Source: Thermodesulfobacteriota bacterium
GTDB taxonomy: Bacteria; Desulfobacterota; Deferrimicrobia; Deferrimicrobiales; Deferrimicrobiaceae
Reading direction: 5' to 3'
Length of the DNA: 64,000 nucleotides
Assembly (NCBI GenBank): GCA_040758155.1
Contig: JBFLWB010000144.1
Coordinates: 5,481-69,480, forward strand
Part shown: positions 1 to 64,000 of the stretch, piece after piece
How the letters are laid out: each line of letters opens with the position of its first letter
Position numbering within the stretch: the first letter of the stretch is position 1
The notes under the pieces: model-generated
The model's database searches: none
Told to the model about the DNA's origin: nothing
What the model saw: the letters and a program-made list of their open reading frames with translations, nothing else
Program-made: the position numbers and the translations under genes

Positions 1-2
1 TG

Positions 3-1019
3 TGGGCATCGGAAACGCCGGAAGGGGAAGCGGCTCCGGCCGGCCGGTGCGAGGTGGGCCCTTCCGGCAGGTCGGACACGGAGCTCCTGGACGCGTATTC
101 GCGCGCCGTCACCGGCGTCGTGGAGGCGGTCGGGCCCGCGGTCGTCAGCGTGAACGTCGGGAGGGACGCGCCGGACGGGAGCGGAGTGGAGCCGATCGGC
201 GCGGGGTCGGGCGTCCTGCTGACGCCCGACGGGTATGTCCTCACCAATCACCATGTGGTCCAGGAGAGCGGCAGGGTCCTCCTGACGCTCATGGACGGGA
301 CGCGTCTGGGCGCGGTCGCCGTCGGCTCGGACCCTCCGAACGATCTGGCGGTCGTGCGCGCCAACGGCTCGGGACTTCCCTATGCGGCCCTCGGCGATTC
401 CTCCGCGCTCAAGGTGGGGCAGCTCGTCATCGCCATCGGGAACCCGCTGGGGTTCCAGTCGAGCGTCTCCACAGGGGTCGTCAGCGCCACGGGGCGCGCA
501 ATGCGCAGCCGCGATCACCGGCTGATCGAGAATGTCATCCAGCACACGGCCCCTCTGAACCCGGGAAACTCCGGCGGGCCGCTGGTGGACTCGCGGGGGC
601 GCGTCGTCGGGATCAACACGGCGATCATCGCCGCCGCCCAGGGGATCGGCTTTGCGGTGCCTTCCAACACGGCGCGCCACGTGGTGTCGCAGATCCTGGC
701 GCACGGCAGGGTCCGCAGGGGGTATCTCGGCATCACCGGGCGGAGGAGGGAGATCGAGCGGCGCATCGTCCGCCACCTGGCGCTTTCGAAGGAGTCGGGG
801 GTGGAGGTGATGACGCTGGACCCCGACGGCCCGGCGGGGGTCGCGGGGATCGTCTCGGGGGACATCGTTCTCGGGATGAACGGGAAGCCGGTGGAAAGCG
901 TCGACGACCTCCACCGCCTCCTGTCGGAAACGGAAGAGAGATACCTCGCGCGGATCGAACTGCTGCGGGGCGCCGAGCGCAGGACCGTGGAGGTCCTGGT
1001 GGGGGAGTCGAAGGAGTGA
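3..1019 (+). CDS. HtrA/DegP-family periplasmic serine endoprotease (trypsin-like domain plus PDZ), 5' end truncated by the window edge
   Basis: The frame is open back to the window start. Catalytic motifs TNHHVV (His), DLAVV (Asp) and GNSGGPL (Ser) are present. The C-terminal GYLGI...GDIVLGMNGKPV segment is PDZ-like. Confidence 0.85.
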   Translation, partial: WASETPEGEAAPAGRCEVGPSGRSDTELLDAYSRAVTGVVEAVGPAVVSVNVGRDAPDGSGVEPIGAGSGVLLTPDGYVLTNHHVVQESGRVLLTLMDGTRLGAVAVGSDPPNDLAVVRANGSGLPYAALGDSSALKVGQLVIAIGNPLGFQSSVSTGVVSATGRAMRSRDHRLIENVIQHTAPLNPGNSGGPLVDSRGRVVGINTAIIAAAQGIGFAVPSNTARHVVSQILAHGRVRRGYLGITGRRREIERRIVRHLALSKESGVEVMTLDPDGPAGVAGIVSGDIVLGMNGKPVESVDDLHRLLSETEERYLARIELLRGAERRTVEVLVGESKE

Positions 1020-1023
1020 TCCG

Positions 1024-1488
1024 TCAGTTCGGGACGGGATCCCCCGCCTTCACGACGAAGCAGGTCCCCCGGATGCCGATGGTGGCCGTGGGGGTTTCGA
1101 ACCGGACCGATTCCGGAGAAAGCTTTCCGATCAGCCCGGACATGTAGGCCATGGTGCCCCGGGCGAGACGGGCGAAAAGGGCCATCCTGCCGTCGGCGGG
1201 CGAGAAGAGGAACTTACCGATGACCATGTCGCTTCGAGGCCCGAGGGAGAGACTCGAGTTGTCGCGCAGGATGACTCCCACCGAGCCGTCGGCTCCCGTC
1301 CTCAAGATGTCCCCCATTTCGATCCTGGAGCCCACGGCGGCGGGAAAGCTTTTCTCTCCGCGGATGATGCTCGCCTCGCCCTTCGATACCCGGACGATCC
1401 CGATCGTGTCTTCCCGTGGCGGGGACGCGCCCCACGAGACGATCGGCAGCGCCGCCAGCAGGACCGTAGCCAACAGGAATCGTCTCAT
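1024..1488 (-). CDS. Secreted FecR-domain protein (paralog of 31416..31892)
   Basis: A signal peptide (MRRFLLATVLLAALPIVSWGAS) is followed by a FecR-type beta-rich domain (GDILRTGADGSVGVILRDNSSLSLGP...ETPTATIGIRGT). A longer ORF to 1530 is possible. The C-terminal 45 aa are nearly identical to the second copy. Confidence 0.7.
   Translation of the reverse strand: MRRFLLATVLLAALPIVSWGASPPREDTIGIVRVSKGEASIIRGEKSFPAAVGSRIEMGDILRTGADGSVGVILRDNSSLSLGPRSDMVIGKFLFSPADGRMALFARLARGTMAYMSGLIGKLSPESVRFETPTATIGIRGTCFVVKAGDPVPN
1041..1182. repeat. About 140-nt segment with roughly 75-80% nucleotide identity (by eye) to 31431..31575, covering the 3' ends of the two FecR-like genes
   Basis: Direct comparison by eye of ...cttcacgacgaagcaggtcccccggatgccgatggtggccgtggg... 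against ...cttcacggcgaagtgggttccccggatgccgatggtggtcgtggg... Confidence 0.8.
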
Positions 1489-1633
1489 CCCATCCCTCCG
1501 GCGGGATCCGGGCGGCATGCCTCGTTCCATCTATTCCGCCCGTTCCCACGGAAGGATCTTGAAAAAAATGTGCCAAGCGGTCCGAAACGCGAATACTCGT
1601 TAAAACGCAGGCTTACGAGAGCGAGGGGCAGGG

Positions 1634-2815
1634 ATGAAAACAAATAACGGCAAGCCGGCAGGACCGTTTCCCGAAAAAAGCCGAAAAACGTCACATCCCC
1701 CCGGGATCCTCGCCCTGCCCGCGGCCGTAGTCGCCCTGTCCATCCTCTGGTCCGCCGGATGCCTCGCGAAAACGCCTGCGCCCATGGGGGAGATCCGGCT
1801 GCCGCCGGGATTTTCGATCTCCCTGTACGCCTCCGTGCCCAATGCCCGGTCGATGACCCTCGGAGACGGGGGAATCCTCTACGTGGGGACGCGGAGAGGG
1901 GATGGATCGGTCTACGCGGTGCTTCCGGAGAAATCGGCGGACGGGACGCGGCGCGTCGTACGGATCGCGCGGGGGCTGAACACTCCCAACGGCGTGGCGT
2001 TCCGCGACGGCGCGCTGTACGTCGCGGAGATCCGCCGCGTTCTCCGGTACGACGGGATCGGCGCCCGCCTCGACAATCCGCCGGAACCGGTCGTCGTGAA
2101 CGACGGGTTTCCGGCCGACAAGCACCACGGATGGAAGTTCATCCGTTTCGGCCCGGACGGGCTGCTGTACGTTCCCGTCGGAGCGCCGTGCAACGTCTGC
2201 GACCGGGACGACCCGCGGTTCGCGTCGATCCTGCGGATGCGCCCCGACGGGAAAGGGCTGGAGGTCTTCGCGCGGGGCGTGCGCAACACGGTCGGCTTCG
2301 ACTGGAATCCCGCCACGAAGGAGCTCTGGTTCACCGACAACGGCCGCGACTGGCTCGGAGACGACATCCCGCCGGACGAACTGAACCGCGCATCGAAGCA
2401 GGGGCTCCATTTCGGCTTCCCCTACCTGCACGGGAATACGGTGCGCGATCCGGAACACTGGGAAAACCGGGGGAGCAGGGAATTCACCCTCCCGGAATGG
2501 GAGCTTCCCGCCCACGTCGCCTCGCTCGGGATGCGGTTCTACACCGGAGAGATGTTTCCGAAGGAATACCGGGGGCAGATCTTCATCGCGGAGCACGGCT
2601 CCTGGAACCGTTCGGTCCCTCAGGGGTACAGGGTCTCCCTGGTCCGCCTCTCGGGGGGCAGGGCGGTCGCGTACGAAACGTTCGCCGACGGGTGGCTCCG
2701 GAAAGGGGAGGCGTGGGGGCGCCCCGTCGACCTCGAAGTGATGCCCGACGGCTCCCTCATGGTATCGGACGACATGTCCGGATCGATCTACCGGATCGCA
2801 TACGGGGGAAAATGA
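1634..2815 (+). CDS. PQQ-dependent soluble sugar (glucose/sorbosone) dehydrogenase, beta-propeller, secreted
   Basis: The YliI/GSDH-family pattern is present (GLNTPNGVAF, LYVAE, DGLLYVPVGAPCNVCD, ELWFTDNGRDWLGDDIPPDELN, HYGFPY-like), after an N-terminal signal/TM segment. Confidence 0.8.
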   Translation: MKTNNGKPAGPFPEKSRKTSHPPGILALPAAVVALSILWSAGCLAKTPAPMGEIRLPPGFSISLYASVPNARSMTLGDGGILYVGTRRGDGSVYAVLPEKSADGTRRVVRIARGLNTPNGVAFRDGALYVAEIRRVLRYDGIGARLDNPPEPVVVNDGFPADKHHGWKFIRFGPDGLLYVPVGAPCNVCDRDDPRFASILRMRPDGKGLEVFARGVRNTVGFDWNPATKELWFTDNGRDWLGDDIPPDELNRASKQGLHFGFPYLHGNTVRDPEHWENRGSREFTLPEWELPAHVASLGMRFYTGEMFPKEYRGQIFIAEHGSWNRSVPQGYRVSLVRLSGGRAVAYETFADGWLRKGEAWGRPVDLEVMPDGSLMVSDDMSGSIYRIAYGGK

Positions 2816-2893
2816 AGAAGGAAGCGGCCGTCCGGCCGCGCCCGGCGCGGCGGAGATCCGCCTGCCGGGGCGACAGGGCCGGCCGCCGGTGCG

Positions 2894-3337
2894 TCAGGCG
2901 ACCCTTTCCTCCGGCCTGAGCTCGATCTGCTTCTCCATAAGCGCCATGTCGAAGAGGTGGGTGACCGATTCCACCGTTCCCTCCTCCCCGACATCGACCG
3001 TCATGGTCACGGGGACGTCGATCTTCTTCCCGGTCGGGAAGATCGTCCCCCCCGGCGTGTCGATCGGACCTTCGTGGGTCCCGGTCCACTTCAAGATGAA
3101 GCTCGCGGTCTTGCCGTAGTCCGACATGTCCTTGATCTCTATCTTCGAATCGGGGAAAGAGGCTCCCCATTCCTGCATGATGGTCATGAACCTCTTGATG
3201 CCGTGCGTTTTCCTGCGCGTGGGAATCTCGTCCAGGACGATCCTCCAGTCGGACAGGGCCCACAACCCGGCCCAGTCCTTCTTCGCGTACGCTTCAACGA
3301 ACGCCTTCGCGATGTCGACCGGCAACTTCTCCGACAT
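2894..3337 (-). CDS. SnoaL-like/NTF2-fold ester cyclase family protein
   Basis: A 147-aa ORF with an ester-cyclase-like N-terminus (VAKAFVEAYAKKDWAGL, DWRIVLDEIP). Its GC content is visibly lower than that of neighbouring genes. Confidence 0.55.
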   Translation of the reverse strand: MSEKLPVDIAKAFVEAYAKKDWAGLWALSDWRIVLDEIPTRRKTHGIKRFMTIMQEWGASFPDSKIEIKDMSDYGKTASFILKWTGTHEGPIDTPGGTIFPTGKKIDVPVTMTVDVGEEGTVESVTHLFDMALMEKQIELRPEERVA

Positions 3338-3435
3338 TTCGTCCTCCTGACGCCTCTTGAGATGTCATGGTCACGGATTGACGGCTCGCCGATACCTCAA
3401 AATAGGATTATTCTCGATATCGCAACGGTTCGGTC

Positions 3436-3620
3436 TAAACCCGCATTTCTCTCCAGCCTCCTACTGCGGCGGCGGATACGGGCATGTCTACTGCGTTGCG
3501 CTCGGTCGGGCTCCTCGACGCACTTTCAAGTGCGCCTCCGGGGCCCTCGGTCGCGACGCCTTGTAGCCACGCCCGTCTCCACCGCCTCGCTACGGACGCT
3601 GGTGAGAAATGCGGGTTTTA
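3436..3620 (+). ncRNA. Candidate structured small RNA, rod-shaped with a 6S-RNA-like architecture, in an otherwise non-coding 335-nt gap
   Basis: A 22-bp near-perfect inverted repeat (TAAACCCGCATTTCTCTCCAGC ... GCTGGTGAGAAATGCGGGTTTTA) closes a ~140-nt GC-rich segment. The interior folds by hand into consecutive stems (ACGGGC/GCCCGU, CUAC/GUAG, GCGUUGCG/CGCGACGC, GGGCUCC/GGGGCCC, apical GCAC-UUUCAA-GUGC) with an internal loop flanked by a CUCGGUC direct repeat. The 3' arm is followed by UUUUAAAGUUUU. Strand assignment is tentative. Confidence 0.35.
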
Positions 3621-3672
3621 AAGTTTTCCGGTGTCTTGCCGATGAATCATCCGGACCGGAAGGAGGCCATCC

Positions 3673-4068
3673 TTGGGATCCGAGGGGAAGCGAAAAGTCC
3701 TGTTGATGGACGACGAGGAAATGGTGAGGTCGGTCGTCGGAGAAATGCTGAAGATGTTCGGTCACGAGGTGGAGTTCGCCAGGGACGGTAAGGAAGCCAT
3801 CGACCTGTACGTGAAGGCGAAGGAATCCGACCAGCCCTTCTCCGCGGTGATCGTCGACCTGAACGTCCCCGGCGGGATGGGGGGGAGGGAGGCCGTGGAG
3901 GAGCTCCGCAGGATCGACTCCGGCCTGAAAGCCGTCGTCTCCAGCGGTCATTCGAGCGACCCCGTCGTGACGAACTACCGGGAATACGGCTTCGACGCCG
4001 TGATCTCCAAGCCGTTCCGCGTCTCGGATCTCGGCGACACCCTGCGGATGCTGGATTGCGGGCCCTGA
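3673..4068 (+). CDS. Stand-alone response regulator receiver (CheY-like) protein
   Basis: REC-domain hallmarks are present: LLMDDEE acidic pocket, phospho-acceptor Asp in VIVDLNVPGGMGG, and SSGHS ... KPF. Confidence 0.85.
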   Translation: MGSEGKRKVLLMDDEEMVRSVVGEMLKMFGHEVEFARDGKEAIDLYVKAKESDQPFSAVIVDLNVPGGMGGREAVEELRRIDSGLKAVVSSGHSSDPVVTNYREYGFDAVISKPFRVSDLGDTLRMLDCGP

Positions 4069-4080
4069 CGCCCCGCCGCG

Positions 4081-4383
4081 CTAACTCTCCAGCTTTTCCC
4101 TGACGGCCTGCAGTTTCCCCTCGATCGTTCCCTTCTTGTCGCGCCGGTCGTCGATCCGGATCGAGGTCGACACCCGCATGGCCCCTTCGCCGAAGGGCTG
4201 CTCGTGCATTTTCCTGAGGACGGGCAGGATCGCGTCGAGGTCGCCCTCGATGATCGTTCCCATCGCGGTCAGCTCGTGCTTGAGACCGCTGTCGCGGAGC
4301 ACCCGCTCCACCCCGGCCACAAAGCGGGAAACGCTCGGCGTGGCGGTCCCGAGCGGGACCACGGTGACGAATACGACGGCCAT
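4081..4383 (-). CDS. MTH1187/YkoF-family (UPF0045) small protein
   Basis: MAVVFVTVVPLGTATPSVSRFVAGVERVLRDSGLKHELTAMGTIIEGDLD matches the MTH1187/YkoF ferredoxin-like fold family. An internal Met is chosen as the start over the longer ORF to 4425. Confidence 0.65.
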   Translation of the reverse strand: MAVVFVTVVPLGTATPSVSRFVAGVERVLRDSGLKHELTAMGTIIEGDLDAILPVLRKMHEQPFGEGAMRVSTSIRIDDRRDKKGTIEGKLQAVREKLES

Positions 4384-4444
4384 GGACGACCTCCGTTCCG
4401 ATCGGTTTTCCTGGAAATGTATCATGAATCGCGGCCGGGCATTC

Positions 4445-5215
4445 CTACCCCCGCCGGGACGGCTTCCGCCGCGCGGCGGCGCTCCCGCGGGCGCCGGGCG
4501 TCTCCTGCCCGCGGATGAACCGGGCGAGGCGGCCCACGTTCACCCGAAGGTACTTCCCGTCGCGGCGGGCCATCCCCATCCTGCGGAACCTGCCGAGCTG
4601 CGTCGTCACGGTTTCCCGCGTGGTGCCGATCAGGTTCGCAAGCTCTTCGTGGGTCAGGCGGACCGCGATCTCCGTGCCTCCCGGGGCCTTCACGCCGTGC
4701 TCCCCGGCGAGCCGCAGGAGGATCCTGGCCAGGCGGTGATAGGACCAGGTGTGGCCGAAACTCGCGTACTCCTGCTCGACCTTCGCGAGGCGCCTGGAAA
4801 GGATGCGGATGAAATTCATGGAGAACGCGGGGACCGTCGCCAGCAGTCGCTCGAGCGCGCGCCTGGGAAGGGCGGCGACCTCGGAGTCCTTCCCGGCGAG
4901 GGCCGTGAACGTCCGCCGGTCCTCGGAGAACAGGAGCTCCCCGAAGATCGCGCCGGGCGGGAGCATGTGAAGGATCGTCTCCGTTCCGCGCCCGGAATGG
5001 GAGACCAGCTTGACCATCCCATCCTTCACGATGAAGAGCGCGTCGCCGGAATCTCCCCGCTCGAAGATCACGCGGCCCTTCGGATATTTCCGTTCCGTGA
5101 ACAGGGGGAGGATCCTGTCCAGCTCCGCCTTCTCCATCCCGAGGAACAGGTCGTTCGCCGTGATGACGGAAAGCCCCATGGAATCCAATTTATCGCCCTT
5201 CCGGGGGAAGAGCAA
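4445..5215 (-). CDS. Crp/Fnr-family transcriptional regulator (cNMP-binding domain plus C-terminal HTH)
   Basis: A cNMP-binding beta-roll (GDSGDALFIVKDGMVKL, FGELLF) is followed by a C-terminal HTH (LTHEELANLIGTTRETVTTQLGRFRRMG). There is no Fnr-type N-terminal Cys cluster. The start could be the internal Met at 5179. Confidence 0.85.
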   Translation of the reverse strand: MLFPRKGDKLDSMGLSVITANDLFLGMEKAELDRILPLFTERKYPKGRVIFERGDSGDALFIVKDGMVKLVSHSGRGTETILHMLPPGAIFGELLFSEDRRTFTALAGKDSEVAALPRRALERLLATVPAFSMNFIRILSRRLAKVEQEYASFGHTWSYHRLARILLRLAGEHGVKAPGGTEIAVRLTHEELANLIGTTRETVTTQLGRFRRMGMARRDGKYLRVNVGRLARFIRGQETPGARGSAAARRKPSRRG

Positions 5216-5324
5216 TCCGGTCGGGGGCTATCATCCGGAATTGTGAAAGGTTTCACAGAACGGTTCCTGCGCGGAGAATTACGCTTTCCTTATGCAGACG
5301 CCATGAAGGCGAAAGGGGATCGCG

Positions 5325-6233
5325 ATGGAAAACGAAAGCGGGAGAGGATTCGGCTCCCTTTACATAAACGAAAGGGAAGGCAAGCCGCGGAAAAGGGGAG
5401 TGACGGAGATCCGGGGTCCGTATTACACGCCCCTCGGGAAGCGGGCGCTCCAGGACATCCTGGAAACGATGGGCGAGTACGTGGACATCTTCAAGTTCAG
5501 CGGCGGCTCTTTCGTCCTCATGCCGGAGAAGTCGGTCCGCGACCTGATCGATCTCTGCCACGGGGACGACGTCCTCGTGTCCACGGGCGGGTTCATCGAG
5601 CACGTGCTGACGATGGGGCCGGATGTCGTGGACCGGTACCTCGAGGAGTGCCGGCGGGTGGGATTTGACATCGTGGAGGTATCTTCGGGGTTCATCTCGA
5701 TCCCCGACGACGACCTCGTCCGCCTCGTTGAGAAGGTCCGCGGGCTCGGGATGCTGCCGAAGCCCGAGGTCGGGATCCAGTTCGGGGCCGGCGGCGCAAG
5801 CCCCGCCGCGGAGCTGGAAGCCGAGGGGGTGGCGGACCCGGACCGGGCGATCCGCCAGGCGAAGCGGTACCTGGACGCGGGGGCCCACCTGGTGATGATC
5901 GAGTCGGAGGGGATCACCGAAAACGTCAAGGCATGGCGCACCGGCGTCCCGGCCCGGTTCATCCGGGAGCTCGGGCTGGAAAACGTGATGTTCGAGGCGG
6001 CCGACCCGGACGTGTTTTCCTGGTACGTGAAGTCGTACGGCCCGGAGGTGAACCTGTTCGTGGACCACTCCCAGATCGTGCAGCTCGAATGCCTGCGCTC
6101 CGGTATCTGGGGAACCGCGGGAACGTGGGGCCGCGTGGTCACCTATAAAGTGCCCGCGAGAGGGCGCGCGGCGCCCGCGGCGGGCGTGCGGCAGCTGAAG
6201 GTCGCGGCGAAGGTCCGGGGGAAGGCGGCATGA
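5325..6233 (+). CDS. comA: (2R)-phospho-3-sulfolactate synthase (ComA) family protein
   Basis: Aligns by eye with archaeal ComA across its length (YVDIFKFSGGSFVL, VLVSTGGFIEHVL, GFDIVEVSSGFISIPDDD, YLDAGAHLVMIESEGIT, NVMFEAADPDVFSWYVKSYGPEVNLFVDHSQIVQLECLRSG). Confidence 0.8.
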   Translation: MENESGRGFGSLYINEREGKPRKRGVTEIRGPYYTPLGKRALQDILETMGEYVDIFKFSGGSFVLMPEKSVRDLIDLCHGDDVLVSTGGFIEHVLTMGPDVVDRYLEECRRVGFDIVEVSSGFISIPDDDLVRLVEKVRGLGMLPKPEVGIQFGAGGASPAAELEAEGVADPDRAIRQAKRYLDAGAHLVMIESEGITENVKAWRTGVPARFIRELGLENVMFEAADPDVFSWYVKSYGPEVNLFVDHSQIVQLECLRSGIWGTAGTWGRVVTYKVPARGRAAPAAGVRQLKVAAKVRGKAA

Positions 6234-7627
6234 GCCCCCGGGGCGGGGCCGATTCGGCCCGTCTTCTCCACGGGCGGACGCGGCTCCAGGAACTGTCGAC
6301 GTTCGTGCACCGGGCGGAATGGGACGGCATCTCCCGCGCCGCCCGGAAGGCGCTCAAGATCAGAGTGCTCGATTCCCTCGGGTGCGCCTGGGGCGCCATG
6401 GAGGCCGGACCGATCCGGAAGATCCGGCGGCACGTGGCGGAGTTCGGCGGCAAGCCGCTCTGCACGCTCATCGGGGGCGGCCGGACGTCGCCCGACCGGG
6501 CTGCGTTCTACAATTCCGCTCTGATCCGCTACCTCGATTTCAACGACAGCTACCTCGCGAAGGGGGAGACGTGCCACCCCAGCGACAACCTGGGGGCCGT
6601 GCTGGCGGCGGCGGAATACGCGGGGATCTGCGGGAGAGAGCTGCTCGCCTCCCTCGCGGCGGCGTACCAGGTGCAGTGCCGCCTGTCGGACGTCGCCCCG
6701 CTGCGCGCCCGCGGTTTCGACCACGTCACGCAGGGCGTCATCGCCGCGGCGGCGGGGGCGGGGAGGGCCCTGTCGCTCGACGAGGAACAGCTGGCGAACG
6801 CCCTGGCGATCGCGGCGACCGCGAACAACGCGGTGCGCGCCACCCGGACGGGGGAGCTCTCCCACTGGAAGGGGCTGGCCGCCCCCAACGCGGCGTTCAA
6901 CGGGCTGCGCGCCGCCTTCCTCGCGAAGGAGGGGATCACCGGGCCCGCCGGCGCCTTCGAGGGGCCGAAAGGGTGGATGCAGGTCGTCTCCGGGCCGTTC
7001 GAGATCGATTGGGAGGGCGAGGGGCTGGAGCGTGTGAGCCGCACCGTCCTGAAGAAATACAACGCGGAGATCCACTCCCAGTCCGCGATCGAGGGGCTGC
7101 TCGGCATGATGGAGGCGGAGCGGTTCACGGGCCGGCAGATCGCGCGGATCCGCGTGGAGATCTTCGACGTCGCCTTCCTGATCATCGGGGGAGGCGCCGA
7201 GGGGGACAAGACGGTCGTGCGGACGAAGGAGGAGGCAGACCACAGCCTTCCCTACATCCTGGCCGTGGCCGCGCTGGACGGGGAGGTGACCCCCGCGCAA
7301 TATGCGCCGGAGCGGATCCTGCGGGACGATGTCCAGGAGCTTCTCCGGAAGGTGGAGGTCGTGCCGGATCCCGTCTTTTCCGCCCGTTTTCCGGAGGAGC
7401 ATGCCTGCCGCCTGACCGTCGCCCTGAGAGACGGCCGGATCCTCACCCGGGAGAAGACCGACTACGAGGGTTTCCACACCCGGCCGATGTCCATGGACGG
7501 GGCCGCCGGGAAGTTCCGCCGGGTCGCGGACGGCTCTCTGGATCCCGCGCGGATGGAGTCCGTCATCCAGGCGGTTTCCGGGATGGAGAACCTCACGGCG
7601 AGGGAGCTGGCCGGCTTTCTCGTGTAG
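6230..7627 (+). CDS. MmgE/PrpD-family protein (2-methylcitrate dehydratase-like)
   Basis: A 465-aa protein with MmgE/PrpD-family length and motifs (IRYLDFNDSY, GAVLAAAEYAG, HWKGLAAPNAAFNGLRAAFLAKEG). Its ATG overlaps the comA stop (ATGA). Confidence 0.8.
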   Translation: MSPRGGADSARLLHGRTRLQELSTFVHRAEWDGISRAARKALKIRVLDSLGCAWGAMEAGPIRKIRRHVAEFGGKPLCTLIGGGRTSPDRAAFYNSALIRYLDFNDSYLAKGETCHPSDNLGAVLAAAEYAGICGRELLASLAAAYQVQCRLSDVAPLRARGFDHVTQGVIAAAAGAGRALSLDEEQLANALAIAATANNAVRATRTGELSHWKGLAAPNAAFNGLRAAFLAKEGITGPAGAFEGPKGWMQVVSGPFEIDWEGEGLERVSRTVLKKYNAEIHSQSAIEGLLGMMEAERFTGRQIARIRVEIFDVAFLIIGGGAEGDKTVVRTKEEADHSLPYILAVAALDGEVTPAQYAPERILRDDVQELLRKVEVVPDPVFSARFPEEHACRLTVALRDGRILTREKTDYEGFHTRPMSMDGAAGKFRRVADGSLDPARMESVIQAVSGMENLTARELAGFLV

Positions 7628-7633
7628 CCGCGC

Positions 7634-8617
7634 TCACACGTGGTTGCGCAGCATCAGCTCGACGGGGTGGGGATGGAGGAAAACCTGCCGCTCCAGGTAG
7701 GGGACCCTGTACTTGCGGACGTAATGGTTGATCAGCGTGACGGGGACGATCAGCGGGATCATGCGGTTCCTGTACCGATCGACCACCTCGAGCAGCTCCT
7801 GCTTCTCTTCGTGCATCAGGAGCACCCGGAGATGCCCCATCATGTGGACGAGCACGTCGGCGCACCTGGCGGGGGTGGCGCGCTGCGCCAGCGCCTCCAT
7901 CAGGAGCCGCTGGTAGCGTTCGTAGAGCTCGTCCGGAGGGAGATCCTTCGAGCGGCCCACGAGTTGCCCCATCTCGGTGTACCGCGTCCTCCCGTGGGCG
8001 AGGATCAGCATCTTGTGGTCGGTGTGGAACCCCGCGAGGTTCCCCCGGGACTTTCCCCTGCGAAGCGACTCGCGGAACCGGCGCAGGGTGAACATGCGCT
8101 CGATGAACATCTCCCGGAGGATCGGGTCCTGGAGCCGGCCTTCCTCCTCCACCGGGATCAGCGGGAAATGCTCCATGAACGCCTTCGTGAACAGCCCCGC
8201 GCCCACCTTGGCCGGGACTCCGTCCGCGCCGAACACCTTGACGCGCTCCATCCCCGAGGTCGGCGAGTCCTTCTTGCAGATGTAGCCGCTCAGGTCGGAC
8301 TCCTCGAGGTTCCGCAGCTTCTTCCGGCCGTAGGACAGCATCAGGTCGGTGAAATCCGTACCCGTCCCCGCCCCGACAAGCCGGGGGGCGTCCGGGTTCC
8401 CCTTCAGGCGCATGGCCTCCCTCGGGACCGGGAAGCCGCACTCCACTTCAGGGCACACGGGGACGAATTCCACGAACCGGCCCAGCGTCTCCGTGAGGAA
8501 GGGATCCCTCTTGTGACTGCCGTCGTAACGGACCTTCTCGCCCAGCAGGCAGGAGCTGATCAGGATCCGGATCGGCCCGCCCGGGGGATCCCTGCGCGAA
8601 GTCTCTTCGGTTTCCAT
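7634..8617 (-). CDS. DUF523 (2-thiouracil desulfurase-like) plus DUF1722 protein, YbgA family
   Basis: The N-terminal ILISSCLLGEKVRYDGSHK motif typical of DUF523/YbgA is followed by a DUF1722-like helical C-terminal half. Confidence 0.8.
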   Translation of the reverse strand: METEETSRRDPPGGPIRILISSCLLGEKVRYDGSHKRDPFLTETLGRFVEFVPVCPEVECGFPVPREAMRLKGNPDAPRLVGAGTGTDFTDLMLSYGRKKLRNLEESDLSGYICKKDSPTSGMERVKVFGADGVPAKVGAGLFTKAFMEHFPLIPVEEEGRLQDPILREMFIERMFTLRRFRESLRRGKSRGNLAGFHTDHKMLILAHGRTRYTEMGQLVGRSKDLPPDELYERYQRLLMEALAQRATPARCADVLVHMMGHLRVLLMHEEKQELLEVVDRYRNRMIPLIVPVTLINHYVRKYRVPYLERQVFLHPHPVELMLRNHV

Positions 8618-8690
8618 TTAGTGCATTATAAACAACGATTCCCGCGTTGGTGTATTCTCTTATAATTTGGTTGACCGAGGAGGGCTTGGC

Positions 8691-9995
8691 ATGTCCGGAA
8701 CCGGACCGATCCTGATCGTCGACGACGAAGCGAGCATCCGGCAGTCGCTGGAAGGCGTCCTGGCCGACGAGGGATATTCCTGCATCCTGGCGGGGGACGG
8801 GGCCGAGGCGATAGCGCGGCTCCGGGATTCGCGGCCGGCGCTCGTGCTTCTCGATATCTGGATGCCGGGCATGGACGGCCTCGAGACGTTGCGCCGGATC
8901 AAGGAGGAGAGCCCCCGCACCCCCGTCGTCATGATGAGCGGGCACGCGACGATCTCGACCGCGATCCGCGCCACGAAGGACGGCGCCGCCGATTTCATCG
9001 AGAAGCCGCTGGAGATCGAGACGGTGCTGAACGCCATCCGCCGCGCGCTCGGGTCCGGCGAGGGCGCGGCGGAAGCGGGCGGGGGAGAGGCCTCCGTGCC
9101 GGCCGGCCTTCACGATGCAGCCGAGCTTCCCGAGCTGAAGACCGTGGTGTTCGCGAAGCAGGCGCTTCCCGGCGACCGGATGCCGCAGAGGACGCTCGCC
9201 CGCGGGGCGGTGATGTACGGGCAGGGGCTCCACTCGGGGAAGAAGAGCGGGCTGATCTTCGAGCCGCTCGGGCCCGGATCCGGGATCCATTTCGCCGGCG
9301 TCTCGGACAACCGGCCGATCCCGGCGCACATCGATTTCGTCGGGTCGACCGGATGGGCCACGACGATCCGCCTCGGGACCACCCAGGCGGCCACCATCGA
9401 GCACGTCATGTCCGCGCTGAACGCGTACGGGATCTCCAACCTGCTCGTCAAGTGCGACGGGGAGGTTCCGGTCCTGGACGGCTCCGCCGTCGAGATCTGC
9501 AACCTGATCGAGGAAGTCGGAATGGTGGAGCAGAAGGGGGACTGGCGGCGGATCGCGCTTTCGGAGCCGATCCAGGTCGATTCGGGGAAGGCGTCGATCC
9601 GGCTGGAGCCGTTCGACGGGTTCGAGATCGATTACACGCTCGAGTACCCCGCGCCCGTCGGGAAGCAGCGCTTCGTATTCCGCCTCGGCGACCCGTCGGA
9701 CTTCCGCAGGGAGATCGCCCCGGCCCGGACCTTCGGATTCGCCAGGGACATCGGCGCGCTGCAGAAGCAGGGACTTGCGCTGGGAGGCCGCTTCGACAAC
9801 TTCGTCCTGTTCGGGGACGAGGGGCCGATCAACGGAGCGCTCCGGTTTCCGGACGAGCCCGTCCGCCACAAGATCCTCGACGCGTTCGGCGACTTCTACC
9901 TCCTCGGGCGGCGCCTCCAGGCGAGGGTGATCGCCCGCATGACGGGGCATTCGCACAACATCGCCCTGCTGAAGAAGGTCCGCGAGCTGATGTGA
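8691..9995 (+). CDS. Response-regulator receiver domain fused to an LpxC-type deacetylase domain (REC-LpxC)
   Basis: The N-terminal REC (ILIVDDEASIR, VLLDIWMPGMDG, VVMMSGH, FIEKPL) is followed by a full LpxC fold that aligns with E. coli LpxC (RTLARGAVMYGQGLHSGKKSGLIFEP, TIEHVMSALNAYGISNLLVKCDGEVPVLDGSA, ARTFGFARDIGALQKQGLALGGRFDNFVLF, VRHKILDAFGDFYLLG, MTGHSHNIALLKKV). Zinc-ligand and catalytic positions are conserved. A GAGGAGGG ribosome-binding site lies 7 nt upstream of the ATG at 8691. Confidence 0.85.
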   Translation: MSGTGPILIVDDEASIRQSLEGVLADEGYSCILAGDGAEAIARLRDSRPALVLLDIWMPGMDGLETLRRIKEESPRTPVVMMSGHATISTAIRATKDGAADFIEKPLEIETVLNAIRRALGSGEGAAEAGGGEASVPAGLHDAAELPELKTVVFAKQALPGDRMPQRTLARGAVMYGQGLHSGKKSGLIFEPLGPGSGIHFAGVSDNRPIPAHIDFVGSTGWATTIRLGTTQAATIEHVMSALNAYGISNLLVKCDGEVPVLDGSAVEICNLIEEVGMVEQKGDWRRIALSEPIQVDSGKASIRLEPFDGFEIDYTLEYPAPVGKQRFVFRLGDPSDFRREIAPARTFGFARDIGALQKQGLALGGRFDNFVLFGDEGPINGALRFPDEPVRHKILDAFGDFYLLGRRLQARVIARMTGHSHNIALLKKVRELM

Positions 9996-10024
9996 CCATC
10001 AGAATACCTACCGGAGAGACAGCC

Positions 10025-11056
10025 ATGCGAACGAGAACGCCGATTCACCTCTTCCTCGCGGCCCTTGCGGCCGGAATCCTCTGCGCGCCCGTACCCGCCT
10101 CCGCCGCCGCGGACGCGCCGATCAAGCTCACCTACGCCAACTTCCCGCCCGCCCCCACCTTCCCCTGCGTGCAGATGGAGCACTGGGCGCGGGAGGTGGA
10201 GAAGCGGACCGCGGGGAAGGTGAAGGTCCAGACCTTCCCGGGCGGGACGCTTCTCCCCGCGAAGAACATCCTGGACGGCGTCATATCCGGCCTCGCCGAC
10301 ATCGGGAACTTCGCCATGAGCTACCAACCGGGCCGGTTTCCCTTGTCCGAGGCCATCGACCTCCCGCTGGGGTTCACGAGCTCCCGGGTCGCCAGCCTGA
10401 CGCTTTACGACCTCATGGAGAAATACAAGCCGAAGGAATTCGACCAGGTGAAGATCCTGGCGCTCTTCACCTGCCCCCCGACCAACTTCATGACCCGGAC
10501 CCCCGTGAAATCGCTCGCCGACCTCAAGGGGATGGAGCTCCGGGTGGCGGGGACCTCCGCGGAGATCGTCAAGCGGCTCGGCGGGATCCCGGTCGCCATG
10601 CCGCAGTCCGAGACCCCCGAGGCGATCCAGAAGGGGGTGGTGAAGGGGATCGTCTCCTCCATGGAGATCCTCCAGGACTTCAAGTTCGCGGCCTATACGC
10701 CCAACGCCACCGTCGCCAACCTGCCCGTGGTCTCCTTCGCGGTCGTGATGAACAAGCAGAAGTGGGACTCTCTGCCGGCCGACGTGAAAAAGGTCCTGGA
10801 CGACATGCGGCGGGAACACTCCCTTTGGACCGGGAACTACGTCGACGGCCACGTGGAGGAGGCGCTGGGCTGGTCGAAGAAGAGCTACGGGCTCCAGGTC
10901 CACACCCTTCCCGCGAGCGAGGCCGAGACCGTGAAGGGGCTGCTCCGGCCGCTGACCGAAGATTACATCAAGCGGGTTACCGCCCTCGGCCTGCCCGGCG
11001 ATCAGATCGTCGCCGACGCGCTGGCGCTGAAGAAGAAGCACGAGCTGCAGAAATAG
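10025..11056 (+). CDS. dctP: TRAP transporter substrate-binding subunit (DctP family)
   Basis: A signal peptide is followed by DctP-family solute-binding features (LTYANFPPAPTFPCVQMEHWAREVEKRTAGKVKVQTFPGGTL ... GMELRVAG). The gene is an internal-start portion of ORF 9353..11056. Confidence 0.85.
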   Translation: MRTRTPIHLFLAALAAGILCAPVPASAAADAPIKLTYANFPPAPTFPCVQMEHWAREVEKRTAGKVKVQTFPGGTLLPAKNILDGVISGLADIGNFAMSYQPGRFPLSEAIDLPLGFTSSRVASLTLYDLMEKYKPKEFDQVKILALFTCPPTNFMTRTPVKSLADLKGMELRVAGTSAEIVKRLGGIPVAMPQSETPEAIQKGVVKGIVSSMEILQDFKFAAYTPNATVANLPVVSFAVVMNKQKWDSLPADVKKVLDDMRREHSLWTGNYVDGHVEEALGWSKKSYGLQVHTLPASEAETVKGLLRPLTEDYIKRVTALGLPGDQIVADALALKKKHELQK

Positions 11057-11066
11057 CGGATCCGCA

Positions 11067-11552
11067 ATGGGACTGGAAAGGCTGACGGAGCTGCTCCGGC
11101 GGGGGCTGATGTACCTCGCCGGAGCAGCGCTGCTGGGGGTCACGCTGCTGGCGACGGCCAACGTCGTCCTGCGGATCTTCCGGGTCCCCGTGGGCGGCGC
11201 CTACGAGGTCGTCTCCTTCCTCGGGGCGCTCGTCACGGCCGGCGCGCTCGGCTACACCCAGAAGCGCAGGCACCACATCGTGGTGGACATCCTCTCGGAC
11301 CGGTATCCTCCCGCGCTCAAGCGCGTCGTCGACCGGGTAAGCCAAGCCGCCATGCTCCTCCTGTTCGCCGTCGTCTCCTGGCAGACGGCGGCCTACGGGG
11401 TGCGGCTGATCCGGGTGGGGGAGCTCTCGGAGACGCTGAAGTTCCCGTTCCACCCCTTCGTGTTCCTCGTCGCCCTGGGTTTCGCCGTCCTCGCGCTGAC
11501 GATCTTCCTCGATCTCGTGGAGTCCTTCTGGGCAGAGGAGGAGAAGCGTTGA
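11067..11552 (+). CDS. dctQ: TRAP transporter small permease (DctQ family)
   Basis: A 161-aa protein with four predicted TM segments, sized and placed between DctP and DctM. Confidence 0.8.
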   Translation: MGLERLTELLRRGLMYLAGAALLGVTLLATANVVLRIFRVPVGGAYEVVSFLGALVTAGALGYTQKRRHHIVVDILSDRYPPALKRVVDRVSQAAMLLLFAVVSWQTAAYGVRLIRVGELSETLKFPFHPFVFLVALGFAVLALTIFLDLVESFWAEEEKR

Positions 11553-12853
11553 GCGGTCCCGCCATCGGCCTGCTGGGGATCGGGGCGATGTTCCTCATCC
11601 TGTTCCTCCTGCGCATCCCCGCGGCATTCACCATGATGCTCGTGGGCTCCGCGGGGATCGCCCTGATGACCTCGTTCGACGCGGCGTGCGCGATCGTAGG
11701 GACGGAGATGTGGAACATCTTCTCGAACTACGGGCTGACGGTGATCCCGCTGTTCATCCTGGTGGGGGAGATCGTCCACTACGCCGGCTACAACTTCAGC
11801 GTCTACGACGCGACGTACAAATGGTTCGGGCACTTCCGGGGCGGGCTCGCCATGACCACGATCATGGCATCGGCGGCCTTCTCGGCCATCTCGGGGTCCA
11901 ACACGGCGACGGCGGCCACGATGAGCGCGGTCGCGATCCCCGCGATGAAGGAGTACAAGTACCACCCGCTGCTCAACGCCGGCGCGGTCTCCGCGGGCGC
12001 GACGCTCGGCGTCCTGATCCCGCCCTCGCTCGTCCTCGTCGTGTACGGGCTCTACACGGGGCAGTCCATCGGGAAGCTGTTCTTCGGCAACATCATCCCC
12101 AGCGTCATCTTGACGCTGGCCATCCTCGGCACGGTGGTTTGGATCTGCCGCATCCATCCCGACTGGGGCGCGGCGGGGCCGCGGTTCGGATGGAAGGAGC
12201 GGCTGAAGGCGCTGCCGGAGGCGGCCGACATCCTCGTCCTCTTCGGGATCATCATGTACGCGATGTTCACCGGGGTCGTCACCGCGACGGAGGCGGCCGC
12301 CGTGAGCTGCTTCCTCGGATATGCGATATGCCTTGCGAGACGCAAACTTACATGGAAGAAGTTCATCGATTCCATGAAGGACACCCTGCGGATCTCCTGC
12401 ATGGTCTTCATGATCGTGGCGGGCGCGGTGGTCTTCGCGCGCTTCCTGACGCTGACCCGCCTGCCGTTCGAGATCGCGGAGTGGATCGGAACGCTCGCCC
12501 TCCCCCGGTGGATGGTCCTGTGGGTGATCCTCGGATGCTACATCCTGGGCGGCTGCGTCATGGACGCCCTTGCGTTCCTCCTCGTGTCGCTGCCGATCTT
12601 CTACCCGCTGGTCGTCCAGCTCGGCTACGACCCGATCTGGTTCGGGCAGGCGGTGACGATCGTCACCACGATGGGCGCCATCATGCCTCCCATCGGGATC
12701 TGCTGCTACGTCGTCTCCGGGATGTCCGGCATACCGTTATCGACCGTCTTCCGCGGCTCCTTCTACTATTTCCCCGCCTACATCGTCTCCATCGTCATCC
12801 TCATGATCTCCCCGTACTGGACGGTGCTCGTGCTGTCCGACATGGTGCGGTGA
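11549..12853 (+). CDS. dctM: TRAP transporter large permease (DctM family)
   Basis: A 434-aa polytopic membrane protein of DctM type (LFILVGEIVHYAGY, GSNTATAATMSAVAIPAMKE). Its start overlaps the dctQ stop. Confidence 0.85.
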   Translation: MSGPAIGLLGIGAMFLILFLLRIPAAFTMMLVGSAGIALMTSFDAACAIVGTEMWNIFSNYGLTVIPLFILVGEIVHYAGYNFSVYDATYKWFGHFRGGLAMTTIMASAAFSAISGSNTATAATMSAVAIPAMKEYKYHPLLNAGAVSAGATLGVLIPPSLVLVVYGLYTGQSIGKLFFGNIIPSVILTLAILGTVVWICRIHPDWGAAGPRFGWKERLKALPEAADILVLFGIIMYAMFTGVVTATEAAAVSCFLGYAICLARRKLTWKKFIDSMKDTLRISCMVFMIVAGAVVFARFLTLTRLPFEIAEWIGTLALPRWMVLWVILGCYILGGCVMDALAFLLVSLPIFYPLVVQLGYDPIWFGQAVTIVTTMGAIMPPIGICCYVVSGMSGIPLSTVFRGSFYYFPAYIVSIVILMISPYWTVLVLSDMVR

Positions 12854-12870
12854 CGGGAGTACGCGGCTCC

Positions 12871-14703
12871 ATGAACCGTCCGATGCTCATGCTGGGAAAC
12901 GAAGCGATCGCGCTCGCGCTGATCGAGAACGGCTGCCGGGTCGCCGCGTCGTACCCGGGGACGCCCGCATCCGAGATCCTCTCCGCCGTGGCGAAGCTGC
13001 GCAACGATCGCGGGATCCCGATGCACGCGGAATGGTCGGTGAACGAGAAGGTCGCCTTCGAGATCGCCTACACCGCGAGCGTCGCGGGGCTGCGCGCGGC
13101 GGCGGGCATGAAGCAGGTGGGGCTGAACGTGGCGTCCGACCCGCTGATGAGCGCCGTCTACTCGGGCGTGAAGGGCGGCTTCCTCGTCATCTCCGCGGAC
13201 GACCCCGGTCCGCACTCCTCACAGACCGAGCAGGACAGCCGGCTCATGGCGATGGTCGCCAAGCTCCCCGTGCTCGACCCCGATTCCCCCGCCCATGCCC
13301 GGGATCTGGTGGCGCTCGGGTATGAGCTGTCGGAAAAGTTCGAGATCCCCGTGATGCTCCGCCCCACGACGCGTGTGTGCCACGCGTGCCAGGACATCCT
13401 GCCCGGCGATTCCGTTCCTCCGGCGGGAGAGGCCGATTTCCGGAAATCTCCCTCCCGCTGGGCGGCCACGCCGGTCTTCCGCAACCTGCTTCACAAAGAG
13501 CTGACCACGAAGCTGGCAGAGATCGCCGGGTGGGCGCCGACCGCTCCGATCCGATGGAATCCGGACGCGTCGGGGACGCGAGCCGTTGTCGCCTCCGGCG
13601 TCGCCGCGGCCCACGCTCGGGAGGTCCTGGAAGGGCTCGGGCTGTGGGGGAGCGTGCCCTTTTACCAGGTGCTCCAGCCGTTTCCTCTGCATGCCGACTT
13701 CGTGTCCCACGTCCTTGGAAGCTACGGGGAGATCCTCGTGCTCGAGGAGACGGCAGCGGTCATCGAGATGCAGCTTCTCGACCGGGGGCGCGTCAGGGGG
13801 AAGGCGACCGGCGCTGTGCCCGAGGCGGGGGAGCTGCTGCCGGAGGAGATCGAGCGCATCGTCTCGGAGTTCGCCGGGATCGGGGCGGGAAAACCCGCGG
13901 AGAGGGGTGCGCCTCCGCCGGGCCGCCGTCCCACCCTGTGCGCGGGATGCCCGCACCGCGCGAGCTTCTACGCGATCCGGCGCGCCGCCCCCAACGGGAT
14001 CTACCCGAGCGACATCGGCTGCTACACGCTGGGGCTGAACCTGGGGGCGGTCGACACGGTCCTGTGCATGGGTGCGGCGGTCGGCCAGGCAGCGGGCTTT
14101 TACCAGGCATACCGGCTCGGCGGGAAGACGGTCGACATCGTCGCGACGATCGGCGACTCCACCTTCTTCCACGCGGGGATCCCCGGGCTGATCGACGCGG
14201 CGGTACAGAAGGCGAAGTTCGTCCTCGTGATCCTCGACAACGCGATGGCGGCCATGACGGGAGCGCAGCCCACGCCGGCTACCGGGTGCGGGGCGATGGG
14301 CGAGCCGACCGGTATCGTCGACATGGAGGCGCTCGTCCGCGCCTGCGGCGCCGGCTTCTGCAAGGTGGGAACGCCGTCCCGGTTCGACGAGTTCGTCGCC
14401 CTCCTCAAGGAGGCGCTCGCGTACAGCCGCGAGAACGGCCCGGCCGTGGTGATCGCCCGGGAGCCGTGCGTGATGTCGCTTGGGGGGAAGGCGCGAGCGG
14501 ATGCCCCGAAGGCGGTCGTCACCGACGCGTGCGCCGGCTGCCGGCACTGCGTAGACCGGTACGAGTGCCCGGCGATCGTCTTCGACGAGGATGGGAAGCG
14601 CGCCTGCATCGACGGGTTCCACTGCGCGGGCTGCGGCGTCTGCCTGCACGTCTGCCCCCTGGGCGCGATCCGCGCCGGCGGCGGGGAAGGGGGGGCGCCG
14701 TGA
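12871..14703 (+). CDS. iorA: Indolepyruvate:ferredoxin oxidoreductase alpha subunit (IorA)
   Basis: N-terminus MLMLGNEAIALALIENGCRVAASYPGTPASEIL, a TPP-binding region (GCYTLG, IGDSTFFHAG) and a C-terminal 2x[4Fe-4S] ferredoxin domain (CAGCRHCVDRYECP ... CAGCGVCLHVCP). Confidence 0.9.
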   Translation: MNRPMLMLGNEAIALALIENGCRVAASYPGTPASEILSAVAKLRNDRGIPMHAEWSVNEKVAFEIAYTASVAGLRAAAGMKQVGLNVASDPLMSAVYSGVKGGFLVISADDPGPHSSQTEQDSRLMAMVAKLPVLDPDSPAHARDLVALGYELSEKFEIPVMLRPTTRVCHACQDILPGDSVPPAGEADFRKSPSRWAATPVFRNLLHKELTTKLAEIAGWAPTAPIRWNPDASGTRAVVASGVAAAHAREVLEGLGLWGSVPFYQVLQPFPLHADFVSHVLGSYGEILVLEETAAVIEMQLLDRGRVRGKATGAVPEAGELLPEEIERIVSEFAGIGAGKPAERGAPPPGRRPTLCAGCPHRASFYAIRRAAPNGIYPSDIGCYTLGLNLGAVDTVLCMGAAVGQAAGFYQAYRLGGKTVDIVATIGDSTFFHAGIPGLIDAAVQKAKFVLVILDNAMAAMTGAQPTPATGCGAMGEPTGIVDMEALVRACGAGFCKVGTPSRFDEFVALLKEALAYSRENGPAVVIAREPCVMSLGGKARADAPKAVVTDACAGCRHCVDRYECPAIVFDEDGKRACIDGFHCAGCGVCLHVCPLGAIRAGGGEGGAP

Positions 14704-15284
14704 ACGGGCGCGCGGTGCGGGGCGGGGATGTCCGTCAGCAGATCCTCGTCAGCGGCGTGGGGGGGCAGGGGGTGCTCTTCGTTTCCCGGCTCCTGGCCGA
14801 GGCGGCCATCTGCCGCGGGATGAGCGTCCTGACGTCCGAGATCCACGGCATGGCGCAGCGGGGCGGGACGGTGGTGTCCCACGTGAAGGTGGGCGGCTTC
14901 CCGGGTCCCCTGATCCGCGAGGGGAAGGCCGACGGCATCGTCGTGCTCCGGGAGGAGAACCTTCCCGCCCACCGGCGCTTCCTGTCTCCTTCCGGGTGGG
15001 CCGCGGTGAATTCCACGGCCCCGGGGGCGGCTCCCCCCGATCCCCGCGTCCTTTTCGTCGACGCCGGGGGGATCGCGGTGAAGGCGGGGATGCCGAAAGG
15101 GATCAACCTGGTCCTGATCGGGTATCTTCTCGCGCGGCTCGATTCCGCGGGAGAGGGGGGGCGGATCTTCTGCGAACCGGAAGACATCCGGGAGGCGCTG
15201 GGCGCCCGCTTCGCGCGGAATCCCCGCGTCCTAGAGGAGTCCCTGGCGGCGTTCGCGCTGGGAATACGTCACGGTAGGGAATGA
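14700..15284 (+). CDS. iorB: Indolepyruvate:ferredoxin oxidoreductase beta subunit (IorB)
   Basis: A GTG start overlaps the iorA stop. Contains ILVSGVGGQGVLFVSRLLAEAA, the typical IorB/gamma-like CoA-binding Rossmann motif. Confidence 0.8.
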   Translation: MNGRAVRGGDVRQQILVSGVGGQGVLFVSRLLAEAAICRGMSVLTSEIHGMAQRGGTVVSHVKVGGFPGPLIREGKADGIVVLREENLPAHRRFLSPSGWAAVNSTAPGAAPPDPRVLFVDAGGIAVKAGMPKGINLVLIGYLLARLDSAGEGGRIFCEPEDIREALGARFARNPRVLEESLAAFALGIRHGRE

Positions 15285-16588
15285 GGTATCAAGCCATGCT
15301 CAAAAGATTCCCCCCGAAATACTCATCCGTCGACGCGCTTCCCGGCTACCAGCTCCGGGGGCTCCAATGGACGGTGTCGCACGCCTTCCGGCACTCCCCC
15401 TTCTACCGCCAGCGCCTCGAAGCGGCGGGGGTGACGCCCGGAGACATCCGCTCGCTCGACGACATCCGGCGGCTCCCCTTCACGACGGCGGACGACCTGA
15501 GGGAGGGGTACCCGCTGCCGCTTTTGTCGGTCGATCCGAAGGAGATCGTGCGGATCCATTCCTCCTCGGGGACCACGGGGAAGCGGAAGGTCCTTTGCTA
15601 CACGCAGAAAGACGTCTCCGACTGGGGCTGCATGTTCGCCCGCTGCTTCGAGATGGCGGGGCTCACGCAGGAGGACCGTGTTCAGATCTGCGTGGGGTAC
15701 GGGCTCTGGACGGCCGGGGCGGGCTTCCAGGCGGGAGTGGAGAAGTTCGGCGCGATGGCCATCCCCGTGGGGCCGGGGAACCTCGACCTGCAGTGCACCT
15801 TCCTGCTCGATCTGCGGTCGACCGTCCTCTGCTGCACCGCCTCCATGGGGCTGCTGCTGGCGGAGGAGGTGCACCGGCGGGGGATCCGCGGCCTGCTCAA
15901 ACTGAAGAAGGTCATCCTCGGGGCGGAGCGGACCAGCGACGCGATGATCGCGACGATCAAGGCGCTGCTGGGCGTCCGGGAGGTGTACGACATCCCGGGG
16001 CTCACGGAGCTGTACGGCCCCGGGACGGGACTGTCGTGCCGCCACGAGTCGGGGATCCACTACTGGGCCGACTACTACATCCTCGAGCTGCTCGACCCGG
16101 AAACGCTGGAGCCGGTCAAGCCCGGCGAGATCGGGGAGATGGTGTTCACCACGCTCGGCAAGGAAGGGTCGCCCCTCATCCGGTACCGGTCGCGCGACCT
16201 GACGCGGACGGTCGAGGGCGTCTGCCAGTGCGGCTGCATCCTGCCGCGGCACGACAAGATCCTCGGCCGCTCCGACGACATGATCGTCTTCCGGGGAGTC
16301 AACGTGTATCCCGGGCAGCTCGACGAGGTGCTCTCAAGGATCGACGGGGCCGGAAGCGAGTTCCAGGCGCACATCGAGCGGCGGGAGGACGGGAAGGACT
16401 ACATGACCATCAAGGTGGAGCGGGGGGCCCACATGGGCGAGGGCGCCGACGGCCCCATCGCCTCCGCGATCGCCGGGGAGATCAAGCACAACCTGATGGT
16501 ATCGTGCAACGTGCAGGTCGTCCCGTACGGGTCGCTCCCGAGGTCCGAGAAGAAGACCCGGAGGGTGTTCGACAGCCGCGTGTTCTGA
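15281..16588 (+). CDS. paaK: Phenylacetate-CoA ligase (PaaK) / coenzyme F390 synthetase family
   Basis: Shows the SSGTTGKRKV AMP-binding motif, PaaK-like length (about 435 aa) and a C-terminal domain (GVNVYPGQLDEVL). The ATG overlaps the iorB stop; an alternative start is at 15296. Confidence 0.85.
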   Translation: MRYQAMLKRFPPKYSSVDALPGYQLRGLQWTVSHAFRHSPFYRQRLEAAGVTPGDIRSLDDIRRLPFTTADDLREGYPLPLLSVDPKEIVRIHSSSGTTGKRKVLCYTQKDVSDWGCMFARCFEMAGLTQEDRVQICVGYGLWTAGAGFQAGVEKFGAMAIPVGPGNLDLQCTFLLDLRSTVLCCTASMGLLLAEEVHRRGIRGLLKLKKVILGAERTSDAMIATIKALLGVREVYDIPGLTELYGPGTGLSCRHESGIHYWADYYILELLDPETLEPVKPGEIGEMVFTTLGKEGSPLIRYRSRDLTRTVEGVCQCGCILPRHDKILGRSDDMIVFRGVNVYPGQLDEVLSRIDGAGSEFQAHIERREDGKDYMTIKVERGAHMGEGADGPIASAIAGEIKHNLMVSCNVQVVPYGSLPRSEKKTRRVFDSRVF

Positions 16589-16616
16589 GGGGGCATCCGC
16601 GCTCCGGAGGCGGACT

Positions 16617-17171
16617 TTACGGTTTCGAGACGAACGGATTCCCTCTGATGTAGAACCGCAGGAGCCGGCCGGCCCAACGGCGGCCGGCGTAGTCGACGCC
16701 GACCCGGGGCCTCTTCACGATCGCGGCGGGGGAGGCGCCGGGCTCCTCCGCGATGAAAAAACCGTCGCCCGTCAGGTCGTGCGCGTTCAGGCGCCGGTCG
16801 ATCCCCATCGCCTTGCACAACCGGCCCGGCCCGTTCGTGGCGGCGTCGACGTTCGCCACCGGTTCGAGGGCGCGCAGCAATACGGCCGAGGCGTGCCCTT
16901 CGCCCTCCGTGACCACGTTCATGCAATGGTACATGCCGTACACAAGGTAGATGTACGCGTGTCCCGGCGGCCCGAACATGACCCGGGTCCGCCCCGTCAT
17001 CCCCTTCGACGAATGGCAGGCGAGGTCGTGCGGCCCGACGTACGCCTCGACCTCCACGATCCGCGCGACCCGGTCCTTTCCGTCAACGTTGTGGACGAGC
17101 AGCTTCCCGAGCAGCTCCTGGGCGACTTCCACGGTGTTCCTGTCGTAGAAGGAGCGGGGGAGCTTCTTCAC
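16617..17171 (-). CDS. DNA-3-methyladenine glycosylase (Mpg/AAG family)
   Basis: A 184-aa protein with a GTG start overlapping the upstream activase stop by 4 bp. Carries the family pattern AQELLGKLLVH...ARIVEVEAYVGPHDLACHS...GHAYIYLVYGMYHCMNVV. Confidence 0.8.
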   Translation of the reverse strand: MKKLPRSFYDRNTVEVAQELLGKLLVHNVDGKDRVARIVEVEAYVGPHDLACHSSKGMTGRTRVMFGPPGHAYIYLVYGMYHCMNVVTEGEGHASAVLLRALEPVANVDAATNGPGRLCKAMGIDRRLNAHDLTGDGFFIAEEPGASPAAIVKRPRVGVDYAGRRWAGRLLRFYIRGNPFVSKP

Positions 17172-17950
17172 GTCCGCGGAGCCTCCGCCTCCAGTGCCGA
17201 CAGCGCGGCGCCGAGGGCGCCGACGAGCTGCGGGTCGGGGACCACGGCAACAGGCGCGCCCAGCGCCTGCGACAGGGCGTCCACCATCGCCGGGTTCAGC
17301 GCGACGCCGCCGCTCATGAACACCCTGGCCCCCGCGGGGACCGGGCCGACCAGCGAAGCCACCCGGCTCGCAAGCGCCGCGTGCAGCCCCTTGACGATGT
17401 CCTCCACCGGCTCTCCGCGCGCGACAAGGGAGACGACTTCGCTCTCCGCGAAGACGGTGCAGGTGCTGGTCACAGGGACCGTGCGGGAGGCGCGCGCGAC
17501 GTATTGCGCCACCTCGCCCGGCGGCACCCGGAGCCGCGCCAGGACGACTTCCAGGAAGCGGCCGGTTCCGGCGGCGCACTTGTCGTTCATCGCGAAGTCG
17601 AGGACGGTTCCGCCCGGCCCGACGCGGACGACCTTCGTGTCCTGCCCGCCGACGTCCACCAGGATGCCGGGCTCCCGGGTCCGGAAGAAGGCGCCCCGGG
17701 CGTGGCAGGTGATCTCGGTGAGCGCCCGGGTTGCGGCGACGCGTCTGCGGCCGTAGCCCGTCGCGCCGACGGGAACCGCAGGAACGCCGCCTTCCGCGCC
17801 GAGGGAGGCGAGCGCCCGTGCCGCCTGCTCCTCGATGCGGGGGTCGGCCGGCTCGAGGAAGGAGGCGACGATCCGTCCTTCGCCGTCGATGGCGACCGCC
17901 TTGAAGGTCGTGCTGCCGGCGTCGACGCCGACGGATGCGGGAGCGCTCAT
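17168..17950 (-). CDS. CoA-substrate-specific enzyme activase (BadF/BadG/BcrA/BcrD-type ATPase, HgdC-like)
   Basis: Contains VGVDAGSTTFKAVAID and the diagnostic MNDKCAAGTGRFLE motif. The protein is 260 aa. Confidence 0.85.
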   Translation of the reverse strand: MSAPASVGVDAGSTTFKAVAIDGEGRIVASFLEPADPRIEEQAARALASLGAEGGVPAVPVGATGYGRRRVAATRALTEITCHARGAFFRTREPGILVDVGGQDTKVVRVGPGGTVLDFAMNDKCAAGTGRFLEVVLARLRVPPGEVAQYVARASRTVPVTSTCTVFAESEVVSLVARGEPVEDIVKGLHAALASRVASLVGPVPAGARVFMSGGVALNPAMVDALSQALGAPVAVVPDPQLVGALGAALSALEAEAPRT

Positions 17951-19272
17951 TCGAACCCCTCCATGAAGGCCTGCAGGCGGTGATCGGCCTGTTCCTCCGA
18001 CCAGGCGCGCGGATCCGCGTGGTCCGCCTCCAGCAGCAGCGCCCGGACCCCCGCCTCCGAGACGAGGCGTCTCTGGAGGTCCACCTGGCCGATCGAGTAC
18101 GGCTTGCACGAGCGGTCGCTGTGAAGGATCGCGCCGGCAGCGCCGTACTCCCGGCAAAGCCGCTTCATGAGGGCGAGCCGGTACGGAAGGTCCCGGTTGA
18201 GGAACACGTGCAGATAGGCGCGCGCCATGGAACCTTCGGGATCGGAGGGATCGACCAGGGCGCCGGCATCGGCCCAGGCGCTCGTGTAGGTGGAGCAGAC
18301 GATGTTGAACCCGTTTTCCGCAAGCCGGGTGGAAAGCTCGCGGAGCCGGAACCACACGGGCAGGTTGTCCCAGAGCAGTCGCACCCGCTCGTCCGCGATG
18401 CCGCCCACGCCGCGCGCGGCGCGGTCCTTCAGCTCGTCCCGGAGCATCCGGTAATAGCGGTTGCACTCGGCGGTGCCGCGGATGGCGACGATCGGGGCCA
18501 GGTGGAAGAACGCGTCGAACCCGGTCCATGGGGACGGCCTCGCCCGACCGGCCTCCAGGCACTCCCCCCAGAGCAGCGAGCCTTCGCGGGAGCGGCGCAG
18601 CGTTTCGGCCAGCGCTTCCCGGTCCAGCCTGCGGCGAGCGATCCGTTCCGCCGTCGCGGCGAGCTCCAGAAGCTGCTCCGCGACGTAGTCCAGGTGACGC
18701 GGCTTCGCCTCGCCGTACAGGAATGGGGCATCGATGACGACGAGTGGGACGCGGAAGCGGTCCGCGAGGGCTCGGTACCAGTAAAGGACCGTCTGGCAGA
18801 TGTTCGTGCAGCAGCAGAGCAGGTCGGGGCGGGGGAGGCGCCCCACGGGGGTCGTCCCCGTGACGGCGCAGCCGATGTCGGCGCGCGCGTAGCCGCAGAG
18901 GTCCCTCGAATAGCCGAGCCGCTCCACCGCCGCGGAAAGGTCCGGGACCATGCGCTTCACCGAGCAGATCGCGGCGTGGTTTTCAGGGTAGACCGTATGG
19001 AATCCGAGCGCCCGCAGAATCTCGACGGGGAAGCCGGAGGTGACCCAGGCGACCGGAACGGCGCCGTCGGCGTACCGGCCCGCAAGGTAATGGAGGGAGG
19101 TCAGCTCCTTCAGCTTGCGCGTGGATTCCAGGGGGGGGCCGAAGGGACCGGTCGGACGTGTCCTACCCTTGCGCCCCGCGCGCGCACGGATCCGCGAAAC
19201 CGCGGAGACCGCGGACAAGGCCGCTCCACCGTATCGCGCCAGTGCTTCATATTGAATCCTTCGTAATATCAA
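17947..19272 (-). CDS. 2-hydroxyacyl-CoA dehydratase / benzoyl-CoA reductase B-C family subunit (HgdA-like)
   Basis: A 441-aa protein with an N-terminal VAWVTSGFPVEILRALGFHTVYPENHAAI pattern and the conserved Cys spacing of the HgdAB/BcrBC family. Its stop overlaps the activase start. Confidence 0.7.
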   Translation of the reverse strand: MILRRIQYEALARYGGAALSAVSAVSRIRARAGRKGRTRPTGPFGPPLESTRKLKELTSLHYLAGRYADGAVPVAWVTSGFPVEILRALGFHTVYPENHAAICSVKRMVPDLSAAVERLGYSRDLCGYARADIGCAVTGTTPVGRLPRPDLLCCCTNICQTVLYWYRALADRFRVPLVVIDAPFLYGEAKPRHLDYVAEQLLELAATAERIARRRLDREALAETLRRSREGSLLWGECLEAGRARPSPWTGFDAFFHLAPIVAIRGTAECNRYYRMLRDELKDRAARGVGGIADERVRLLWDNLPVWFRLRELSTRLAENGFNIVCSTYTSAWADAGALVDPSDPEGSMARAYLHVFLNRDLPYRLALMKRLCREYGAAGAILHSDRSCKPYSIGQVDLQRRLVSEAGVRALLLEADHADPRAWSEEQADHRLQAFMEGFE

Positions 19273-20363
19273 TTTGATGGATACCTATATTTTAAGTTCT
19301 CCACGAATGCTTCCAGTCGGGTGGCTGCCTGTGCGGGCATCTCCTTTTCCAGCCCGGTTTCCAGCAGCAGCACAGGCGCGCCGAGACCGGCGAACCGCTG
19401 CAGGATCGCGGGGACGTCGAAGCTTTCAGGCTCGCAGAATTTCGGGATGTGAACGACAAGCCCCGCGGAACCCGACCGCCGATACAGCCCCTCCAGGTAA
19501 GCCATCCTGCGCACCAGGTCCGCAGAGCGGGTCGGGCAGGGAGGCAGCCGGAACGGAAGGACGGAAAGCCGGTCGAGCGGGTCCGCGTCCTCATCTTCCG
19601 AAGGAAGGGGGATTCGTCGCCCGATCGCGGCGTAATCGTCGGCGGCCACGTAGGCGCCCGCGGCGTCCAGAAGATCGAAGAGGGTCATGGGCTCCGGAAC
19701 ATAACCGGTGACCATCAGGGGGATCCCGCTCCTGCGGCGCCCTTCGCGGATCCCGCGCACGGCGTCCTCCAGCTCCGCGAGGTGATCTTCGGGCCAGAGA
19801 TATTCGCCCCGGCGGAGCAGGCGGTACAAAGCGCCGTCGTCCGTCTCGAGATATGCGCGCCGGGACAGCAGCGTCCCGCGTAGACGGTCGATCTTGGCTT
19901 GAAGCGCTATCGCCTCCCGGAGCCGGCCGGCATCCGGCGGTTTGCCGGTCAGGCGGGAAAGCTCCCCGGCCAGCGCCTCCAGCTCCGAGCGGACGAATTT
20001 CCTTGCGGAAGGGCGGTCCTCCCCCTTCGGGTGATGGTATCGGAACGCCGGCTTCTCCCAGCCGCCGAGGTCGGGGGCGAGGGTCGCCAGCCCCTGGAGG
20101 GCGTCGCAGGTGTGGGGGATCAGGAGCGCGTCCGCATCCTTCCCCCCGCCCGACGCGAGGAACGCGAGGGCGTTGCGCGCCACGGCGCATACGTAGCTCT
20201 GGATGCGCCCGGAATCCGGCCCGCGGGGAGGGCCGGGCGGGCCCCACAGCTCCACCGCGTGGACATCCATCGCGGTGAGCAGCTCCCGCGGGTAGAACAC
20301 CGGCAGGACGATCGCGGTCTTCCTGCCGAGTTCCTTCTGCCGGGCGATGACTTCAGTTCGCAT
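19269..20363 (-). CDS. 2-hydroxyacyl-CoA dehydratase / benzoyl-CoA reductase B-C family subunit (HgdB-like)
   Basis: A 364-aa protein with AIVLPVFYPRELLTAMDVHAVELWG and LIPHTCDALQG, patterns typical of this family. Translationally coupled to the downstream subunit. Confidence 0.7.
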   Translation of the reverse strand: MRTEVIARQKELGRKTAIVLPVFYPRELLTAMDVHAVELWGPPGPPRGPDSGRIQSYVCAVARNALAFLASGGGKDADALLIPHTCDALQGLATLAPDLGGWEKPAFRYHHPKGEDRPSARKFVRSELEALAGELSRLTGKPPDAGRLREAIALQAKIDRLRGTLLSRRAYLETDDGALYRLLRRGEYLWPEDHLAELEDAVRGIREGRRRSGIPLMVTGYVPEPMTLFDLLDAAGAYVAADDYAAIGRRIPLPSEDEDADPLDRLSVLPFRLPPCPTRSADLVRRMAYLEGLYRRSGSAGLVVHIPKFCEPESFDVPAILQRFAGLGAPVLLLETGLEKEMPAQAATRLEAFVENLKYRYPSN

Positions 20364-20466
20364 GGGCGAATTACCTCATAATCGATTATCTCCCGCAAGG
20401 GCGCCGGATGTGACCGCGCGGCACGGCTGATATATAATCCGGACATCCCAACGGGAGGGGACGGAA

Positions 20467-21288
20467 ATGGGGAAGAGGACAGGGAAGGGGATCGTTGCTC
20501 TCGCGTTCCTGGCCGCGGCGGTTGCGGCGTTTTCGGGGGCGTCCTTCGCGGCCGGCCTCGCGCCCGCCAGCGTCGAATACTCGGCGGACCGCCATGTGAC
20601 CACGGGATCGGGTGAAGCCATGACGGGGAAGGTCCACGCCGCCCCGGGGAAGGAGCGCAACGAGTTCGGGGCGGGGGCCGTCAGCATCATGCGCATGGAC
20701 AAGAAGGTCATGTGGACGCTGATGCCCGATCAGAAGAAGTACATGGAGCACAAGTTCGGCGAGAGTACCGCGAAACGGGACCCGGGGAACATCCAGGATT
20801 GCGACGTGAAGCAGACGGCCGCGGGCGAGGAGACGCTCGACGGGTTCAGGACGAGGAAAAGCACGATCGAGGTTTCCTGCCCGGGCAAGGAGAAGTTCGG
20901 CGGGACGATGTGGATCACGAAGGAAAACATCGTGATGCGGATGGAGACCGACGTGAAGACCTCCGGGGCAAAGAAGGAGAAGTTCCGGATGGAGCTGAAA
21001 AACCTGAAGATCGGGAAGCAGGACCCCGCGCTGTTCGAGATCCCGAAGGGATACGAGAAGTTCGAGGTTCCCTCGATCGGGAACATCCAGCAGATGTTCC
21101 GGGACCAGGCGGCGAAGGACGAACAGCGCCGCAGGGAGCAGGAAGAGGCGAAGGCGAGGGAGAGGGAAGAAGCCGCGGCGAAGGCCCGGGAGACCGGCCG
21201 CTCCTATTCCGCGCAGCCCCGGGAGCAGACCCCGCTCGAGTCGGGCGTCGACAAGGCGAAGAAGCTCAAGAACCTGCTGGGCTGGTGA
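20467..21288 (+). CDS. Secreted hypothetical protein (DUF4412-like) with a charged KE-rich C-terminal tail
   Basis: A signal peptide is followed by a beta-rich domain and a low-complexity QRRREQEEAKAREREEAAAKARE tail. GC content is lower than in flanking genes. Confidence 0.6.
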   Translation: MGKRTGKGIVALAFLAAAVAAFSGASFAAGLAPASVEYSADRHVTTGSGEAMTGKVHAAPGKERNEFGAGAVSIMRMDKKVMWTLMPDQKKYMEHKFGESTAKRDPGNIQDCDVKQTAAGEETLDGFRTRKSTIEVSCPGKEKFGGTMWITKENIVMRMETDVKTSGAKKEKFRMELKNLKIGKQDPALFEIPKGYEKFEVPSIGNIQQMFRDQAAKDEQRRREQEEAKAREREEAAAKARETGRSYSAQPREQTPLESGVDKAKKLKNLLGW

Positions 21289-22118
21289 TACGCGCGCCGA
21301 AGATCGTTTTGATCGCCTGCCTGCTGGCGGCGGCTTCGCCGGCCCGGGCGGGCGAAAGGCGGCCTGACCCCTTTCCGGGGGTCGCCGCCTCCTACCTGCT
21401 GAAAGTTGACGGGACGGCGGTCTGGGAGCATTCGCCGGACCGCCGCCTGCCTCCCGCGAGCCTCACGAAGATGATGACGGCGCTGCTCGTCCTGGAGCGC
21501 GGACGCCTCGGCGAGGTGGCGACGGTCAGCCGGGCGGCCGCGGCGGAGACCGGCGCGCGGATCGGCCTTAAGCCCGGCGACCGGCTGCGCGTCGCCGAGC
21601 TGCTTGCCGCGACGCTTCTGCGGTCGGCAAACGACGCCGCCCACGCCCTGGCGGAGCACGTGGACGGGACGGAAGGGCGGTTCGTGAAGCGCATGAACGC
21701 CCGGGCGGCGGCCCTCGGGATGCGCAATACCCGCTTCGCCAACGCGTCGGGGCGCCACCATCCCGGCCACTACTCGACGGCGAACGACCTCGCCCTGCTC
21801 GCGGAGGCAGCGCTCGCGGACGACCGGTTCGCGCGGCTCGTCGCGCAGGTGCGCCTCGACATCGAAAACGCCGACGGCAGCCGGACGTTTCCGCTGGAAA
21901 ACGGCAACGAGATGGTGGGGCGGTACCGGGGCGCGGTCGGAGTGAAGACCGGCTACACCCGGGAGGCGGGACCTTGCCTCGTCGTTCTGGCGGAGCGCGG
22001 CCCCAACCGCGTCCTCCTCGTCCTGCTGAACGCGCCGAACCGGTGGTGGGACGCCGTCGGGATGCTGGACAACGCATTCTCCCTGGCCGCGGCGGGGGGC
22101 GCGACGCCGCGGCCATGA
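21285..22118 (+). CDS. D-alanyl-D-alanine carboxypeptidase (peptidase S11, PBP5-like)
   Basis: Contains the SLTKMMT (SxxK), SANDAA (SxN) and KTGYT (KTG) motifs and a signal-like N-terminus. The GTG start overlaps the preceding stop; the upstream part of ORF 20712..22118 is non-coding overlap. Confidence 0.8.
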   Translation: MIRAPKIVLIACLLAAASPARAGERRPDPFPGVAASYLLKVDGTAVWEHSPDRRLPPASLTKMMTALLVLERGRLGEVATVSRAAAAETGARIGLKPGDRLRVAELLAATLLRSANDAAHALAEHVDGTEGRFVKRMNARAAALGMRNTRFANASGRHHPGHYSTANDLALLAEAALADDRFARLVAQVRLDIENADGSRTFPLENGNEMVGRYRGAVGVKTGYTREAGPCLVVLAERGPNRVLLVLLNAPNRWWDAVGMLDNAFSLAAAGGATPRP

Positions 22119-23479
22119 ACCGGAAGGGATGGGCAGGAACGGCGGCGCTGTTGGGCGGCGTGGCCGTCGCGTACGCCAACTCGCTCTCCGGCTCCTTCCA
22201 GTACGACGACTTCAACGTGATCGTGGACAACCCCTCGGTCCATTCGCTCCGGGCCTGGCTTTCCGGGGCCGCCGGGGGAATCCGGCCGCTCCTGAAGCTG
22301 TCCTATGCGCTGAACCGGACCGTGGGCACGGGGCCGTTCGGATTCCACCTGGTCAACACGGCGGTGCACGCGGCGAACGTATGCCTCGTCTACGCGCTGT
22401 CACGGAGGATCCTCCCGGCGAGAAATGGAACGCAGGCCGACGGGATCGCGCCGGGCCCCTTCATCGCTGCGCTGCTGTTCGCCCTCCACCCGATCCAGAC
22501 CGAAGCGGTCACTTACGTCAGCGGCCGGTCGATGTCGCTCATGGCTTTCTTCTACCTGGCAAGCCTGCTGTGCTACGTCCGCGGGGTGGAGGAGAACGAC
22601 CGGGCGCGCATCTACTTCGCCTCACCGTCGCTGTTCCTCCTTGCGCTGCTGACACGGGAAACCGCGGCGACGCTCCCTGCGGCGCTACTTTTATGGGAGA
22701 CCGCCGCGCCGGGACGGAGGGCGGTATTCCGGGAATCCGCGCGGAGGCAATCCGTCCACTGGGCGCTTCTCGCCTGCGCGGCGGCCTGGTTCCTGCTGCA
22801 TCCCGCGTACGGGAAGATCTGGGGCGCCCGGATCGTGTCCGGCGACATGGCGGGAGCCGCGATCGCGCAGGTGCGCGGCGTATCCTACCTCCTGTCGCGT
22901 CTCGCCATGGCGCACCGGCTGAGCATCGATCCCGATATCGCGGTCCCGGGCGCATGGACGCTCCTGACCGGAGCGGAAGGGGTCCTCCTCCTGTCGCTGG
23001 CCGCGGCGGGAGTCGCCGCATGGCGCAGATTCCCGGCGGTCGCCTTCGGGATCCTGTGGTTCTTCCTGCACCTTGCGCCCGCGTATTCCTTCATCCGGCG
23101 GCTGGACGTCGCCAGCGAGCGCCACCTGTATCTCGCGTGCTGGGGAATCTTCCTGGCGGTCGGCGCGTGGGCGGGGACCTTGCGGACGGCCCATTGGGTG
23201 CCCGTTGCGGTCCTGGGCGGCATCCTGCTGACGGTCCTCACGATCGCACGGAACCACGAATACCGGTCCGAGGTCGCCCTTTGGGAAAAGGAGGTACGGC
23301 TTTTTCCCGCCAATCCCCGCGCGCGCAACAACCTCGGCTACGCGTACCAGCAGGCGGGGCGGCGGGAAGATGCGATAGGCTGTTACAGGGAGGCGCTTCG
23401 CCTCGACCCGGGCCACCGGCGCGCCCGGGGCAACCTTGCCGTCCTGACGGGGGATGCGCCGCAGGAAGGGGAATACTAG
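22115..23479 (+). CDS. Integral membrane DUF1736 (TMTC-like) protein with C-terminal TPR repeats
   Basis: Has the YANSLSGSFQYDDFNVIVDNPSV motif, multiple TM helices and a C-terminal TPR region (NNLGYAYQQAGRREDAIGCYREALRLDP). The ATG overlaps the preceding stop. Confidence 0.75.
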   Translation: MNRKGWAGTAALLGGVAVAYANSLSGSFQYDDFNVIVDNPSVHSLRAWLSGAAGGIRPLLKLSYALNRTVGTGPFGFHLVNTAVHAANVCLVYALSRRILPARNGTQADGIAPGPFIAALLFALHPIQTEAVTYVSGRSMSLMAFFYLASLLCYVRGVEENDRARIYFASPSLFLLALLTRETAATLPAALLLWETAAPGRRAVFRESARRQSVHWALLACAAAWFLLHPAYGKIWGARIVSGDMAGAAIAQVRGVSYLLSRLAMAHRLSIDPDIAVPGAWTLLTGAEGVLLLSLAAAGVAAWRRFPAVAFGILWFFLHLAPAYSFIRRLDVASERHLYLACWGIFLAVGAWAGTLRTAHWVPVAVLGGILLTVLTIARNHEYRSEVALWEKEVRLFPANPRARNNLGYAYQQAGRREDAIGCYREALRLDPGHRRARGNLAVLTGDAPQEGEY

Positions 23480-23480
23480 G

Positions 23481-24317
23481 ATGGTCCCGTATTTCGAACC
23501 GATCAAGTTCCACCTGTTCGGCCCGGTGTACATCCACGTCTTCGGGTTGCTGGTCGCCGCGGCGGTGGTGACGGGGTGGTCGATCTCCCTGGCGCGCTGC
23601 CGCCGGGCGTCGCTGGATTCCGACGCCTGCAGGGACCTGATGACCTGGGCGATCGTCGTGGGCTTCGTGTCGGCCCATTTGTACTCGGTGATCGCCTATT
23701 TCCCGCAGGAGGCGGCGAGGAACCCGCTCCTGCTGCTCAAGTTGTGGGAGAACATCAGCTCCTTCGGGGGGATTGCGGGAGGCGTGCTGGGAATCTGGCT
23801 CTGGTTCCGCTTCCGGGGCGGCGGCGTCGGAACGACGGACAGGATCCGGTACCTCGACGCGGTCGCGTACGGTTTCACGTTCGCGTGGATCTTCGGGCGC
23901 CTTGGCTGCACGGTGGCGCACGACCATCCCGGCGTCGTGACTTCCTTCCCGCTGGCGGTCAGCCTGGAAACCCCGGAAGCGCAGGCGTTCATCGCATCGG
24001 TTTACAGGGCGGCGGGCCGTCTGGCGGAGCTCCCTCCGGCGGCGGAGCTGGCGAAACTCGGATACCACGACCTCGGCTGGTACGAATTCCTCTACACGCT
24101 GACGGTGATGGCGCCGGCCTTCCTGTGGCTGGGCCGGAAGGAGCGCAGGCCGGGGTACTTGTCGGTGGCGTTCCTTCTCCTCTACACTCCGGTGCGGTTC
24201 TTCCTGGATTTCCTTCGCCTGGCGGACGCGACGTATTACGGGCTGACTCCCGCCCAGTACGCCGCCGTTGCGGCGTTCGTCGCGGCGCTGGGTGCGGCGC
24301 GGAGGCTCACGCGCTAA
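23481..24317 (+). CDS. lgt: Prolipoprotein diacylglyceryl transferase (Lgt)
   Basis: Collinear with E. coli Lgt: PIKFHLFGPVYIHVFGLL, LWENISSFGGIAGGVLG, FGRLGC, YEFLYTL and the C-terminal VRFFLDFLR. Confidence 0.8.
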   Translation: MVPYFEPIKFHLFGPVYIHVFGLLVAAAVVTGWSISLARCRRASLDSDACRDLMTWAIVVGFVSAHLYSVIAYFPQEAARNPLLLLKLWENISSFGGIAGGVLGIWLWFRFRGGGVGTTDRIRYLDAVAYGFTFAWIFGRLGCTVAHDHPGVVTSFPLAVSLETPEAQAFIASVYRAAGRLAELPPAAELAKLGYHDLGWYEFLYTLTVMAPAFLWLGRKERRPGYLSVAFLLLYTPVRFFLDFLRLADATYYGLTPAQYAAVAAFVAALGAARRLTR

Positions 24318-25552
24318 TCGGGCGTCGTCCGCTCCCCGTCGACCGCGTCGGCGAGGCTCGAGACCTTGGCGACGACCGTCCGGTTCCTCCCTTTTCGCTT
24401 CGCCTCGTACAGGGCATGATCGGCCGCCTGCATCAGGTCGGTCGTGGTCTGCCCGTGGATGGGGAAGAACGCCAGCCCGCCGCTGATCGTCAGCCGGACG
24501 GGATCATTCACCCCCTGGATCCTCAGCTCGTCTTCGGCGATCCGGCTGCGGATGTTCTCGGAGTACCGGAGCGCCTGCTCCCGGGTCGTGGAGGTGATCA
24601 GCACCAGGAACTCGTCGCCGCCGTAGCGTCCGACGATGTCGGAGATGCGGGTGTATTTCTTCGTGATCTCGGCGACCCGCTGGATCACGGCGTCGCCCAC
24701 GGAATGCCCATAGGCATCGTTGATCGTCTTGAAACGGTCGATGTCGAACATGAAGAGGGAGAAGGACTGCTGGTAGTTCTCCGTCCGCCGGATCTCGCTC
24801 TCGAACCGCTGCAGGAAATGGAGGCGGGTGGACACTCCGGTGAGCTCGTCCCTCCACGCGCCGGTCCGGGTCGCGTCGGCGAGGGCCGCCTTCTCCATCG
24901 CGATGGAAAACAGGTCGGCCAGCATCGAGACGTATTTCCTCTCCTCCTCCAGGGAGTGCGGGCAGCCCGTGATGACGAGGACGCCGTTGATCCCGGTGGG
25001 GCCGAAGATCGGCGCCGCGAAGTCGGGAGGGATCCCGATCCGTTCCAGCGACCGGGACGAAACCCTCAGGCCGGAGCCGGCCAAGGGGTCGATCCGCGCG
25101 GCGACGATCTTTTTCTGGAGCGCGAGCCCCAGCAGTCCCTCGTCCGGAGCGACCCGGATCTTCCCCTGCCATTCCGCGGGATAACCCGTTCCCACCGCGA
25201 GCGTGAAGTCGGTAGAGCCCTCGAGGGGAGAAAAGTAGCCCACCTGGTCCGCGCCGAAGAGTTCCTTCGCTCCCCGTACCAGGATGGAAGGGAACGCGCT
25301 CTCCGGCAGCCTTTCGGTGAGGTTCTTCGCGATGACGGGAAGCCGGTCGGCGATTTCGGCCTTGCGGGAGAGCGTCTTTTTCAGGCCGCTCAGCTCTTCG
25401 CGGAGGGCGGCGGCCTGTTGGCGGGTCATGCGGTCCTGCGGGGGCTCTCCCGGGAACGGCCGCTTCCACAGCCTGCGCCCGCCGACGAGCGCCAGGAGCG
25501 CGACGGCGGCGGCGAAGACGACGACGATCAGGAGGAGGATGGTCGACGGCAT
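24314..25552 (-). CDS. Membrane-anchored diguanylate cyclase (TM + GAF-like + GGDEF)
   Basis: An N-terminal TM helix is followed by the GGDEF signature RYGGDEFLVLI and an RxxD I-site-like region. Confidence 0.85.
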   Translation of the reverse strand: MPSTILLLIVVVFAAAVALLALVGGRRLWKRPFPGEPPQDRMTRQQAAALREELSGLKKTLSRKAEIADRLPVIAKNLTERLPESAFPSILVRGAKELFGADQVGYFSPLEGSTDFTLAVGTGYPAEWQGKIRVAPDEGLLGLALQKKIVAARIDPLAGSGLRVSSRSLERIGIPPDFAAPIFGPTGINGVLVITGCPHSLEEERKYVSMLADLFSIAMEKAALADATRTGAWRDELTGVSTRLHFLQRFESEIRRTENYQQSFSLFMFDIDRFKTINDAYGHSVGDAVIQRVAEITKKYTRISDIVGRYGGDEFLVLITSTTREQALRYSENIRSRIAEDELRIQGVNDPVRLTISGGLAFFPIHGQTTTDLMQAADHALYEAKRKGRNRTVVAKVSSLADAVDGERTTPD

Positions 25553-25561
25553 GCCTTCCGC

Positions 25562-26572
25562 CTAATTCGCGGAGACGTCTTCGATCGAGCGAAGGATATT
25601 TTCCTGCGTGATCTCCTTGACTCCGTTCAGCCGCTTCACCTTCCCCGTCCGGGTGTCCGTCACGATGACCGCGGGCGTACCCGGGATCTTGTATTTCTGG
25701 ACCAGGGAGTAATGGTACTGCGTCCCCGCCATGACGTCCGTGAAGTTCAACGGAACGTATTTCACCCCGAGGGGGGAAACCGCCGCCTGCACGTCCTCGG
25801 GCGTCGGCTCCTTCGTCTTGAGCGCCAGCGCGGCGAGCGCCTCCCGGATCTGGAGATATTTCTCCTTTTCCTTGAACATGAACGACAGGTTGTAGGGGAT
25901 GAAGTTAATCGTCTCCCGGTGGATGGGATAATCCACGAAGACGACCTTCGCCTGCTTCATGGCCGCCTTCGCCCCTTTGAGGATCTCCGGTTCCGCAACG
26001 CGGCAAGCCGGGCAGAACCAGTCGCTTACGATGTACACCTCCCGCGTGCTGTCCGCGGGGCCGAAGGAGAGCATCTCCGGCGCCAGCCCGGCCGCGTGGG
26101 CGTCGGGGCGGGAGAGGCCCGCCGCGGTGACTCCCAGCCCGGCCAGGAATGCGAGAAGGACCAGCGCGCCGTGCACGGCGAATCGCTTCATGACGGTTTT
26201 CCTTTCCCTTTCAGGATACATGCGTTCCCTTTCGGCGAAGTACTCCTGCGCGATCAATGCGCTTCCGGCCGCCACGCAGAGGGCGACCCCAACGCACATG
26301 GGACACCATTTCCCGATCACGGCCCTCTGGATGTAGGTGAATACCGCCTCCGCTCCGAGCCCGCCTGAAAACAGGAGGGCGAGCGTCCCGAAATACGCGG
26401 CGTGCCGGCGACGCAGGAGACAGGCGGTCCCGCACAACGCGAAGTATGCGACTCCCAGGGGAGGGAGCGAAAATCCGAAAAGACGGTAGAGCGAAGTCTC
26501 CGCGCACGCCTCGGTGCAGACGCCGGCCCAGTCGAGGGCGGAGAGCGTCAGACCCGCGGCGATCGGCGCCAT
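25562..26572 (-). CDS. Vitamin K epoxide reductase (VKOR) domain fused to a periplasmic thioredoxin-like (DsbA-like) domain
   Basis: The VKOR membrane domain carries a CPMC active site. The C-terminal Trx-fold carries DWFCPACR (CxxC). The longer ORF to 26641 would overlap the PAP2 gene by 23 nt. Confidence 0.75.
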   Translation of the reverse strand: MAPIAAGLTLSALDWAGVCTEACAETSLYRLFGFSLPPLGVAYFALCGTACLLRRRHAAYFGTLALLFSGGLGAEAVFTYIQRAVIGKWCPMCVGVALCVAAGSALIAQEYFAERERMYPERERKTVMKRFAVHGALVLLAFLAGLGVTAAGLSRPDAHAAGLAPEMLSFGPADSTREVYIVSDWFCPACRVAEPEILKGAKAAMKQAKVVFVDYPIHRETINFIPYNLSFMFKEKEKYLQIREALAALALKTKEPTPEDVQAAVSPLGVKYVPLNFTDVMAGTQYHYSLVQKYKIPGTPAVIVTDTRTGKVKRLNGVKEITQENILRSIEDVSAN

Positions 26573-26618
26573 CGGCAGGTGGCTCCGCAGAATGCCCGGA
26601 GCGCGACCCGGGGCGGGG

Positions 26619-27266
26619 CTAACGTTCGGCCCTGGAATCATATCGCTCCAACGCCCGGCGGATTGCCGCTGCGACCGCCAGGCCGAGATACCCCCCCGCG
26701 ACGACGTCGCCGAGGAAATGGTAGTTCGTCACGACCAGCGCCGCGCCGAGAAGCAGCGGGGCGAAAATCAGGAGCGGGCGGTGCTCCGGGAAATGGATCC
26801 AGCACGCGGCCGCGACGGCGGCGATCACCGTCATGTGCCCGGAAGGGAAGCCGCTGTGCCCGTTCCCGGAATTGAACCAGTGGAAGCCGTCGGGCAGCGG
26901 ATCCCTCAGCCAGGCGCGCGTTTCGACCCGCCCGAAGAGGGTCTTGAACGCCGCCTTCGCGACGTGCGCGGCCGGGAGGACGGTCCCCGCGAACCGGTAG
27001 AACGCGGCCCTTTCGTCCCGGAACCCCCTGCGGACCCGGAGGAACCATGCGGTCCACATCCAGGCCGACAAGATGAGGACGAAGGGAAGAAGAAGGTCCG
27101 GGAGATCGTCGGTATATCTGTTGAGGAAGGGGCTGGATCGCCGGAAGCCGTCGATCGCCAGGGCGAGCGGCTCGTCGAGGTATGCGACGCAGACGGCGGC
27201 GGCGGGAAGGGCGACGGGAAGGCCCAGGAGGGTCGCCCTCGTCAGGGGATGCATCGGCTTCGTCAT
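26619..27266 (-). CDS. PAP2-family membrane phosphatase
   Basis: Contains the PAP2 motifs KxxxxxxRP-like, FPSGH (PSGH) and HFLGDVVAGGYLG (SRxxxxxHxxxD-like). Confidence 0.75.
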   Translation of the reverse strand: MTKPMHPLTRATLLGLPVALPAAAVCVAYLDEPLALAIDGFRRSSPFLNRYTDDLPDLLLPFVLILSAWMWTAWFLRVRRGFRDERAAFYRFAGTVLPAAHVAKAAFKTLFGRVETRAWLRDPLPDGFHWFNSGNGHSGFPSGHMTVIAAVAAACWIHFPEHRPLLIFAPLLLGAALVVTNYHFLGDVVAGGYLGLAVAAAIRRALERYDSRAER

Positions 27267-27328
27267 ATCGGCCTGTATTATACACGTCGGGATTCTCCCG
27301 GCCGGTCCCTTTTGATACTTTGGTCACC

Positions 27329-28573
27329 ATGACGAACGCCGCCGGCCTCCTGGTCTTCCTGACGGGCATCAACATGCTCAACTACGTGGACCGCTACGTG
27401 GCGGCGGCCGTGCTCGAGCCCATGGGCCGGGACATGGGGCTGAGCGACGCCCAGCTCGGGTGGATCCATCCGGTATTCATCTACGCTTACATGCTGGCGG
27501 CGCCCGTCGTCGGGACGCTCGCGGACCGCATGCACCGCCCCCGGCTGATCGCCTCTGGAATCGCATTGTGGAGCCTGGCCACCGCCGGGGCCGCGTTTGC
27601 CGGGGGGTTCGGGGGCCTTCTTCTCTCCCGCGCCCTCGTCGGGGTGGGGGAGGCGGCGTATGCCGCGCTGGGACCGGCGCTCCTCTCCGACTGTTACGCC
27701 GAAAAGGACAGGGCGAGGGTGTTCACCTGGTACTTCATGGCGATACCGGTCGGAAGCGCCATCGGATACGGGCTGGGGGGGCTCGTCGCACAGGCGTGGG
27801 GCTGGCGCGCGTCGTTCCTTGTCGCCGGACTCCCGGGCCTCCTCCTGGCGGCGCGCATGTGGCGGGTCGCCGATCCGCCGCGGGGCGGCATGGACACGAT
27901 GGAAGACCGCCTCGGGGGAGCTTCCTTTTCCGCGAAGCTGAAACACCTGTTCACCAACCGGATCTGGGTGGCGTGCACCCTGTCCTACACCGCCTATACC
28001 TTCGCCATGGGGGCGCTGAGCGCCTGGGCCCCGACGCTCCTCCAGCGGGTCCACGGGATCGGCGCGGGGAGGGCGGGGATCGTGTTCGGGGGGATGGCCG
28101 TCGTCACCGGGATCGCGGGCACGTTCGCGGGAGGCGCGCTGACCTCCCGGCTGCAGAGGCGTTGGACCGACGCGGGCGTGTGGATCGCGGGGGGGACCCT
28201 GCTCGCGGCCGCCCCGGTGGTGGCCTGGGCGCTTCGCGCCCCGACGCCCGGCGGGACATACGCGGCGTTCTTCCTGGGGATGCTGCTCCTTTTCTGCAAC
28301 ACAAGCCCGGTGAATGCGCTGACGGTGAGCTGCGTCCCGGGGAGCATCCGGGCGACGGGTCTCGCCGTCAACGTTTTCCTGATCCACCTGCTGGGAGACG
28401 CGTTGAGCCCGGAATGGGTGGGGCACAGGAGCGCGGGATTCATCGAGGCCGGCATGGAACGGGGCGAAGCGCTTTCCAGGGCCTTGTGGATCGCCGTGCC
28501 CGCCGTCGCCGCAAGCGGAGCCGTGCTGATCTGTTGGGCGAGGGGGGGGCGGCGCGAGGGGAAAAACGAATAG
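27329..28573 (+). CDS. MFS transporter
   Basis: Twelve predicted TM segments and the MFS signature GTLADRMHRPR. This is the internal-start portion of ORF 27182..28573. Confidence 0.8.
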   Translation: MTNAAGLLVFLTGINMLNYVDRYVAAAVLEPMGRDMGLSDAQLGWIHPVFIYAYMLAAPVVGTLADRMHRPRLIASGIALWSLATAGAAFAGGFGGLLLSRALVGVGEAAYAALGPALLSDCYAEKDRARVFTWYFMAIPVGSAIGYGLGGLVAQAWGWRASFLVAGLPGLLLAARMWRVADPPRGGMDTMEDRLGGASFSAKLKHLFTNRIWVACTLSYTAYTFAMGALSAWAPTLLQRVHGIGAGRAGIVFGGMAVVTGIAGTFAGGALTSRLQRRWTDAGVWIAGGTLLAAAPVVAWALRAPTPGGTYAAFFLGMLLLFCNTSPVNALTVSCVPGSIRATGLAVNVFLIHLLGDALSPEWVGHRSAGFIEAGMERGEALSRALWIAVPAVAASGAVLICWARGGRREGKNE

Positions 28574-28737
28574 GGAGTGGCGGCCGGCCTTCCACCGGCA
28601 TCCGCGGCTTGCCTGCGTCTTCACCTTGTCCGGGGAGTTCCTGCCTTTCCCCGGGTGGTCGGGCGGTTGAGCCGGTTATCTCTCCGCCGCCGTCCGCATG
28701 GCCGTGGGGCCTGTGTGACCCCGCCGCGCCACTCCAT

Positions 28738-30747
28738 TCACATTATAGCAGATTGGTATCCTTTCGGCGGTTCGGGCTCCACGCCCCCGCCGCTGGCGAA
28801 CCGGGAGGCGATCTCCGCGAATTCGTCGCCCGCGGACAGGAACGCGTCGACCACGTCGGGATCGAAGTAGACCCCCTTGAGGCCGCGGATGATGGCGATC
28901 GCCTCCTCGTGGGAGATCGCGGGCTTGTACAGCCGCGGGCTGATGATGGCGTCGTAGGAGTCCGCCGCCGCCATCAGGCGGCCGGGGATGGGGATCGCGT
29001 CCCCCTTCAGCCCGCGCGGATAACCGGTTCCGTCCCACCGTTCGTGGTGGTTCAACGCGATCTCGTCGGCCACCTGGAGGAACGAATCCTCTCCCAGGAA
29101 GTTCCTTGCCAACCGGATCGTCTCCGAGCCGTACAGGGTGTGCTTCTTCATCTCCTCGAATTCCTCCACCGTGAGGCGGGCCGGCTTGAGGAGGATGTGG
29201 TCGGGGACGCCGACCTTCCCGATATCGTGCAGCGGGGCGAGGCGGAACAGCAGGTCGATCGCGTCGTCGTCCAGGTAGGCGCGGAAGCGGGGGTGGTCCT
29301 TCAGGCGGAGCGCGAGCGTGCGCATGTAGTGACGGGTCCGCTGGATGTGCCCCCCGGTCTCGTGGTGCCGCGTTTCCGCAAGCGCGGCCAGGCTCTGGAT
29401 GACGGCGTCCTGCGTCAGCGACAGCTTCCGCGTCCGCTCCCGGACCTCCCGTTCGGTTTCGAGGTAGCGGATCGAGGTGAGCAGCGTGAAGACGGACCCG
29501 AGGGTGGCCGTCGGAACGAGCGGGGACAGGAACAGTTGGGAATGGGCGAGGAGCCACCAGGAGCCCGCCCAGACGCCGGCGGCGGCCGGCACGACGATCG
29601 CCAGGCTCCATGCGGCCGTCCCGCGGGCCAGGACGAGCGTCAGGAGGACGCCGACGAGGAGGACCAGCAGCGCCATGAGCCCGCGGATCCAGCGGGGGCT
29701 CGAGATCGGGTCGGATGCGATCAGGTTCTCGATGGCCGAGGCGTGGATCTCCACACCGGGCTGCGCGGCTTCGAGCGGCGTGGTCCGGATCTCGTGGAGC
29801 CCCGCCGAGGTCGTTCCCACGAGGACCACTTTCCCGCGGAGCGCGGCCGCGTCCGCGGTTCCGTCCAGCAGGGAGGCCGCCGGGATGTGGGGGAACGCGC
29901 GGCGGCTGCCGCGGTAGTTCACGAGGAGGTTGCCGCGCGGGTCGAGGGGGATCCTGTTCCCCCCGAGAAGGATGGACTCGATCCCTCCCGCCCCCGCTTC
30001 GAGGACGACGTCGCCGCCCAGCGTCTTCCGGTAGACGGCCAGGGCGAGGCTCGGGTAATACGCGTCCCGGTGCCGGATCACCAGGGGGACGCGCCGGACC
30101 ACGCCGTCCGAGTCGGGGGTGACGTTGAAGAAACCGGAAGAGGCCGCCGCCCGCGCCAGCACGGGGAGGTTGCAGACGACTCCCATGGCATCGAAGAGGT
30201 TCGCCGGCCCGGCCGCGTCCTTCGCGGACCGGACCGCGGCGGGAAGCGGGTGCAGGACGCAGCGCTCGCCGCGGGGGGCGTCGAAATCGAACTGGTAGCC
30301 GAGGACGAAGGGACCCCGCGCCAGCACGGCCGCGAGGGTCCGGTCGGAATCGAGGGCTTCGACGGGCATCCCTTCCAGGGAGATGCCGACGCCGAGGTCG
30401 CGGCGGATCTCGCCGGAAAGGGACGCAAGCGAGGTGCGGTCGGGTTCCGCGAAGAGCATGTCGAGCCCCACGGCGGAGGCTCCAGCGCGCCGGATCTCCT
30501 CGAGGAGCCGCGCGACGCGGTAGCGGGGCCAGGGCCATTGGCCGTAAGCGGCGATGCTGGCCTCGTCGAGGTCCACGATCGCCACGGAGCCCGAAACGGG
30601 GCTCCGCGGCGCGGACCGGAGGAAGGAGTCGTAGATCTTGCCGTCCAGGTACAGGAAGAGCTGCGGCGGCCAGACGCTCAGGGCGGCCATCGCAAGGGTC
30701 AGGAGGAAGCCGACGACCAGAATGGGAAGGGAGCGGTTACCGGTCAT
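28738..30747 (-). CDS. CHASE2 sensor domain-containing HD-GYP phosphodiesterase
   Basis: An N-terminal TM helix and a periplasmic CHASE2 domain (VAIVDLDEASIAAYGQWPWPR) are followed by 3 TM segments and a C-terminal HD-GYP domain (HDIGKVGVPDHILLKP ... HHERWDGTGYPRGL). Confidence 0.85.
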   Translation of the reverse strand: MTGNRSLPILVVGFLLTLAMAALSVWPPQLFLYLDGKIYDSFLRSAPRSPVSGSVAIVDLDEASIAAYGQWPWPRYRVARLLEEIRRAGASAVGLDMLFAEPDRTSLASLSGEIRRDLGVGISLEGMPVEALDSDRTLAAVLARGPFVLGYQFDFDAPRGERCVLHPLPAAVRSAKDAAGPANLFDAMGVVCNLPVLARAAASSGFFNVTPDSDGVVRRVPLVIRHRDAYYPSLALAVYRKTLGGDVVLEAGAGGIESILLGGNRIPLDPRGNLLVNYRGSRRAFPHIPAASLLDGTADAAALRGKVVLVGTTSAGLHEIRTTPLEAAQPGVEIHASAIENLIASDPISSPRWIRGLMALLVLLVGVLLTLVLARGTAAWSLAIVVPAAAGVWAGSWWLLAHSQLFLSPLVPTATLGSVFTLLTSIRYLETEREVRERTRKLSLTQDAVIQSLAALAETRHHETGGHIQRTRHYMRTLALRLKDHPRFRAYLDDDAIDLLFRLAPLHDIGKVGVPDHILLKPARLTVEEFEEMKKHTLYGSETIRLARNFLGEDSFLQVADEIALNHHERWDGTGYPRGLKGDAIPIPGRLMAAADSYDAIISPRLYKPAISHEEAIAIIRGLKGVYFDPDVVDAFLSAGDEFAEIASRFASGGGVEPEPPKGYQSAIM

Positions 30748-30753
30748 GCCCGC

Positions 30754-31419
30754 CTATCGGATCGTCACTTCGACGCGGCGGTTCCGGGGCTCGGAGACCT
30801 GGTCGCCGGTGGGGATCAGGGGGTTGTCCTTTCCGTGCGAAGTGATCTCCAGGATGGATTCCTCCACGCCTGCGGCGACAAGCAGGTCGGCCACGGTCTG
30901 TGCCCGCTTGCGGGAGAGCTTGTAGTTGTACTGCCGGTCCCCCACGGTGTCCGTGTGTCCGACGACGCTGATGTCCACCGGGGCCATCGCCTTGATCGTC
31001 CGCACGACCTGGAGCATCAGCCCCCTGGACGGACCGGTGAGCGTCGCGGTCCCGTGCTCGAAATGGAGGATGAACTGCTTCGGCGGCGGCGGAAGCGCGT
31101 TGAGCGCGGCTCCCGCGATGGACGCCACCTCGTTGTCCTGCATGATGAACGGGGCGCCGGGGGCGGAGTTCTCCCCGACGACCACCGCCTGCCGGGTTTC
31201 CGAGAGCACGAGGTCCTTCCCGCCGCCGGACACGACGATGGCGCCGGTCTTCCCCGACGCGTCGGGAAGGAGAACGATCGTGTCCGGAGTCCGGGAAGGC
31301 AGGGTGGGCGGCGCCGAAGCGCATCCGGGGACGACAGTGATGGCGAACAGGCATGCGGCGAGGAGGCGGAAGCTCCGCGCCCTTGGGAGCATTTCCGCGC
31401 TGCCGCCCGCGCGCGTCAT
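30754..31419 (-). CDS. OmpA-family (peptidoglycan-binding) lipoprotein
   Basis: The C-terminal OmpA-like domain VVGHTDTVGDRQYNYKLSRKRAQTVADLLVAAG...NRRVEVTI follows a signal peptide. Its ATG overlaps the upstream FecR-like stop (ATGA). A 6-nt gap separates it from the CHASE2 gene. Confidence 0.85.
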   Translation of the reverse strand: MTRAGGSAEMLPRARSFRLLAACLFAITVVPGCASAPPTLPSRTPDTIVLLPDASGKTGAIVVSGGGKDLVLSETRQAVVVGENSAPGAPFIMQDNEVASIAGAALNALPPPPKQFILHFEHGTATLTGPSRGLMLQVVRTIKAMAPVDISVVGHTDTVGDRQYNYKLSRKRAQTVADLLVAAGVEESILEITSHGKDNPLIPTGDQVSEPRNRRVEVTIR

Positions 31420-31892
31420 CTTGCGATCGGCTCCCCGGTCTTCACGGCGAAGTGGGTTCCCCGGATGCCGATGGTGGTCGTGGGAGTTTCGAAGCGGGCC
31501 GATTCGGGGGAGAGTTTGCCGATCAGCCCCGAGAGGTACGCGAGGGAGCCCCGGGTGATGCGGATGAAGAGGCCGAACTTCCCTTGATCGGGCTGGAATT
31601 CGAAGTTCCGGACGACCACGCTGCTTCCCGGCCCCAGCGAGAGGGTGGAGTCGTCCCGGAAGATCGCTCCCAGGGATCCGTCCTCCCCGGTAACGAGGGT
31701 ATCGCCGACCTGGAGTTTCGTCCCGATGCCCGCGGGGAGGCGTTCCCCGTCGCGCACCACGAACGCCGAACCCGCGGCGTTCTTTATGAAACCGACGGGC
31801 TCCCCGGCCGCAACCGCCGGGATGGGCGGCAGGAGGAGCGCAGCGGCCAGCGAATATCCGATCAAGGCGGCGAGACGGATGGCCTTCCTCAT
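31416..31892 (-). CDS. Secreted FecR-domain protein (paralog of 1024..1488)
   Basis: A signal peptide is followed by a FecR domain (GDTLVTGEDGSLGAIFRDDSTLSLGP ... ETPTTTIGIRGT). It is the first or second gene of the FecR-OmpA-CHASE2/HD-GYP operon. Confidence 0.8.
   Translation of the reverse strand: MRKAIRLAALIGYSLAAALLLPPIPAVAAGEPVGFIKNAAGSAFVVRDGERLPAGIGTKLQVGDTLVTGEDGSLGAIFRDDSTLSLGPGSSVVVRNFEFQPDQGKFGLFIRITRGSLAYLSGLIGKLSPESARFETPTTTIGIRGTHFAVKTGEPIAR
31431..31575. repeat. Second copy of the FecR-like 3'-end repeat (see 1041..1182)
   Basis: Same comparison as for the first copy. Confidence 0.8.
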
Positions 31893-31924
31893 GATTTCCT
31901 TATCGGAACGGTTTCCCGTCGTCT

Positions 31925-32329
31925 TTAAAGGAAACGCACTTTTTGGACGGCGGCGGAGACGATGAACACCCTCGTGTTGTTCGATCCCTTGTCGACGGGG
32001 AACAGGAAGAAGCCGGGGCGCTTCGGGTCGTATCCCTGGGTGGTCCCGAGGATGGTCTCGTTGTCCCGGAATGTCACCTCCATCACCCGCCCCTGCGGCT
32101 TTTCCCCTTCGGAGATCCGATTCTTTTCCTGAAAATCCTTGTTCCCCGTGAAGTCCCGGACGAAAAACACCGCCTTCAGGTTGTCCAGGGGGATCTCCAC
32201 CGGCCCCTTGAAGGGCTCCCCTTCCAGCGGCAGGAGATGGAACGAAGGACGGTTCGGGAAGAAGTTCTGCGTATGCCCCTTGAGGACCCTTCCGCTGGCG
32301 TAGCGGACCACGATCTTGCTCGGTTCCAT
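31925..32329 (-). CDS. Hypothetical protein (134 aa), lower-GC, immediately upstream of the FecR-OmpA-CHASE2 operon on the same strand
   Basis: A clean 134-aa ORF with plausible codon usage and no recognisable domain. A 32-nt gap separates it from the FecR-like gene. Confidence 0.45.
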   Translation of the reverse strand: MEPSKIVVRYASGRVLKGHTQNFFPNRPSFHLLPLEGEPFKGPVEIPLDNLKAVFFVRDFTGNKDFQEKNRISEGEKPQGRVMEVTFRDNETILGTTQGYDPKRPGFFLFPVDKGSNNTRVFIVSAAVQKVRFL

Positions 32330-32499
32330 ATTCTGCCTCCTTCCGGGGCGGTTCCGCCCGCCATCCCTAACGATATTCCATCGTCCGGAAAAATCAACTG
32401 GCCCGCGAAATGCGGGCCGTGCCGTTTCCCCGTCTTGACGGTCGCCCCCGGCCTTGTGAAAATGACGTTCTCGTACGACATCCGGACCTGGAGGCGCAT

Positions 32500-33627
32500 A
32501 TGAACCGCAAGATCAATTTCAACGCCGGACCGGCGGCGCTTCCGCTGCCCGCATTGGAGCGCGCGCGTGAGGAGCTGCTCGACTTCGCTGGAAGCGGCAT
32601 GTCGGTGATGGAGCACAGCCACCGGGGCAAGGAATACGAGGCCGTCCACGACGAGGCCATCGCCCTGGTCCGGGAGCTCCTCTCCGTTCCCGAGAGCTAC
32701 GAGGTCCTGCTGCTCCAGGGAGGGGCCACCACGCTGTTCGCGCAGATCCCACTGAACCTGCTCGACAAGGGGAAGAGCGCGCAGTACCTCGTCACGGGCG
32801 CCTGGGGCGAAAAGGCGGTCGGCGAGGCGAAGTCCGTCGCCGGGCTGACCGGAGCGGCCGTTTCCGTCCAGAGCCTCGGCGAGGGGGAAGGCAAGGAGAA
32901 GAGATACACCCGTGTGCCCGGCGCCTCCGGGACGAACGTCGATCCGGCCTCCGCCTATTTTCACATCACCTCGAACGAGACCATCCACGGAGTCCAGTTC
33001 AACGCCGACGGCTCCCGTCCGTTCCCCGACACGGCTTCCGTGCCGCTCGTGGCCGACATGTCGAGCGATTTCCTCTGGCGGCCGTTCGACATCACCCGGT
33101 TCGGCCTGGCGTACGCGGGCGCCCAGAAGAACATCGGACCGTCGGGCGTGGTGATCGTCGTGGTCTCGAAGGAGCTGATCGAGAAGGGGAGGAAGGACAT
33201 CCCGAAGATCTGGCAGTTCCGCACGCACGCGGAGAACAAGTCGCTCTACAACACCCCTCCGACGTTCGGCGTCTACATGGTCCGCAACGTTTTGTCCTGG
33301 CTGAAGGGGCAGGGCGGCCTCCCGAAGATCGAGGAGGCGAACCGGAAAAAGGCGGCGCGCCTCTACGGCGTCATCGACGCCAATCCCGGCTTCTACCGCT
33401 CTCCGGTGGAGAAGGAGAGCCGGTCGATGATGAACGTGGTGTACCGCCTCCCGAGCCCGGAGCTCGAGGAGCAGTTCATCGCCGAGGCGAAGAAGCGCGG
33501 GATGGTCGGCCTCAAAGGGCACCGCTCCGTGGGCGGGATCCGGGCCTCCATCTACAACGCCGCCTCCTACGAGTGGGTGGACTCCCTGGCGGGCTTCATG
33601 GAAGAGTTCATGTCTTCCGTGGGATAA
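32500..33627 (+). CDS. serC: Phosphoserine aminotransferase (SerC)
   Basis: [41 protein letters not shown] and the PLP-lysine region [12 protein letters not shown]. Confidence 0.9.
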
Positions 33628-33663
33628 TGGTCCTGCAGGTGACGCAGGGACGGGAGGGACGAC

Positions 33664-33936
33664 ATGGACCCCGAAGCGCTTGCCGATGCTTATGCGAAGG
33701 AAGGGGACGCGCTCCTTGCGAAGCGGAAGACGGCCGAGGCCATTGCGCTCTACGACCGGGCAATCGAGGTGCACCCGGAGAGCTGCGAGGCCTGGACCCG
33801 CAAGGCCGTCGCCCTGAAGGCGATGGGGAGATTCCGGGAATCCCTCGAGTGCGTGGAGAGGGCCCTGGAGATCTACCAGGACCCTATCGCGGAGGAACTG
33901 CGGGACTCCTTGAGGCCCGACGCGGACCGGGGCTGA
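33664..33936 (+). CDS. Small TPR-repeat protein (90 aa)
   Basis: Two TPR-like helix pairs (AIALYDRAIEVHPESCEAWTRKAVALKAMGRFRESLECVERALEIY). Its stop codon shares bases with the stop of the convergent cysK. Confidence 0.5.
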   Translation: MDPEALADAYAKEGDALLAKRKTAEAIALYDRAIEVHPESCEAWTRKAVALKAMGRFRESLECVERALEIYQDPIAEELRDSLRPDADRG

Positions 33937-33937
33937 A

Positions 33938-34891
33938 TCACGGGGGGCACTTCCCGCAGGTGGAGCGGAACAGGGAGGTACTGAGGTAGCGGTCTCCGCG
34001 GTCGGGCAGCAGGACGACGACCGTGCCGCGCGCCATGCCCCGGGCGACCTCGATCGCCCCGGCGACCGCGGCGCCGCTCGACATTCCCACGAACAGCCCC
34101 TCCTCGAGGGCGAGGCGCCTCGCGGTCAGGAAGGCCGGCTCGTCCTCGACGACGATTTTCCAGTCGAGGCTCTCTTCGCGGTAGATCGGCGGTACGATCG
34201 CCTCCTTCATGTTCTTCAATCCCTGGATCCGGTGGCCGAGCGTCGGCTCGACGCCCACGACCTGCGCCTTCGGCGCCTTCTCCCGGAGGAAGCGGCTCAC
34301 TCCCATGAGGGTGCCGCCCGTCCCCATGCCGGCGACGAAGCAGTCGATCTCTCCCCCCGTCTGCCGGAGGATCTCCGGCCCCGTGGTCTCGTAGTGCGCG
34401 AGCGGATTGTCCGGGTTGGCGTACTGGTTCGGCATGTAATACCGGTCGGGGGTCTCCTCCAGGATCCGGTGGGCGAGACGGATCGCCCCGTCGGTCCCTT
34501 CCTGGGCGGGCGAAAGGACCAGCTCGGCTCCGAACGCGGAAAGGACGGCGCGGCGCTCCAGACTGACGCAGGCGGGCATGACCAGCTTTACCGGGTAGCC
34601 GCGGGACGCGCCGATCATTGCGATGGCGATCCCGGTGTTGCCGGACGTGGGCTCGAGGATCGTCTTTTCCCGCGTCAGCTCGCCGCGGACCTCCGCCATG
34701 GAGAGCATGTAGAGGGCGGGCCGGTCCTTGACCGAGCCGCCGGGGTTGTTTCCTTCCAGCTTGGCAAGGATTCGAACCCGCGGATTCGGATTCAGCGTCC
34801 GCAGCTCGACGACGGGGGTGTTGCCTAATGCATGCCGGAGGTCGTGCGCGCCGGGCCGGGCCGCGTCCTGCGCCTGCAACTTCGTGATCAT
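33938..34891 (-). CDS. cysK: Cysteine synthase / O-acetylserine sulfhydrylase family (CysK/CysM), PLP-dependent
   Basis: PLP-lysine motif SVKDRPAL, the glycine loop GNTGIAIA and MGTGGT. An internal Met is chosen as the start. The C-terminus has an extra CGKCPP tail. Confidence 0.85.
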   Translation of the reverse strand: MITKLQAQDAARPGAHDLRHALGNTPVVELRTLNPNPRVRILAKLEGNNPGGSVKDRPALYMLSMAEVRGELTREKTILEPTSGNTGIAIAMIGASRGYPVKLVMPACVSLERRAVLSAFGAELVLSPAQEGTDGAIRLAHRILEETPDRYYMPNQYANPDNPLAHYETTGPEILRQTGGEIDCFVAGMGTGGTLMGVSRFLREKAPKAQVVGVEPTLGHRIQGLKNMKEAIVPPIYREESLDWKIVVEDEPAFLTARRLALEEGLFVGMSSGAAVAGAIEVARGMARGTVVVLLPDRGDRYLSTSLFRSTCGKCPP

Positions 34892-35018
34892 TGCTTTTCC
34901 CTCGGATATGCCGAATATGAAAGCAGAATTATACATGCAGGGGGCGGGCTTGTCGAGGCGCCGCGCCTCGCTTGACTTGTTCCGTTCCCTCTCCCGAGAA
35001 TAGAACGAAGGGGGAATC

Positions 35019-35762
<744 letters not shown>

Positions 35763-35766
35763 GCCC

Positions 35767-38130
35767 GTGAAGGCGCTGGACAGGAAGCTGTTCCGGGACC
35801 TGTGGGGGATGAAGGGGCAGGCGCTGGCGATCGCCATGGTCATCGTGAGCGGGGTGGCCACCCTCGTCATTTCCCTGAGCACGCTGGATTCGTTGAGGGA
35901 GTCGCGCGCCGCGTTCTACCGGGACTACCGGTTCGCCGAGCTGTTCGCGTCGCTGAAGCGCGCGCCGGAGTCGCTCGCGGAGGCGATCCGGGCCGTCCCG
36001 GGGCTGGACCGGCTGGAGACGCGCGTCGTGGCGGCGGGGAACCTCGACGTGCCCGGCTTCCCGGAGCCCGTCCGGGCGATGATGATCTCCGTTCCGGGGG
36101 GGAGGGAGCCGGCTCTCAACGCCCTGCATCTCAAGGAAGGGCGCTCCGTGGCGGCGGGCGCGGACGACGAGGCGGTGGTTAGCGACGTCTTCGCCATCGC
36201 GCACTCGCTGAATCCGGGAGACCGCATCGGCGCGGTCGTCAACGGGAAGCGGAAGGAATTGCGGATCGTCGGCATCGGCGTCTCCCCGGAGTTCGTCTAC
36301 CAGCTTGCCCCCGGATCGATCCTGCCCGACTCGAAGCGGTTCGGGCTGCTATGGCTGGACCGGGAGGGGCTGGCCGCCGCGTACGGCATGGAAGGCGCGT
36401 TCAACGACATCGTGGCGACGCTGTCCCCGGGCGCATCGCAGGGGGACGTCCTCCGTCGGCTCGACGCTCTGATCGCATCCTACGGGGGGCTGGGCGCCTA
36501 CGGCCGCGACGACCAGGTTTCCCACCGCTACCTTTCGGAGGAATTCCGGGGGCTGGAGAACATGGCCTCGATCTTCCCCGTCATCTTCCTCGGGGTGGCC
36601 GCCTTCCTGCTGAACGTTTCCGTGAATCGGCTGGTCAGCCTCCAGCGGGACCAGGTCGGGACGCTCAAGGCATTCGGCTGGAGCGACGCCTCCATCGGGG
36701 CGCACTACGTGAAGCTGGTCGCCCTGATCGTCCTTGCGGGGGTCGCAGGCGGGCTTGCGGCCGGGGCGTGGCTCGGCAGGGGGATGACCCGGATGTACAT
36801 GGAATTCTACAGATTCCCCGAGCTCCGTTACGAGCTGCGCCCTTCCGTGGCGGCGGTCGCGGTCCTGGTCAGCGGCGGAGCGGCGCTGCTGGGGGCGTTC
36901 CAGGCCGTGAGGAAGGCGACCCTCCTCCCCCCGGCGGAGGCCATGCGGGCCGAGCCGCCGGAGAGGTACCGTGTGACGTTCCTGGAGCGGCTGGGATTGA
37001 GGCGCTTCCTTTCCCAGCCCGCCCGCATGATCGCCCGGAACATGGGGAGGCGTCCGGTGAAGACCTCCCTCTCGATCCTCGGCATCGGCCTGTCCTGCGG
37101 CATCCTCGTCCTGTCGGGGGTGCAGGGCGACGCGATCCATTACCTGGTCGACGTCCAGTTCCGCCTGGCCCAGCGGGAGGACCTGACCGTCGCTTTCGTC
37201 GAGCCCGCCGCCTCGCGGGCTCTTTATTCGCTGGAAGCCCTGCCGGGAGTCCGTCTCGGCGAGCCGTACCGGACGGTCGCCGCCCGGATCCGGTCCGGCC
37301 CGCGGGAGCGGCGTCTCGCGATCCAGGGGCTCCGGCAGGAGGGACGCCTCCACCGGGTCCTGGACACGCGGCTTCGACCGCTGCGGATGCCCGATTCCGG
37401 AGTCGTCTTTACGGATTACCTCGCCGGCCTCCTCGGCGTCCGTCCGGGGGACCGGGTGACGGTGGAGATCCTGGAGGGAAAGCGGCGGGTGCTCGAGATC
37501 CCCGTCGCCGGGCTGGTCCCCGAGTACGTCGGGGTCAACGCGTACATGGAGATGGACGCCCTCAACCGGCTGCTGGGAGAGGGGGACGTGATCTCGGGGG
37601 CCTACCTGTCGGTGGACCGGGCGGAACGCGCCTTGGTGTACGATGCACTCAAGCGGATGCCCGCGGTGGCTGGCACGATGGCCCAGGAGGACGCGATCCG
37701 GACCTTTTACGAGACGATGGGGGGGACGTTCCTCCTGTTCACCCTCGTCATAACGGCGCTGGCCGGGAGCGTCGCGGTCGGCGTGGTGTACAACAGCGCA
37801 AGGATCGCCCTTTCCGAACGCGCCAGGGAGCTCGCCAGCCTGCGGGTCCTGGGATTCACGCGGGGAGAGATCTCGTTCATCCTGCTCGGAGAGCTCGGCG
37901 CGCTCGTCGCCGCCGGGATCCCCCTCGGGTTCCTCCTGGGGGAGGGGATGGCGAGGTACATTGCGGATGAGCTGAAATCCGACCTGTTCCGGGTCCCTTT
38001 CGTTATGGAGCCGTCCACGTACGGCTTCGCCGCCGCCGTAGTCGTCGCATCCGCGGTCCTGTCCGGCCTCCTGGTGCGCCGCCGCCTCGACCGGCTCGAC
38101 CTCGTGGCCGTGCTGAAGACAAGGGAGTGA
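35767..38130 (+). CDS. ABC transporter permease with duplicated FtsX domains (MacB-like, about 787 aa)
   Basis: Two 4-TM FtsX-type modules separated by large periplasmic domains. The GTG start follows the ATPase stop. Confidence 0.8.
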   Translation: MKALDRKLFRDLWGMKGQALAIAMVIVSGVATLVISLSTLDSLRESRAAFYRDYRFAELFASLKRAPESLAEAIRAVPGLDRLETRVVAAGNLDVPGFPEPVRAMMISVPGGREPALNALHLKEGRSVAAGADDEAVVSDVFAIAHSLNPGDRIGAVVNGKRKELRIVGIGVSPEFVYQLAPGSILPDSKRFGLLWLDREGLAAAYGMEGAFNDIVATLSPGASQGDVLRRLDALIASYGGLGAYGRDDQVSHRYLSEEFRGLENMASIFPVIFLGVAAFLLNVSVNRLVSLQRDQVGTLKAFGWSDASIGAHYVKLVALIVLAGVAGGLAAGAWLGRGMTRMYMEFYRFPELRYELRPSVAAVAVLVSGGAALLGAFQAVRKATLLPPAEAMRAEPPERYRVTFLERLGLRRFLSQPARMIARNMGRRPVKTSLSILGIGLSCGILVLSGVQGDAIHYLVDVQFRLAQREDLTVAFVEPAASRALYSLEALPGVRLGEPYRTVAARIRSGPRERRLAIQGLRQEGRLHRVLDTRLRPLRMPDSGVVFTDYLAGLLGVRPGDRVTVEILEGKRRVLEIPVAGLVPEYVGVNAYMEMDALNRLLGEGDVISGAYLSVDRAERALVYDALKRMPAVAGTMAQEDAIRTFYETMGGTFLLFTLVITALAGSVAVGVVYNSARIALSERARELASLRVLGFTRGEISFILLGELGALVAAGIPLGFLLGEGMARYIADELKSDLFRVPFVMEPSTYGFAAAVVVASAVLSGLLVRRRLDRLDLVAVLKTRE

Positions 38131-38136
38131 CGCCGC

Positions 38137-39327
38137 ATGGCATGGAAAAACAGGATCCTGCCGATCGTCCTGCTCCTATTCGCCGCCCTGTTTCTCCTCT
38201 GGGCGTTCCTGCCGCGTCCGGTTCCCGTGGAGACGGCGAAGGTCGCGCGGGGTCCGTTGAGTGTCGTCGTGGAGGAAGAGGGAAAGACGCGCCTGCGCGA
38301 CCGGTTCGTCGTGTCCGCCCCCGTTTCCGGCTATGTAGAGCGGGTGGACCTCGAAGTCGGGGACCCGGTGAAGAAGGGACAGCCGGTGGCCGCCCTGGAG
38401 CCGCTGCGCGCGGATGCCCTCGATCCGCGGTCCCGGGCCGCCGCCCAGGCCCGCGTCGCGGCCGCGGAGGCGGCGCTGGAGGCCGCGGAGGCGCGCGCAC
38501 GGGAGGCCGCGGCGGCGGACGACTACGCGGGGGAGCTGCTCCGGCGGACCCGCCGGCTCGCGGAGGCGGGGCTCGCGACGAGGGACACGCTGGATCGGGT
38601 CGATTCGGAGGCGCGACGGGCGGCGGCGGCAAAGGCATCGGCGGAAGCGGCGGCGGAGGCCGCGCGGCACGAGGTCGCGCAGGCGCGGGCGATGCTGATC
38701 CGGGGCGGAAAAGGAGCCGGCCCGGGCGGCGAGAAAGTCGTGGTCCGTTCGCCGGCGACGGGTCGTGTGATGGCCGTGGCGCGGGAGAGCGAGGGCGTGG
38801 TGGCGGCGGGTACCCCCCTGATGGTCGTGGGCGATCCCGCCCGGATCGAAGTGGAGGTCGACGTGCTTTCGGCGGACGCCGTCCGGATCGCGGAGGGCAC
38901 CCCGGTGCGCTTCAAGAGGTGGGGAGGCGATGGGGTGCTGGAAGGAAGGGTGCGCCGGGTGGAGCCGACGGGGTTCACGAAGATCTCCGCGCTGGGAGTG
39001 GAGGAGCAGCGGGTGTTCGTGATCGTGGACTTCACCTCCCCCCGGGAGATCTGGGAGAGGATCGGCGACGGCTACCGGCTGGTGGCCGGTTTCGTCCTGT
39101 GGGAGGAGAAGGACGTCCTGCAGGTTCCGGAAGGCGCAGTGTTCCGGAAGGGCGACCGGCACGCCGTTTATGCGGTGGCGGGGGGGCGGGCGAAAGTCCG
39201 CGAGGTGACGATCGGGAAACGGAACGGGTTCGCCGCCCAGGTTCTCTCGGGGCTTACGGAAGGGGAAACGGTGGTCGTCCACCCGGGAGACTCGGTGAGC
39301 GACGGAAGGAAGGTGGCTCCTCGGTGA
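38137..39327 (+). CDS. HlyD/RND-type periplasmic adaptor (membrane fusion protein)
   Basis: An N-terminal TM helix, an Ala-rich coiled coil and the beta-barrel/lipoyl motifs of efflux adaptors. Confidence 0.8.
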   Translation: MAWKNRILPIVLLLFAALFLLWAFLPRPVPVETAKVARGPLSVVVEEEGKTRLRDRFVVSAPVSGYVERVDLEVGDPVKKGQPVAALEPLRADALDPRSRAAAQARVAAAEAALEAAEARAREAAAADDYAGELLRRTRRLAEAGLATRDTLDRVDSEARRAAAAKASAEAAAEAARHEVAQARAMLIRGGKGAGPGGEKVVVRSPATGRVMAVARESEGVVAAGTPLMVVGDPARIEVEVDVLSADAVRIAEGTPVRFKRWGGDGVLEGRVRRVEPTGFTKISALGVEEQRVFVIVDFTSPREIWERIGDGYRLVAGFVLWEEKDVLQVPEGAVFRKGDRHAVYAVAGGRAKVREVTIGKRNGFAAQVLSGLTEGETVVVHPGDSVSDGRKVAPR

Positions 39328-39352
39328 CGGGGATGCGTCCGGCGGATGGCGG

Positions 39353-39721
39353 TCAGCCGCCTGAGGGTTTCGCTTTGAAACCGCGGCGCGAAAGCTCCGC
39401 GAGGATCTTCTCTCGGTGGTCCCCCTGGATCTGGATCGCCCCCTCCTTGACGGTCCCGCCCGTCCCGCAGCAGCGCTTCAGTTCCGCACACAGCTCATTC
39501 AGGGCGTCGCCCGGAAGGGGGATGCCGTCCGCGACGGTGACCGTTTTCCCGCCGTGCCCCTTCGTCTCCCGCCGGACGCGGACGATCCCGTCCCCCTTCG
39601 GAGGCGGGGATTCGCGTCGGCAGGAGCACTTTGCCATCGAGGCGCGGCATTTCGGGCACACAAGACCCCGGTCGGTGGAATAGACGAGCCGGAGATCGTC
39701 GCTTTTCGGAGGACAGGGCAT
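39353..39721 (-). CDS. yciH: Translation initiation factor SUI1/YciH family
   Basis: The C-terminal 108 aa align with E. coli YciH (RLVYST...KGDGIVRVRRETKGHGGKTVTV...CGTGGTVKEGAIQIQGDHREKILAELSRRGFKAK). The longer 454-aa ORF is artefactual. Confidence 0.85.
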   Translation of the reverse strand: MPCPPKSDDLRLVYSTDRGLVCPKCRASMAKCSCRRESPPPKGDGIVRVRRETKGHGGKTVTVADGIPLPGDALNELCAELKRCCGTGGTVKEGAIQIQGDHREKILAELSRRGFKAKPSGG

Positions 39722-39763
39722 CCTATAAATATAACCCGGATCCGTTCCGGCAAGGAGGGGCCC

Positions 39764-40783
39764 ATGAACGCGAGCGGTCTGGAAGCGACGGCAAGGGCGC
39801 TGGTCGCGCCGGGCAAGGGGATCCTGGCCGCGGACGAAAGCGCTCCCACGATCGAAAAAAGGTTCCGGTCCGTCGGCGTCCCGTCGACGGAGCCGAACCG
39901 CCGGGCGTACCGGGAGCTGCTGTTCACGGCACCGGGGGCGGGCGAATACATCGGCGGCGCGATCCTGTACGACGAGACGATACGCCAAGGCGCCTCGGAC
40001 GGCACCCCGTTCCCCGCCGTGCTGTCGCGGCAGGGGATCGTGCCGGGGATCAAGGTGGACGCGGGGGCGAAGCCGCTGGCGGGATATCCCGGGGAGACGG
40101 TCACCGAAGGGCTCGACGGCCTGCGCGCGCGCTTCGCGGAATACAGGGAGCTCGGAGCGCGCTTCGCCAAGTGGCGCGCCGTAATCGAAGTCGGGGACGG
40201 GATCCCGACGGCGTTCTGCATCCGCGCGAACGCGCACGCGCTGGCCCGGTACGCGGCGCTTTCCCAGGAGGCGGGGCTGGTCCCCATCGTGGAGCCGGAG
40301 GTCCTGATGGACGGCGGCCACACGATCGAGCGCTGCGCGGAGGTGACGGAAGCGCTCCTTTCCCGGGTCTACGCGGAGCTGGCGGCCCACCGGGTGCGCA
40401 TCGAGGGGACGCTGCTGAAGCCCAACATGGTGATCGCCGGGAAGAAGTGCCCGGCGCAGGGGGACGCCACCCGGGTCGCGGGGGAAACCGTCCGCGTCCT
40501 GTCGCGGACGGTGCCGCCGGCGGTCCCGGGGATCGTCTTCCTCTCGGGCGGCCAGACGCCCCGGCAGGCGACGGAAAACCTGAACGCCATGAACGCAACG
40601 GGCAGGCACCCCTGGGAGCTCGGCTTCTCCTACGGCCGGGCGCTGCAGGATCCCGTCCTGAAGACGTGGAAAGGGGAGCCCGGGAACGTCGCCGCGGCGC
40701 AGAGGGCTTTTCTGCACCGGGCGCGGCTCAACGGGGCGGCCCGCTCAGGGGTGTACCATCCCCGCATGGAGGAAGCGGAGTGA
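39764..40783 (+). CDS. fba: Fructose-bisphosphate aldolase, class I
   Basis: GKGILAADESAPTIEKRF and the Schiff-base Lys region (IEGTLLKPNMV) of class I FBA. Confidence 0.9.
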   Translation: MNASGLEATARALVAPGKGILAADESAPTIEKRFRSVGVPSTEPNRRAYRELLFTAPGAGEYIGGAILYDETIRQGASDGTPFPAVLSRQGIVPGIKVDAGAKPLAGYPGETVTEGLDGLRARFAEYRELGARFAKWRAVIEVGDGIPTAFCIRANAHALARYAALSQEAGLVPIVEPEVLMDGGHTIERCAEVTEALLSRVYAELAAHRVRIEGTLLKPNMVIAGKKCPAQGDATRVAGETVRVLSRTVPPAVPGIVFLSGGQTPRQATENLNAMNATGRHPWELGFSYGRALQDPVLKTWKGEPGNVAAAQRAFLHRARLNGAARSGVYHPRMEEAE

Positions 40784-43700
40784 CACGGAAAAAGGCGATC
40801 GTCACCCTCGGAGCGTTGTGCATCTTCGTCCTCCTCGGGTTCCTCGCCGTGCCCGCGATCCTGAAGCCGGTATTGCGGAACGCCATCTCCGAGGCGCTCC
40901 ACCGGAAGGCCGAGATCCGCGAGGTCCGCTTCAATCCGTTCTTCCTTTCCGTCTCCATCCGGGGGCTGGAGATCTCCGACCGGGACTCCCCGGAGCGATG
41001 GGTTGCGGCGGAGGAGATCTTCGCGAACCTCCAGGTCGCATCCGTGTATCGCATGGGCCCCGTCCTGAAGGAGATCCGGCTGACGCGGCCGCATGTGCGC
41101 ATCGTCCGTCGCCCGGACGGTACGTACAACTTCTCTGATATTCTGGAAGAAGCATCGAAAAAACCGAAGAAAGAGTCAAAACCTTTAAAGTATTCCTTTA
41201 ACAACATCCAGATCGTCGACGGCAGGGTGGAATTCCTCGACGGGCCGAAAGGCGCGCGGCACGTCGTCGAGGGGATCCAGGTCGCGGTCCCGTTCGTGTC
41301 GAATCTGAAATACGCGGTCGACCGGTACGTCACCCCTTCCTTCGCCGCGGTCGTCAACGGGGACGCGGTGTCCCTGAGAGGGAGGACGAAGCCCTTCCAG
41401 GAGTCGCTAGAGACGGCGTTCGAGATCGACATCGTCGACCTGAGCCTCCCGAGATATCTCGAATACCTTCCCTTCCGGAGGGATTACGAAGTCCCGAGCG
41501 CGCTCCTCGACGTGAAGGCGGTGCTTTCCTTCCGACAGGAGAAGTCGGGGAAGCCCTCCATCCGGGCGGAAGGGTACGCCCAGCTCCGGGACGTGCGGAT
41601 CACCGGCGGCGACAGCAGCCCGATGATCCGCCTGCCGGTGGTGCGCGCCGTCATCGCTCCGGCCGACCTGGCGGCGCGGGAGTTCCGATTCGCCTCCCTC
41701 ACGGTCCGCGATCCGGAACTCGATATCGTCATCGACGGCGGCGGGAGGTTGAACCTGCTCTCGATGGTCCCCGGGAAGGAGGGTACGGCGGCTGGGGAGA
41801 ACGGGGAAAAGGCCGCCGTTTCCGTGGATGCGTTCCGGATCTCCGGCGGGAAGATCCGCTTCACGGACGCCTCCAGGCGGGACGTTTTCCGGACCGCCAT
41901 CGGGGAGCTCAGGATCGATGCGGCCCGCTTGGGCAACGAGGAAGGGAAGGCGGCGGACGTCTCGCTTTCTCTGTCGACGGAGTCCGGGGAGTCCGCGGGG
42001 CTGAAGGGGACTCTGAAGCTCGCCCCGCTCGGCTCGGATGGGACGCTCACCGTCTCGAAGCTTGCGCTGGGGAAGTACGCGCCGTACTACGGAGACGCGA
42101 TCCTGTTCGACGTGATGCAGGGAACGCTCGACCTCCAGGCGGGTTATTCCTTCGCTCAAGGTGCCGAAGGGGCCCGATACCGGGTCCACGGGCTGGGCGC
42201 GACGGTCGAGCGGCTGCGGCTCCGCCGAAGGGACGAGAAGGAGGATTTCCTGGAGGTCCCCAGGTTTTCCCTCAAGGACGGGTCGATCGATCCGGAACGG
42301 AAGGAGATCGCGGCCGGGGAAATCTCGACGGATGGGGGACGGGTCGCGATCCGGCGGGCGAAGGGCGGGGCGATCAACGTGGCCCGCCTGGTTCCCGAAA
42401 CGCCGCCCCCGGCGGATGCGCGCGCGGCGCCGCCGTGGACCGTGACGGCGGGGAAGGTGTCCGTCGGGCGATACCGCGTGGCGTTCGACGACGGCGCGAC
42501 GGATCCTCCCGCGGCGCTGGACTTCGATGAGATGCGCCTCCGGGCGGAGAACGTGACGACCGCGGAGAAGGGGAAGGGCGCGTTCGCCTTCTCCACGAGA
42601 TTCAACCGGGAAGGGACGCTGTCTCTGGGCGGATCCTTCTCCCTGGAGCCGGTCTCGATGGCCGGAAAGCTCCGGGCGAAGACGCTGCCGATCGGCCCGC
42701 TGCAGCCGTACTTCGCCGAGAGCGTGAAGATCCTCCTGACGGGCGGGAGCGTCTCGGCGGACGGGGAGGTGCGGCTCTCCGTCCCGAAAGGCGGGGCGCT
42801 CCAGGCGGCATACCGGGGGGACGCGTCCGTCAACGGCTTCGCCTCCCTGGACAAGGAGCGGGGGGAGGATTTCCTGAAGTTCTCGACGCTGCACTTCGCC
42901 GGGATCGACGTGCGCCACCGGCCGACGAGCGTCGCGATCCGGGACATCGCCCTGACCGATTTCTACTCGCGGCTCATCGTCAACGAGGATGGGACGCTGA
43001 ACGTCCAGGGGATCCTCGTGCATGGAGGGGCGGCGGACAATGCCGCGACGGCCTCCCTGGAGGACACGGCCGCGCGGGACAACGCCGCGGCATCGCCCGC
43101 GGTGCCCGTCCGGATCGACGCCGTGACGCTGCAGGGCGGGGACGTGAATTTCAGCGACCGGTACGTGAAGCCGAACTACAGCGCGAACCTCGTCGAGATC
43201 GGGGGACGGGTGTCCGGACTCTCCTCGGACGAGTCGATGCTCGCGGACGTCGACCTCCGGGGGAAGCTGCAGAACTCGGCCCCCCTGGAGATCCGGGGGA
43301 AGATCAACCCGCTGGCGAAGGATCTGTTCCTGGACCTGAAGGTCGATTTCCGGGACATGGACCTTTCGCCGCTGACCCCGTATTCCGGCCGGTACGCCGG
43401 CTACGCGATCGAGAAGGGGAAGCTGACGCTGAACCTCGCCTACCATATCGAAAAGCGGAAGCTCGACGCCGGGAACAAGGTGTTCATCGACCAGTTCACC
43501 TTCGGGGAGGCGGTGGACAGCCCGGAGGCGACGAAGCTCCCGGTCCGGCTCGCGGTCGCCCTGCTCAAGGACCGCCGGGGGGAGATCCGCCTGGACATCC
43601 CCGTCACGGGCCGGATCGACGATCCGAAGTTCAGCGTGTGGAGGATCGTCTGGCAGGTCGTCGGAAACCTCCTGGCGAAAGCCGCCACCGCGCCCTTCGC

Positions 43701-44298
43701 CCTGATCGGGGCGCTGTTCGGGGGCGGGGGGGAGGAGCTCTCCTACGTCGAGTTCGACCCGGGGAGGTCCGACATCCCGGCTGCCGGCGCGGGGAAGCTG
43801 GCGAACCTCTCGAAGGCGCTGTACGAGCGTCCTTCCCTGAAGCTCGAAATCGCGGGGCACGCGGACCTCGAGCGGGACCGGGAGGAGCTCCGGAATATCC
43901 TTTTCCGGAGGAAGGTCGCCGCGCAGAAGGTGAAGGGGCTCGCGAGGTCCGGGCAGCCGGCGCCCGCGATCGACAACGTGCGCGTCGAACCCGCGGAATA
44001 CCCGAAGTACCTTGAGGGCGCGTACCGGGAGGAGAAGTTCCCCAAGCCGCGGAATGCGCTCGGGATGGTGAAGGGGCTCCCCGCTCCCGAGATGGAGAAG
44101 CTGATGCTGGCGCACATCCGGGTGACGGACGGCGACCTGCGGCAGCTCGCCGTCGAGCGCGCGTCGAGGGTCCGCGACGCGCTGCTCGCGGACGGGAAGG
44201 TGGAGCCCGGCAGGATCTTCCTCGTGGAGCCGAAGGAGCTCGCTCCCGGGAAGAAGGAGAATTTAAGGGACAGCCGGGTCGATTTTTTGATCAAATAA
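40780..44298 (+). CDS. Large DUF748/AsmA-like envelope protein (about 1170 aa)
   Basis: A single N-terminal TM helix is followed by repetitive beta-rich DUF748-type repeats (GGKIRFTD, GGDVNFSD). The GTG start overlaps the fba stop. Confidence 0.7.
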   Translation: MTRKKAIVTLGALCIFVLLGFLAVPAILKPVLRNAISEALHRKAEIREVRFNPFFLSVSIRGLEISDRDSPERWVAAEEIFANLQVASVYRMGPVLKEIRLTRPHVRIVRRPDGTYNFSDILEEASKKPKKESKPLKYSFNNIQIVDGRVEFLDGPKGARHVVEGIQVAVPFVSNLKYAVDRYVTPSFAAVVNGDAVSLRGRTKPFQESLETAFEIDIVDLSLPRYLEYLPFRRDYEVPSALLDVKAVLSFRQEKSGKPSIRAEGYAQLRDVRITGGDSSPMIRLPVVRAVIAPADLAAREFRFASLTVRDPELDIVIDGGGRLNLLSMVPGKEGTAAGENGEKAAVSVDAFRISGGKIRFTDASRRDVFRTAIGELRIDAARLGNEEGKAADVSLSLSTESGESAGLKGTLKLAPLGSDGTLTVSKLALGKYAPYYGDAILFDVMQGTLDLQAGYSFAQGAEGARYRVHGLGATVERLRLRRRDEKEDFLEVPRFSLKDGSIDPERKEIAAGEISTDGGRVAIRRAKGGAINVARLVPETPPPADARAAPPWTVTAGKVSVGRYRVAFDDGATDPPAALDFDEMRLRAENVTTAEKGKGAFAFSTRFNREGTLSLGGSFSLEPVSMAGKLRAKTLPIGPLQPYFAESVKILLTGGSVSADGEVRLSVPKGGALQAAYRGDASVNGFASLDKERGEDFLKFSTLHFAGIDVRHRPTSVAIRDIALTDFYSRLIVNEDGTLNVQGILVHGGAADNAATASLEDTAARDNAAASPAVPVRIDAVTLQGGDVNFSDRYVKPNYSANLVEIGGRVSGLSSDESMLADVDLRGKLQNSAPLEIRGKINPLAKDLFLDLKVDFRDMDLSPLTPYSGRYAGYAIEKGKLTLNLAYHIEKRKLDAGNKVFIDQFTFGEAVDSPEATKLPVRLAVALLKDRRGEIRLDIPVTGRIDDPKFSVWRIVWQVVGNLLAKAATAPFALIGALFGGGGEELSYVEFDPGRSDIPAAGAGKLANLSKALYERPSLKLEIAGHADLERDREELRNILFRRKVAAQKVKGLARSGQPAPAIDNVRVEPAEYPKYLEGAYREEKFPKPRNALGMVKGLPAPEMEKLMLAHIRVTDGDLRQLAVERASRVRDALLADGKVEPGRIFLVEPKELAPGKKENLRDSRVDFLIK

Positions 44299-44336
44299 GC
44301 GCTTGCGAATGAACAAACGATCCGTCAGGAGACGAT

Positions 44337-46802
44337 ATGGCCAGAATCCTGCCCCCCGAAGAGATCCACGCCCCCTGCGACCCGTCCCGTTTCCGCTTCA
44401 AGACGACGAAGGACCTTCCCCCGCTGGCGCGTTTCGTCGGCCAGGAGCGCGCCCTCGGCGCGATCGACTTCGGGCTGAACATGCGCAGCCTCGGCTTCAA
44501 CATCTATGCCCTGGGGGAGAACGGCACGGGAAAGACCTCCGCCGTGCGCCAGTTCATCGCGGAGAAGGCGAAGGCGGAGCCCGTCCCCCGGGACTGGGTA
44601 TACGTCTACAACTTCCGCGATACCGCGGAGCCGGTCGCCATTTCCCTCGCTCCGGGGCGCGGCATCGATTTCCAGCAGGACATGGCGGAGCTGGTGGGGT
44701 ACCTGCGGGTGACGATCCCGAAGGTCTTCGACTCGAAGGAATACGATCAGCAGAAGAGCCGGATCGTCGAGGAGTTCCAGAACATGCAGAAGGAGCTCTT
44801 CGGCGCGTTCGAGGAGCAGGCCGAGGGGTGGGGATTCAAGGTGCACCGCGCGGTCAACGGCTACAACATCGTCGCGGTGAACGCGCAGGGGGAACCGATC
44901 AAGGAGGAGGAGTACGAGACCTTCGACGAGCAGAGAAAGAACGACATGCGGGTGCACGGGAAGCAGATCCAGGAGCGCCTGGAGGACGTCGTCCGCGTAA
45001 TGAAGGAGGAGGACAAGAAGACCAAGAGGGCTCTGGCCGACCTCGAGCGGACCGCGGCGCTTTCCGTGCTGGGGCGCGGCATAGAGGACATGCGGCGGAA
45101 GCACGAAGACAACGAGAAGGTGAAGCTGTACCTCGACGAGGTGCGGGAGGACGTCCTGACGAATCTCGACGATTTCAAGGGGGGCGGCGAGCCGCAGCCG
45201 CCTCCGCAGATGCCGTTCCTCAAGATCCCGAAGCCGGAACCAGATTTCCAGCGCTACTCGGTGAACGTGATCGTGAACAACCTGGGAGCGGAAGGGGCCC
45301 CCGTCGTGTTCGAGAGCAACCCGACCTACTTCAACCTCTTCGGACGGGTGGAGCACAAGCTGCAGATGGGGGCGGCCGTCACCGATTTCACCATGATCCG
45401 CGGAGGGGCGCTCCACAAGGCGAACGGCGGCTTCCTGGTCCTCCAGGCGATCGACCTGCTCCGGAACATGTTCTCCTACGACGCCCTGAAGCGGGCCGTG
45501 CGGCAGGAGGAGGTCCGCATCGAGGACGTGGCGGAGCAGTACCGCCTCGTGTCCACAGCGGTGCTGAAGCCGGAGCCGATTCCTTTGAAGGTGAAGATCG
45601 TCCTGATCGGCAACCCGGAGCTTTACTACATGCTGTACAACCTCGACGAGGATTACCGCGAACTTTTCAAGGTGAAGGCGGACTTCGACCACCGGATCGA
45701 GCGGACGGACGACACCATGGATCATTACGCCCGGTTCGTGGCGACCAAGACGCAGGAGGAGGGGCTGCTCCCGTTCGACCCGGACGGCGTGGCGAAGGTG
45801 GTCGATTTCGGCGTCCGGCTGGCGGAGGACCAGGAGAAGCTTTCCACGAAATTCAGCGACATCTCCAACCTGCTGCGGGAGGCGCACTACTGGGCGTCGA
45901 AGGAGAAGGCCGACGCGGTCTCCGGATCCCACGTGAAGAAGGCGCTCCGGGCGAAGATCCACCGGAACAGCCTGGTCGAGGACCGGATGCGGGACCTGAC
46001 CGCCGAGGGGTCCTTCATCGTCGAGACCGGCGGAGAGCTCGCGGGACAGGTGAACGGGCTTGCCGTCTACGACGCGGGCGACCACAGCTTCGGGAAGGCG
46101 TCCCGAATCACCGCGACGGTGTACGTCGGCAGGGGCGGGGTCCTGAACATCGAGCGCCAGACGAAGATGTCGGGGAAGATCCACGAAAAGGCGGTCCTCA
46201 TCCTTTCGAACTGGCTCGGACGGATGTTCGCTGCGCGGGCGCCGATCAGCCTCACCGCGTCGCTGACGTTCGAGCAGCTCTACGGGATGATCGAGGGCGA
46301 CTCCGCGACCTGCGCGGAGCTCTACGCGCTGCTGTCGGCCATCTCCGGAGCGCCGATACGGCAGGGGATCGCGATCACCGGGTCGATGGACCAGAACGGC
46401 ACCGTGCAGCCCATCGGAGGGGTCAACCAGAAGATCGAGGGGTTCTTCGACCTGTGCGCGCTGCGCGGGCTCGACGGCTCCCACGGCGTCATCATCCCGA
46501 GCCGGAACCGGCGGAATCTGATGCTGAAGGAAGAGGTCGTGGAGGCGGTCCGCTCCGGGAAGTTCCGCATCCACGAGATCGACCGGATCGAGGAGGGGAT
46601 CCCGATCCTGACGGGGCTTCCGGCGGGGGAGGCGGGTGCGGACGGAGCGTATCCCGAGGGCACCTTCTACCGGAAGGTCGCCGACCGGCTGGACGCGCTG
46701 CGCAAGGCGGCGAAGGGTGCGGAGGGGGAGAAGGAGAAGGAGAGCGGGGAGGACGACGGGGGCGGGTGCGGGTCCTGCGGGGTCACCGGCCCGCCAGCGT
46801 GA
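44337..46802 (+). CDS. Lon-like (S16) protease with N-terminal P-loop NTPase-like domain
   Basis: P-loop GENGTGKTSAVRQF. The C-terminal Lon proteolytic domain carries a Ser-Lys dyad (GDSATCAELYALLSA ... GVNQKIEGF). The tail is Cys-rich (GGGCGSCG). Confidence 0.8.
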   Translation: MARILPPEEIHAPCDPSRFRFKTTKDLPPLARFVGQERALGAIDFGLNMRSLGFNIYALGENGTGKTSAVRQFIAEKAKAEPVPRDWVYVYNFRDTAEPVAISLAPGRGIDFQQDMAELVGYLRVTIPKVFDSKEYDQQKSRIVEEFQNMQKELFGAFEEQAEGWGFKVHRAVNGYNIVAVNAQGEPIKEEEYETFDEQRKNDMRVHGKQIQERLEDVVRVMKEEDKKTKRALADLERTAALSVLGRGIEDMRRKHEDNEKVKLYLDEVREDVLTNLDDFKGGGEPQPPPQMPFLKIPKPEPDFQRYSVNVIVNNLGAEGAPVVFESNPTYFNLFGRVEHKLQMGAAVTDFTMIRGGALHKANGGFLVLQAIDLLRNMFSYDALKRAVRQEEVRIEDVAEQYRLVSTAVLKPEPIPLKVKIVLIGNPELYYMLYNLDEDYRELFKVKADFDHRIERTDDTMDHYARFVATKTQEEGLLPFDPDGVAKVVDFGVRLAEDQEKLSTKFSDISNLLREAHYWASKEKADAVSGSHVKKALRAKIHRNSLVEDRMRDLTAEGSFIVETGGELAGQVNGLAVYDAGDHSFGKASRITATVYVGRGGVLNIERQTKMSGKIHEKAVLILSNWLGRMFAARAPISLTASLTFEQLYGMIEGDSATCAELYALLSAISGAPIRQGIAITGSMDQNGTVQPIGGVNQKIEGFFDLCALRGLDGSHGVIIPSRNRRNLMLKEEVVEAVRSGKFRIHEIDRIEEGIPILTGLPAGEAGADGAYPEGTFYRKVADRLDALRKAAKGAEGEKEKESGEDDGGGCGSCGVTGPPA

Positions 46803-47670
46803 CCCCCGCGAGGATCAGCGCGATGCCCGCCATGTGGAAATGGCGGAACGTCTCGCCGAGGAGGAGCACCGCCAGCAGCGAGCCGAACGCCGGCATCAGG
46901 TGGAGGAACGCCCCGGCGCGGTTCGCCCCCAGCTCCTCCACCGCCTGGTTCCAGAAGACGTAGGCCGCCAGCGACGCCAGGAGCGCGAGGTAGAGCAGGC
47001 TCCCGGCCGTGGGGGCGTCGAACGCGATCCGCAATCCCCTGGAGATCTCCCATGCGTACAGGGGGGCCAGGCACGCCACGCCGACCCCCATAAGGACGGT
47101 CAGCAGCGCCAGCGGGTGGAGCCCCTCCGGCCGCCGCTTCAGCAATATCGTGTAGAACGCCCAGCAGAAGACCGCCGTCAGCACCCAGAGGTCGCCCCGG
47201 TTGAACGACAGCGAGAGAAGCGTGTCGAGGGAGCCGCGGGAGACGATCGTCGCCACGCCGAGCAGGGAGACGGCGATCCCGACGCACTGCCGGGAGGTCG
47301 CCATCTGGCTGCGGAGGACGAAGGAGATCGCAAGGATGAAGGCGGGACACGCCGAGTTCAGCAGGATCGCGTTCGTGGCGGTCGTCTCGTGGAGGCCGAT
47401 GTAGACCAGCGTGTTGAACGAGCCGATCCCCAAGATGCCGAGCGGCAGCACCGTCCTCCACGACCGGAGGATCTCCGGGAACCTCTCTTTTAGATGCGGC
47501 CAGGAGAAGGGGAGCAGCACCGCCAGCGCCAGCGCCCAGCGCCAGAAGGCCATGCCGATCGGCGGGATGCGCGCGCTGACCGCCCGGCCGAGTACGAAGT
47601 TCCCGGACCAGAAGAGGGTGGCCAGGACGAGGAGAAGGGCGGGGTGGGCCGGGACGTGTCGCGGTCGCAA
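46783..47670 (-). CDS. DMT superfamily (EamA-like) transporter
   Basis: Ten predicted TM helices with two EamA repeats. The last 20 nt overlap convergently with the Lon-like gene. Confidence 0.75.
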   Translation of the reverse strand: MRPRHVPAHPALLLVLATLFWSGNFVLGRAVSARIPPIGMAFWRWALALAVLLPFSWPHLKERFPEILRSWRTVLPLGILGIGSFNTLVYIGLHETTATNAILLNSACPAFILAISFVLRSQMATSRQCVGIAVSLLGVATIVSRGSLDTLLSLSFNRGDLWVLTAVFCWAFYTILLKRRPEGLHPLALLTVLMGVGVACLAPLYAWEISRGLRIAFDAPTAGSLLYLALLASLAAYVFWNQAVEELGANRAGAFLHLMPAFGSLLAVLLLGETFRHFHMAGIALILAGVTLAGR

Positions 47671-47700
47671 GGCGCGGCCCTCCCCCGGGATGCGTCGGGC

Positions 47701-49074
47701 CTACTTCCGGAAGGCCCGCGCGGGAGCGGAGGCGTCCCGGTGCTGGGTCTTCCTGCCGCCGGAGCCGGCGGTCGGACGGGCTTCCTCCTCCGTGTGCCTC
47801 GAGGCGCGGGAAGGGGGGCTCCCCCCCGGCGCGGAGCGCATCGACGAGAGGAATGACGCGTCTACGGTGATCATGTAGGGGCGGTGCCGCGGCTCCATGC
47901 GTCCCGTCTCGAGCACGGTCGGAGGGCCCGCCTTCGCCGGGGAGGCGAACGGGTGCTCCGTCGCGACCGTGAGGTGCTTCCGGATCAGCCGCTCGATCTC
48001 CGCCAGCAGCGGCCGCTCCTCGAAGGCGCAGAAGGACACCGCGATGCCCGACAGGCCGGCGCGGCCGGTGCGCCCGATGCGGTGCACGTACGCCTCCGGC
48101 TCGTTGGGCAGGTCGTAGTTGAAGACGTGGGACAGCTCGACGATGTCCAGCCCCCTGGCGGCGATGTCCGTGGCCACCAGGACCCGGATCGTCCCCTTCT
48201 TGAAGGCCGAGAGCGCCCGCTCCCGGGCCCCCTGGGACTTGTCGCCGTGGATCGCCTCGGTCCGGATGTCCGCGCGGCTCAGGATCCGCTCCACGCGGTC
48301 GGCGCCGTGGCGCGTCCGGGTGAACACCAGGGCGTTCTTGACGGCGTCGTCGGAGAGGAGGTGCTTCAGAAGCGCCGCCTTCTCCGCCTTCTCCACGTAA
48401 TACAGGAAATGGTCGACCGCCTCCGCCGGCGCGGAGGCCGGGGCCACGGAGACGCGCACCGGGTCGCGCAGGATCGTGTCCGCGAGCCGCGCGATGTCGT
48501 ACGGGATCGTGGCGGAGAACAGCAGCGTCTGGCGCACGTCCGGGAGCTTCGAGATCACCCGGCGGATGTCGGGGAGGAAGCCCATGTCGAGCATCCGGTC
48601 CGCCTCGTCGAGGACGAAAATCTCCACCGCGGACAGGTCGATGAGCTTCTGGTTCATGAGGTCGAGGAGCCGCCCCGGCGTGGCGATCAGGACGTCCACC
48701 CCCTTGCCGAGCGCCTGCTCCTGCGGCCGCTGGCTCACGCCGCCGTAGACGGTCGTGTGGCGCAGGCCGGTGTGGACGGCGTAGTCGCGGAAGCTTTCGC
48801 CGATCTGCACGGCCAGCTCCCGCGTGGGGGTGAGGACCAGGGAGCGGATCGGGCGCCGTCCACGCTTCGGGCGGCCCGCAGCGGAGAGGCGCTGGAGGAT
48901 GGGCAGCGCGAACGCCGCCGTCTTCCCGGTGCCCGTCTGGGCCGATCCGAGGATGTCGCGCCCTTCCAGCACGTGGGGGATCGCCTGCTCCTGGATGGGG
49001 GTCGGTGTGGTGTAGTTCATCGCCTGCACGGCCCGGAGGATCTCCGGGGATAAGCCGAAATCGCGAAAATGCAT
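47701..49074 (-). CDS. DEAD-box ATP-dependent RNA helicase (RhlE-like)
   Basis: Q-motif TPTPIQ, Walker [16 protein letters not shown] and [10 protein letters not shown]. Confidence 0.9.
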
Positions 49075-49242
49075 GTTCTTGTTCGTTCTCCTTGGAAGTT
49101 CGGTTCTATGTTGACGGTTGAAGTACGACGAACGTTTCAGGCGTGGATCATCCGCTGGGACGGGGATGCCGGGAAAATGGATGATCGGGGGCGCGCAAGC
49201 TGGACGTAAATTATCACACAGGCTCCCGATCTGGCAAGCCGT

Positions 49243-49740
49243 CTATAGATCCGACAGGTCGTCTACCCTGCGTTCCCCGTCCCGCAGCCATACGAACGTC
49301 CCCTTGTCCCGCTTTCCGGAGTCGGGAAAGGAGAAGGCCGCAACGCCCCCTTTCGGCATGGCGAATCCGCCCGGCCGGCCGAGCAGCCGGGCGACGATCC
49401 GTCCGATGTCCGGCTCGTGGCCGACGAGCGCGATTTCCGTCTCCCCGGGAAAGGAGAGCAGGATCTCGTTCATCTTCTCGAGGTCGAATCCCGGACCCAG
49501 GAGGAGGGATGACGACACCTCGCCCTCGTATTCCAGCCGCTCCGCGAGGATGTCCGCCGTCTGCAAGGCGCGGACGAGCGGGCTCGAAAGGATCAGGGAG
49601 GGGCGGACGCCGTCGTCCATCAGGCGCCGGGCCGTTTCGCGAAAGGAGGCGCGCCCGTCGGCCGAAAGGTGGCGGGAGGCATCCGGAAGGACCGGCGCGG
49701 CGGGGATCGCATCGGCGTGGCGCACCAGGTAGACCTTCAT
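49243..49740 (-). CDS. sixA: Phosphohistidine phosphatase SixA (histidine phosphatase superfamily)
   Basis: The VYLVRHADA (RHG motif) N-terminus and a length of about 165 aa. The start overlaps the trxB stop. Confidence 0.75.
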
Positions 49741-50663
49741 CTTCCCTCCGCTTCGAGGAAGCGTTCCGCGTCGATCGCCGCGCGGCACCCCGCCCCGGCC
49801 GCGGTGACCGCCTGGCGGTACGTCTTGTCGTGCACGTCTCCGGCGCCGAACACCCCTTCGACGCTCGTTCGGGAGCCGCCCCGCAGTACGAGGTAGCCGT
49901 GGTCGAGCTCGATCTGCCCCTCGAAGACCTTCGTGTTCGGATCGTGCCCGATGGCGACGAAGACTCCATCCACCTTCCTCGTCGTTTCGGAGCCGTCCTT
50001 AACGTTCTTCAGCCGGACGCCGGTGACTTCGTTCGCGGCCGGATCGAGGATCTCCGTGACGACGGTGTCGAGGACGAATTCGATCTTCGGGTTGTTCCGG
50101 GCGCGGTCCACCATGATTTTGGAGGCGCGGAACTGGTCGCGCCGGTGGATCAGGGTCACTTTCGAAGCGAACCGCGTCAGGAAGGTCGCCTCCTCGAGGG
50201 CCGTGTCTCCGCCGCCGACGACCGCGACCTCGCGGTTCCGGAAGAAGGCGCCGTCGCAGGTGGCGCAGGTCGAGACGCCGCGCCCCATCAGCTTCCTTTC
50301 CGAATCCAGCCCGAGCATCCGGGCCGATGCGCCCGTGGCGACGATCAGGGTACGGGCCTTGTACTCGTCTTCCTCGGTCCGGACGGTGAAGGGACGGTTC
50401 GAAAGATCCACGGATACGACGGTCTCGGTCCTGTATTCCGCGCCGAACCGTTCGGCCTGCTTCTTCATGACCTCGACGAGCTCCGGACCCTGGATCCCGT
50501 CCGGGAATCCCGGGAAATTCTCGACGTCTGTGGTGAGGGTGAGCTGCCCTCCGGGCTCTCGTCCTTCGAGGACGAGGGGAGACAGGTTGGCGCGGGCGGT
50601 GTAGATCGCAGCCGTGGAGCCGGCGCAGCCGGATCCCAGGATGATCACGTCTCGGACCATGGA
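49737..50663 (-). CDS. trxB: Thioredoxin-disulfide reductase (TrxB)
   Basis: FAD motif [14 protein letters not shown], redox-active CATCDG and the NADPH motif [14 protein letters not shown]. Confidence 0.9.
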
Positions 50664-50703
50664 ATACCTCCGGAACGATCTGGAAGGGTACGATTCAAGG
50701 TAC

Positions 50704-50783
50704 CGCGAAATCGTTTCCCGCGGCGATATTTCCATGCAAGAATATATCTCGTTAGTCTTTCCGGACAATATCGTTTCGCGAAA
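50704..50783. promoter_or_regulatory. Palindromic candidate operator sites in the divergent trxB/bfr intergenic region
   Basis: CGCGAAATCGTTTCCCGCG (50704..50722) and the perfect palindrome TTTCGCGAAA (50774..50783, directly upstream of the bfr AGGAGG ribosome-binding site) share a TCGTTTC/CGCGAAA half-site. Confidence 0.3.
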
Positions 50784-50797
50784 GGAGGCATCAACCG

Positions 50798-51229
50798 ATG
50801 TGCGCGCAGAAAGCCTCGAAGGAGCTGCTTGACCTTCTGAACCAGGCCATCGCCAGGGAGATCCAGGTCTCCGTCCAGTACATGTGGCAGCACGTACTAT
50901 GGAAGGGGGCCGACGGATACGCCGTGAAGGACGTGTTCAAGAAATTCGCGATCACCGAGATGAAGCACGCCGAGGCGTTCGCGGAGCGGCTGGCATATCT
51001 CGGCGGCATCCCCACCACGAAGCCCGAGCCGATCTTCGTCGGGTCGACGCTCAAGGAGATGCTGGACCGGGACAAGAAGGACGAGGAAGGGGCGATCGCC
51101 CTGTACCGGAAGGGCATCGAGCTCGCCGGGAAAGAAGGGGACGAAACCACCAAGGGGCTTTTCCGGGCGATCCTTGCGGACGAGGAGGAGCACCACGACG
51201 TGTTCAGTTCGCTGCTCGAAAAAGATTAA
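50798..51229 (+). CDS. bfr: Bacterioferritin-like ferritin-domain protein
   Basis: Di-iron ligand pattern ([10 protein letters not shown] ... EMKHAEAF ... EEEHHD), collinear with Bfr. Confidence 0.75.
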
Positions 51230-52349
51230 AGGTAAAGGGCGGATAACGAAACCGGATGTCGGGCGGGCCGGCCGGTTCCCGGCGGCCCGCTTTTCCGCCT
51301 CCCTCCTGCGATGGTTCCGCAAGGCAGCCCGCAAGATGGAGTGGCGCGAGACCTCGGACCCATACCGGATATGGGTCTCGGAGATCATGCTGCAGCAGAC
51401 CCGTGCGGATACCGTCGCCGGATACTACTCCCGATTCCTCGCGCGCTTTCCCGATGTGAAGTCGCTTGCCTCCGCGAAAGTGGACGATGTTCTCTCCGCG
51501 TGGGAGGGGCTCGGGTACTACGCCCGGGCGAGGAACCTGCACAAGGCGGCCGGAATCGTCGCCGGGCGCTTCGGGGGTACGCTTCCCGCCGCGGCGGAGG
51601 TGCTCGCATCCCTTCCCGGAATCGGGCGGTCTACGGCGGGGGCGATCGCGTCCATCGCGTTCGGCCGGGACGAGCCGATCCTCGACGCCAACGTGCGGAG
51701 GGTCGTCGCGCGCCTGTTCGCTGTTCGGGGGAGCCTCCGGACAGCCTCCGCGGAAAAATGGCTGTGGCGGTATTCCTCCTCCCTGATTGCGAAGGGAAAA
51801 GGGCGGGAAACGGCGCTGGCGCTGATGGACCTTGGCGCCGGGGTGTGCCTGCCCGCGTCCCCCCGCTGTCCCGTCTGCCCCGTGCGCGCGTTCTGCGCGG
51901 CCTTCCGGGACGGGATCCAGGGAGAGATCCCCTCCCGGCCGCCCCGTCGCGCCGTTCCACACCACGACATCGTCGCCGCGCTGATCCGCAGGGACGGCGG
52001 ATATTTTCTGCTTCGAAGGCCGGAGGACGGCCTCCTGGGAGGGCTTTGGTCCTTCCCGTCCGGGAGACGGCTTCCCGGGGAGTCGCTCGAGGCCGCTCTC
52101 CGGCGTGCGATCCGGGAAAAGCTCGGCCTGCGGATTGCGATTCAAGGGGAGGCGGGGACCGTTCGGCACGCCTATTCCCATTTCCGCATCACACTGCACG
52201 GTTTCTTCTGCACGGTGATCCGCGGAAAATTGCCTTCCGGAGAAGGGACCTGCTGGCTCGCCCAGGGGTCGGCGAGCGGACCCGCGATGCCGGCAGCGGA
52301 TCGGAAGCTGATGGAAAGTAGGTGTACACCCCGGGACGGTCGGCTGTAA
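51174..52349 (+). CDS. mutY: A/G-specific adenine DNA glycosylase MutY (HhH-GPD + [4Fe-4S] + NUDIX-like C-terminus); start codon uncertain
   Basis: DPYRIWVSEIMLQQTRADTV, the HhH motif LPGIGRSTAGAIASIAF, Cys cluster CLPASPRCPVCPVRAFC and a C-terminal MutT-like domain. The ORF caller starts at TTG 51174, overlapping bfr by 56 nt. The first in-frame ATG is at 51336. Confidence 0.8.
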   Translation: MRTRRSTTTCSVRCSKKIKGKGRITKPDVGRAGRFPAARFSASLLRWFRKAARKMEWRETSDPYRIWVSEIMLQQTRADTVAGYYSRFLARFPDVKSLASAKVDDVLSAWEGLGYYARARNLHKAAGIVAGRFGGTLPAAAEVLASLPGIGRSTAGAIASIAFGRDEPILDANVRRVVARLFAVRGSLRTASAEKWLWRYSSSLIAKGKGRETALALMDLGAGVCLPASPRCPVCPVRAFCAAFRDGIQGEIPSRPPRRAVPHHDIVAALIRRDGGYFLLRRPEDGLLGGLWSFPSGRRLPGESLEAALRRAIREKLGLRIAIQGEAGTVRHAYSHFRITLHGFFCTVIRGKLPSGEGTCWLAQGSASGPAMPAADRKLMESRCTPRDGRL

Positions 52350-52369
52350 AATGTGCCGGGTTCATGTCT

Positions 52370-52417
52370 GTCCCGGTTCTGCGCTTGTTCTGCGCTTTGC
52401 AGGAACGTCCCGGTTCT
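52370..52417. repeat. Short direct repeats upstream of the liv-type operon (GTCCCGGTTCT x2; GTTCTGCGCT x2)
   Basis: Read directly from the sequence, 13-60 nt upstream of the substrate-binding-protein ATG. Confidence 0.5.
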
Positions 52418-52429
52418 TATGGAGGCACC

Positions 52430-53578
52430 ATGAAGCGCCATATCGCCATGCTTGCGGTCGTATTCCTCGGGAGTTGCCTCGTCCTCGCAGCGGCGGGGCC
52501 CGCCCTCGCCAAGGACATCAAGATCGGGCTGATCACTCCGCTCTCGGGCGACGTGAAGACCTACGGGGAATCGGTGAAAAACTCCTTCCTCATCGCCGTC
52601 GAGGAGGCCAACGCGAAGGGCGGCGTGGCCGGCATGAAAGTCGTTTATATCATCCAGGACGACAAGAACGACCCCACGGAGGCCGCGAACGTGGCGAACC
52701 TCCTGGTGAACCAGCACCGCGTCAGGGCGATCGTCGGGGCGGTCACCTCCAAGGCGAGCATCCCGGTCTCCGACATCGTCCAGGCCGCGCGGATCCCGGC
52801 GCTCACGCCGACGGGGACGAACCCGAAGATCACGGTGGCGGACGGGAAGCGGAAGGGCTACATGTTCCGGAGCTGCTTCATCGACCCGTTCCAGGGTACG
52901 GTGATGGCCCGGTTCGCGCGCGAGACGCTGAAGAAATCCACCGCCGCCGTGCTGTACGACGCCTCGAACGACTACTCCAAGGGCACCGCCGAGGTCTTCC
53001 GCGAGAGCTTCCCCAAATTCGGCGGGAAGATCATCGCCTACGAGGCGTACGGGAAGGACGATGTGGATTTCTCGGCGCTCCTGACCAAGGTGAAGGCTTC
53101 CGGCGCGGAGGCGCTCTACCTTCCCGACTACTATGGAAAGGTGGGGCTGATCGCCAAGCAGGCGCGGGAGAAGGGGGTGAAGGCGCTGCTCATCGGGGTC
53201 GACGGGTGGGATTCCCCGGACCTCGTCAAGATCGCGGGCGACGCGATCGAGGGGGGGTATTTCGTCAACCATTACTCTCCGGACGACCCGCGGCCGGAGG
53301 TGGCGGCGTGGGTGAAGAAATATCGGGAGCGGCACGGGCAGCTCCCGGACGCGCTCGGGACCCTGGCGTACGACGGCACCAACCTGCTGTTCGAGGCGAT
53401 CCGCAAGGCGGGGAGCGACGACCCGCAGAAGATCCGGGACGCCCTTGCGTCGATCCGGGATTTCAAGGGGGTTACCGGGAAGATGATCCTCGACCGGAAC
53501 GGGGACGCCGTCAAGAGCGCCGCGATCCTGAAGATCGAGGGCGGCCGTCAGAAGTTCGTGAAGACCGTGAATCCGTAG
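52430..53578 (+). CDS. Branched-chain amino acid ABC transporter substrate-binding protein (LivJ/K family)
   Basis: A signal peptide is followed by the type I periplasmic-binding fold (IKIGLITPLSGDVKTYGES). Confidence 0.85.
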   Translation: MKRHIAMLAVVFLGSCLVLAAAGPALAKDIKIGLITPLSGDVKTYGESVKNSFLIAVEEANAKGGVAGMKVVYIIQDDKNDPTEAANVANLLVNQHRVRAIVGAVTSKASIPVSDIVQAARIPALTPTGTNPKITVADGKRKGYMFRSCFIDPFQGTVMARFARETLKKSTAAVLYDASNDYSKGTAEVFRESFPKFGGKIIAYEAYGKDDVDFSALLTKVKASGAEALYLPDYYGKVGLIAKQAREKGVKALLIGVDGWDSPDLVKIAGDAIEGGYFVNHYSPDDPRPEVAAWVKKYRERHGQLPDALGTLAYDGTNLLFEAIRKAGSDDPQKIRDALASIRDFKGVTGKMILDRNGDAVKSAAILKIEGGRQKFVKTVNP

Positions 53579-53608
53579 CTCTGTACGCCAGGCGGGCCGT
53601 CCGGCGCC

Positions 53609-54493
53609 ATGGAATATTTCCTGCAGCAGGCACTGAACGGGCTGCAGCTCGGGCTGGTGTACGCGCTGATCGCGCTCGGCTACACGATGGTGTACGGGAT
53701 CGTGCGGCTGATCAACTTCGCCCACGGCGACGTCTTCATGGTCGGGTCGTTCCTCGCGTTCTTCGCCATCGAACGGTACGGGCTGCCGCTCCCCGCCGTG
53801 TTCTGCGCCGCGGTCCTCGGCTGCGCCGCCCTGGCGATCGGGATCGAACGGGTGGCGTACCGGCCGTTGCGGAACGCGCCGAAGATCGCCTCCCTCATCA
53901 CCGCCATCGGCGTGTCGCTGTTCCTCGAGTACTTCACCGCCCTCCACCAGCTGTTCGGCCCCAATTTCCGGGCCTTCCCCCGGCCGTTCCGGATCGTGTC
54001 CGTGCAGGCGGGGGAGATCGCCTTCACCAACCTGCAGGGGATCATCCTGGCGGTGACCGTGGCGTGCCTGCTGGTCCTCCAGTACATCGTCTACCGGACC
54101 CGGGTGGGGCGCGGGATGCGCGCGGTCTCGTACGACGTCGTGACCGCGGGGCTCATGGGGGTGAACGTGGATGCGGTGATCTCCTTCACGTTCGGCCTCG
54201 GTGCGGCGCTCGCCGGCGTGGGAGGGGTCCTCTACGGGATCGCCTATCCGCAGATCCACACCTTCATGGGGATCATGCCGGGGCTCAAGGCCTTCACCGC
54301 CGCCGTCCTCGGCGGGATCGGCAGCATCCCGGGCGCGGTGCTGGGGGCGCTGATCATGGGGCAGTCGGAGACGATGACCGCCGCATACCTGTCCTCGACG
54401 TACCGCGACGGGATCGCCTTCCTCCTGCTCATCGGAGTGCTCCTCTGGAGACCCACGGGGATCCTCGGAAGCCCGCGGGCGGAGAAGGTCTGA
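53609..54493 (+). CDS. livH: Branched-chain amino acid ABC permease (LivH family)
   Basis: LivH-type polytopic permease (LVYALIALGYTMVYGI ... ). Confidence 0.85.
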   Translation: MEYFLQQALNGLQLGLVYALIALGYTMVYGIVRLINFAHGDVFMVGSFLAFFAIERYGLPLPAVFCAAVLGCAALAIGIERVAYRPLRNAPKIASLITAIGVSLFLEYFTALHQLFGPNFRAFPRPFRIVSVQAGEIAFTNLQGIILAVTVACLLVLQYIVYRTRVGRGMRAVSYDVVTAGLMGVNVDAVISFTFGLGAALAGVGGVLYGIAYPQIHTFMGIMPGLKAFTAAVLGGIGSIPGAVLGALIMGQSETMTAAYLSSTYRDGIAFLLLIGVLLWRPTGILGSPRAEKV

Positions 54494-54505
54494 AAGAGGG
54501 CGGGG

Positions 54506-55429
54506 ATGGAGCTCCTCGAGACGATCTTCAATCCCTACTGGATCATGATCTTCCAGCATGCGTGCATCGTCGCGGTCTCCGCGCTGGGGCTGAACGTCGT
54601 CTTCGGCTACGCGGGGCTGTTCTCCCTCGGGCACGCGGCGTTCTACGGGGTGGGGGCCTATACGGCGGCGCTGCTGATGAAGACGTTCGCAGGGACGTAC
54701 GCGGACGCGGGATTCCTTGCTTCGCAGGCGGCGTTTCTCGGGTCGCTGCTTGCGGGAGGGGTGGCCGCGGGGCTGTTGGCCGCGCTTGTCGGGCTGCCGG
54801 TGCTGCGGCTGACCTCGGACTACCTCGGCGTCGCCACGCTGGGGCTCGGGGTGATCGTGAAGGTGCTGTTCGACAACGCCGACGCGTTCCTCCCCCAGCT
54901 CGGCGGCGCGAGGGGGATGACCGGGATCCCCCGGATGACCACGGTGCCCTGGGCCGTCCTCTCCCTGGCCGCGGCGGTGCTGGTGGTCCGGAACGTCGTG
55001 CATTCGACGTACGGGAGGGTCCTCGTCGCGATCCGCGAGGACGAGGTCGCGGCCGGCGCCATGGGGATCGACACGTTCCGCTGCAAGGTGGCCGGTTTCG
55101 CCCTCGGGTGCGCCTTCGCGGGGGTCGCCGGCGGCCTGTACGCCCATCTGTACATCTTCCTCCACCCGAGCAGCTTCGACTTCTTCAAGTCGTTCGACGT
55201 GCTGATGATCGTCGTGCTGGGAGGGCTGGGGAGCATGACGGGGACCCTGGCCGCCTCGTTCGGGTGGGTCTTCCTGCTGGAAGCGCTCCGTGTGTTCCTC
55301 CCCCCGGAATACCTGGAGTTCCGGTGGGTGCTGATCCCGGTGCTGCTGGTCGTCACGATGCTCCTGCGGCCGCAGGGGCTGCTCGGGGAGCGGGAGCTGC
55401 CGTTCCTGCGGAGCCGGGCGGGCCGATGA
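54506..55429 (+). CDS. livM: Branched-chain amino acid ABC permease (LivM family)
   Basis: LivM-type permease with the GYAGLFSLGHAAFYGVGAY motif. Confidence 0.85.
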   Translation: MELLETIFNPYWIMIFQHACIVAVSALGLNVVFGYAGLFSLGHAAFYGVGAYTAALLMKTFAGTYADAGFLASQAAFLGSLLAGGVAAGLLAALVGLPVLRLTSDYLGVATLGLGVIVKVLFDNADAFLPQLGGARGMTGIPRMTTVPWAVLSLAAAVLVVRNVVHSTYGRVLVAIREDEVAAGAMGIDTFRCKVAGFALGCAFAGVAGGLYAHLYIFLHPSSFDFFKSFDVLMIVVLGGLGSMTGTLAASFGWVFLLEALRVFLPPEYLEFRWVLIPVLLVVTMLLRPQGLLGERELPFLRSRAGR

Positions 55430-56211
55430 TGCTCGATGTGGCCGGGATCGTGAAGCACTTCGGAGGGGTCAAGGCGGTGGACGGTGTGGACTTCCGGCTG
55501 GCGGAGGGGGAGCTGATCGGCATCATCGGGCCCAACGGGTCCGGGAAGACCACCCTCTTCAACGTGATCACGGGGATCTACCGGCCCGACAGCGGGTCCG
55601 TGAAGATGGAGGGGGAGGAGATCGCCGGGCTGCCGCCCCACAGGATCACCCGGATGGGGATCGCGCGGACGTTCCAGAACATCCGGCTCTTCCGGAACCT
55701 GACGGTCGCGGACAATGTGCGGATCGCCCACCACCCGCACATCCGGTACGGCGCGGGCGATGCCGTATTCCGGACCGGGGCCTTCTACCGGGAGGAGCGG
55801 CGGCTGCGGGAGGAGGTCGACGGATTCCTGTCGCTGTTCTCGCTCCAGGACCGGCGGGGAGAGCTCGCGAAGAACCTGTCGTACGGCGACCAGAGGAAGC
55901 TGGAGATCGCAAGGGCCCTCGCATCGTGTCCGAAGCTGCTTCTGCTCGACGAGCCGGCCGCCGGCATGAACCCGTCCGAGGTCGGGAAGCTGATGGAGTT
56001 CATCTTGGGCATCCGGGAGCGCTTTTCCCTTACCGTCCTTCTCATCGAGCACCAGATGCGGCTGGTGATGGGGATCTGCCAGCGGCTGATCGTGCTGGAC
56101 TTCGGCCAGGTGATCGCGCGGGGGATCCCTTCGGAGATCCGGAAGGACCCGCTGGTCGTCGAGGCGTACCTCGGGAAGAGCGTCCCCGCGTGGGACGAGA
56201 GCCAGGGATAG
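55426..56211 (+). CDS. livG: Branched-chain amino acid ABC ATP-binding protein (LivG family)
   Basis: Walker A GPNGSGKTT, the signature LSYGDQRKLEIARAL and Walker B LLLLDEPAAG. The ATG overlaps the livM stop. Confidence 0.9.
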   Translation: MMLDVAGIVKHFGGVKAVDGVDFRLAEGELIGIIGPNGSGKTTLFNVITGIYRPDSGSVKMEGEEIAGLPPHRITRMGIARTFQNIRLFRNLTVADNVRIAHHPHIRYGAGDAVFRTGAFYREERRLREEVDGFLSLFSLQDRRGELAKNLSYGDQRKLEIARALASCPKLLLLDEPAAGMNPSEVGKLMEFILGIRERFSLTVLLIEHQMRLVMGICQRLIVLDFGQVIARGIPSEIRKDPLVVEAYLGKSVPAWDESQG

Positions 56212-56215
56212 GACA

Positions 56216-56932
56216 TTGCTCCTGAGAGTCAACAACCTGAGCGTGTATTACGGCTCGATCCAGGCGCTGCGGGGGATCTCCTTCACGGTACGGAAGGGGG
56301 AGATCGTCTCCCTGATCGGGGCGAACGGCGCGGGGAAGAGCACGACGCTGCGGACGATCTCGGGGATCCTGCGCCCCGCCTCCGGGAGCATCCTCCACGA
56401 GGGGAAGAGCATTGCGGGGCTTCCGCCGCACCGGATCGCCCGCATGGGACTTGCGCATGTCCCCGAGGGGCGGGGGGTGTTCGCGAACATGAGCGTCCTC
56501 GAGAACCTCGAGATGGGAGCGTACGCCCGGACTTCGAAAAAGGAATCGCAGGAGACGCTGGAGCGCGTCCACGCGCTGTTTCCCCGGCTGCGGGAGCGGT
56601 CCGGGCAGGCCGCGGGAACCCTGTCGGGCGGGGAGCAGCAGATGCTGGCGATCGGACGGGCGCTGATGCAGCGGCCGGACCTGCTCCTCCTCGACGAGCC
56701 GTCGATGGGGCTGTCCCCTCTGCTCGTGCGCGAGATCTTCGAGCTGATCCGCGGCATCAACCGGTCCGGAACGACGATCCTCCTTGTGGAGCAGAACGCG
56801 AGCATGGCCCTTTCCGTCGCGCACCGGGCGTACGTCCTCGAGACGGGGGAGATCACCTTGGAGGGGAAGGCCTCCGACCTTCGCGAGAACCCCGCGGTGC
56901 GCGCCGCCTACCTGGGGGAAGGGACGGGGTGA
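56216..56932 (+). CDS. livF: Branched-chain amino acid ABC ATP-binding protein (LivF family)
   Basis: Walker A GANGAGKST and the signature LSGGEQQMLAIGRAL. Probable TTG start. Confidence 0.85.
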   Translation: MLLRVNNLSVYYGSIQALRGISFTVRKGEIVSLIGANGAGKSTTLRTISGILRPASGSILHEGKSIAGLPPHRIARMGLAHVPEGRGVFANMSVLENLEMGAYARTSKKESQETLERVHALFPRLRERSGQAAGTLSGGEQQMLAIGRALMQRPDLLLLDEPSMGLSPLLVREIFELIRGINRSGTTILLVEQNASMALSVAHRAYVLETGEITLEGKASDLRENPAVRAAYLGEGTG

Positions 56933-56948
56933 CGCGGTGATCCGCATA

Positions 56949-57000
56949 TTGACCCCGTGCGCGAATCCTGTATAGGATGTAGCGAATATTGTTATATAGT
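56949..57000 (+). promoter_or_regulatory. Candidate sigma-70 promoter(s) for the csp gene, with a long (about 165 nt) 5' UTR
   Basis: TTGACC-16 nt-TATAGG and an extended -10-like TGtTATATAGT sit in an AT-rich island. The downstream UTR contains the 16-bp perfect palindrome CGCGGCGCGCGCCGCG (57015..57030). Confidence 0.3.
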
Positions 57001-57169
57001 CTGGCAACAAATGGCGCGGCGCGCGCCGCGGTGGACGTGACGAGGATAGGTGCACCGGTCGCTCGGCCCGCCCCGTCGAAAAACGCCACGAAGGAATCCT
57101 CAACACGCGGGGGCTGCTGACCCCGTACAGCCACGGATGACCCATGGGGCATCGGAAGGAGCATCAGGA

Positions 57170-57370
57170 ATGGCGACTGGCACGGTGAAATGGTTCAACG
57201 ACGCGAAGGGCTTCGGCTTCATCACGGAAGAAGGCGGCGAGGACATCTTCGTCCACTTCAGCGAAATCAAGGGCGACGGATTCCGCACCCTCGCGGAAGG
57301 CCAGCGGGTGGAGTTCGACGTCACGACGGGCCCCAAGGGAAAGAAGGCGGCCAACGTCCGGAAGACCTGA
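57170..57370 (+). CDS. Cold-shock protein (CspA family)
   Basis: [16 protein letters not shown] (RNP1) and DIFVHFS (RNP2) over a 66-aa protein. Confidence 0.95.
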
Positions 57371-57439
57371 TCCCCTGAGAAGAACCCGCCCCGGCCCGCT
57401 TCGCGGGCCGGGAGCCGGGGCATCGCGGGAGCGCAACCC

Positions 57440-58558
57440 ATGCGGATAGGAATCCCGCGGGAAACGAAGTCGGGGGAGAACCGCGTCGCGCTGACCCCGG
57501 AAGGGGCCCGGGAGCTCGTCGCCGCGGGAGCCGATGTAATCGTGGAGTCCGGCGCGGGGGCCGCGAGCGGTTTTCCGGACGAGGCGTACCGGGAAGCCGG
57601 CGCGAAGACCGCCGCGGCGGAAGAGGCGTGGGCGTCGGACCTGGTGGTCAAGGTCAAGGAGCCGGTTTCCCCGGAGTTCCGTTTCCTCTCGAAATCCTCC
57701 GTCCTGTTCACCTACCTTCATCTCGCCGCCGCCCCGGCGCTCACGGAAGAGCTGTTGAAGCGCCGGGTCACCGCCGTCGGCTACGAGACTGTGACGAGCG
57801 ACGAGGGGGGGCTGCCGCTCCTTCGCCCGATGAGCGAGGTCGCCGGCATCCTGTCCGTCCAGGCCGGGGCGCGGGGGCTGGAAAGGGTTTGCGGGGGACG
57901 GGGGGTGCTTCTCCCGCCTGTGTGGGGAAATCCTCCGGGCGACGTGGTGGTCCTGGGAGCCGGAGTCGCGGGGCGCGCGGCGGCGCGCATCGCGGCGGGG
58001 ATCGAGGCGAACGTGACGGTGTTCGACCTGAGCGGCGAGAAGCTGCTTCTGGCGAAGAGGGAGTGCGGAGAGCGGGTCCGGACGGTCCTGTCCACGAAGG
58101 AGGCGGTCGCGGATGCGCTCCGGGAAGCGGATCTTGTGATCTCGGCTGTCCTCGTGGCGGGGGAACGCGCCCCGCGGATGATCACGCGGGAGGCGCTGCG
58201 GACGATGCGCCCCGGCGCTGTCGTCGTCGATATCTCCATCGACCAGGGAGGGGCCTTCGAGACGTCCCGCCCCACAACCCACGACGATCCTTATTACGTG
58301 GAGGAAGGGGTCGTCCACTACTGCGTGACCAACATGCCAGCCGCGGTCCCGCGCACCTCCACACTCGCGCTGACCGCCTCCACGCTGCCGTACCTCGTGT
58401 CCATCGCGCGGCTGGCAGTTGCCGGGGCGATGCGTTCGGATCCCGGGCTGATGGAAGGGCTGAACACCTACGACGGGCACGTGACCTGCCCCGGAGTCGC
58501 CAAGGCGTTCGGGAAACCGTACGTCCCGCCGTCCATGGCACTCGGGGGACATTCTTAG
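57440..58558 (+). CDS. ald: Alanine dehydrogenase
   Basis: MRIGIPRETKSGENRVALTP and the NAD Rossmann motif VVVLGAGVAGRAAARIA. Confidence 0.9.
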   Translation: MRIGIPRETKSGENRVALTPEGARELVAAGADVIVESGAGAASGFPDEAYREAGAKTAAAEEAWASDLVVKVKEPVSPEFRFLSKSSVLFTYLHLAAAPALTEELLKRRVTAVGYETVTSDEGGLPLLRPMSEVAGILSVQAGARGLERVCGGRGVLLPPVWGNPPGDVVVLGAGVAGRAAARIAAGIEANVTVFDLSGEKLLLAKRECGERVRTVLSTKEAVADALREADLVISAVLVAGERAPRMITREALRTMRPGAVVVDISIDQGGAFETSRPTTHDDPYYVEEGVVHYCVTNMPAAVPRTSTLALTASTLPYLVSIARLAVAGAMRSDPGLMEGLNTYDGHVTCPGVAKAFGKPYVPPSMALGGHS

Positions 58559-58578
58559 CTTCAAACACGAGCGAAGGG

Positions 58579-59187
58579 TTAAGAGTGTCCCCCCCCACCG
58601 AGCAGGGCCAGCGCGAGGCGCTCGACCTGGGCGCGCGTCTCTTCCAGACCCCCCGAGTTGTCGATCACGTAATCCGAGCGGCCCGCCTTGTCTCCCGCAT
58701 CCATCTGGGCGCGGATCCGCGCCAGCGCCTGTTCCCTGGAGATCCCGTCCCTGGCCATCGCCCGGCGGAGCTGCTCCTCCTCTCCGCAACGGACGGAGAT
58801 CACCGCGTCGAACAGCCCCTTTCCGCCCGATTCGTGGATCAGGGCCGCCTCCACGACGACGGCGCGGCAACCCTGACGGGAGAGACCTTCGAGCGTTTCC
58901 TTCATCGACGCGAGAATGGCGGGGTGGGTGATCTCTTCCAGCCGCGCGCGGCGGGCGGGGTCCGCGAATACGATGTCCGCCAGTTTCCCGCGGTCGATCG
59001 TACCGTCCGGCCGCACGATCCCCGGGCCGAATTCCCGGACGACGGGGGAATGGGCGGAGCCGCCGGGGTCCGTCACCTCCCGGGAGATCCGGTCGGCGTC
59101 GATAACCGGGATTCCCGCATGGCGGAACATTTCCGCCACCGTGCTTTTTCCCGAACCGAAGTTCCCCGTGAGCCCGAAGACGCGCAT
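58579..59187 (-). CDS. coaE: Dephospho-CoA kinase (CoaE)
   Basis: P-loop GLTGNFGSGKST and a length of about 200 aa, taking the internal Met start. Confidence 0.8.
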   Translation of the reverse strand: MRVFGLTGNFGSGKSTVAEMFRHAGIPVIDADRISREVTDPGGSAHSPVVREFGPGIVRPDGTIDRGKLADIVFADPARRARLEEITHPAILASMKETLEGLSRQGCRAVVVEAALIHESGGKGLFDAVISVRCGEEEQLRRAMARDGISREQALARIRAQMDAGDKAGRSDYVIDNSGGLEETRAQVERLALALLGGGGHS

Positions 59188-59296
59188 GGCGCGGATTATA
59201 GCATCCGCGGCGTCGTTGACATCGCCCGAGGTCCGGTGTACGGTCGTCTCCATTGAACGACGATTCATTCCTCATGGGGAGGAGCGAGGAGGAGAC

Positions 59297-59617
59297 ATGC
59301 CCGATTTGACGGTGAAAGGATTCTTCGAAGGGCTGGAGGCGAAGTTAGCGGAAAAATCGTCGCTGCTCGCCGGGATGAATTGCGTGTATCAGTTCAATGT
59401 TGGGGAATCCGCCTACAACATCACGATGAAGGACGGAAAGGCCTCCGTGGCGGAAGGCCAGACAGCTTCCCCCAATTGCACGGTGACGGTCGCGGAAAAC
59501 GATTTCCTGGACATGGTCGCCGGAAAACTGGATGGACAGATGGCCTTCCTTACCGGCAAACTGAAGGTTGCCGGCGACATGGGCCTGGCGCTGAAGCTGG
59601 GGTCGTTCATCGGCTGA
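59297..59617 (+). CDS. SCP2 sterol-carrier-like domain protein
   Basis: A 106-aa protein with the SCP2 pattern (FLTGKLKVAGDMGLALKL). A GGAGG ribosome-binding site lies 6 nt upstream. Confidence 0.75.
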   Translation: MPDLTVKGFFEGLEAKLAEKSSLLAGMNCVYQFNVGESAYNITMKDGKASVAEGQTASPNCTVTVAENDFLDMVAGKLDGQMAFLTGKLKVAGDMGLALKLGSFIG

Positions 59618-59638
59618 TCCGGCATCCGGGAGGGGGGC

Positions 59639-60418
59639 TTGGCCGGGGTCGACCCGTTCGCGAAAGTGGCGCGTCTCCTGGTCGAGCGGGGCAACGCCGT
59701 GGCCCTCACCGGCGCGGGGATCTCGGTGGAAAGCGGCATCCCTGCGTTCCGCGGCTCCCAGGGGCTTTGGGAAAAATACGCCCCGATGGAGTACGCCTCC
59801 ATCGGGGCGTTCCTTCGTCATCCTGAGAAATCCTGGAAGATGCTGGCGGAGCTTTTGGCCCTCTGCGGCGGCGCGGCGCCCAACCCCGCGCATTTCGGGC
59901 TGGCGCGGCTCGAAGAGATGGGGCTGCTGCGCGCCGTCATTACCCAGAACGTCGATCGCCTACACCAGGCGGCGGGTTCCCGGAGGGTCATCGAGTACCA
60001 CGGGAACCTGGAGGAGCTGGTCTGCGTCTCCTGCTGGAGGAGCTACGCCACGAAGGACCGCTGGGAGGACGGCGGAGCGCCGCCCCGGTGCGACTGCGGG
60101 GAGGCCCTCAAGCCCAACATCGTCCTGTTCGGGGAGCCCATCCCGTGGATCGCGCAGGAGCGCGCCGAGGAGGAGGCGAGGACGTGCGGCATGCTCCTGG
60201 TCATCGGCACCTCCGCGCAGGTCGCGCCGGCATGCGACATCCCGCGGATCGCGAAGGAGTCGGGGGCGGTCGTGGTGGAGGTCAACCCGGTGGAGACGCA
60301 CCTGACCGCCGCGGTGACGGACATCCGCATTTCAGGTACGGCGTCCGGCGTCGTCGAAGGGCTCCTTGCGACGATTGCCGGGATGCGGGACGAGGCCGAA
60401 TCGTCTCTCCGGGATTAA
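59639..60418 (+). CDS. cobB: NAD-dependent protein deacylase (Sir2/CobB sirtuin)
   Basis: GAGISVESGIPAFRG, QNVDRLH and a Zn ribbon (CVSC ... CDCG). Confidence 0.85.
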   Translation: MAGVDPFAKVARLLVERGNAVALTGAGISVESGIPAFRGSQGLWEKYAPMEYASIGAFLRHPEKSWKMLAELLALCGGAAPNPAHFGLARLEEMGLLRAVITQNVDRLHQAAGSRRVIEYHGNLEELVCVSCWRSYATKDRWEDGGAPPRCDCGEALKPNIVLFGEPIPWIAQERAEEEARTCGMLLVIGTSAQVAPACDIPRIAKESGAVVVEVNPVETHLTAAVTDIRISGTASGVVEGLLATIAGMRDEAESSLRD

Positions 60419-60512
60419 ATCTTTTAATCCTTCGTTCATTTTTTTCCATCGGAGATGGGTGTTCCCTGCCTGCCACGCTCCAGGAAAACGGCATGTTACA
60501 GCGTTTTTCCTG

Positions 60513-60530
60513 TCGGCACGCCTCCTGCTT
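60513..60530 (+). promoter_or_regulatory. Candidate sigma-54 (-24/-12) promoter upstream of the minor-pilin operon
   Basis: cGGCACGcctccTGCt has GG and GC spaced as in the TGGCAC-N5-TTGC consensus, about 30 nt upstream of the fimT-like ATG. Confidence 0.35.
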
Positions 60531-60557
60531 GCATAGCTCGCCAGGGAGGATCTCGGA

Positions 60558-61091
60558 ATGGGGAACCGTAACGGATTCACGCTGGTGGAAATCTTTATCG
60601 CTTTGGCGATCGTAGCGATCATGATCGTCATCGCCTCGTCGAACCTGTTCGCCTGGCTGGGGCATGCCTCGGCCGTCGACTTCCAGCGGGAGGTCCTTGC
60701 CAGGAGCAACGAGGCGAGGACCCGCGCCATGGCCTCGAATCTCCAGCACCGCATGGTGATCGACCTGGGACAGGAAACCGTGGCGCTCGAGAGGGGAAAC
60801 CTGGGAGCAGCGTCCACCGGCTGGACCCCCATCGGGAACGGAATCGCGGGGACCCGGGGCGCGGGAGTCCAGGAAATCATCGTGGACGGCGGAGCCCCCG
60901 TGACGGCGAACATCCATTCCTTCCTTTACAACCCGGGCGGCCAGGTGATGTACATGGACAACTCCGCCGCGATCCTTCCCGTGACGCAGGCGCTGATCCA
61001 CCTGACATCGGAAAACCCTGTGGACCGATCCACGATTCGCATCTTCGGCTGGACCTCGAAAGCGAGGCTTGAGAATGACTGGACCAACTAG
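60558..61091 (+). CDS. Type IV minor pilin / pseudopilin (FimT/GspH-like) with a prepilin N-methylation motif
   Basis: N-terminal GFTLVEIFIALAIVAI prepilin-peptidase cleavage/methylation motif. Confidence 0.8.
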   Translation: MGNRNGFTLVEIFIALAIVAIMIVIASSNLFAWLGHASAVDFQREVLARSNEARTRAMASNLQHRMVIDLGQETVALERGNLGAASTGWTPIGNGIAGTRGAGVQEIIVDGGAPVTANIHSFLYNPGGQVMYMDNSAAILPVTQALIHLTSENPVDRSTIRIFGWTSKARLENDWTN

Positions 61092-61536
61092 GCTTTCCCG
61101 GGACGAGGGGTTCTCCCTGCTCGAGGTGCTCATCTCCCTCGTGATCCTCGCGGTGGGGCTGCTGGCTCTGGCGCTGTTCCAGGTCACCGCGATCAAGGGG
61201 AACGCGATCGCCTCGCGGTGGACCGTCGCCACCCAGTTGACGCAGGACCGCCTGGAATCGTTCCGGCACGGCCCGTGGGACAATGTCGTCTCCTCGAACG
61301 CCGCGGGATTCAGCACCGCCACCATGCAGCCGATCTACGCGAACCTTCCCGCGAGCTCGGGGGACAACGTCGTCGTTCCCGGCGCGCAGCACCAGTATTT
61401 CCGCGTCTGGTGCGTGACCACGGACAACACCGCGACGCTGAGGACCATCACCGTATGGACCTGCTGGCAGGACGACCAGGGGACCTGGCACAACGTGATG
61501 CTGACGACGCAGCGCGCGAACCTGGGGGGGATCTGA
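61069..61536 (+). CDS. pilV: Type IV pilus minor pilin PilV
   Basis: GFSLLEVLISLVIL N-terminus in operon position two, with an overlapping start. Confidence 0.75.
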   Translation: MRMTGPTRLSRDEGFSLLEVLISLVILAVGLLALALFQVTAIKGNAIASRWTVATQLTQDRLESFRHGPWDNVVSSNAAGFSTATMQPIYANLPASSGDNVVVPGAQHQYFRVWCVTTDNTATLRTITVWTCWQDDQGTWHNVMLTTQRANLGGI

Positions 61537-61538
61537 CG

Positions 61539-62591
61539 ATGATGGCGGATTGCCGGTACGGGAGGCGCTCCCCCCGCGGAAATCCCGAGGCGGGATTCAC
61601 CCTCATCGAGGTAATGGCCGCGCTGGCGATCCTGGGCATCGCCATGACGGCGGTGTTCTCGACGTTCATATCCCAGCAGCAGTCATTCACCACCCAGAGC
61701 CGCGTGGCGGAGATGCAGCAGAACCTGCGGCTGGCCGTGGACTGCATGACCCGGGACATCCGGATGGCGGGATACGGTATGCCGATGAGCACCAACACCG
61801 CCAGCGACAACGTCGCCCTGCCCGCCGGAGTCCTTCCCGGCGGCATCACGGCCATCCGGGCGATCTTCCCGGTCGACAACAACGCCGGGCCCGACCAGAT
61901 CTACATCCTGTACCGGTACGACATGGACCTGGAACGGTACGACACCGTCAATAACCTGCTTCTGCCGCCGCCCGAGCTGCAGTCGATGGCCGCCGACCGG
62001 TCGTTCGTCACCGTCGACAACAGCTTCGGGTTCCTTGCCGGAGGAGGGGAGCACGCGCTCGTCACCGACGGCGCGACCGCCGACCTGTTCCAGAGCACGA
62101 GCGTCGTCGGGGCGACGGTGAATTTCGCAGGGGGGGGCTACAACGGGGCCCATCACACGAAGGTATACGTTGCCGGCGCGACCCCGGGCTTTCCCCCGTC
62201 CGTCGTGTCCAAGGCCCGGTTCGTGAGGTATTTCATCGACAATTCCGATCCGGCCCGGCCGACGCTGATGCTCGACCGTATGATTCCGGGGCAAGCCCCC
62301 CAGCCCGTGGCCGACGACATCGAGGACATGCAGTTCACCTACGGGCTCGACACGAACGCCGACGGGAACATCGACGCCTTCCGGTGCGACTCGGGCGGGA
62401 CCGTCATCACGGCCGCCGAGGTCACCAGGATCCGGCAGGTGCGGATGCATCTCATCGCGAGGTCCCGTCTGCCGGAGGGGGGCATGATCGGAACGCGCCC
62501 CGCGCTCGCGAACCGGCCCGCGGGGGGGACGGACGGCTACCGAAGGAGGATCATCGAAGTGAATATCGACGCACGGAATTCCGGAACATGA
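61539..62591 (+). CDS. pilW: Type IV pilus assembly protein PilW
   Basis: GFTLIEVMAALAILGIAMTAVFSTFISQQ prepilin N-terminus on a protein of about 350 aa. Confidence 0.75.
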   Translation: MMADCRYGRRSPRGNPEAGFTLIEVMAALAILGIAMTAVFSTFISQQQSFTTQSRVAEMQQNLRLAVDCMTRDIRMAGYGMPMSTNTASDNVALPAGVLPGGITAIRAIFPVDNNAGPDQIYILYRYDMDLERYDTVNNLLLPPPELQSMAADRSFVTVDNSFGFLAGGGEHALVTDGATADLFQSTSVVGATVNFAGGGYNGAHHTKVYVAGATPGFPPSVVSKARFVRYFIDNSDPARPTLMLDRMIPGQAPQPVADDIEDMQFTYGLDTNADGNIDAFRCDSGGTVITAAEVTRIRQVRMHLIARSRLPEGGMIGTRPALANRPAGGTDGYRRRIIEVNIDARNSGT

Positions 62592-63022
62592 CGTCGCCGC
62601 GGGGATCCTTCATGGACGAACGGGGAAGCGCGCTCGTGGTGACGCTGATGCTCCTGGTGATCCTGACCGCCATCGGCATCTACGCCATCAGCATATCGAC
62701 GACCGAGATGGGCATCGCGCTGCAGTCGCGGGTGGGGACGGGGGCGCTCAACTCCGCCGACGCCGGGGCCAATTACGGGATGAACAGGGTTCCCGAGGTT
62801 CTGCTGTTCGAGGAATCGTTGGGCCTTCCCGACGGATCCCTGTACCGGGTCACCTCGAGAACGACCGGCGTGATGACCCTTCGGGCGGGGTACGGATCGA
62901 ATTTCCGGTTCGCGGATTTCGAAGTGACGAGCCGGGGGGAGCCGCCTCCGCAGTTCACGGGTTCGCGCAGCGTGCAGGCCGTGGTGGATTTCGGCCCCGT
63001 GCCTACGGGCACGATGTATTAG
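62588..63022 (+). CDS. pilX: Type IV pilus minor pilin PilX
   Basis: ERGSALVVTLMLLVILTAIG PilX-type N-terminus. The start may be the internal Met at 62612. Confidence 0.7.
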   Translation: MTSPRGSFMDERGSALVVTLMLLVILTAIGIYAISISTTEMGIALQSRVGTGALNSADAGANYGMNRVPEVLLFEESLGLPDGSLYRVTSRTTGVMTLRAGYGSNFRFADFEVTSRGEPPPQFTGSRSVQAVVDFGPVPTGTMY

Positions 63023-63040
63023 GCGGAAGGAGATACGGAG

Positions 63041-64000
63041 ATGACGACGATGAGGAAACCGGCTGCATGGCTGGCGCTGCTGCTCTGCTGCCTCGTGGCG
63101 CTTCCCCCGTCGGCGCCGGCCGACGATACGGAGCTGTTCACCACCGCGGCGAACCCGAACGTGCTCCTGATGCTCGACACCACCGGTTCCATGGACACAT
63201 CGGCGGACCTCTCCGTCGGCGACCTCGACGGGGACAGCCCTTCGGGGAGCCGGATGGACATCCTCTGGAAGGTCATTTACACCCTGCTCAACGCGGACCT
63301 GAGCACGCCCACCTACGACAATACCGCCACGGGGACGGCCCGGGGGGAGCTGCAGTACGCGAAGCGTACGGACCGGACCACCCTGTCCACAAGCATCAGC
63401 GACAACCGGTATTACGAATACATCATCGTTTACCACATCAGCGCCTCCGACTGGGCGCTCTTCCCCGGCGGTCCCTCTTCCGGAGGCACCGTACGGATCG
63501 GCTCCTGGTCGACCAACGAAAACGTGACCTATACGAGAAGGAGCTCGGGTTCTCCCTACACGCTTTATTTCGACAACCCGCCGTTCGATCCGGGAAAGCG
63601 ATTCAACCACGATTACAACCAGGGGGCGAGGATCTCTTATACCTACACGATCGCCGGCGGCGAGGTGCCGTACCCGGAGAACTTCCCGACCAACAACACG
63701 GAGGCCGAAAGCACCGATTTCCGCAACAACCTCACCACGGAGGATGAGAACATCCTGAAGGCCCGACTGGGGCTCATGACGTTCACTACCTATTTCGGAG
63801 AGGTAAGGACCCTGATTCGGGACCAGATCTACCCCTCGGACAACAACGTCCCGCCGTTCAACACGAGCTATCGGGATATCTGGGATTCCACCACCAATTA
63901 CGCCCACGCCAGCGGCGGCACCCCCACCGCGCAGGCGCTCAACGCCGCGAAGAACTTCTTCAACGTCGCCACGAGCGGCAACACGGTCGACATCTGCCGC
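63041..64000 (+). CDS. pilY1: PilY1-like pilus tip adhesin (N-terminal vWA-like domain), 3' end truncated by the window edge
   Basis: The frame is open from ATG 63041 to the window end and is missing from the ORF track. It has a signal peptide and the MIDAS-like LLMLDTTGSMD motif. A GGAAGGAGA ribosome-binding site lies upstream. Confidence 0.7.
   Translation, partial: MTTMRKPAAWLALLLCCLVALPPSAPADDTELFTTAANPNVLLMLDTTGSMDTSADLSVGDLDGDSPSGSRMDILWKVIYTLLNADLSTPTYDNTATGTARGELQYAKRTDRTTLSTSISDNRYYEYIIVYHISASDWALFPGGPSSGGTVRIGSWSTNENVTYTRRSSGSPYTLYFDNPPFDPGKRFNHDYNQGARISYTYTIAGGEVPYPENFPTNNTEAESTDFRNNLTTEDENILKARLGLMTFTTYFGEVRTLIRDQIYPSDNNVPPFNTSYRDIWDSTTNYAHASGGTPTAQALNAAKNFFNVATSGNTVDICR

Follow-up and report, generated by a model that had tools for sequence, protein, structure and literature searches.

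Two probable independent units, a conserved TRAP transporter-oxidoreductase-ligase cassette and a receiver-fused LpxC, side by side in a Thermodesulfobacteriota genome

Positions 8691-16588 of the 64-kb stretch of DNA analyzed here (the window) raise the question of why a gene for an LpxC-type protein stands directly in front of genes for a transporter, an oxidoreductase, and a ligase. A sequence-only reading had described a plus-strand cluster of seven genes and had treated it as one operon. Seven plus-strand ORFs were indeed found in this interval and their families were confirmed, as Pfam and NCBIfam back all seven domain assignments with E values from 1e-19 to 1e-188. The first ORF (8691-9995, ATG start, 434 aa) encodes a receiver-LpxC fusion, referred to as REC-LpxC. 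It is followed by a complete TRAP transporter set in adjacent genes, consisting of the solute-binding protein DctP with a Sec signal peptide (10025-11056, ATG start; PF03480, 5e-42), the small membrane subunit DctQ (11067-11552, ATG start; PF04290, 2e-19), and the large membrane subunit DctM (11549-12853, TTG start; PF06808, 3e-81), the last of which scores 279.8 against a TIGR00786 cut-off of 268.45. The alpha and beta subunits of a putative indolepyruvate-type 2-oxoacid:ferredoxin oxidoreductase come next, namely IorA (12871-14703, ATG start; TIGR03336, 2.7e-188) and IorB (14700-15284, GTG start; PF01558, 2e-26; NF004916, 1.5e-58), and the last ORF encodes a putative PaaK-like AMP-forming aryl-acetate-CoA ligase (15281-16588, ATG start; PF00501 and PF14535). 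GC3 is high in all seven ORFs (0.91-0.94 where measured), as in true coding frames, in a genome of 67% GC.

The short gaps and ATGA/GTGA overlaps reported for the cluster are borne out by measurement, which gives distances in gene order of 29, 10, -4 (TTGA), 17, -4 (GTGA), and -4 (ATGA) nt. In the three 4-nt overlaps, which amount to translational coupling, the dctM TTG start overlaps the dctQ stop, exactly as it does in relatives, the iorB GTG start overlaps the iorA stop, and the ATG of the ligase gene overlaps the iorB stop. Upstream of REC-LpxC, direct reading of the divergent intergenic region (8618-8690, not assigned to a strand) that separates it from a minus-strand TudS/DUF1722 gene identified a TATAAT at 8661-8666 and a ribosome-binding site, GAGGAGGG, at 8677-8684, while a consensus scan called no full promoter in this region. 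Such scans, which are simple consensus tools, also detected neither promoter-like nor terminator-like sites within the seven-gene cluster, and neither the lpxC-dctP junction (z = -0.8) nor the 3' end of the ligase gene (z = -0.7) folds better than shuffled controls. The seven genes therefore display the same strand, short gaps, and absence of an internal terminator by which operons are recognized, and the 29-nt gap without a terminator makes their proposed co-transcription physically plausible in this genome.

Gene order in related genomes separates the two parts of the cluster. Synteny had been suggested as a check of the cluster, and it upholds the order of six genes, while the membership of LpxC does not extend beyond the closest relatives. 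DctPQM, IorAB, and the PaaK-like ligase form a conserved six-gene unit that is kept in two phyla. The gene order of the whole cluster recurs in related genomes, and its arrangement is not due to chance. L001, L002, and L084 have the intact cassette next to LpxC; L086, L089, L090, and the Nitrospirota locus L085 have it, equally intact, without an LpxC neighbor, and in L085 iorAB-paaK is divergent from dctPQM. REC-LpxC occurs without the cassette in 15 of the 19 other full-length loci checked (L003-L017, several phyla). Accordingly, co-occurrence of all seven genes is not conserved across genomes, and lpxC and the cassette are separate in most loci. Even where adjacency is kept, the relatives have a non-coding spacer of 122-220 nt before dctP that carries a conserved promoter-like motif, which argues against lpxC and the module being one unit. 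Non-coding DNA of 120 nt or more with a promoter-like motif precedes dctP in every relative; the 29-nt plus-strand spacer of the window (9996-10024) is without a promoter-like element conserved in relatives. In L086, lpxC and a DNA glycosylase gene (Pur_DNA_glyco) are convergent direct neighbors, 34 nt apart, and their ends both align to the flanks of the window, where 6.6 kb of cassette lies between them. This difference in position indicates a translocation.

We consider it rather probable, on this evidence, that the locus consists of two independent units joined by rearrangement, an aryl-acid salvage cassette and the receiver-fused LpxC of the cell. The cassette (10025-16588) would have lost its own upstream region in this genome apart from the remaining 29 nt, and owing to this loss its transcripts probably come from lpxC read-through or start at a promoter within the lpxC gene. 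The transcriptional coupling would then be an accident of the rearrangement with no functional partnership behind it. That all seven genes are a true functional unit, with REC-LpxC acting in or on an aromatic-acid pathway, for instance as its regulator or as a phosphorylation-controlled amidase/deacetylase of an N-acyl aromatic, would fit the terminator-free 29-nt gap and the retention of the lpxC-cassette adjacency in four related genomes. We regard it as extremely improbable in view of the 15 loci with REC-LpxC alone, the four with the cassette alone, the separate promoter-like spacer of the relatives, and the insertion apparent from L086. The properties of the protein itself speak against it as well, since REC-LpxC is without a DNA-binding domain, clears the LpxC equivalog threshold, and keeps all LpxC-specific residues.

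In the two-unit arrangement that we prefer, the six-gene cassette is the ordinary part of the locus and the receiver-fused LpxC is the less ordinary one. REC-LpxC comprises an NtrX-type receiver (residues 7-117; PF00072, 2e-31), a low-complexity linker of ~45 residues, and a UDP-3-O-acyl-GlcNAc deacetylase domain (166-430; PF03331, 1e-79). It scores 208.9 with TIGR00325, above the equivalog cut-off of 187.25, and its alignment with P. aeruginosa LpxC shows all of the EH, TFGF, HKxxDxxGD, and GH motifs. Among 20 homologues of 42-100% identity, the zinc and catalytic residues (E237, H238, T347, H393, K394, D397, D401, and H420) are invariant, and so are the receiver residues D11, D12, D55, S83, and K105, which supply the acidic pocket, phospho-acceptor Asp, Ser/Thr, and Lys of a response regulator. 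These residues predict that the LpxC part of the protein is catalytically intact and that its receiver is a canonical one of the NtrX type. With the canonical LpxC of E. coli, P. aeruginosa, and Aquifex aeolicus, REC-LpxC has in common the TIGR00325 match, the zinc-binding residues, and the Glu, His, Thr, Lys, and Asp of catalysis; its N-terminal receiver and linker set it apart. The receiver is closest to those of NtrX proteins, with PDB matches 4D6X and 5M7N. A graded fusion family, REC-AAA+-HTH-LpxC, REC-HTH-LpxC, and REC-LpxC, occurs in several phyla, with REC-LpxC as its minimal form, and we found no paper describing a receiver-LpxC fusion family. The description of this protein as an unexplained LpxC-fold regulator can therefore be dropped in favor of a response regulator-LpxC fusion that keeps every catalytic and zinc residue. 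A second LpxC was not found within the 64-kb window, and the gene at 8691-9995 would be the LpxC of the cell.

How might such a fusion be controlled? FtsH-type proteolytic control of LpxC is known from E. coli, and the control of LpxC is known mainly as regulated proteolysis. REC-LpxC ends right after its catalytic domain and appears to be without the C-terminal tail used in E. coli for FtsH-dependent turnover. Instead, an NtrY-like kinase that phosphorylates Asp55 would probably tune the activity or stability of REC-LpxC. A cognate histidine kinase was not found in the window, but candidates adjoin REC-LpxC elsewhere: in L013 an NtrY-like kinase lies directly upstream and overlaps the REC-LpxC start, in L011 the C-terminus of an NtrY-like kinase directly precedes it, and in L003, L016, and L017 a kinase and sigma-54 regulator pair is nearby. 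Similar regulators act on lpxC in other species, as R. sphaeroides has 8.8-fold higher lpxC mRNA levels when NtrYX is lost (PMC7240162) and lpxC is the only target of the NtrC-type regulator DVU2934 in D. vulgaris (PMC3333781). The NtrX-like receiver and the adjoining NtrY-like kinases are the points of likeness to these systems; there, however, the control is transcriptional and concerns a separate lpxC gene, whereas here the receiver is fused to the enzyme, and in longer relatives the AAA+ and HTH domains are fused to LpxC as well. We give about even chances to the proposal that REC-LpxC represents the minimal form of a hitherto undescribed family of NtrX/NtrC-type regulator-LpxC proteins, in which the fused receiver would replace FtsH-type proteolytic control. 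If so, the fusion would be a directly testable case of two-component control exerted on the enzyme itself, and it would connect NtrYX-type systems with envelope synthesis in the manner of a "Rosetta stone."

The second question posed by the locus concerns the substrate of the cassette. The best PDB matches of DctP are 4N6D (E 2e-108) and 4PGN/4PGP/4NAP (E 2e-100), compared with 4e-34 for the next best solved TRAP binding protein; in bit scores, DctP reaches 340-366 against the Dde_0634/4N6D pair and at most 122 against every other solved TRAP binding protein. Its identity to Dde_0634 is 46%, with 69% positives over the full length. The Arg of its MELRVAG motif aligns with those of MEIRGAG in Dde_0634 and LEVRASG in 4N6D, and it may be the conserved Arg that pairs with the ligand carboxylate in TRAP binding proteins. 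Dde_0634 has reportedly been crystallized with indole-3-pyruvate (PDB 4PGP) in addition to indole-3-acetate. Binding of indole-3-acetate by Dde_0634 has been reported (PMC9543091, PMC9973260), and 4NAP contains a D-amino acid (PMC10443332). By sequence comparison, we place DctP in the Dde_0634/4N6D subfamily of TRAP binding proteins, and since this is a subfamily of indole-3-acetate binders, an aromatic acid is its likely substrate, in agreement with the suggestion that the dedicated TRAP transporter imports an aromatic acid. The Dde_0634-0636 system of Oleidesulfovibrio alaskensis G20 (PDB 4PGN/4PGP/4NAP) has the same binding-protein subfamily and an identical DctP-DctQ-DctM order with identical sizes. 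In G20 and Desulfohalobium retbaense, however, the TRAP genes stand alone, whereas the window and its relatives combine them with iorAB and the gene for the PaaK-like ligase; these orthologous TRAP genes without ior or paaK count against the substrate assignment.

IorA contains a POR_N domain, a TPP-binding domain, and two [4Fe-4S] motifs according to Pfam, with the Cys motifs CxxCxxCx5CP and CxxCxxCxxxCP readable in its translation, and IorB has a POR gamma-like domain. IorA scores 627.1 bits with TIGR03336, just under the equivalog cut-off of 650.9, and IorB 197.9 bits with NF004916, under a cut-off of 227; we therefore assign IorAB to the indolepyruvate:ferredoxin oxidoreductase family and withhold equivalog status. 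The ligase, with an AMP-binding domain (PF00501) and a PaaK-type C-terminal domain (PF14535), scores 365.3 bits with TIGR02155, below the cut-off of 646.3, which is why it is filed as a PaaK-like aryl-acetate-CoA ligase and not as PaaK proper. Its closest PDB entries are 4R1L (E 3e-96), deposited as a phenylacetate-CoA ligase and presumably from Bacteroides, and 2Y27 (E 7e-91), and the best of its solved relatives carry a phenylacetate-CoA ligase annotation. The sub-threshold scores of all three proteins, the modest 46% identity of DctP to Dde_0634, and the "C4-dicarboxylate" name that such transporters carry publicly (PMC9386147) would suit a TRAP system for a C4-dicarboxylate or other 2-oxoacid, with IorAB and the ligase acting on non-aromatic 2-oxoacids or acids. 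We judge this very unlikely, given the gulf between the DctP scores inside and outside the Dde_0634/4N6D pair, the tight and repeated linkage, in two phyla, of DctP to genes of the IOR and PaaK families, and the wide margins by which IOR alpha/beta and phenylacetate-CoA ligase are the best family matches. An aromatic substrate remains our preferred assignment, and the "C4-dicarboxylate TRAP" annotation for this lineage is suggested to be wrong for this system. The earlier view that IorAB, the PaaK-type AMP-forming ligase, and the dedicated TRAP importer are one functional module is supported.

In which direction would this module run? We favor aromatic-acid salvage, for which both substrate and direction are inferred: DctPQM would import a periplasmic aromatic carboxylate, the ligase would activate aryl-acetate to aryl-acetyl-CoA, IorAB would use reduced ferredoxin and CO2 to carboxylate the latter reductively to aryl-pyruvate, and general aminotransferases would turn aryl-pyruvate into Trp, Phe, or Tyr. 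Indole-3-pyruvate is the oxidative substrate of IOR, and the opposite or a converging direction must also be weighed. Imported aryl-pyruvate would in that case be oxidized by IorAB to aryl-acetyl-CoA and reduced ferredoxin, and either the ligase would run in reverse (AMP + PPi to ATP) with release of aryl-acetate or it would provide a parallel entry, both acids then feeding aryl-acetyl-CoA for further catabolism. Crystals of Dde_0634 with both indole acids would fit such a two-entry funnel. Amino-acid fermentation by way of 2-oxoacid:ferredoxin oxidoreductases is also predicted for the Deferrimicrobium-type lineage (PMC9386147), and genes for a HadBC-like 2-hydroxyacyl-CoA dehydratase and its activase, which are amino-acid fermentation enzymes, lie just downstream of the cassette on the opposite strand and adjoin it in the window, L001, and L002. 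On the other hand, L084, L085, L086, L089, and L090 keep the cassette without these dehydratase genes, and genes for the further catabolism of aryl-acetyl-CoA travel with it in none of eight loci. Moreover, AMP-forming ligases of this type normally drive thioester synthesis and have been argued to favor biosynthesis, while the characterized oxidative aromatic route uses a phosphotransacylase and a kinase (PMC13285125). We therefore hold the oxidative or converging direction to be possible but doubtful, and the previously proposed conservation of ATP through the ligase to be unlikely, since the ligase is AMP-forming.

The favored route, from aryl-acetate uptake through CoA activation to reductive carboxylation, has counterparts in other organisms. 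Methanococcus maripaludis makes aromatic amino acids from aryl acids by a route that we take to resemble that of the cassette. In Bacteroides, the AMP-forming ligase linked to IOR has been shown to be an arylacetate-CoA ligase (PMC13285125), and IOR alpha/beta genes adjoin a PaaK-type AMP-forming ligase gene there as they do here. Unlike in Bacteroides and M. maripaludis, the cassette here starts with a dedicated TRAP importer, its first three genes, with no other accessory gene, and its host is a Thermodesulfobacteriota/MBNT15-type MAG. The HpdDEFG-HpdJ-HpdK system of Clostridium scatologenes (PMC13285125) likewise interconverts aryl-pyruvate and aryl-acetyl-CoA by a 2-oxoacid:ferredoxin oxidoreductase, but conserves ATP with a phosphotransacylase and kinase, a pair that is missing from the present locus with its AMP-forming ligase. 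If the salvage direction is correct, bacteria of this lineage, which are widespread in sediment and peat, would scavenge auxin-like and phenyl acids for aromatic amino acids. The cassette is also the first genomic context in which Dde_0634-type binding proteins, for which crystals with indole ligands but no pathway were known, are linked to IOR and an aryl-acetate-CoA ligase.

The sequence-only reading described seven plus-strand genes at 8691-16588, and this description proved accurate when coordinates and gene families were re-derived. The genes are separated by 29, 10, -4, 17, -4, and -4 nt, their third-position GC is high, as expected of genuine genes (the window is 67% GC overall), and Pfam and NCBIfam support a receiver and LpxC fusion (REC-LpxC, 8691-9995), followed by DctP, DctQ, DctM, IorA (POR_N, a TPP domain, and two ferredoxin motifs), IorB, and a PaaK-type AMP-forming ligase. 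The nearest named relatives of the MAG, a member of the Thermodesulfobacteriota, are of the Candidatus Deferrimicrobium/MBNT15 type. An exact-sequence look-up of REC-LpxC returned no match and the comparison was made with relatives, examining the loci around REC-LpxC homologues and around DctP homologues. Three of these (L001, L002, and L084, with LpxC 77-80% identical) keep the entire seven-gene order, while elsewhere the two parts occur separately: L086 has an intact six-gene cassette 5.7 kb from its REC-LpxC, L089 and L090 have the cassette with other neighbours, and L085, from Nitrospirota, has no LpxC and has iorAB-paaK divergent from dctPQM. Conversely, 15 full-length REC-LpxC loci from several phyla (L003-L017, 42-75% identity) lack DctP, IorA, and PaaK homologues within 10 kb. 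The proposal that all seven genes form one functional unit was therefore not borne out by these loci. By gene order, the conserved functional unit is dctPQM-iorAB-paaK (10025-16588), with lpxC as its neighbour.

L086 also offers a view of the arrangement without an inserted cassette, as a Pur_DNA_glyco gene lies directly after its lpxC, convergent and 34 nt apart, and the ends of both genes align to the lpxC end and the glycosylase end in the window. Because the cassette sits exactly between these two genes, we interpret the 6.6 kb segment in the window lineage as a translocation between genes that are adjacent elsewhere. Further evidence of local rearrangement comes from a trio encoding CHASE2-HD(GYP-type), OmpA-like, and FecR-like proteins, which in the window (28738-31892, minus strand) is separated from the cassette by 12 kb but is directly 3' of the ligase gene in L086 (15578-18703) and L089 (15768-18936). 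The window glycosylase gene (16617-17579, minus strand) was read as a 320-aa ORF with a methylpurine DNA glycosylase domain and an N-terminal half of ~130 aa that is low-complexity and Arg/Gly/Ala-rich; since relatives have proteins of 183-190 aa, the true start is probably internal, near 17190. A second lpxC-ior proximity was seen in Desulfobacula, Desulfotignum, and Desulfobacterium MAGs (L027, L064, L066, and L074), where a plain LpxC gene is ~3 kb from an IorA homologue of 33-45% identity on the opposite strand, probably reflecting shared ancestry within one family.

A TATAAT and a strong ribosome-binding site lie upstream of lpxC in the window. Consensus scans inside the cluster found no promoter-like or terminator-like site. 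Folding of the lpxC-dctP junction and of the paaK 3' end was not better than for shuffled sequence, and a riboswitch in the lpxC-dctP spacer was not supported because no RNA family was matched when the window and three related loci were scanned with Rfam. The lpxC-dctP spacing is 220 nt in L001, 122 nt in L002, and 148 nt in L084, and one element, TTCCAAA...GGTGTAT, is conserved among these three spacers. In all relatives, dctP is preceded by a non-coding stretch of at least 120 nt that contains promoter-like hexamers; only in the window is it 29 nt long. With so short a spacer and no terminator ahead of dctP, the window cassette is probably transcribed by read-through from lpxC or from a start inside lpxC, an arrangement particular to this genome.

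The DctP protein carries a signal peptide and, among solved TRAP binding proteins, stands closest to 4N6D (E 2e-108) and to Dde_0634 of Oleidesulfovibrio alaskensis G20 (4PGN/4PGP/4NAP, E 2e-100, 46% identity), with the next match at 4e-34. We take the ligand of 4PGP to be indole-3-pyruvate and that of 4NAP to be D-tryptophan. The ligand claims for Dde_0634 rest on PDB titles and on three citing papers, which cite the protein as an indole-3-acetate binder (PMC9543091, PMC9973260) and 4NAP as containing a D-amino acid (PMC10443332). The public 'C4-dicarboxylate' label of this TRAP system is probably wrong. Unlike in the window, the orthologous TRAP genes of O. alaskensis G20 and of D. retbaense stand alone, and for this reason the linkage to iorAB and a ligase observed here is a new context for the binding-protein subfamily. 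In L090, a DUF3187/Phenol_MetA_deg-like putative outer-membrane protein (15588-16592, a faint Pfam match) is encoded directly 3' of the PaaK-like gene and in the same direction, and it may be a channel through which hydrophobic or aromatic substrates cross the outer membrane.

The aromatic-acid pathway suggested earlier remains reasonable from the gene families and the binding-protein subfamily, though not as a function of all seven genes, and the cassette is a new member, with a transporter added, of an already known kind of module. Its ligase is closest to PDB 4R1L, deposited as a phenylacetate-CoA ligase (E 3e-96). In Bacteroides, the IOR-linked ligase is an arylacetate-CoA ligase; the same work argues for a biosynthetic role, since ligases of the AMP-forming type favour formation of the thioester, and shows that a true oxidative aromatic pathway uses a phosphotransacylase and kinase (PMC13285125). 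Moreover, there is one order only in which a single imported molecule can pass through importer, ligase, and IOR in turn: aryl-acetate to aryl-acetyl-CoA to aryl-pyruvate. Because of the ligase type, these published arguments, and this single serial order, we lean towards a salvage route that turns aromatic acids into aromatic amino acids. An oxidative or funnel direction seems less likely; in its favour are a binding-protein subfamily that also takes the 2-oxoacid, the amino-acid fermentation predicted for the lineage (PMC9386147), and the presence just downstream of a HadBC-like 2-hydroxyacyl-CoA dehydratase and its activase, although these genes do not travel with the cassette. The dehydratase genes (17168-20363, minus strand) encode an activase (TIGR00241) and two HGD-D subunits whose best match is the 2-hydroxyisocaproyl-CoA dehydratase HadBC (PDB 3O3M, E 2.5e-60), are convergent with the ligase gene, and have neither a CoA-transferase nor a 2-hydroxyacid dehydrogenase gene beside them. 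Being on the opposite strand, and missing in five of the eight loci that have the cassette, they were rejected as cassette members.

More interesting than the cassette is the receiver-fused LpxC, in which a well-known enzyme takes a new form. The sequence-only reading had called it an LpxC-fold regulator, a label that does not fit a C-terminal domain exceeding the LpxC equivalog cut-off, in which the Glu-His, Thr-Phe, His-Lys-x2-Asp-x3-Asp, and Gly-His motifs align with P. aeruginosa LpxC. At the N-terminus is a canonical receiver domain, most similar to those of NtrX and NtrC, and five receiver and eight LpxC residues were all invariant across 20 homologues (from Deferrimicrobium-like, Bdellovibrionales-labelled, Syntrophaceae, Syntrophorhabdus, Thermodesulfovibrionia, Chrysiogenia, and Acidobacteria MAGs). 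An AlphaFold2 model was too poor for inter-domain inference (mean pLDDT 52.6, pTM 0.35). When 1.84 billion representatives were searched exhaustively and Pfam was applied, a graded family of three architectures emerged: REC-AAA+-lid-HTH_8-LpxC (650-736 aa, at least 15 clusters), REC-HTH_8-LpxC (491 aa, P0376), and REC-LpxC (412-461 aa, at least 18 clusters). The two longer forms are found among proteins P0366-P0401; those of 650-736 aa have an AAA+ domain of the sigma-54 type and amount to a whole NtrX-like regulator joined to the enzyme. One of them, P0367, has a Walker A motif and, like NtrX, lacks the GAFTGA loop. Identity to the LpxC domain of the window is 48-60% for fused LpxC domains and 37-43% for plain LpxCs. 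REC-LpxC may descend from an NtrX-type regulator that was joined to its target enzyme and has since lost its AAA+ and HTH domains.

Two loci suggest how the receiver might be addressed. An NtrY-like kinase gene (NtrY_N-HAMP-PAS-HisKA-HATPase, 2402-4606) overlaps REC-LpxC (4603-5883) by 4 nt in L013, and in L011 a kinase C-terminus (100-417) precedes REC-LpxC (461-1720). Such an upstream NtrY-like kinase is likely the cognate kinase of the fusion family. REC-LpxC itself may be the cell's LpxC under direct phospho-control. A kinase and sigma-54 regulator pair also occurs within 3 kb of REC-LpxC in L003, L016, and L017; the pair downstream in L003 was rejected as a conserved partner since its position is not conserved. 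A tblastn search of the whole 64 kb (E ≤ 1e-10) detected no histidine kinase resembling that of L013. Published links between NtrC/NtrX-type systems and lpxC concern the transcript: lpxC is the sole target of the NtrC-type DVU2934 (PMC3333781), and R. sphaeroides without NtrYX has 8.8-fold higher lpxC mRNA and more LPS (PMC7240162). Our literature search, of incomplete coverage and hence absence of evidence only, found no receiver-LpxC fusion, and a 2025 review of lipid A regulation mentions no receiver or response-regulator fusion.

Several other window genes deserve brief mention. Upstream of REC-LpxC are a stand-alone receiver-domain protein (3673-4068, plus strand), which L001 and L002 share, and a regulator of the Crp/Fnr type (4445-5215, minus strand). 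A ComA-type phosphosulfolactate synthase homologue and, after a 4-nt overlap, an MmgE/PrpD-family dehydratase (5325-7627, plus strand) both score far under equivalog cut-offs, and in L001 and L002 their place is taken by a 2-oxoacid:ferredoxin oxidoreductase. Finally, an ABC/FtsX/HlyD export set (35019-39327) is followed by a gene for a 1555-aa AsmA/DUF748 (TamB-like) envelope protein (39631-44298, plus strand).

Follow-up and report, generated by a model that had tools for sequence, protein, structure and literature searches.

The pairing of a DNA glycosylase gene with an orphan HAD-type radical-enzyme cassette is most likely ordinary operon packing

Introduction

AAG-family DNA glycosylases excise etheno and alkyl purines, and phenyllactyl-CoA dehydratase is one of the characterised 2-hydroxyacyl-CoA dehydratases (HADs), which release water by syn-elimination from an (R)-2-hydroxyacyl-CoA via a ketyl radical. 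The closest described relatives of the dehydratase-like genes reported here are the following. The (R)-2-hydroxyisocaproyl-CoA dehydratase HadBC and its activator HadI of Clostridioides difficile (PDB 3O3M, 4EHT) combine two paralogous HGD-D subunits with one ASKHA-fold activase. BzdNOPQ and MbdNOPQ (PDB 8S02, 9G87/9GAI; PMC11971306), which represent the benzoyl-CoA reductase (BCR) type, belong to the same superfamily and share its fold; they carry a six-cysteine double-cubane site in the partner subunit and, like Bcr, two ATPase genes. The cluster of HadB is coordinated in the same way as that of BzdO (PMC11971306). DCCP, a one-subunit homodimer of HGD-D fold with six cluster cysteines, is served by DCCP-R, a homodimeric ASKHA reductase from a single gene (PDB 6ENO, 7YYL). 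Here we describe a cassette of this superfamily whose operon ends in a gene for an Mpg/AAG-family glycosylase.

Results

The window, that is, the whole 64,000-nucleotide stretch of DNA analysed, contains a string of four minus-strand genes in the order HgdB-like beta, HgdA-like alpha, HgdC-type activase, and Mpg. The features discussed below are as follows.

20363-19269, minus strand: beta subunit, HadC/HgdB-like, HGD-D (Pfam PF06050, 3.5e-48), 364 aa, ATG start
19272-17947, minus strand: alpha subunit, HadB/HgdA-like, HGD-D (PF06050, 9.7e-70), 441 aa, TTG start in the TTGA overlap
17950-17168, minus strand: ATP-dependent activase, HgdC/HadI type, ASKHA fold, 260 aa, ATG start
17171-16617, minus strand: Mpg/AAG-family 3-methyladenine DNA glycosylase, 184 aa, GTG start in the GTGA overlap
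20385..20414, minus strand: candidate sigma70-like promoter upstream of the beta gene, GTCACA-18-GATAAT, consensus match only
20410-20438, plus strand: second sigma70-like site, divergent, facing a DUF4412 gene
15281-16588, plus strand: PaaK-type phenylacetate-CoA ligase, last gene of a DctPQM-IorAB-PaaK string, context only

All neighbouring pairs of the string are linked by 4-bp overlaps (TTGA, ATGA, and GTGA), in which the start codon and the TGA stop of the preceding gene have bases in common. The initial annotation was correct in the coordinates, order, and identities of these genes, in the GTG start of mpg within the activase stop, and in the convergence with the Ior/PaaK genes, PaaK lying on the plus strand 28 bp from the mpg stop. 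The overlaps are statistically nothing special. Others occur in the window at DctQ/DctM, IorA/IorB, and IorB/PaaK, and relatives have a start codon positioned to overlap the preceding stop by 4 bp at 75 of 83 junctions between beta and alpha and 56 of 67 between alpha and activase. A consensus-match scan for promoters and terminators across positions 15500-21500 returned two sigma70-like sites, against 0.5 expected from shuffles; only the one upstream of beta is on the minus strand. The scan detected no terminator within the string and no promoter belonging to mpg itself, so that co-transcription with the cassette remains likely and expression of mpg would be tied to it. The 28-bp gap between PaaK and mpg holds no significant hairpin (z = +1.1).

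Alpha begins with an unusual TTG codon, a start supported by an N-terminus, MIxRRLQYE, conserved in 21 homologues; alpha also has an N-terminal extension of ~45 aa that HadB does not have. Three cysteines, C126, C159, and C389, do not vary across 22 sequences and align with Cys95, Cys128, and Cys380 of BzdO and with the matching cysteines of HadB. They are the predicted ligands of the catalytic [4Fe-4S] cluster, whose fourth iron would be left open. At the positions of BzdO His131 and Trp46, alpha carries Val162 and Phe81, which do not vary within the family and are the same in HadB; MbdO also lacks a His131 equivalent in the sequence alignment, which makes this residue a feature specific to BzdO. 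Glu97, the equivalent of Glu65, is conserved, and HadB has this glutamate too. In PDB comparisons alpha scores 208 and 262 bits to HadB and 112-153 bits to MbdO/BzdO. The best fold match is to 3o3m_A (TM 0.83), followed by MbdO (0.72) and BzdO (0.70). Among NCBIfam models, HadB (NF052455) gives 252 bits against a cut-off of 750, BcrB 162, and BzdO 110.

Beta carries three invariant cysteines, C59, C86, and C310, plus C276. Its best PDB match is HadC (74 bits alone, 186 with the family profile), ahead of BzdN (57 and 140) and DCCP (110 with the profile). Across the six double-cubane positions of BzdN (Cys36, 73, 100, 263, 293, and 327) beta reads P-C-C-A-C-C, identical to HadC: cysteine is kept at four of the six, and invariant Pro21 and Ala245 replace Cys36 and Cys263 exactly as in HadC.

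The activase scores 213 bits with TIGR00241 (cut-off 125), and 188, 176, 164, and 145 bits to MbdQ, HadI, HgdC, and DCCP-R, respectively. Its Cys125 and Cys164 lie in the motifs NDKCAAGTGRF and STCTVFAESE, both of which align with HadI and MbdQ, and are the predicted ligands of the bridging [4Fe-4S] cluster. The window and its relatives have one activase gene, not two.

The locus thus has the features of the HAD family: two adjacent paralogous HGD-D genes, three-cysteine alpha and beta subunits, and a single ASKHA activator. HadB and HadC rank first in sequence, profile, and fold comparisons, and the cysteine patterns and the single activase agree with them; on these grounds we assign the enzyme to the HAD type and not the BCR type. 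Orthology to the characterised HadB and HadC failed in the equivalog models, the beta model NF052456 giving 62 bits against a cut-off of 700; scores so far below the cut-offs place the enzyme in an uncharacterised subfamily. Homology, with alpha about 31-36% identical to HadB, predicts dehydratase chemistry and an acyl-CoA substrate.

This subfamily is large. In species genomes, 584 of 600 pattern hits encode relatives. As far as the available sequence shows, all 80 species loci keep the HGD-D pair, and the activase adjoins it in 59 of 74 informative loci. Most relatives have beta-alpha-activase alone, with 4-bp overlaps. Any other neighbour recurs in at most 9 of the 80 loci, the immediate neighbours falling into 91 Pfam families downstream and 55 upstream, and in respiratory Myxococcota the orthologous cassette is found by itself. 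The cassette is therefore a widespread, self-contained unit of three genes, and its carriers include Deferrimicrobia-like bacteria, Anaeromyxobacter, and further Myxococcota as well as other groups. DNA repair is not a theme among the genes that flank it directly in 69 and 62 other species, and these include no CoA-transferase or 2-hydroxyacid dehydrogenase. The 64-kb window likewise has no CoA-transferase of family I or III, 2-hydroxyacid or aryl-lactate dehydrogenase, acyl-CoA dehydrogenase, or ETF.

The terminal gene encodes an ordinary base-excision glycosylase that is predicted to be catalytically intact. It matches PF02245 at 1.6e-60 (204 bits, cut-off 27) and TIGR00567 at 184 bits (cut-off 116). 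The GTG start gives a protein of the length usual in the family, the Pfam match beginning at residue 7 and the alignment to human AAG (2e-37) at residue 3, and GGAGG repeats lie 11-21 nt upstream of it, within the 3′ end of the activase gene. The stretches VE(V/T)EAY, HS, YGMY.CMN, and LLRALEP are conserved, and IVEVEAYVGPHDLACHS, YLVYGMYHCMNV, and VLLRALEP match their AAG counterparts when the protein is aligned to 1BNK. Within the conserved stretches fall Glu125, Tyr127, His136, Tyr159, Asn169, and Arg182, which we take to be the catalytic and base-flipping residues of human AAG. The codon composition of mpg is native (GC3 0.91).

The linkage of mpg to the cassette is rare. Of the 74 informative species loci, one has the two side by side, and among 47 metagenome loci that encode close Mpg relatives (56-79% identity) and have >900 nt of upstream sequence, a single one has the cassette. 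With extra contigs counted, the linked loci (the window, L001, L081, L082, L088, and L089, together with L083 and L085, in which the activase is gone and mpg directly follows alpha) all fall into one clade of a simple neighbour-joining tree of alpha (alpha at least 74% identical). The same clade holds L084, with the activase and no mpg, and L003, L004, L006, and L007, with neither. The 4-bp overlap of mpg is kept in five of six linked relatives, including the two where mpg directly follows alpha. A purely neutral neighbour might be less persistent than mpg, which stays overlapped with the cassette even without the activase.

The Ior/PaaK genes are neighbours of the cassette in the same clade only. 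They adjoin it in one of the 80 species loci, and otherwise in a few contigs of the window's clade; within the clade they are present in the window, L001, L081, L082, and L083 and absent in L084 and L085. The PaaK protein scores 365 bits with TIGR02155, under the equivalog cut-off of 646.

Discussion

Attachment of mpg in one bacterial lineage only makes hitch-hiking the most likely account, and not a new link between repair and metabolism. The best explanation, to which we give a probability of roughly 0.72, is a single operon made of a HAD-type radical-enzyme cassette and an mpg gene captured once. A single promoter upstream of beta would probably transcribe the whole operon, with translation coupled through the 4-bp overlaps. 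The first three genes would form an oxygen-sensitive, heterodimeric iron-sulfur radical enzyme, with the catalytic [4Fe-4S] cluster held by three cysteines of the HadB-like alpha and a three-cysteine cluster in the HadC-like beta. The activase, a homodimeric ATPase, would spend ATP to inject one low-potential electron. By analogy with characterised enzymes, a ketyl radical on the acyl-CoA thioester would then allow the alpha-hydroxyl to leave as water, yielding an enoyl-CoA. In an ancestor of the window's clade, mpg would have been captured downstream of the cassette; it would now rely on the cassette promoter and owe its presence to descent and operon hitch-hiking. The odd pairing thus most likely came about by ordinary packing of an operon whose core is an orphan HAD-type enzyme. 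Several observations count against this explanation: the customary pathway partners, a CoA-transferase and a 2-hydroxyacid dehydrogenase, are not encoded nearby; identity to HadB is only about 31-36%; and mpg, for which the scan gave no promoter, has kept its overlap with the cassette even in loci that have lost the activase.

Three other readings were weighed, all of them raised in the initial annotation. That the cassette supplies the dehydratase step of a Stickland-type branch from aryl-lactate to aryl-acrylate, together with the aromatic 2-oxoacid genes of the DctPQM-IorAB-PaaK string, gains some credit from the IorAB/PaaK adjacency in five loci of the clade, the HAD-type cluster ligands, and the precedent of phenyllactyl-CoA dehydratase. 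We consider it unlikely, for the adjacency is confined to that clade and incomplete even there, the two gene sets converge and so are not co-transcribed, the 64 kb encode none of the pathway partners sought, and the cassette occurs by itself in respiratory Myxococcota. A class I BCR-like, ATP-driven arene or dienoyl-CoA reductase is a highly improbable alternative. The order C-like, B-like, ATPase does resemble bcrCBAD, the activase is slightly closer to MbdQ than to HadI, and alpha has E97; this glutamate is non-discriminating, because HadB has it too. Against such a reductase, Pro and Ala at Cys36 and Cys263 mean that the six-cysteine [8Fe-9S] site cannot form, alpha has Val162/Phe81 in place of His131/Trp46, there is one ATPase gene and not two as in Bzd, Mbd, and Bcr, HadBC outscores Bzd/Mbd, and the BCR equivalog models stay far under their cut-offs (162 against 487, 57 against 421, and 118 against 578).

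A functional tie, in which the radical enzyme or its enoyl-CoA product damages bases (alkyl or etheno adducts) and a co-expressed Mpg removes the lesions, is very unlikely. It would accord with the substrate range of AAG-family enzymes, with the translational coupling kept in most linked relatives even where mpg comes straight after alpha, and with the lack of a separate mpg promoter in our scan. It is opposed by the single origin of the linkage and the losses of mpg inside the same clade, by the near absence of mpg from species loci with the same cassette and of the cassette from the vicinity of close Mpg relatives, and by neighbourhoods elsewhere that show no repair theme. The linkage of mpg to the cassette thus does not extend beyond one clade, and the suggested bond between electrophile production and alkylation repair is not supported; coincidental packing, offered earlier as the other option, is backed by the evidence. 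As a long shot, Mpg may be retained in the Deferrimicrobia-like clade as a terminal, translationally coupled cistron for a functional reason; if so, purine adducts arising from expression of the enzyme or from a reactive enoyl-CoA would have selected a dedicated, metabolism-linked base-excision safeguard. More likely, although less striking, is that the stand-alone cassette, with >580 species hits, may act on something other than the four known HAD substrates, for instance long-chain 2-hydroxyacyl-CoA in respiratory anaerobes.

Returning to operon packing around a HAD-type cassette as our preferred reading, the enzyme resembles HadBC/HadI most closely, with its two paralogous HGD-D subunits and one activase, the same three alpha cysteine positions, the P-C-C-A-C-C pattern in beta, and Val/Phe at the His131/Trp46 positions of BzdO. 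It differs in its gene order, beta-alpha-activase, unaccompanied by a CoA-transferase (hadA) or dehydrogenase, and in its hosts, which to judge from their names appear to be largely respiratory anaerobes, whereas HadBC belongs to amino-acid fermenters. With Bzd and Mbd it has in common the superfamily, the fold, three aligned [4Fe-4S] cysteines, the Glu65 equivalent, and a homologous ATPase module; the double-cubane site, the His131/Trp46 equivalents, and the second ATPase gene set those enzymes apart. The HGD-D fold and a homodimeric reductase from a single gene are shared with DCCP/DCCP-R, with weak similarity (alpha, 31 bits; beta profile, 110 bits). We rejected membership of the DCCP family because the enzyme has two different subunits, each with three invariant cysteines, because the cysteine pattern is incomplete, and because NF040772 gives 42 and 61 bits against 350. 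Compared with human AAG/MPG and bacterial Mpg (PDB 1BNK, 1EWN, 1F4R), the glycosylase has the full-length catalytic domain and the catalytic stretches. The protein itself is ordinary; what is odd, and in one clade only, is that the final, overlapping gene of a radical-enzyme operon encodes it.

Organization of the four-gene operon

Inspection of minus-strand positions 20600 to 16500 confirmed the four co-directional genes with 4-bp overlaps described in the initial annotation, whose gene identities were also correct: Pfam and NCBIfam back the family assignment of all four. The first three genes form a cassette that encodes the beta and alpha subunits of a 2-hydroxyacyl-CoA dehydratase (HAD)-like enzyme and an activase; mpg is attached as the fourth.

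Features of the four-gene string and its convergent neighbor
20363-19269, minus strand: beta, an HGD-D (PF06050) protein of 364 aa, ATG start
19272-17947, minus strand: alpha, a second HGD-D protein, 441 aa, TTG start
17950-17168, minus strand: activase, a BcrAD/BadFG-type ATPase of 260 aa, ATG start
17171-16617, minus strand: mpg, a Pur_DNA_glyco protein of 184 aa, GTG start
15281-16588, plus strand: PaaK, convergent on mpg across a 28-bp gap

At the junctions (TTGA, ATGA, and GTGA), each start codon shares four bases with the preceding TGA stop. Because DctQ/DctM, IorA/IorB, and IorB/PaaK (11549-15284, plus strand) are joined by the same 4-bp start/stop overlaps, such strings are a habit of this genome rather than a mark of a cassette-mpg operon, and the overlaps are unremarkable. 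The TTG start of alpha is real, since its first 18 residues (MILRRIQYE...) match an N-terminus conserved in 21 homologues of 435 to 450 aa; the public entry for alpha (P0001, 423 aa, "Thermodesulfobacteriota bacterium") begins 18 codons too late relative to the conserved TTG. The true N-terminus belongs to a conserved ~45-aa extension, described below. The activase ATG fits the N-termini of HadI and MbdQ, and the mpg GTG fits that of human AAG. An out-of-frame AGGA-N7-ATG (19249) and a nearby C8 run (about 19140) had suggested a frameshift in alpha, which was ruled out, as the TTG-started frame matches homologues end to end. For a genome of 68% GC, the beta/alpha junction (about 19250-19290) is strikingly rich in AT.

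A promoter and terminator scan of 15500-21500 placed the only sigma70-like minus-strand site upstream of beta, at 20414-20385, and found no terminator-like sites inside the four-gene string. The mpg/PaaK gap, folded as a possible bidirectional terminator, gave no significant hairpin (z = +1.1). GGAGG repeats lie 11 to 21 nt upstream of the mpg GTG, and mpg would be expressed as the last cistron via translational coupling. Scans of the window for tRNAs and Rfam families returned nothing.

The cassette is predicted to encode a 2-hydroxyacyl-CoA dehydratase

The two subunits were placed by HMM, PDB-sequence, and fold scores. Searched alone against PDB sequences, alpha scored 208 bits with HadB of Clostridioides difficile, 114 with MbdO, and 112 with BzdO; its family profile scored 262, 153, and 141 bits, respectively, and 31 with the double-cubane cluster protein (DCCP). 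Beta alone scored 74 bits with HadC and 57 with BzdN, and its profile 186 with HadC, 140 with BzdN, 114 with MbdN, and 110 with DCCP. The AlphaFold model of alpha, which is mediocre (mean pLDDT 68) and was used for coarse fold ranking only, gave TM scores of 0.83 with HadB, 0.72 with MbdO, 0.70 with BzdO, and about 0.6 with DCCP, a ranking that agrees with that by sequence. Both subunits fall below the cut-offs of the HadBC equivalog models (alpha, 252 versus 750 bits; beta, 62 versus 700), so the window enzyme is, by these scores, not an ortholog of HadBC. Alpha also carries a conserved N-terminal extension of ~45 aa that HadB lacks.

In BzdO, the catalytic [4Fe-4S]-OH2 cluster is held by Cys95, Cys128, and Cys380 in an active site lined by Glu65, His131, and Trp46, and BzdN carries an [8Fe-9S] double cubane on Cys36, 73, 100, 263, 293, and 327; the three-Cys cluster is common to HadB, and HadC retains a remnant cluster only (PMC11971306, the 2025 BzdNO structure paper). 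The window family has the invariant alpha residues C126, C159, and C389 aligned with the three BzdO ligands, and E97 aligned with Glu65, which is also Glu in HadB. Invariant Val162 and Phe81 replace His131 and Trp46, as in HadB. In beta, Cys is invariant at BzdN positions 73, 100, and 327 and present in most members at 293, with invariant Pro at position 36 and invariant Ala at 263, a pattern identical to that of HadC. The activase keeps the two cluster cysteines, C125 and C164. It is the only activase gene in the cassette, whereas the Bcr, Bzd, and Mbd systems have two different ATPase subunits. The benzoyl-CoA reductase (BCR)-like system offered in the initial annotation is thus not borne out, given the HadBC-type ligands, the single activase, and HadB and HadC as best matches. 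Judged on its sequence, the enzyme is of the HAD type and neither a BCR nor a DCCP.

By analogy with the HAD paradigm, reportedly set out by Buckel, Kung and Boll in 2014 and by Knauer and colleagues in 2011 (both cited in PMC11971306), the activase homodimer would inject one electron at the expense of ATP, the alpha cluster would bind the acyl-CoA thioester and a ketyl radical would form, the alpha-hydroxyl would leave to give the enoyl-CoA, and the electron would be recycled.

Distribution and genomic context of the cassette

In a pattern scan with one genome per species, 584 of the first 600 matches were confirmed as relatives, and the best 80 loci were analyzed. Carriers include a UBA2219 genome (alpha 78% identical to that of the window), Candidatus Deferrimicrobiaceae, many Anaeromyxobacteraceae (among them the cultured Anaeromyxobacter oryzae Red232, locus L030, with alpha 64% identical), other Myxococcota, genomes labelled Holophagae, Binatia, and Deferribacteres, and others. 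These groups (Anaeromyxobacter, other Myxococcota, Deferrimicrobia-like, and further ones) are not known as classical amino-acid fermenters. The order beta then alpha holds in essentially all of the best 80 loci. Where downstream sequence suffices, activase follows alpha in 59 of 74 loci, and 15 of 74 have no adjacent activase; loci without one include the group of L055, L059, L060, L065, L067, and L069. Of 83 beta/alpha junctions, 75 have a start codon set for a 4-bp overlap with the upstream stop, as do 56 of 67 alpha/activase junctions.

Beyond the cassette, clustering of all flanking ORFs found no additional neighbor common to more than 9 of the 80 loci. A Pfam census of immediate neighbors counted 91 families downstream (69 species) and 55 upstream (62 species), the commonest, protein kinase, occurring six times; in gene-called examples, the three genes stand as a bare operon with unrelated genes on both sides. 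Near the cassette, an AMP-binding, long-chain-type CoA ligase occurs at seven loci, TPP enzymes with all three thiamine-pyrophosphate domains at three, acyl-CoA dehydrogenase and FadH-like dienoyl-CoA reductase at two to four each, and a Lar_N protein at two. Such neighbors, scattered over L017, L038, L054, L056, L057, L073, L077, and other relatives' loci, give a faint hint of a theme in acyl-CoA or 2-hydroxyacid metabolism.

A Stickland-type aryl-lactate branch had been suggested from the convergent Ior/PaaK genes. The DctPQM-IorAB-PaaK module does converge on the operon in the window and at loci L001, L081, L082, and L083; at L084, at L085, and at the remaining 79 species loci it is absent from this position. 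A Pfam search covering almost every likely gene of the 64 kb detected neither a CoA-transferase nor a 2-hydroxyacid dehydrogenase, acyl-CoA dehydrogenase, or ETF, and gene content therefore gives the aryl-lactate branch no support.

Linkage of mpg to the cassette

The Mpg protein is unremarkable (2e-37 against human AAG); its conserved Mpg/AAG stretches presumably hold the catalytic residues of AAG, and the codon composition of mpg is native. Among species loci with informative downstream sequence, mpg follows the cassette in 1 of 74 (L001). Extra contigs of close relatives add the full beta-alpha-activase-mpg order in L081 and L082, L088, and, in part, L089. In L083 (6001-7862) and L085 (6001-7877), mpg directly follows alpha with a 4-bp overlap and the locus has no activase; in L084, glycine-cleavage genes come after activase. 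Both activase and mpg are missing from L003, L004, L006, and L007, where a convergent hybrid-cluster protein gene (Prismane family) follows alpha; beyond it lies a histone-deacetylase-like gene, an arrangement seen in Deferrimicrobiaceae relatives (L003, around 8388-10049; also L006 and L007). An early view that the linkage was unique to two genomes, from a first synteny pass that saw L001 only, was dropped, as the extra contigs show it to be clade-wide but patchy.

In all of these loci, with or without mpg, alpha is 74 to 80% identical to that of the window; they form one clade in a neighbor-joining tree, and the outgroups all have activase and lack mpg. The simplest history is that mpg was captured once, downstream of the cassette, and that mpg, activase, or both were lost afterwards. 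Seen from the glycosylase side, the best 80 Mpg relatives in metagenomes (56 to 79% identity) lie in varied contexts, and the cassette is upstream in 1 of 47 close relatives with more than 900 nt of upstream sequence. Linkage of mpg to the cassette is thus confined to one clade. A MutY-like glycosylase gene (HhH-GPD and NUDIX_4; 50964-52346, plus strand) stands alone ~34 kb from mpg, and base-excision genes are not clustered in the window.

The initial annotation had weighed coincidental packing against a link between electrophile production and alkylation repair, and the former was right. The attachment is real but restricted to one lineage; its best reading is hitch-hiking, in which mpg would have no functional tie to the radical enzyme, and such a tie within the clade strikes us as very improbable. 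As a lineage-specific operon accident, the linkage carries little weight, and the analysis mainly guards against over-reading a DNA-repair/radical-enzyme "system".

Other features of the window

5307-7624, plus strand: ComA-type (2R)-phospho-3-sulfolactate synthase gene adjoining a PrpD/MmgE-family dehydratase gene
7637-8617, minus strand: TudS-like 2-thiouracil desulfurase domain with DUF1722
8622-9992, plus strand: LpxC (UDP-3-O-acyl-GlcNAc deacetylase) with an N-terminal response-regulator receiver domain
39541-46799, plus strand: 1585-aa DUF748/AsmA-like protein, then an 829-aa LonC-like protease (AAA_32, LonC_helical, Lon_C)
52175-55468, minus strand: 1098-aa open frame with no Pfam match

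The first pair is possibly sulfolactate-related, in a non-methanogen. L081 and L085 likewise have the TudS-like gene close to the cassette; TudS is related to the BCR/HAD family and has a single domain (PMC11971306). The receiver-LpxC fusion is kept in the same two relatives (L081:19803-21107; L085:8713-10014). The 1098-aa frame has atypical codon-position GC (0.90/0.45/0.64) and is probably not the true frame; the gene caller was crude and put a few stretches, among them DctP and 52.2-55.5 kb, in the wrong frame.

Comparison with known systems

Databases already list the cassette under "2-hydroxyacyl-CoA dehydratase family protein", we found no literature on the cassette in Anaeromyxobacter, Myxococcota, or Deferrimicrobia, and the cassette is an uncharacterized member of a known family. 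As a useful by-product, the analysis cleanly defines a large orphan subfamily of the HAD type, marked by beta-alpha-activase order with conserved 4-bp overlaps, HadBC-type ligands, the alpha N-terminal extension, and the absence of pathway partners nearby. The question of the substrate can be put to the test in cultured carriers, such as A. oryzae Red232. Among known systems, HadBC/HadI comes closest; class I BCRs and DCCP are related more distantly, each failing a defining feature here.

Follow-up and report, generated by a model that had tools for sequence, protein, structure and literature searches.

The locus described here raises the question of whether the periplasmic CHASE2 sensor of an HD-GYP phosphodiesterase works alone or is served by the proteins encoded just upstream of it. 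Four genes follow one another on the minus strand of the window, i.e. the whole stretch of 64,000 nucleotides that was analysed: a gene for a DUF6982 protein (31925..32329, 134 aa; Pfam DUF6982, E 1.3e-26), a FecR-like gene (31416..31892, 158 aa; Pfam FecR PF04773, E 2.2e-7), a gene for a putative OmpA-like lipoprotein (30754..31419, 221 aa; Pfam OmpA PF00691, E 4.8e-16) and a CHASE2-HD-GYP gene (28738..30747, 669 aa; CHASE2, E 9.2e-64; HD_5 PF13487, E 1.5e-28). Read directly from the sequence, the stop codon of the DUF6982 gene lies 32 nt from the ATG of the FecR-like gene, the stop of the FecR-like gene and the start of the OmpA-like gene overlap in an ATGA (31416..31419, minus strand), and a 6-nt spacer (30748..30753, minus strand) lies between the TAG of the OmpA-like gene and the ATG of the CHASE2 gene. 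These four reading frames and three junctions agree with the original prediction, and the Pfam matches bear out its assignment of the FecR, OmpA, CHASE2 and HD-GYP domains. The ATGA overlap reads as a signature of translational coupling, and one translationally coupled operon of the FecR-like, OmpA-like and CHASE2-HD-GYP genes is supported, as judged from the sequence.

In the last protein of the operon, the CHASE2 match (Pfam PF05226) spans aa 21-367, and hydropathy segments were found at aa 7-25, 356-374, 382-400 and 405-423. The predicted layout is a first transmembrane helix at aa 7-25, a periplasmic CHASE2 domain at about aa 26-355, three transmembrane helices within aa 356-423 and a cytoplasmic HD-GYP domain at about aa 438-652, which is the order (N-terminal transmembrane helix, periplasmic domain, three transmembrane helices, cytoplasmic output) by which CHASE2 sensors are recognized. 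The HD-GYP domain was aligned over all motifs with PA4781 (4r8z, E 2.5e-52) and PmGH (4mcw, E 2.2e-42), and also matched 5z7c; the E-x3-H, HD, KKH and HHERWDGTGYP motifs and the D of ADSYD align to both PmGH and PA4781. The metal ligands were placed by the ligand numbering of PmGH. Across 23 orthologs, no variation was seen at E463, H467, H507, D508, H536, H567, G575-Y576-P577 or D596, and almost none at H568. The metal-binding residues, the presence of which had been a point to settle for the predicted enzyme, are thus intact in the alignment to 4mcw and 4r8z and conserved in the orthologs. Some HD-GYP enzymes prefer cGAMP or pGpG. The inner-membrane protein is most likely an HD-GYP cyclic-dinucleotide phosphodiesterase, with c-di-GMP as its probable substrate.

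The FecR-like protein scores above the gathering cut-off of Pfam FecR PF04773 (31.7 bits against 24). A Sec signal peptide occupies aa 1 to about 29 and precedes a single all-beta FecR domain; aa 4-22 form the sole hydrophobic segment of the protein. In a Foldseek search, its all-beta AlphaFold model (pLDDT 90.4) matched the retention domain of MpIBP (5ix9) and, among FecR-type anti-sigma factors, the periplasmic domains of 4m0h and PupR (6ovk); the TM-scores against 4m0h and 6ovk_R were 0.40-0.43. No LysM match was found in the protein. Assignment as a FecR-type anti-sigma factor of FecIRA signalling was rejected, because the protein has a signal peptide and a single FecR domain only; its 158 aa hold neither a cytoplasmic anti-sigma domain nor a membrane anchor. 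Furthermore, the neighbours of its gene, which encode an aminotransferase, DUF6982, MFS, PAP2, VKOR and GGDEF proteins, include no ECF sigma factor or TonB-dependent transducer.

The signal peptide of the OmpA-like protein contains Cys33. It is followed by a family-specific N-terminal beta mini-domain, which covers about aa 45-92 and bears the motif VLLPDxxGxxG, and then by the OmpA_C domain at about aa 112-221. In the protein model (pLDDT 82.8), strands at 46-81 precede the OmpA fold; Foldseek matched it to C-terminal domains from OprF, Pal, YfiB and OmpA, with YfiB structures among the top matches. The NCBIfam equivalogs Pal (64.5 against a cut-off of 125), YfiB (62.2 against 128) and YiaD (77.5 against 175) were all rejected for this protein, of which these models match the C-terminal 100 residues only. 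The OmpA partner is a dedicated family of proteins of about 200 aa with their own N-terminal beta mini-domain. Cys33, D157, R172 and N213-R214-R215 are invariant across 88 family members. D157 and R172 are presumably the conserved Asp and Arg that bind diaminopimelate, after the AbOmpA and Pal structures, and with these residues intact the protein is a predicted peptidoglycan binder. A lipobox-like motif is found in 74 of the 88 members, and that of the window protein, VVPGC at the end of the hydrophobic N-terminus, is atypical in having Pro at position -2. Because the Campylobacterota orthologs and the FecR-OmpA fusions described below are without the lipobox cysteine, tethering to the outer membrane appears not to be universal; the constant feature of the OmpA-like partners would be the predicted binding of peptidoglycan.

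We sampled 26 species-representative genomes with a full-length CHASE2-HD-GYP gene, at 32-69% identity to the window protein, from Thermodesulfobacteriota, Acidobacteriota, Beta- and Gammaproteobacteria and Campylobacterota. The order FecR-like, OmpA-like, CHASE2-HD-GYP on a single strand was observed in 25 of them, so the predicted co-occurrence in relatives extends across phyla. In contrast, among 54 control loci holding an HD-GYP domain only, none has a FecR gene; two encode, on the opposite strand, an OmpA_C domain that is unrelated. Order and strand recur in 25 of 26 independent genomes but in none of the 54 control loci, a distribution that chance hardly explains. Two further entry points gave the same result: starting from the OmpA-family profile (3116 hits) or from that of the FecR family (1337 hits), the searches arrived at the triad in Methylomirabilis, in members of Burkholderiales and Rhodanobacteraceae, and in unbinned metagenome contigs. 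Among the carriers is a cultured strain, Pseudomonas sp. AS2.8 (L017). Across 36 distinct loci, the junction of the FecR-like and OmpA-like genes has a median gap of 5 nt and in many cases an overlap of -4, and that of the OmpA-like and CHASE2 genes has a median gap of 1 nt with frequent -4 overlaps. The pairwise distances of FecR are correlated with those of the CHASE2 periplasmic domain (r 0.90) and the HD-GYP domain (0.87), and those of OmpA likewise (0.88 and 0.79, respectively), so that for both proteins the value for the CHASE2 periplasmic domain is the higher one; these strong correlations, uncorrected for phylogeny, suggest that the three proteins are co-inherited. A few loci depart from the triad: one reached through the OmpA family has a FecR-OmpA pair without a CHASE2 gene (L088), another encodes a CHASE2 protein without an output domain (L104), and a third keeps the enzyme but has only a truncated FecR gene and has lost the OmpA gene (L007), which suggests that the cassette can decay while the enzyme stays.

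Fusion proteins join the same parts covalently. A single polypeptide holds both FecR and OmpA in P0457, P0474, P0492, P0506 and P0386, with the family motif preserved as V(L/I)xPDxDG. The gene of P0474, which is on 4 contigs, lies directly upstream of a CHASE2-HD-GYP gene. P0385 joins a FecR domain to an outer-membrane beta-barrel, and its gene is followed by OmpA-like and CHASE2-HD-GYP genes; this variant of the cassette is found at loci L100-L102. Both fusion variants that were looked up (P0474 and P0385) thus head a cassette whose last gene is CHASE2-HD-GYP.

The module is narrower than the coordinates originally given. The DUF6982 gene lies within these coordinates and had been described as low in GC. 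It is indeed mildly so (about 0.60 against about 0.67), but its third-position GC of 0.84 is usual for the genome, and therefore it is not a foreign insert. Its product is without a signal peptide or transmembrane segment. The gene lies 32 nt upstream and may be co-transcribed with the FecR-like gene in the window, but no homolog was found in 26 distant cassette loci. The close relatives L089-L091 have the gene, although in L091 an Ldh gene stands between it and the FecR-like gene; L001 lacks it. Thus, DUF6982 is only a lineage-specific neighbour outside the conserved module. The intergenic region at 32330..32409, common with a divergent class-V aminotransferase gene, is likely the promoter region of the minus-strand operon. 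Ahead of the DUF6982 ATG stands a strong Shine-Dalgarno sequence, GGAGG, and one GC-rich hairpin followed by a T-run was found at 32418-32400 on the minus strand; a search of the minus strand of 32330..32409 for a sigma-70-like site found none, and the region had no Rfam match. The suggested circuit with a GGDEF cyclase and pilus genes fared less well. Both a GAF-GGDEF gene (24314-25552) and a PilW-like minor pilin gene (61218-62591, about 29 kb from the cassette) are present in the window, but all-against-all clustering of the flanks revealed no further gene common beyond single lineages. Because no flanking gene is conserved with the cassette, the link is without support beyond family-level synteny, and the GGDEF and pilin genes are judged not to be part of the module.

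We propose that the FecR-like, OmpA-like and CHASE2-HD-GYP proteins form one self-contained envelope-sensing cassette that relays the state of the envelope to the phosphodiesterase, a reading that we regard as reasonably probable. The periplasmic CHASE2 domain would be served by the secreted FecR-fold protein rather than work alone, and the dedicated OmpA-like partner, a putative lipoprotein, would couple the FecR-fold protein to the cell wall, with a further link to the outer membrane in most lineages. What the FecR domain passes to CHASE2 would be the condition of the outer envelope or a ligand caught there; the signal would then cross the three-helix membrane segment and switch the HD-GYP activity, by which the c-di-GMP level would be set. 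The predicted topologies place all three sensory parts in the periplasm. We infer the physical contacts of FecR with OmpA and with CHASE2, as well as the direction of regulation, the nature of the signal and the substrate. A periplasmic or outer-membrane-tethered sensory unit for c-di-GMP turnover had been suggested; the conserved triad and the fusions support such a unit, but its outer-membrane tether appears not to be universal.

A peptidoglycan-bound partner may be too far from the roughly 330-aa CHASE2 domain on the inner membrane for a static bridge. A diffusible FecR would remove this problem, as in a switch of the YfiBNR type, in which the soluble FecR-like protein would bind CHASE2 and keep the phosphodiesterase in one state until, under envelope stress, the OmpA-like protein captures it and frees CHASE2. 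The parts list matches YfiB, YfiR and YfiN (PMC3375315, PMC4655355, PMC4887326), and the prominence of YfiB structures in the Foldseek search agrees with it. However, we consider this switch unlikely. Covalent FecR-OmpA and FecR-beta-barrel fusions are paired with the same CHASE2-HD-GYP gene, and obligatory capture and release, or pure sequestration, is hard to reconcile with them; furthermore, there is no homology to YfiR, and the YfiB score (62 against 128) concerns the generic OmpA_C part only.

An alternative possibility is that the FecR-like protein is an ordinary periplasmic small-molecule co-receptor, which the OmpA-like protein only localizes or stabilizes, carrying no signal itself. 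Many sensors employ separate periplasmic binding proteins, and at one locus (L106) a FecR gene precedes a CHASE2 gene without an OmpA gene. This is still less likely in our view: the cassette keeps the OmpA-like family just as tightly as the FecR-like one, the OmpA-like protein carries its own conserved mini-domain, and other CHASE2 systems swap in a LysM or beta-barrel tether rather than drop the tether. The idea that the three genes are neighbours without joint function, the OmpA-like protein being a general envelope protein beside the sensor by chance, is very unlikely because of the comparative data, namely the triad, which has the same order across phyla and is present in 25 of 26 genomes and in none of the 54 controls, the ATGA overlaps, the fusion proteins and the lack of any other conserved neighbour.

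Both the pairing of FecR with CHASE2 and the CHASE2-HD-GYP architecture are already known. In a census of HD-GYP proteins, 18 of 19 CHASE2-HD combinations in Pfam were HD-GYP, and by then none of the HD-GYP proteins with extracytoplasmic sensors had been characterized (bioRxiv 10.1101/2021.11.05.467447); the one-protein architecture is the same as in the window, and FecR or OmpA partners are unmentioned. No description or experimental study of the FecR-like/OmpA-like/CHASE2-HD-GYP triad was found in the searchable literature. Since it recurs unchanged in many bacterial phyla and no experimental study of it was found, the triad is a good handle on what CHASE2 sensors detect.

Several known systems resemble the envelope-sensing cassette proposed here. 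YfiBNR of P. aeruginosa (PMC2837407, PMC3375315, PMC4655355) is likewise a tripartite envelope module. It combines a lipoprotein of the OmpA/Pal type and a small secreted protein with a c-di-GMP enzyme of the inner membrane, which has a periplasmic sensor domain, although the homology is that of the generic OmpA_C fold only. Membership in YfiBNR was rejected, since the secreted protein has the FecR fold, not that of YfiR, and the enzyme is HD-GYP, not a YfiN-type GGDEF protein; YfiN makes c-di-GMP, whereas the cassette enzyme is predicted to degrade it. In FecA-FecR-FecI and PupB-PupR, a periplasmic domain of the FecR fold links the outer envelope to inner-membrane signalling, and the FecR-like model resembles the periplasmic signalling domains of such regulators, which contact outer-membrane partners (4m0h, 6ovk). 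However, FecR is anchored in the inner membrane in those systems, whereas the FecR-like protein has no transmembrane helix and would be on the outer side of the relay.

Other CHASE2 receptors resemble the cassette as well. In the 'BiofilmReg' operon of Burkholderia, as in P. aeruginosa PA4035/PA4036, a LysM-FecR protein (COG4254) is encoded with a CHASE2 histidine kinase (PMC5192318), and one of our loci, from B. thailandensis (L105), has this LysM-FecR gene upstream of the kinase gene. The FecR gene directly precedes the CHASE2 sensor gene, a peptidoglycan-binding module belongs to the set, and the FecR domains of the two proteins are homologous (HHalign probability 97%). In Burkholderia, however, LysM is fused to FecR, and the histidine kinase is accompanied by a response regulator and then a DUF4136 lipoprotein (PMC5192318), whereas in the window the predicted binder is a separate OmpA-like protein, a putative lipoprotein, the output is HD-GYP, no response regulator gene is in the operon, and DUF4136 is unrelated to the OmpA-like N-terminal domain. 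The CHASE2 adenylate cyclases CyaK, CyaD1 and CyaD2 of S. meliloti need the outer-membrane protein NsrA (PMC13001267, PMC7529298), and clusters in Campylobacterota pair CHASE2 adenylate cyclases with an outer-membrane protein that has a FecR domain (PMC9239204), as was also observed at L103. There, too, the CHASE2 receptor depends on or clusters with an outer-membrane partner, and the FecR-beta-barrel variant of the cassette has an architecture of this kind, although those systems synthesize cAMP as their output and include a TPR protein, and an OmpA-like partner has not been described for them. Thus, CHASE2 receptors with other outputs also have an upstream FecR gene, the product of which is tethered otherwise, by LysM-FecR or as an outer-membrane FecR protein.

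Four minus-strand ORFs were found where the original prediction had placed them: a DUF6982 gene (31925-32329, 134 aa; Pfam DUF6982, E 1.3e-26), a FecR-like gene (31416-31892, 158 aa; Pfam FecR, E 2.2e-7), an OmpA-like gene (30754-31419, 221 aa; Pfam OmpA, E 4.8e-16) and a CHASE2-HD-GYP gene (28738-30747, 669 aa; Pfam CHASE2, E 9.2e-64; HD_5, E 1.5e-28). Direct reading of the sequence gave the same junctions as had been claimed, namely a 32-nt gap between the DUF6982 and FecR-like genes, an ATGA common to the FecR-like stop and the OmpA-like start, and 6 nt between the OmpA-like stop and the CHASE2 start. From Pfam assignments, the genes that flank the operon are a divergent one for a class-V aminotransferase (32410-33627, plus strand) and a convergent one for an MFS transporter (27182-28573, plus strand). 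No Rfam element (riboswitch or other known RNA) was found in or around the operon, and a promoter and terminator scan of the operon strand gave nothing above shuffled sequences. On the 5' side of the DUF6982 start (32400-32418, minus strand) there is a hairpin of 7 bp, all GC, with a T-rich run after it; the hairpin has no Rfam match, and there is no upstream gene on the operon strand for it to terminate.

One genome per GTDB species was scanned with a CHASE2-HD-GYP profile, which gave full-length matches at 26 loci (32-69% identity); 54 loci from the same scan that matched the HD-GYP domain alone were used as controls. The full-length loci come from Thermodesulfobacteriota, Geobacteraceae and Desulfuromusa, Acidobacteriota (Vicinamibacterales), Betaproteobacteria (Acidovorax, Simplicispira and Dechloromonas), Gammaproteobacteria (Pseudomonas and Methylococcaceae) and Campylobacterales. 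When six-frame ORFs of all loci were searched with the window proteins and the family HMMs, the FecR-like, OmpA-like (full length, including a family-specific mini-domain) and CHASE2-HD-GYP genes were found in this order on one strand in 25 of the 26 full-length loci; the three genes do co-occur in relatives, as expected from the original prediction. One of the carriers, the cultured Pseudomonas sp. AS2.8 (L017), has the triad intact. The one remaining locus, L007, holds a cassette in decay, with the FecR-like protein truncated at 86 aa, the OmpA-like gene gone and the CHASE2-HD-GYP gene intact (5642-7980 of that locus). A FecR gene was present in none of the 54 controls, and an unrelated OmpA_C domain was present on the opposite strand in two. 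Independent starts from the OmpA-family and FecR-family profiles, followed by neighbourhood look-ups, again led to the triad, in Methylomirabilis, Burkholderiales, Rhodanobacteraceae and unbinned metagenome contigs. In a set of 36 distinct loci, the FecR-like and OmpA-like genes are separated by a median of 5 nt and the OmpA-like and CHASE2 genes by a median of 1 nt; ATGA overlaps are numerous. Chance adjacency of the three genes is practically excluded. The pairwise distances of the three proteins, uncorrected for phylogeny, are highly correlated, and the correlations with the periplasmic CHASE2 part, likewise uncorrected, are slightly above those with the HD-GYP part; judged from these sequences, the correlations fit co-inheritance and possibly reflect co-adaptation.

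All-against-all clustering of the flanking ORFs revealed no further gene conserved beyond single lineages, and therefore the three genes form a self-contained cassette. DUF6982 was considered as a fourth component and rejected, since its homologs are absent from the surroundings of all 26 distant cassettes. It stands upstream of the cassette in close relatives only, and even among the examined loci it may be separated from the FecR-like gene by an Ldh gene (L091) or absent (L001); no PDB relative of it was found. The proposed link of the cassette to the GGDEF cyclase and to pilus genes did not hold, with no conserved flanking gene and the pilin approximately 29 kb away. The GAF-GGDEF gene is part of a separate string beyond the convergent MFS gene, in which a PAP2 phosphatase, a VKOR-thioredoxin fusion and the GAF-GGDEF cyclase stand in a row on one strand (24314-27266, minus strand). 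This order is preserved in four loci (L089-L092) from relatives at 73-76% identity, and the synteny is kept solely in such relatives, i.e., within the family. The only pilus gene among the window ORFs scanned encodes a PilW-like minor pilin that has a methylation motif at its N-terminus (61218-62591, plus strand). Elsewhere in the window, a single ORF (8667-9995, plus strand) joins a response-regulator receiver (E 2.5e-31) to a full LpxC deacetylase (E 1.1e-79), a fusion that would put lipid A synthesis under phosphorylation control; an operon with a REC-HD-GYP protein regulates lpxC in Desulfovibrio, according to a census of HD-GYP proteins (bioRxiv 10.1101/2021.11.05.467447). Also encoded is an 821-aa AAA protease that is LonC/LonB-like and has AAA_32, LonB lid, LonC helical and Lon_C domains (44337-46802, plus strand).

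The FecR-like protein consists of a signal peptide and one all-beta domain and nothing else, as judged from hydropathy and a structure model (pLDDT 90.4). The best structural matches of the model are 5ix9, the periplasmic "retention/anchoring" domain of a Marinomonas adhesin (63 columns, 30% identity), and the periplasmic domains of the FecR-type regulators BDI_1681 (4m0h) and PupR (6ovk). Weak, sub-threshold NCBIfam matches are to the LapA retention module (retention_LapA, E 2.4e-4) and to the Leptospira FecR-domain lipoproteins LipL45 and Lsa33. Residues 25-94, the N-terminal half, resemble the periplasmic retention module of giant LapA/MpIBP-type adhesins. An anti-sigma factor role was rejected, because the protein has no anti-sigma or cytoplasmic domain and no TM helix; no sigma factor or TonB-dependent transducer was found near the gene. 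In a profile search of the full library, the family comprises at least 468 clusters (50% identity) at E 1e-30 or better.

In the OmpA-like protein, a signal peptide ending at Cys33 is followed by a short linker, a four-stranded beta mini-domain (approximately residues 45-92) that bears the VLLPDxxGxxG motif of the family, and an OmpA_C fold of the standard kind. D157 and R172 are invariant in the family alignment; we take these to be the Asp and Arg with which characterised OmpA-like domains bind peptidoglycan. Identity with YfiB, Pal or YiaD was rejected, as the scores are well under all of the curated cut-offs, and therefore the protein represents a separate family. A relation of the mini-domain to the DUF4136 lipoprotein of a Burkholderia operon was also rejected (HHalign probability 2.4%, the lipobox alone being aligned). 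At one locus reached by the OmpA-family look-up (L088, 4296-5834), a FecR-like protein of 172 aa and an OmpA-like protein of 278 aa with the family mini-domain are encoded as a pair without a CHASE2 gene; separate genes for a response regulator, an HD-GYP protein and a PilZ protein lie 2-4 kb away.

Hydropathy of the CHASE2-HD-GYP protein shows one N-terminal TM helix (7-25) and three TM helices within 356-423, which predicts a periplasmic stretch of approximately 330 residues and a cytoplasmic HD-GYP domain after the helices. The HD-GYP domain matches two solved c-di-GMP phosphodiesterases, PA4781 (4r8z, E 2.5e-52) and PmGH (4mcw, E 2.2e-42); the E-x3-H, HD, KKH, HHERWDGTGYP and ADxYD motifs all align to both structures, and their positions are invariant or nearly so across 23 orthologs. 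The metal ligands are thus present, and the ligand loss named by the original prediction as evidence against itself is not seen. The Pfam description quoted in PMC5192318 gives as unknown the signals of CHASE2, an extracytoplasmic sensor domain of wide occurrence, and no HD-GYP enzyme with an extracytoplasmic sensor had been characterised, according to the HD-GYP census (bioRxiv 10.1101/2021.11.05.467447).

Fusion variants show which parts belong together. Among the library representatives, four proteins (P0457, 369 aa; P0474, 325 aa; P0492, 378 aa; P0506, 347 aa) are FecR-OmpA single chains, as is P0386 (543 aa), which has a possible VWA insert. In these fusions the mini-domain motif is retained right after the FecR domain and the lipobox is lost; P0474 occurs on four contigs, directly upstream of a CHASE2-HD-GYP gene. 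In another representative, P0385, the FecR domain is joined to an outer-membrane beta-barrel, and separate OmpA-like and CHASE2-HD-GYP genes follow. No other available evidence speaks as strongly for the FecR and OmpA parts working as a single unit on the outer side of the periplasm as do the fusions, and the fusions suggest that the signal starts at the cell wall or outer membrane. They also show, as far as sequences can, that the lipid anchor would be dispensable, with the predicted peptidoglycan binding retained. Campylobacterota orthologs of the OmpA-like protein, which have no lipobox cysteine, agree with this.

Probably, the FecR-like protein is a relay, tethered by the OmpA-like protein, that switches the phosphodiesterase. 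The OmpA-like protein would tether the FecR domain to peptidoglycan or the outer membrane, the FecR domain would inform CHASE2 of the condition of the outer envelope, or of a ligand caught there, and CHASE2 would switch the cytoplasmic HD-GYP phosphodiesterase. This explanation is based on the conservation, the coupling, the predicted topology, the intact functional residues and the fusions; we infer which parts touch one another, the direction in which regulation works, the signal and the substrate. A partner switch like that of YfiBNR has the same parts list (PMC3375315, PMC4655355); however, covalent fusions fit it poorly, and we regard it as rather unlikely. It is quite improbable that the FecR-like protein is a plain ligand-binding co-receptor and the OmpA-like protein a passive anchor.

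A broader and distinctly doubtful idea is that CHASE2 is generally an inner-membrane reader of a fixed FecR domain, sensing envelope geometry or integrity and not a small molecule. The FecR domain would be held at the wall or outer membrane by an OmpA-like partner or through its fusion to LysM or to a beta-barrel, and the cassette would be a "ruler" measuring periplasmic width, peptidoglycan damage, turgor or surface contact, i.e., a mechanical sensor turning envelope deformation into c-di-GMP hydrolysis. In two unrelated lineages, mechanosensitive channel genes stand directly upstream of the cassette in the neighbourhoods examined, MscL with an HDOD protein in one and MscS in the other (local coordinates approximately 2900-4900 in L022 and L093-L097, 3542-4720 in L100 and 186-1364 in L101). 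This adjacency fits such a ruler but proves nothing, and may be coincidence.

The association of FecR-domain proteins with CHASE2, cited as a noted pattern in the original prediction, has indeed been reported (PMC5192318, PMC9239204), and the CHASE2-HD-GYP architecture is also already known (bioRxiv 10.1101/2021.11.05.467447). In the literature searched, no description was found of the invariant cassette of three genes, of the OmpA-like family that is dedicated to it and has its own mini-domain, or of the FecR-OmpA and FecR-barrel fusions. The cassette, a robust and widespread finding with a putative mechanism, is compact and conserved across phyla, and it pairs a CHASE2 sensor with two defined periplasmic partners. 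Through three small proteins, the question of the signal input of CHASE2 becomes experimentally tractable.

Four CHASE2 genes that lie on plasmids or chromids and have a different output, or none, were picked from the match list, and all four have a FecR gene directly upstream. In Paracoccus aminophilus (L103), the order is TPR, a 655-aa FecR protein and adenylate cyclase; in Rhodobacteraceae bacterium SC52 (L106), FecR and cyclase genes overlap by 4 nt; in Burkholderia thailandensis (L105), a response regulator, LysM-FecR, CHASE2 kinase and DUF4136 follow one another. On plasmid pBN1 of the cultured strain Paraburkholderia aromaticivorans BN5 (L104, 2677-5275), FecR (150 aa) and OmpA (204 aa) precede a CHASE2 protein (492 aa) with no recognisable output domain; this output-less variant alone, and no close CHASE2-HD-GYP example, was found in the plasmid collection. 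The LysM-FecR protein of the Burkholderia operon is homologous to the FecR-like protein studied here (HHalign probability 97%). The pattern at these four loci agrees with the described LysM-FecR/CHASE2 kinase operon (PMC5192318), with the clustering of CHASE2 cyclases with a FecR-domain outer-membrane protein (PMC9239204), and with the requirement of Sinorhizobium meliloti CHASE2 cyclases for the outer-membrane protein NsrA (PMC13001267, PMC7529298). A common rule seems to emerge, in which a CHASE2 sensor is accompanied by a FecR domain tied to the wall or outer membrane; where the output is HD-GYP, the OmpA-like partner would provide the tie. The suggested rule would unify the CHASE2 kinases, cyclases and phosphodiesterases that influence biofilm and symbiosis behaviour.
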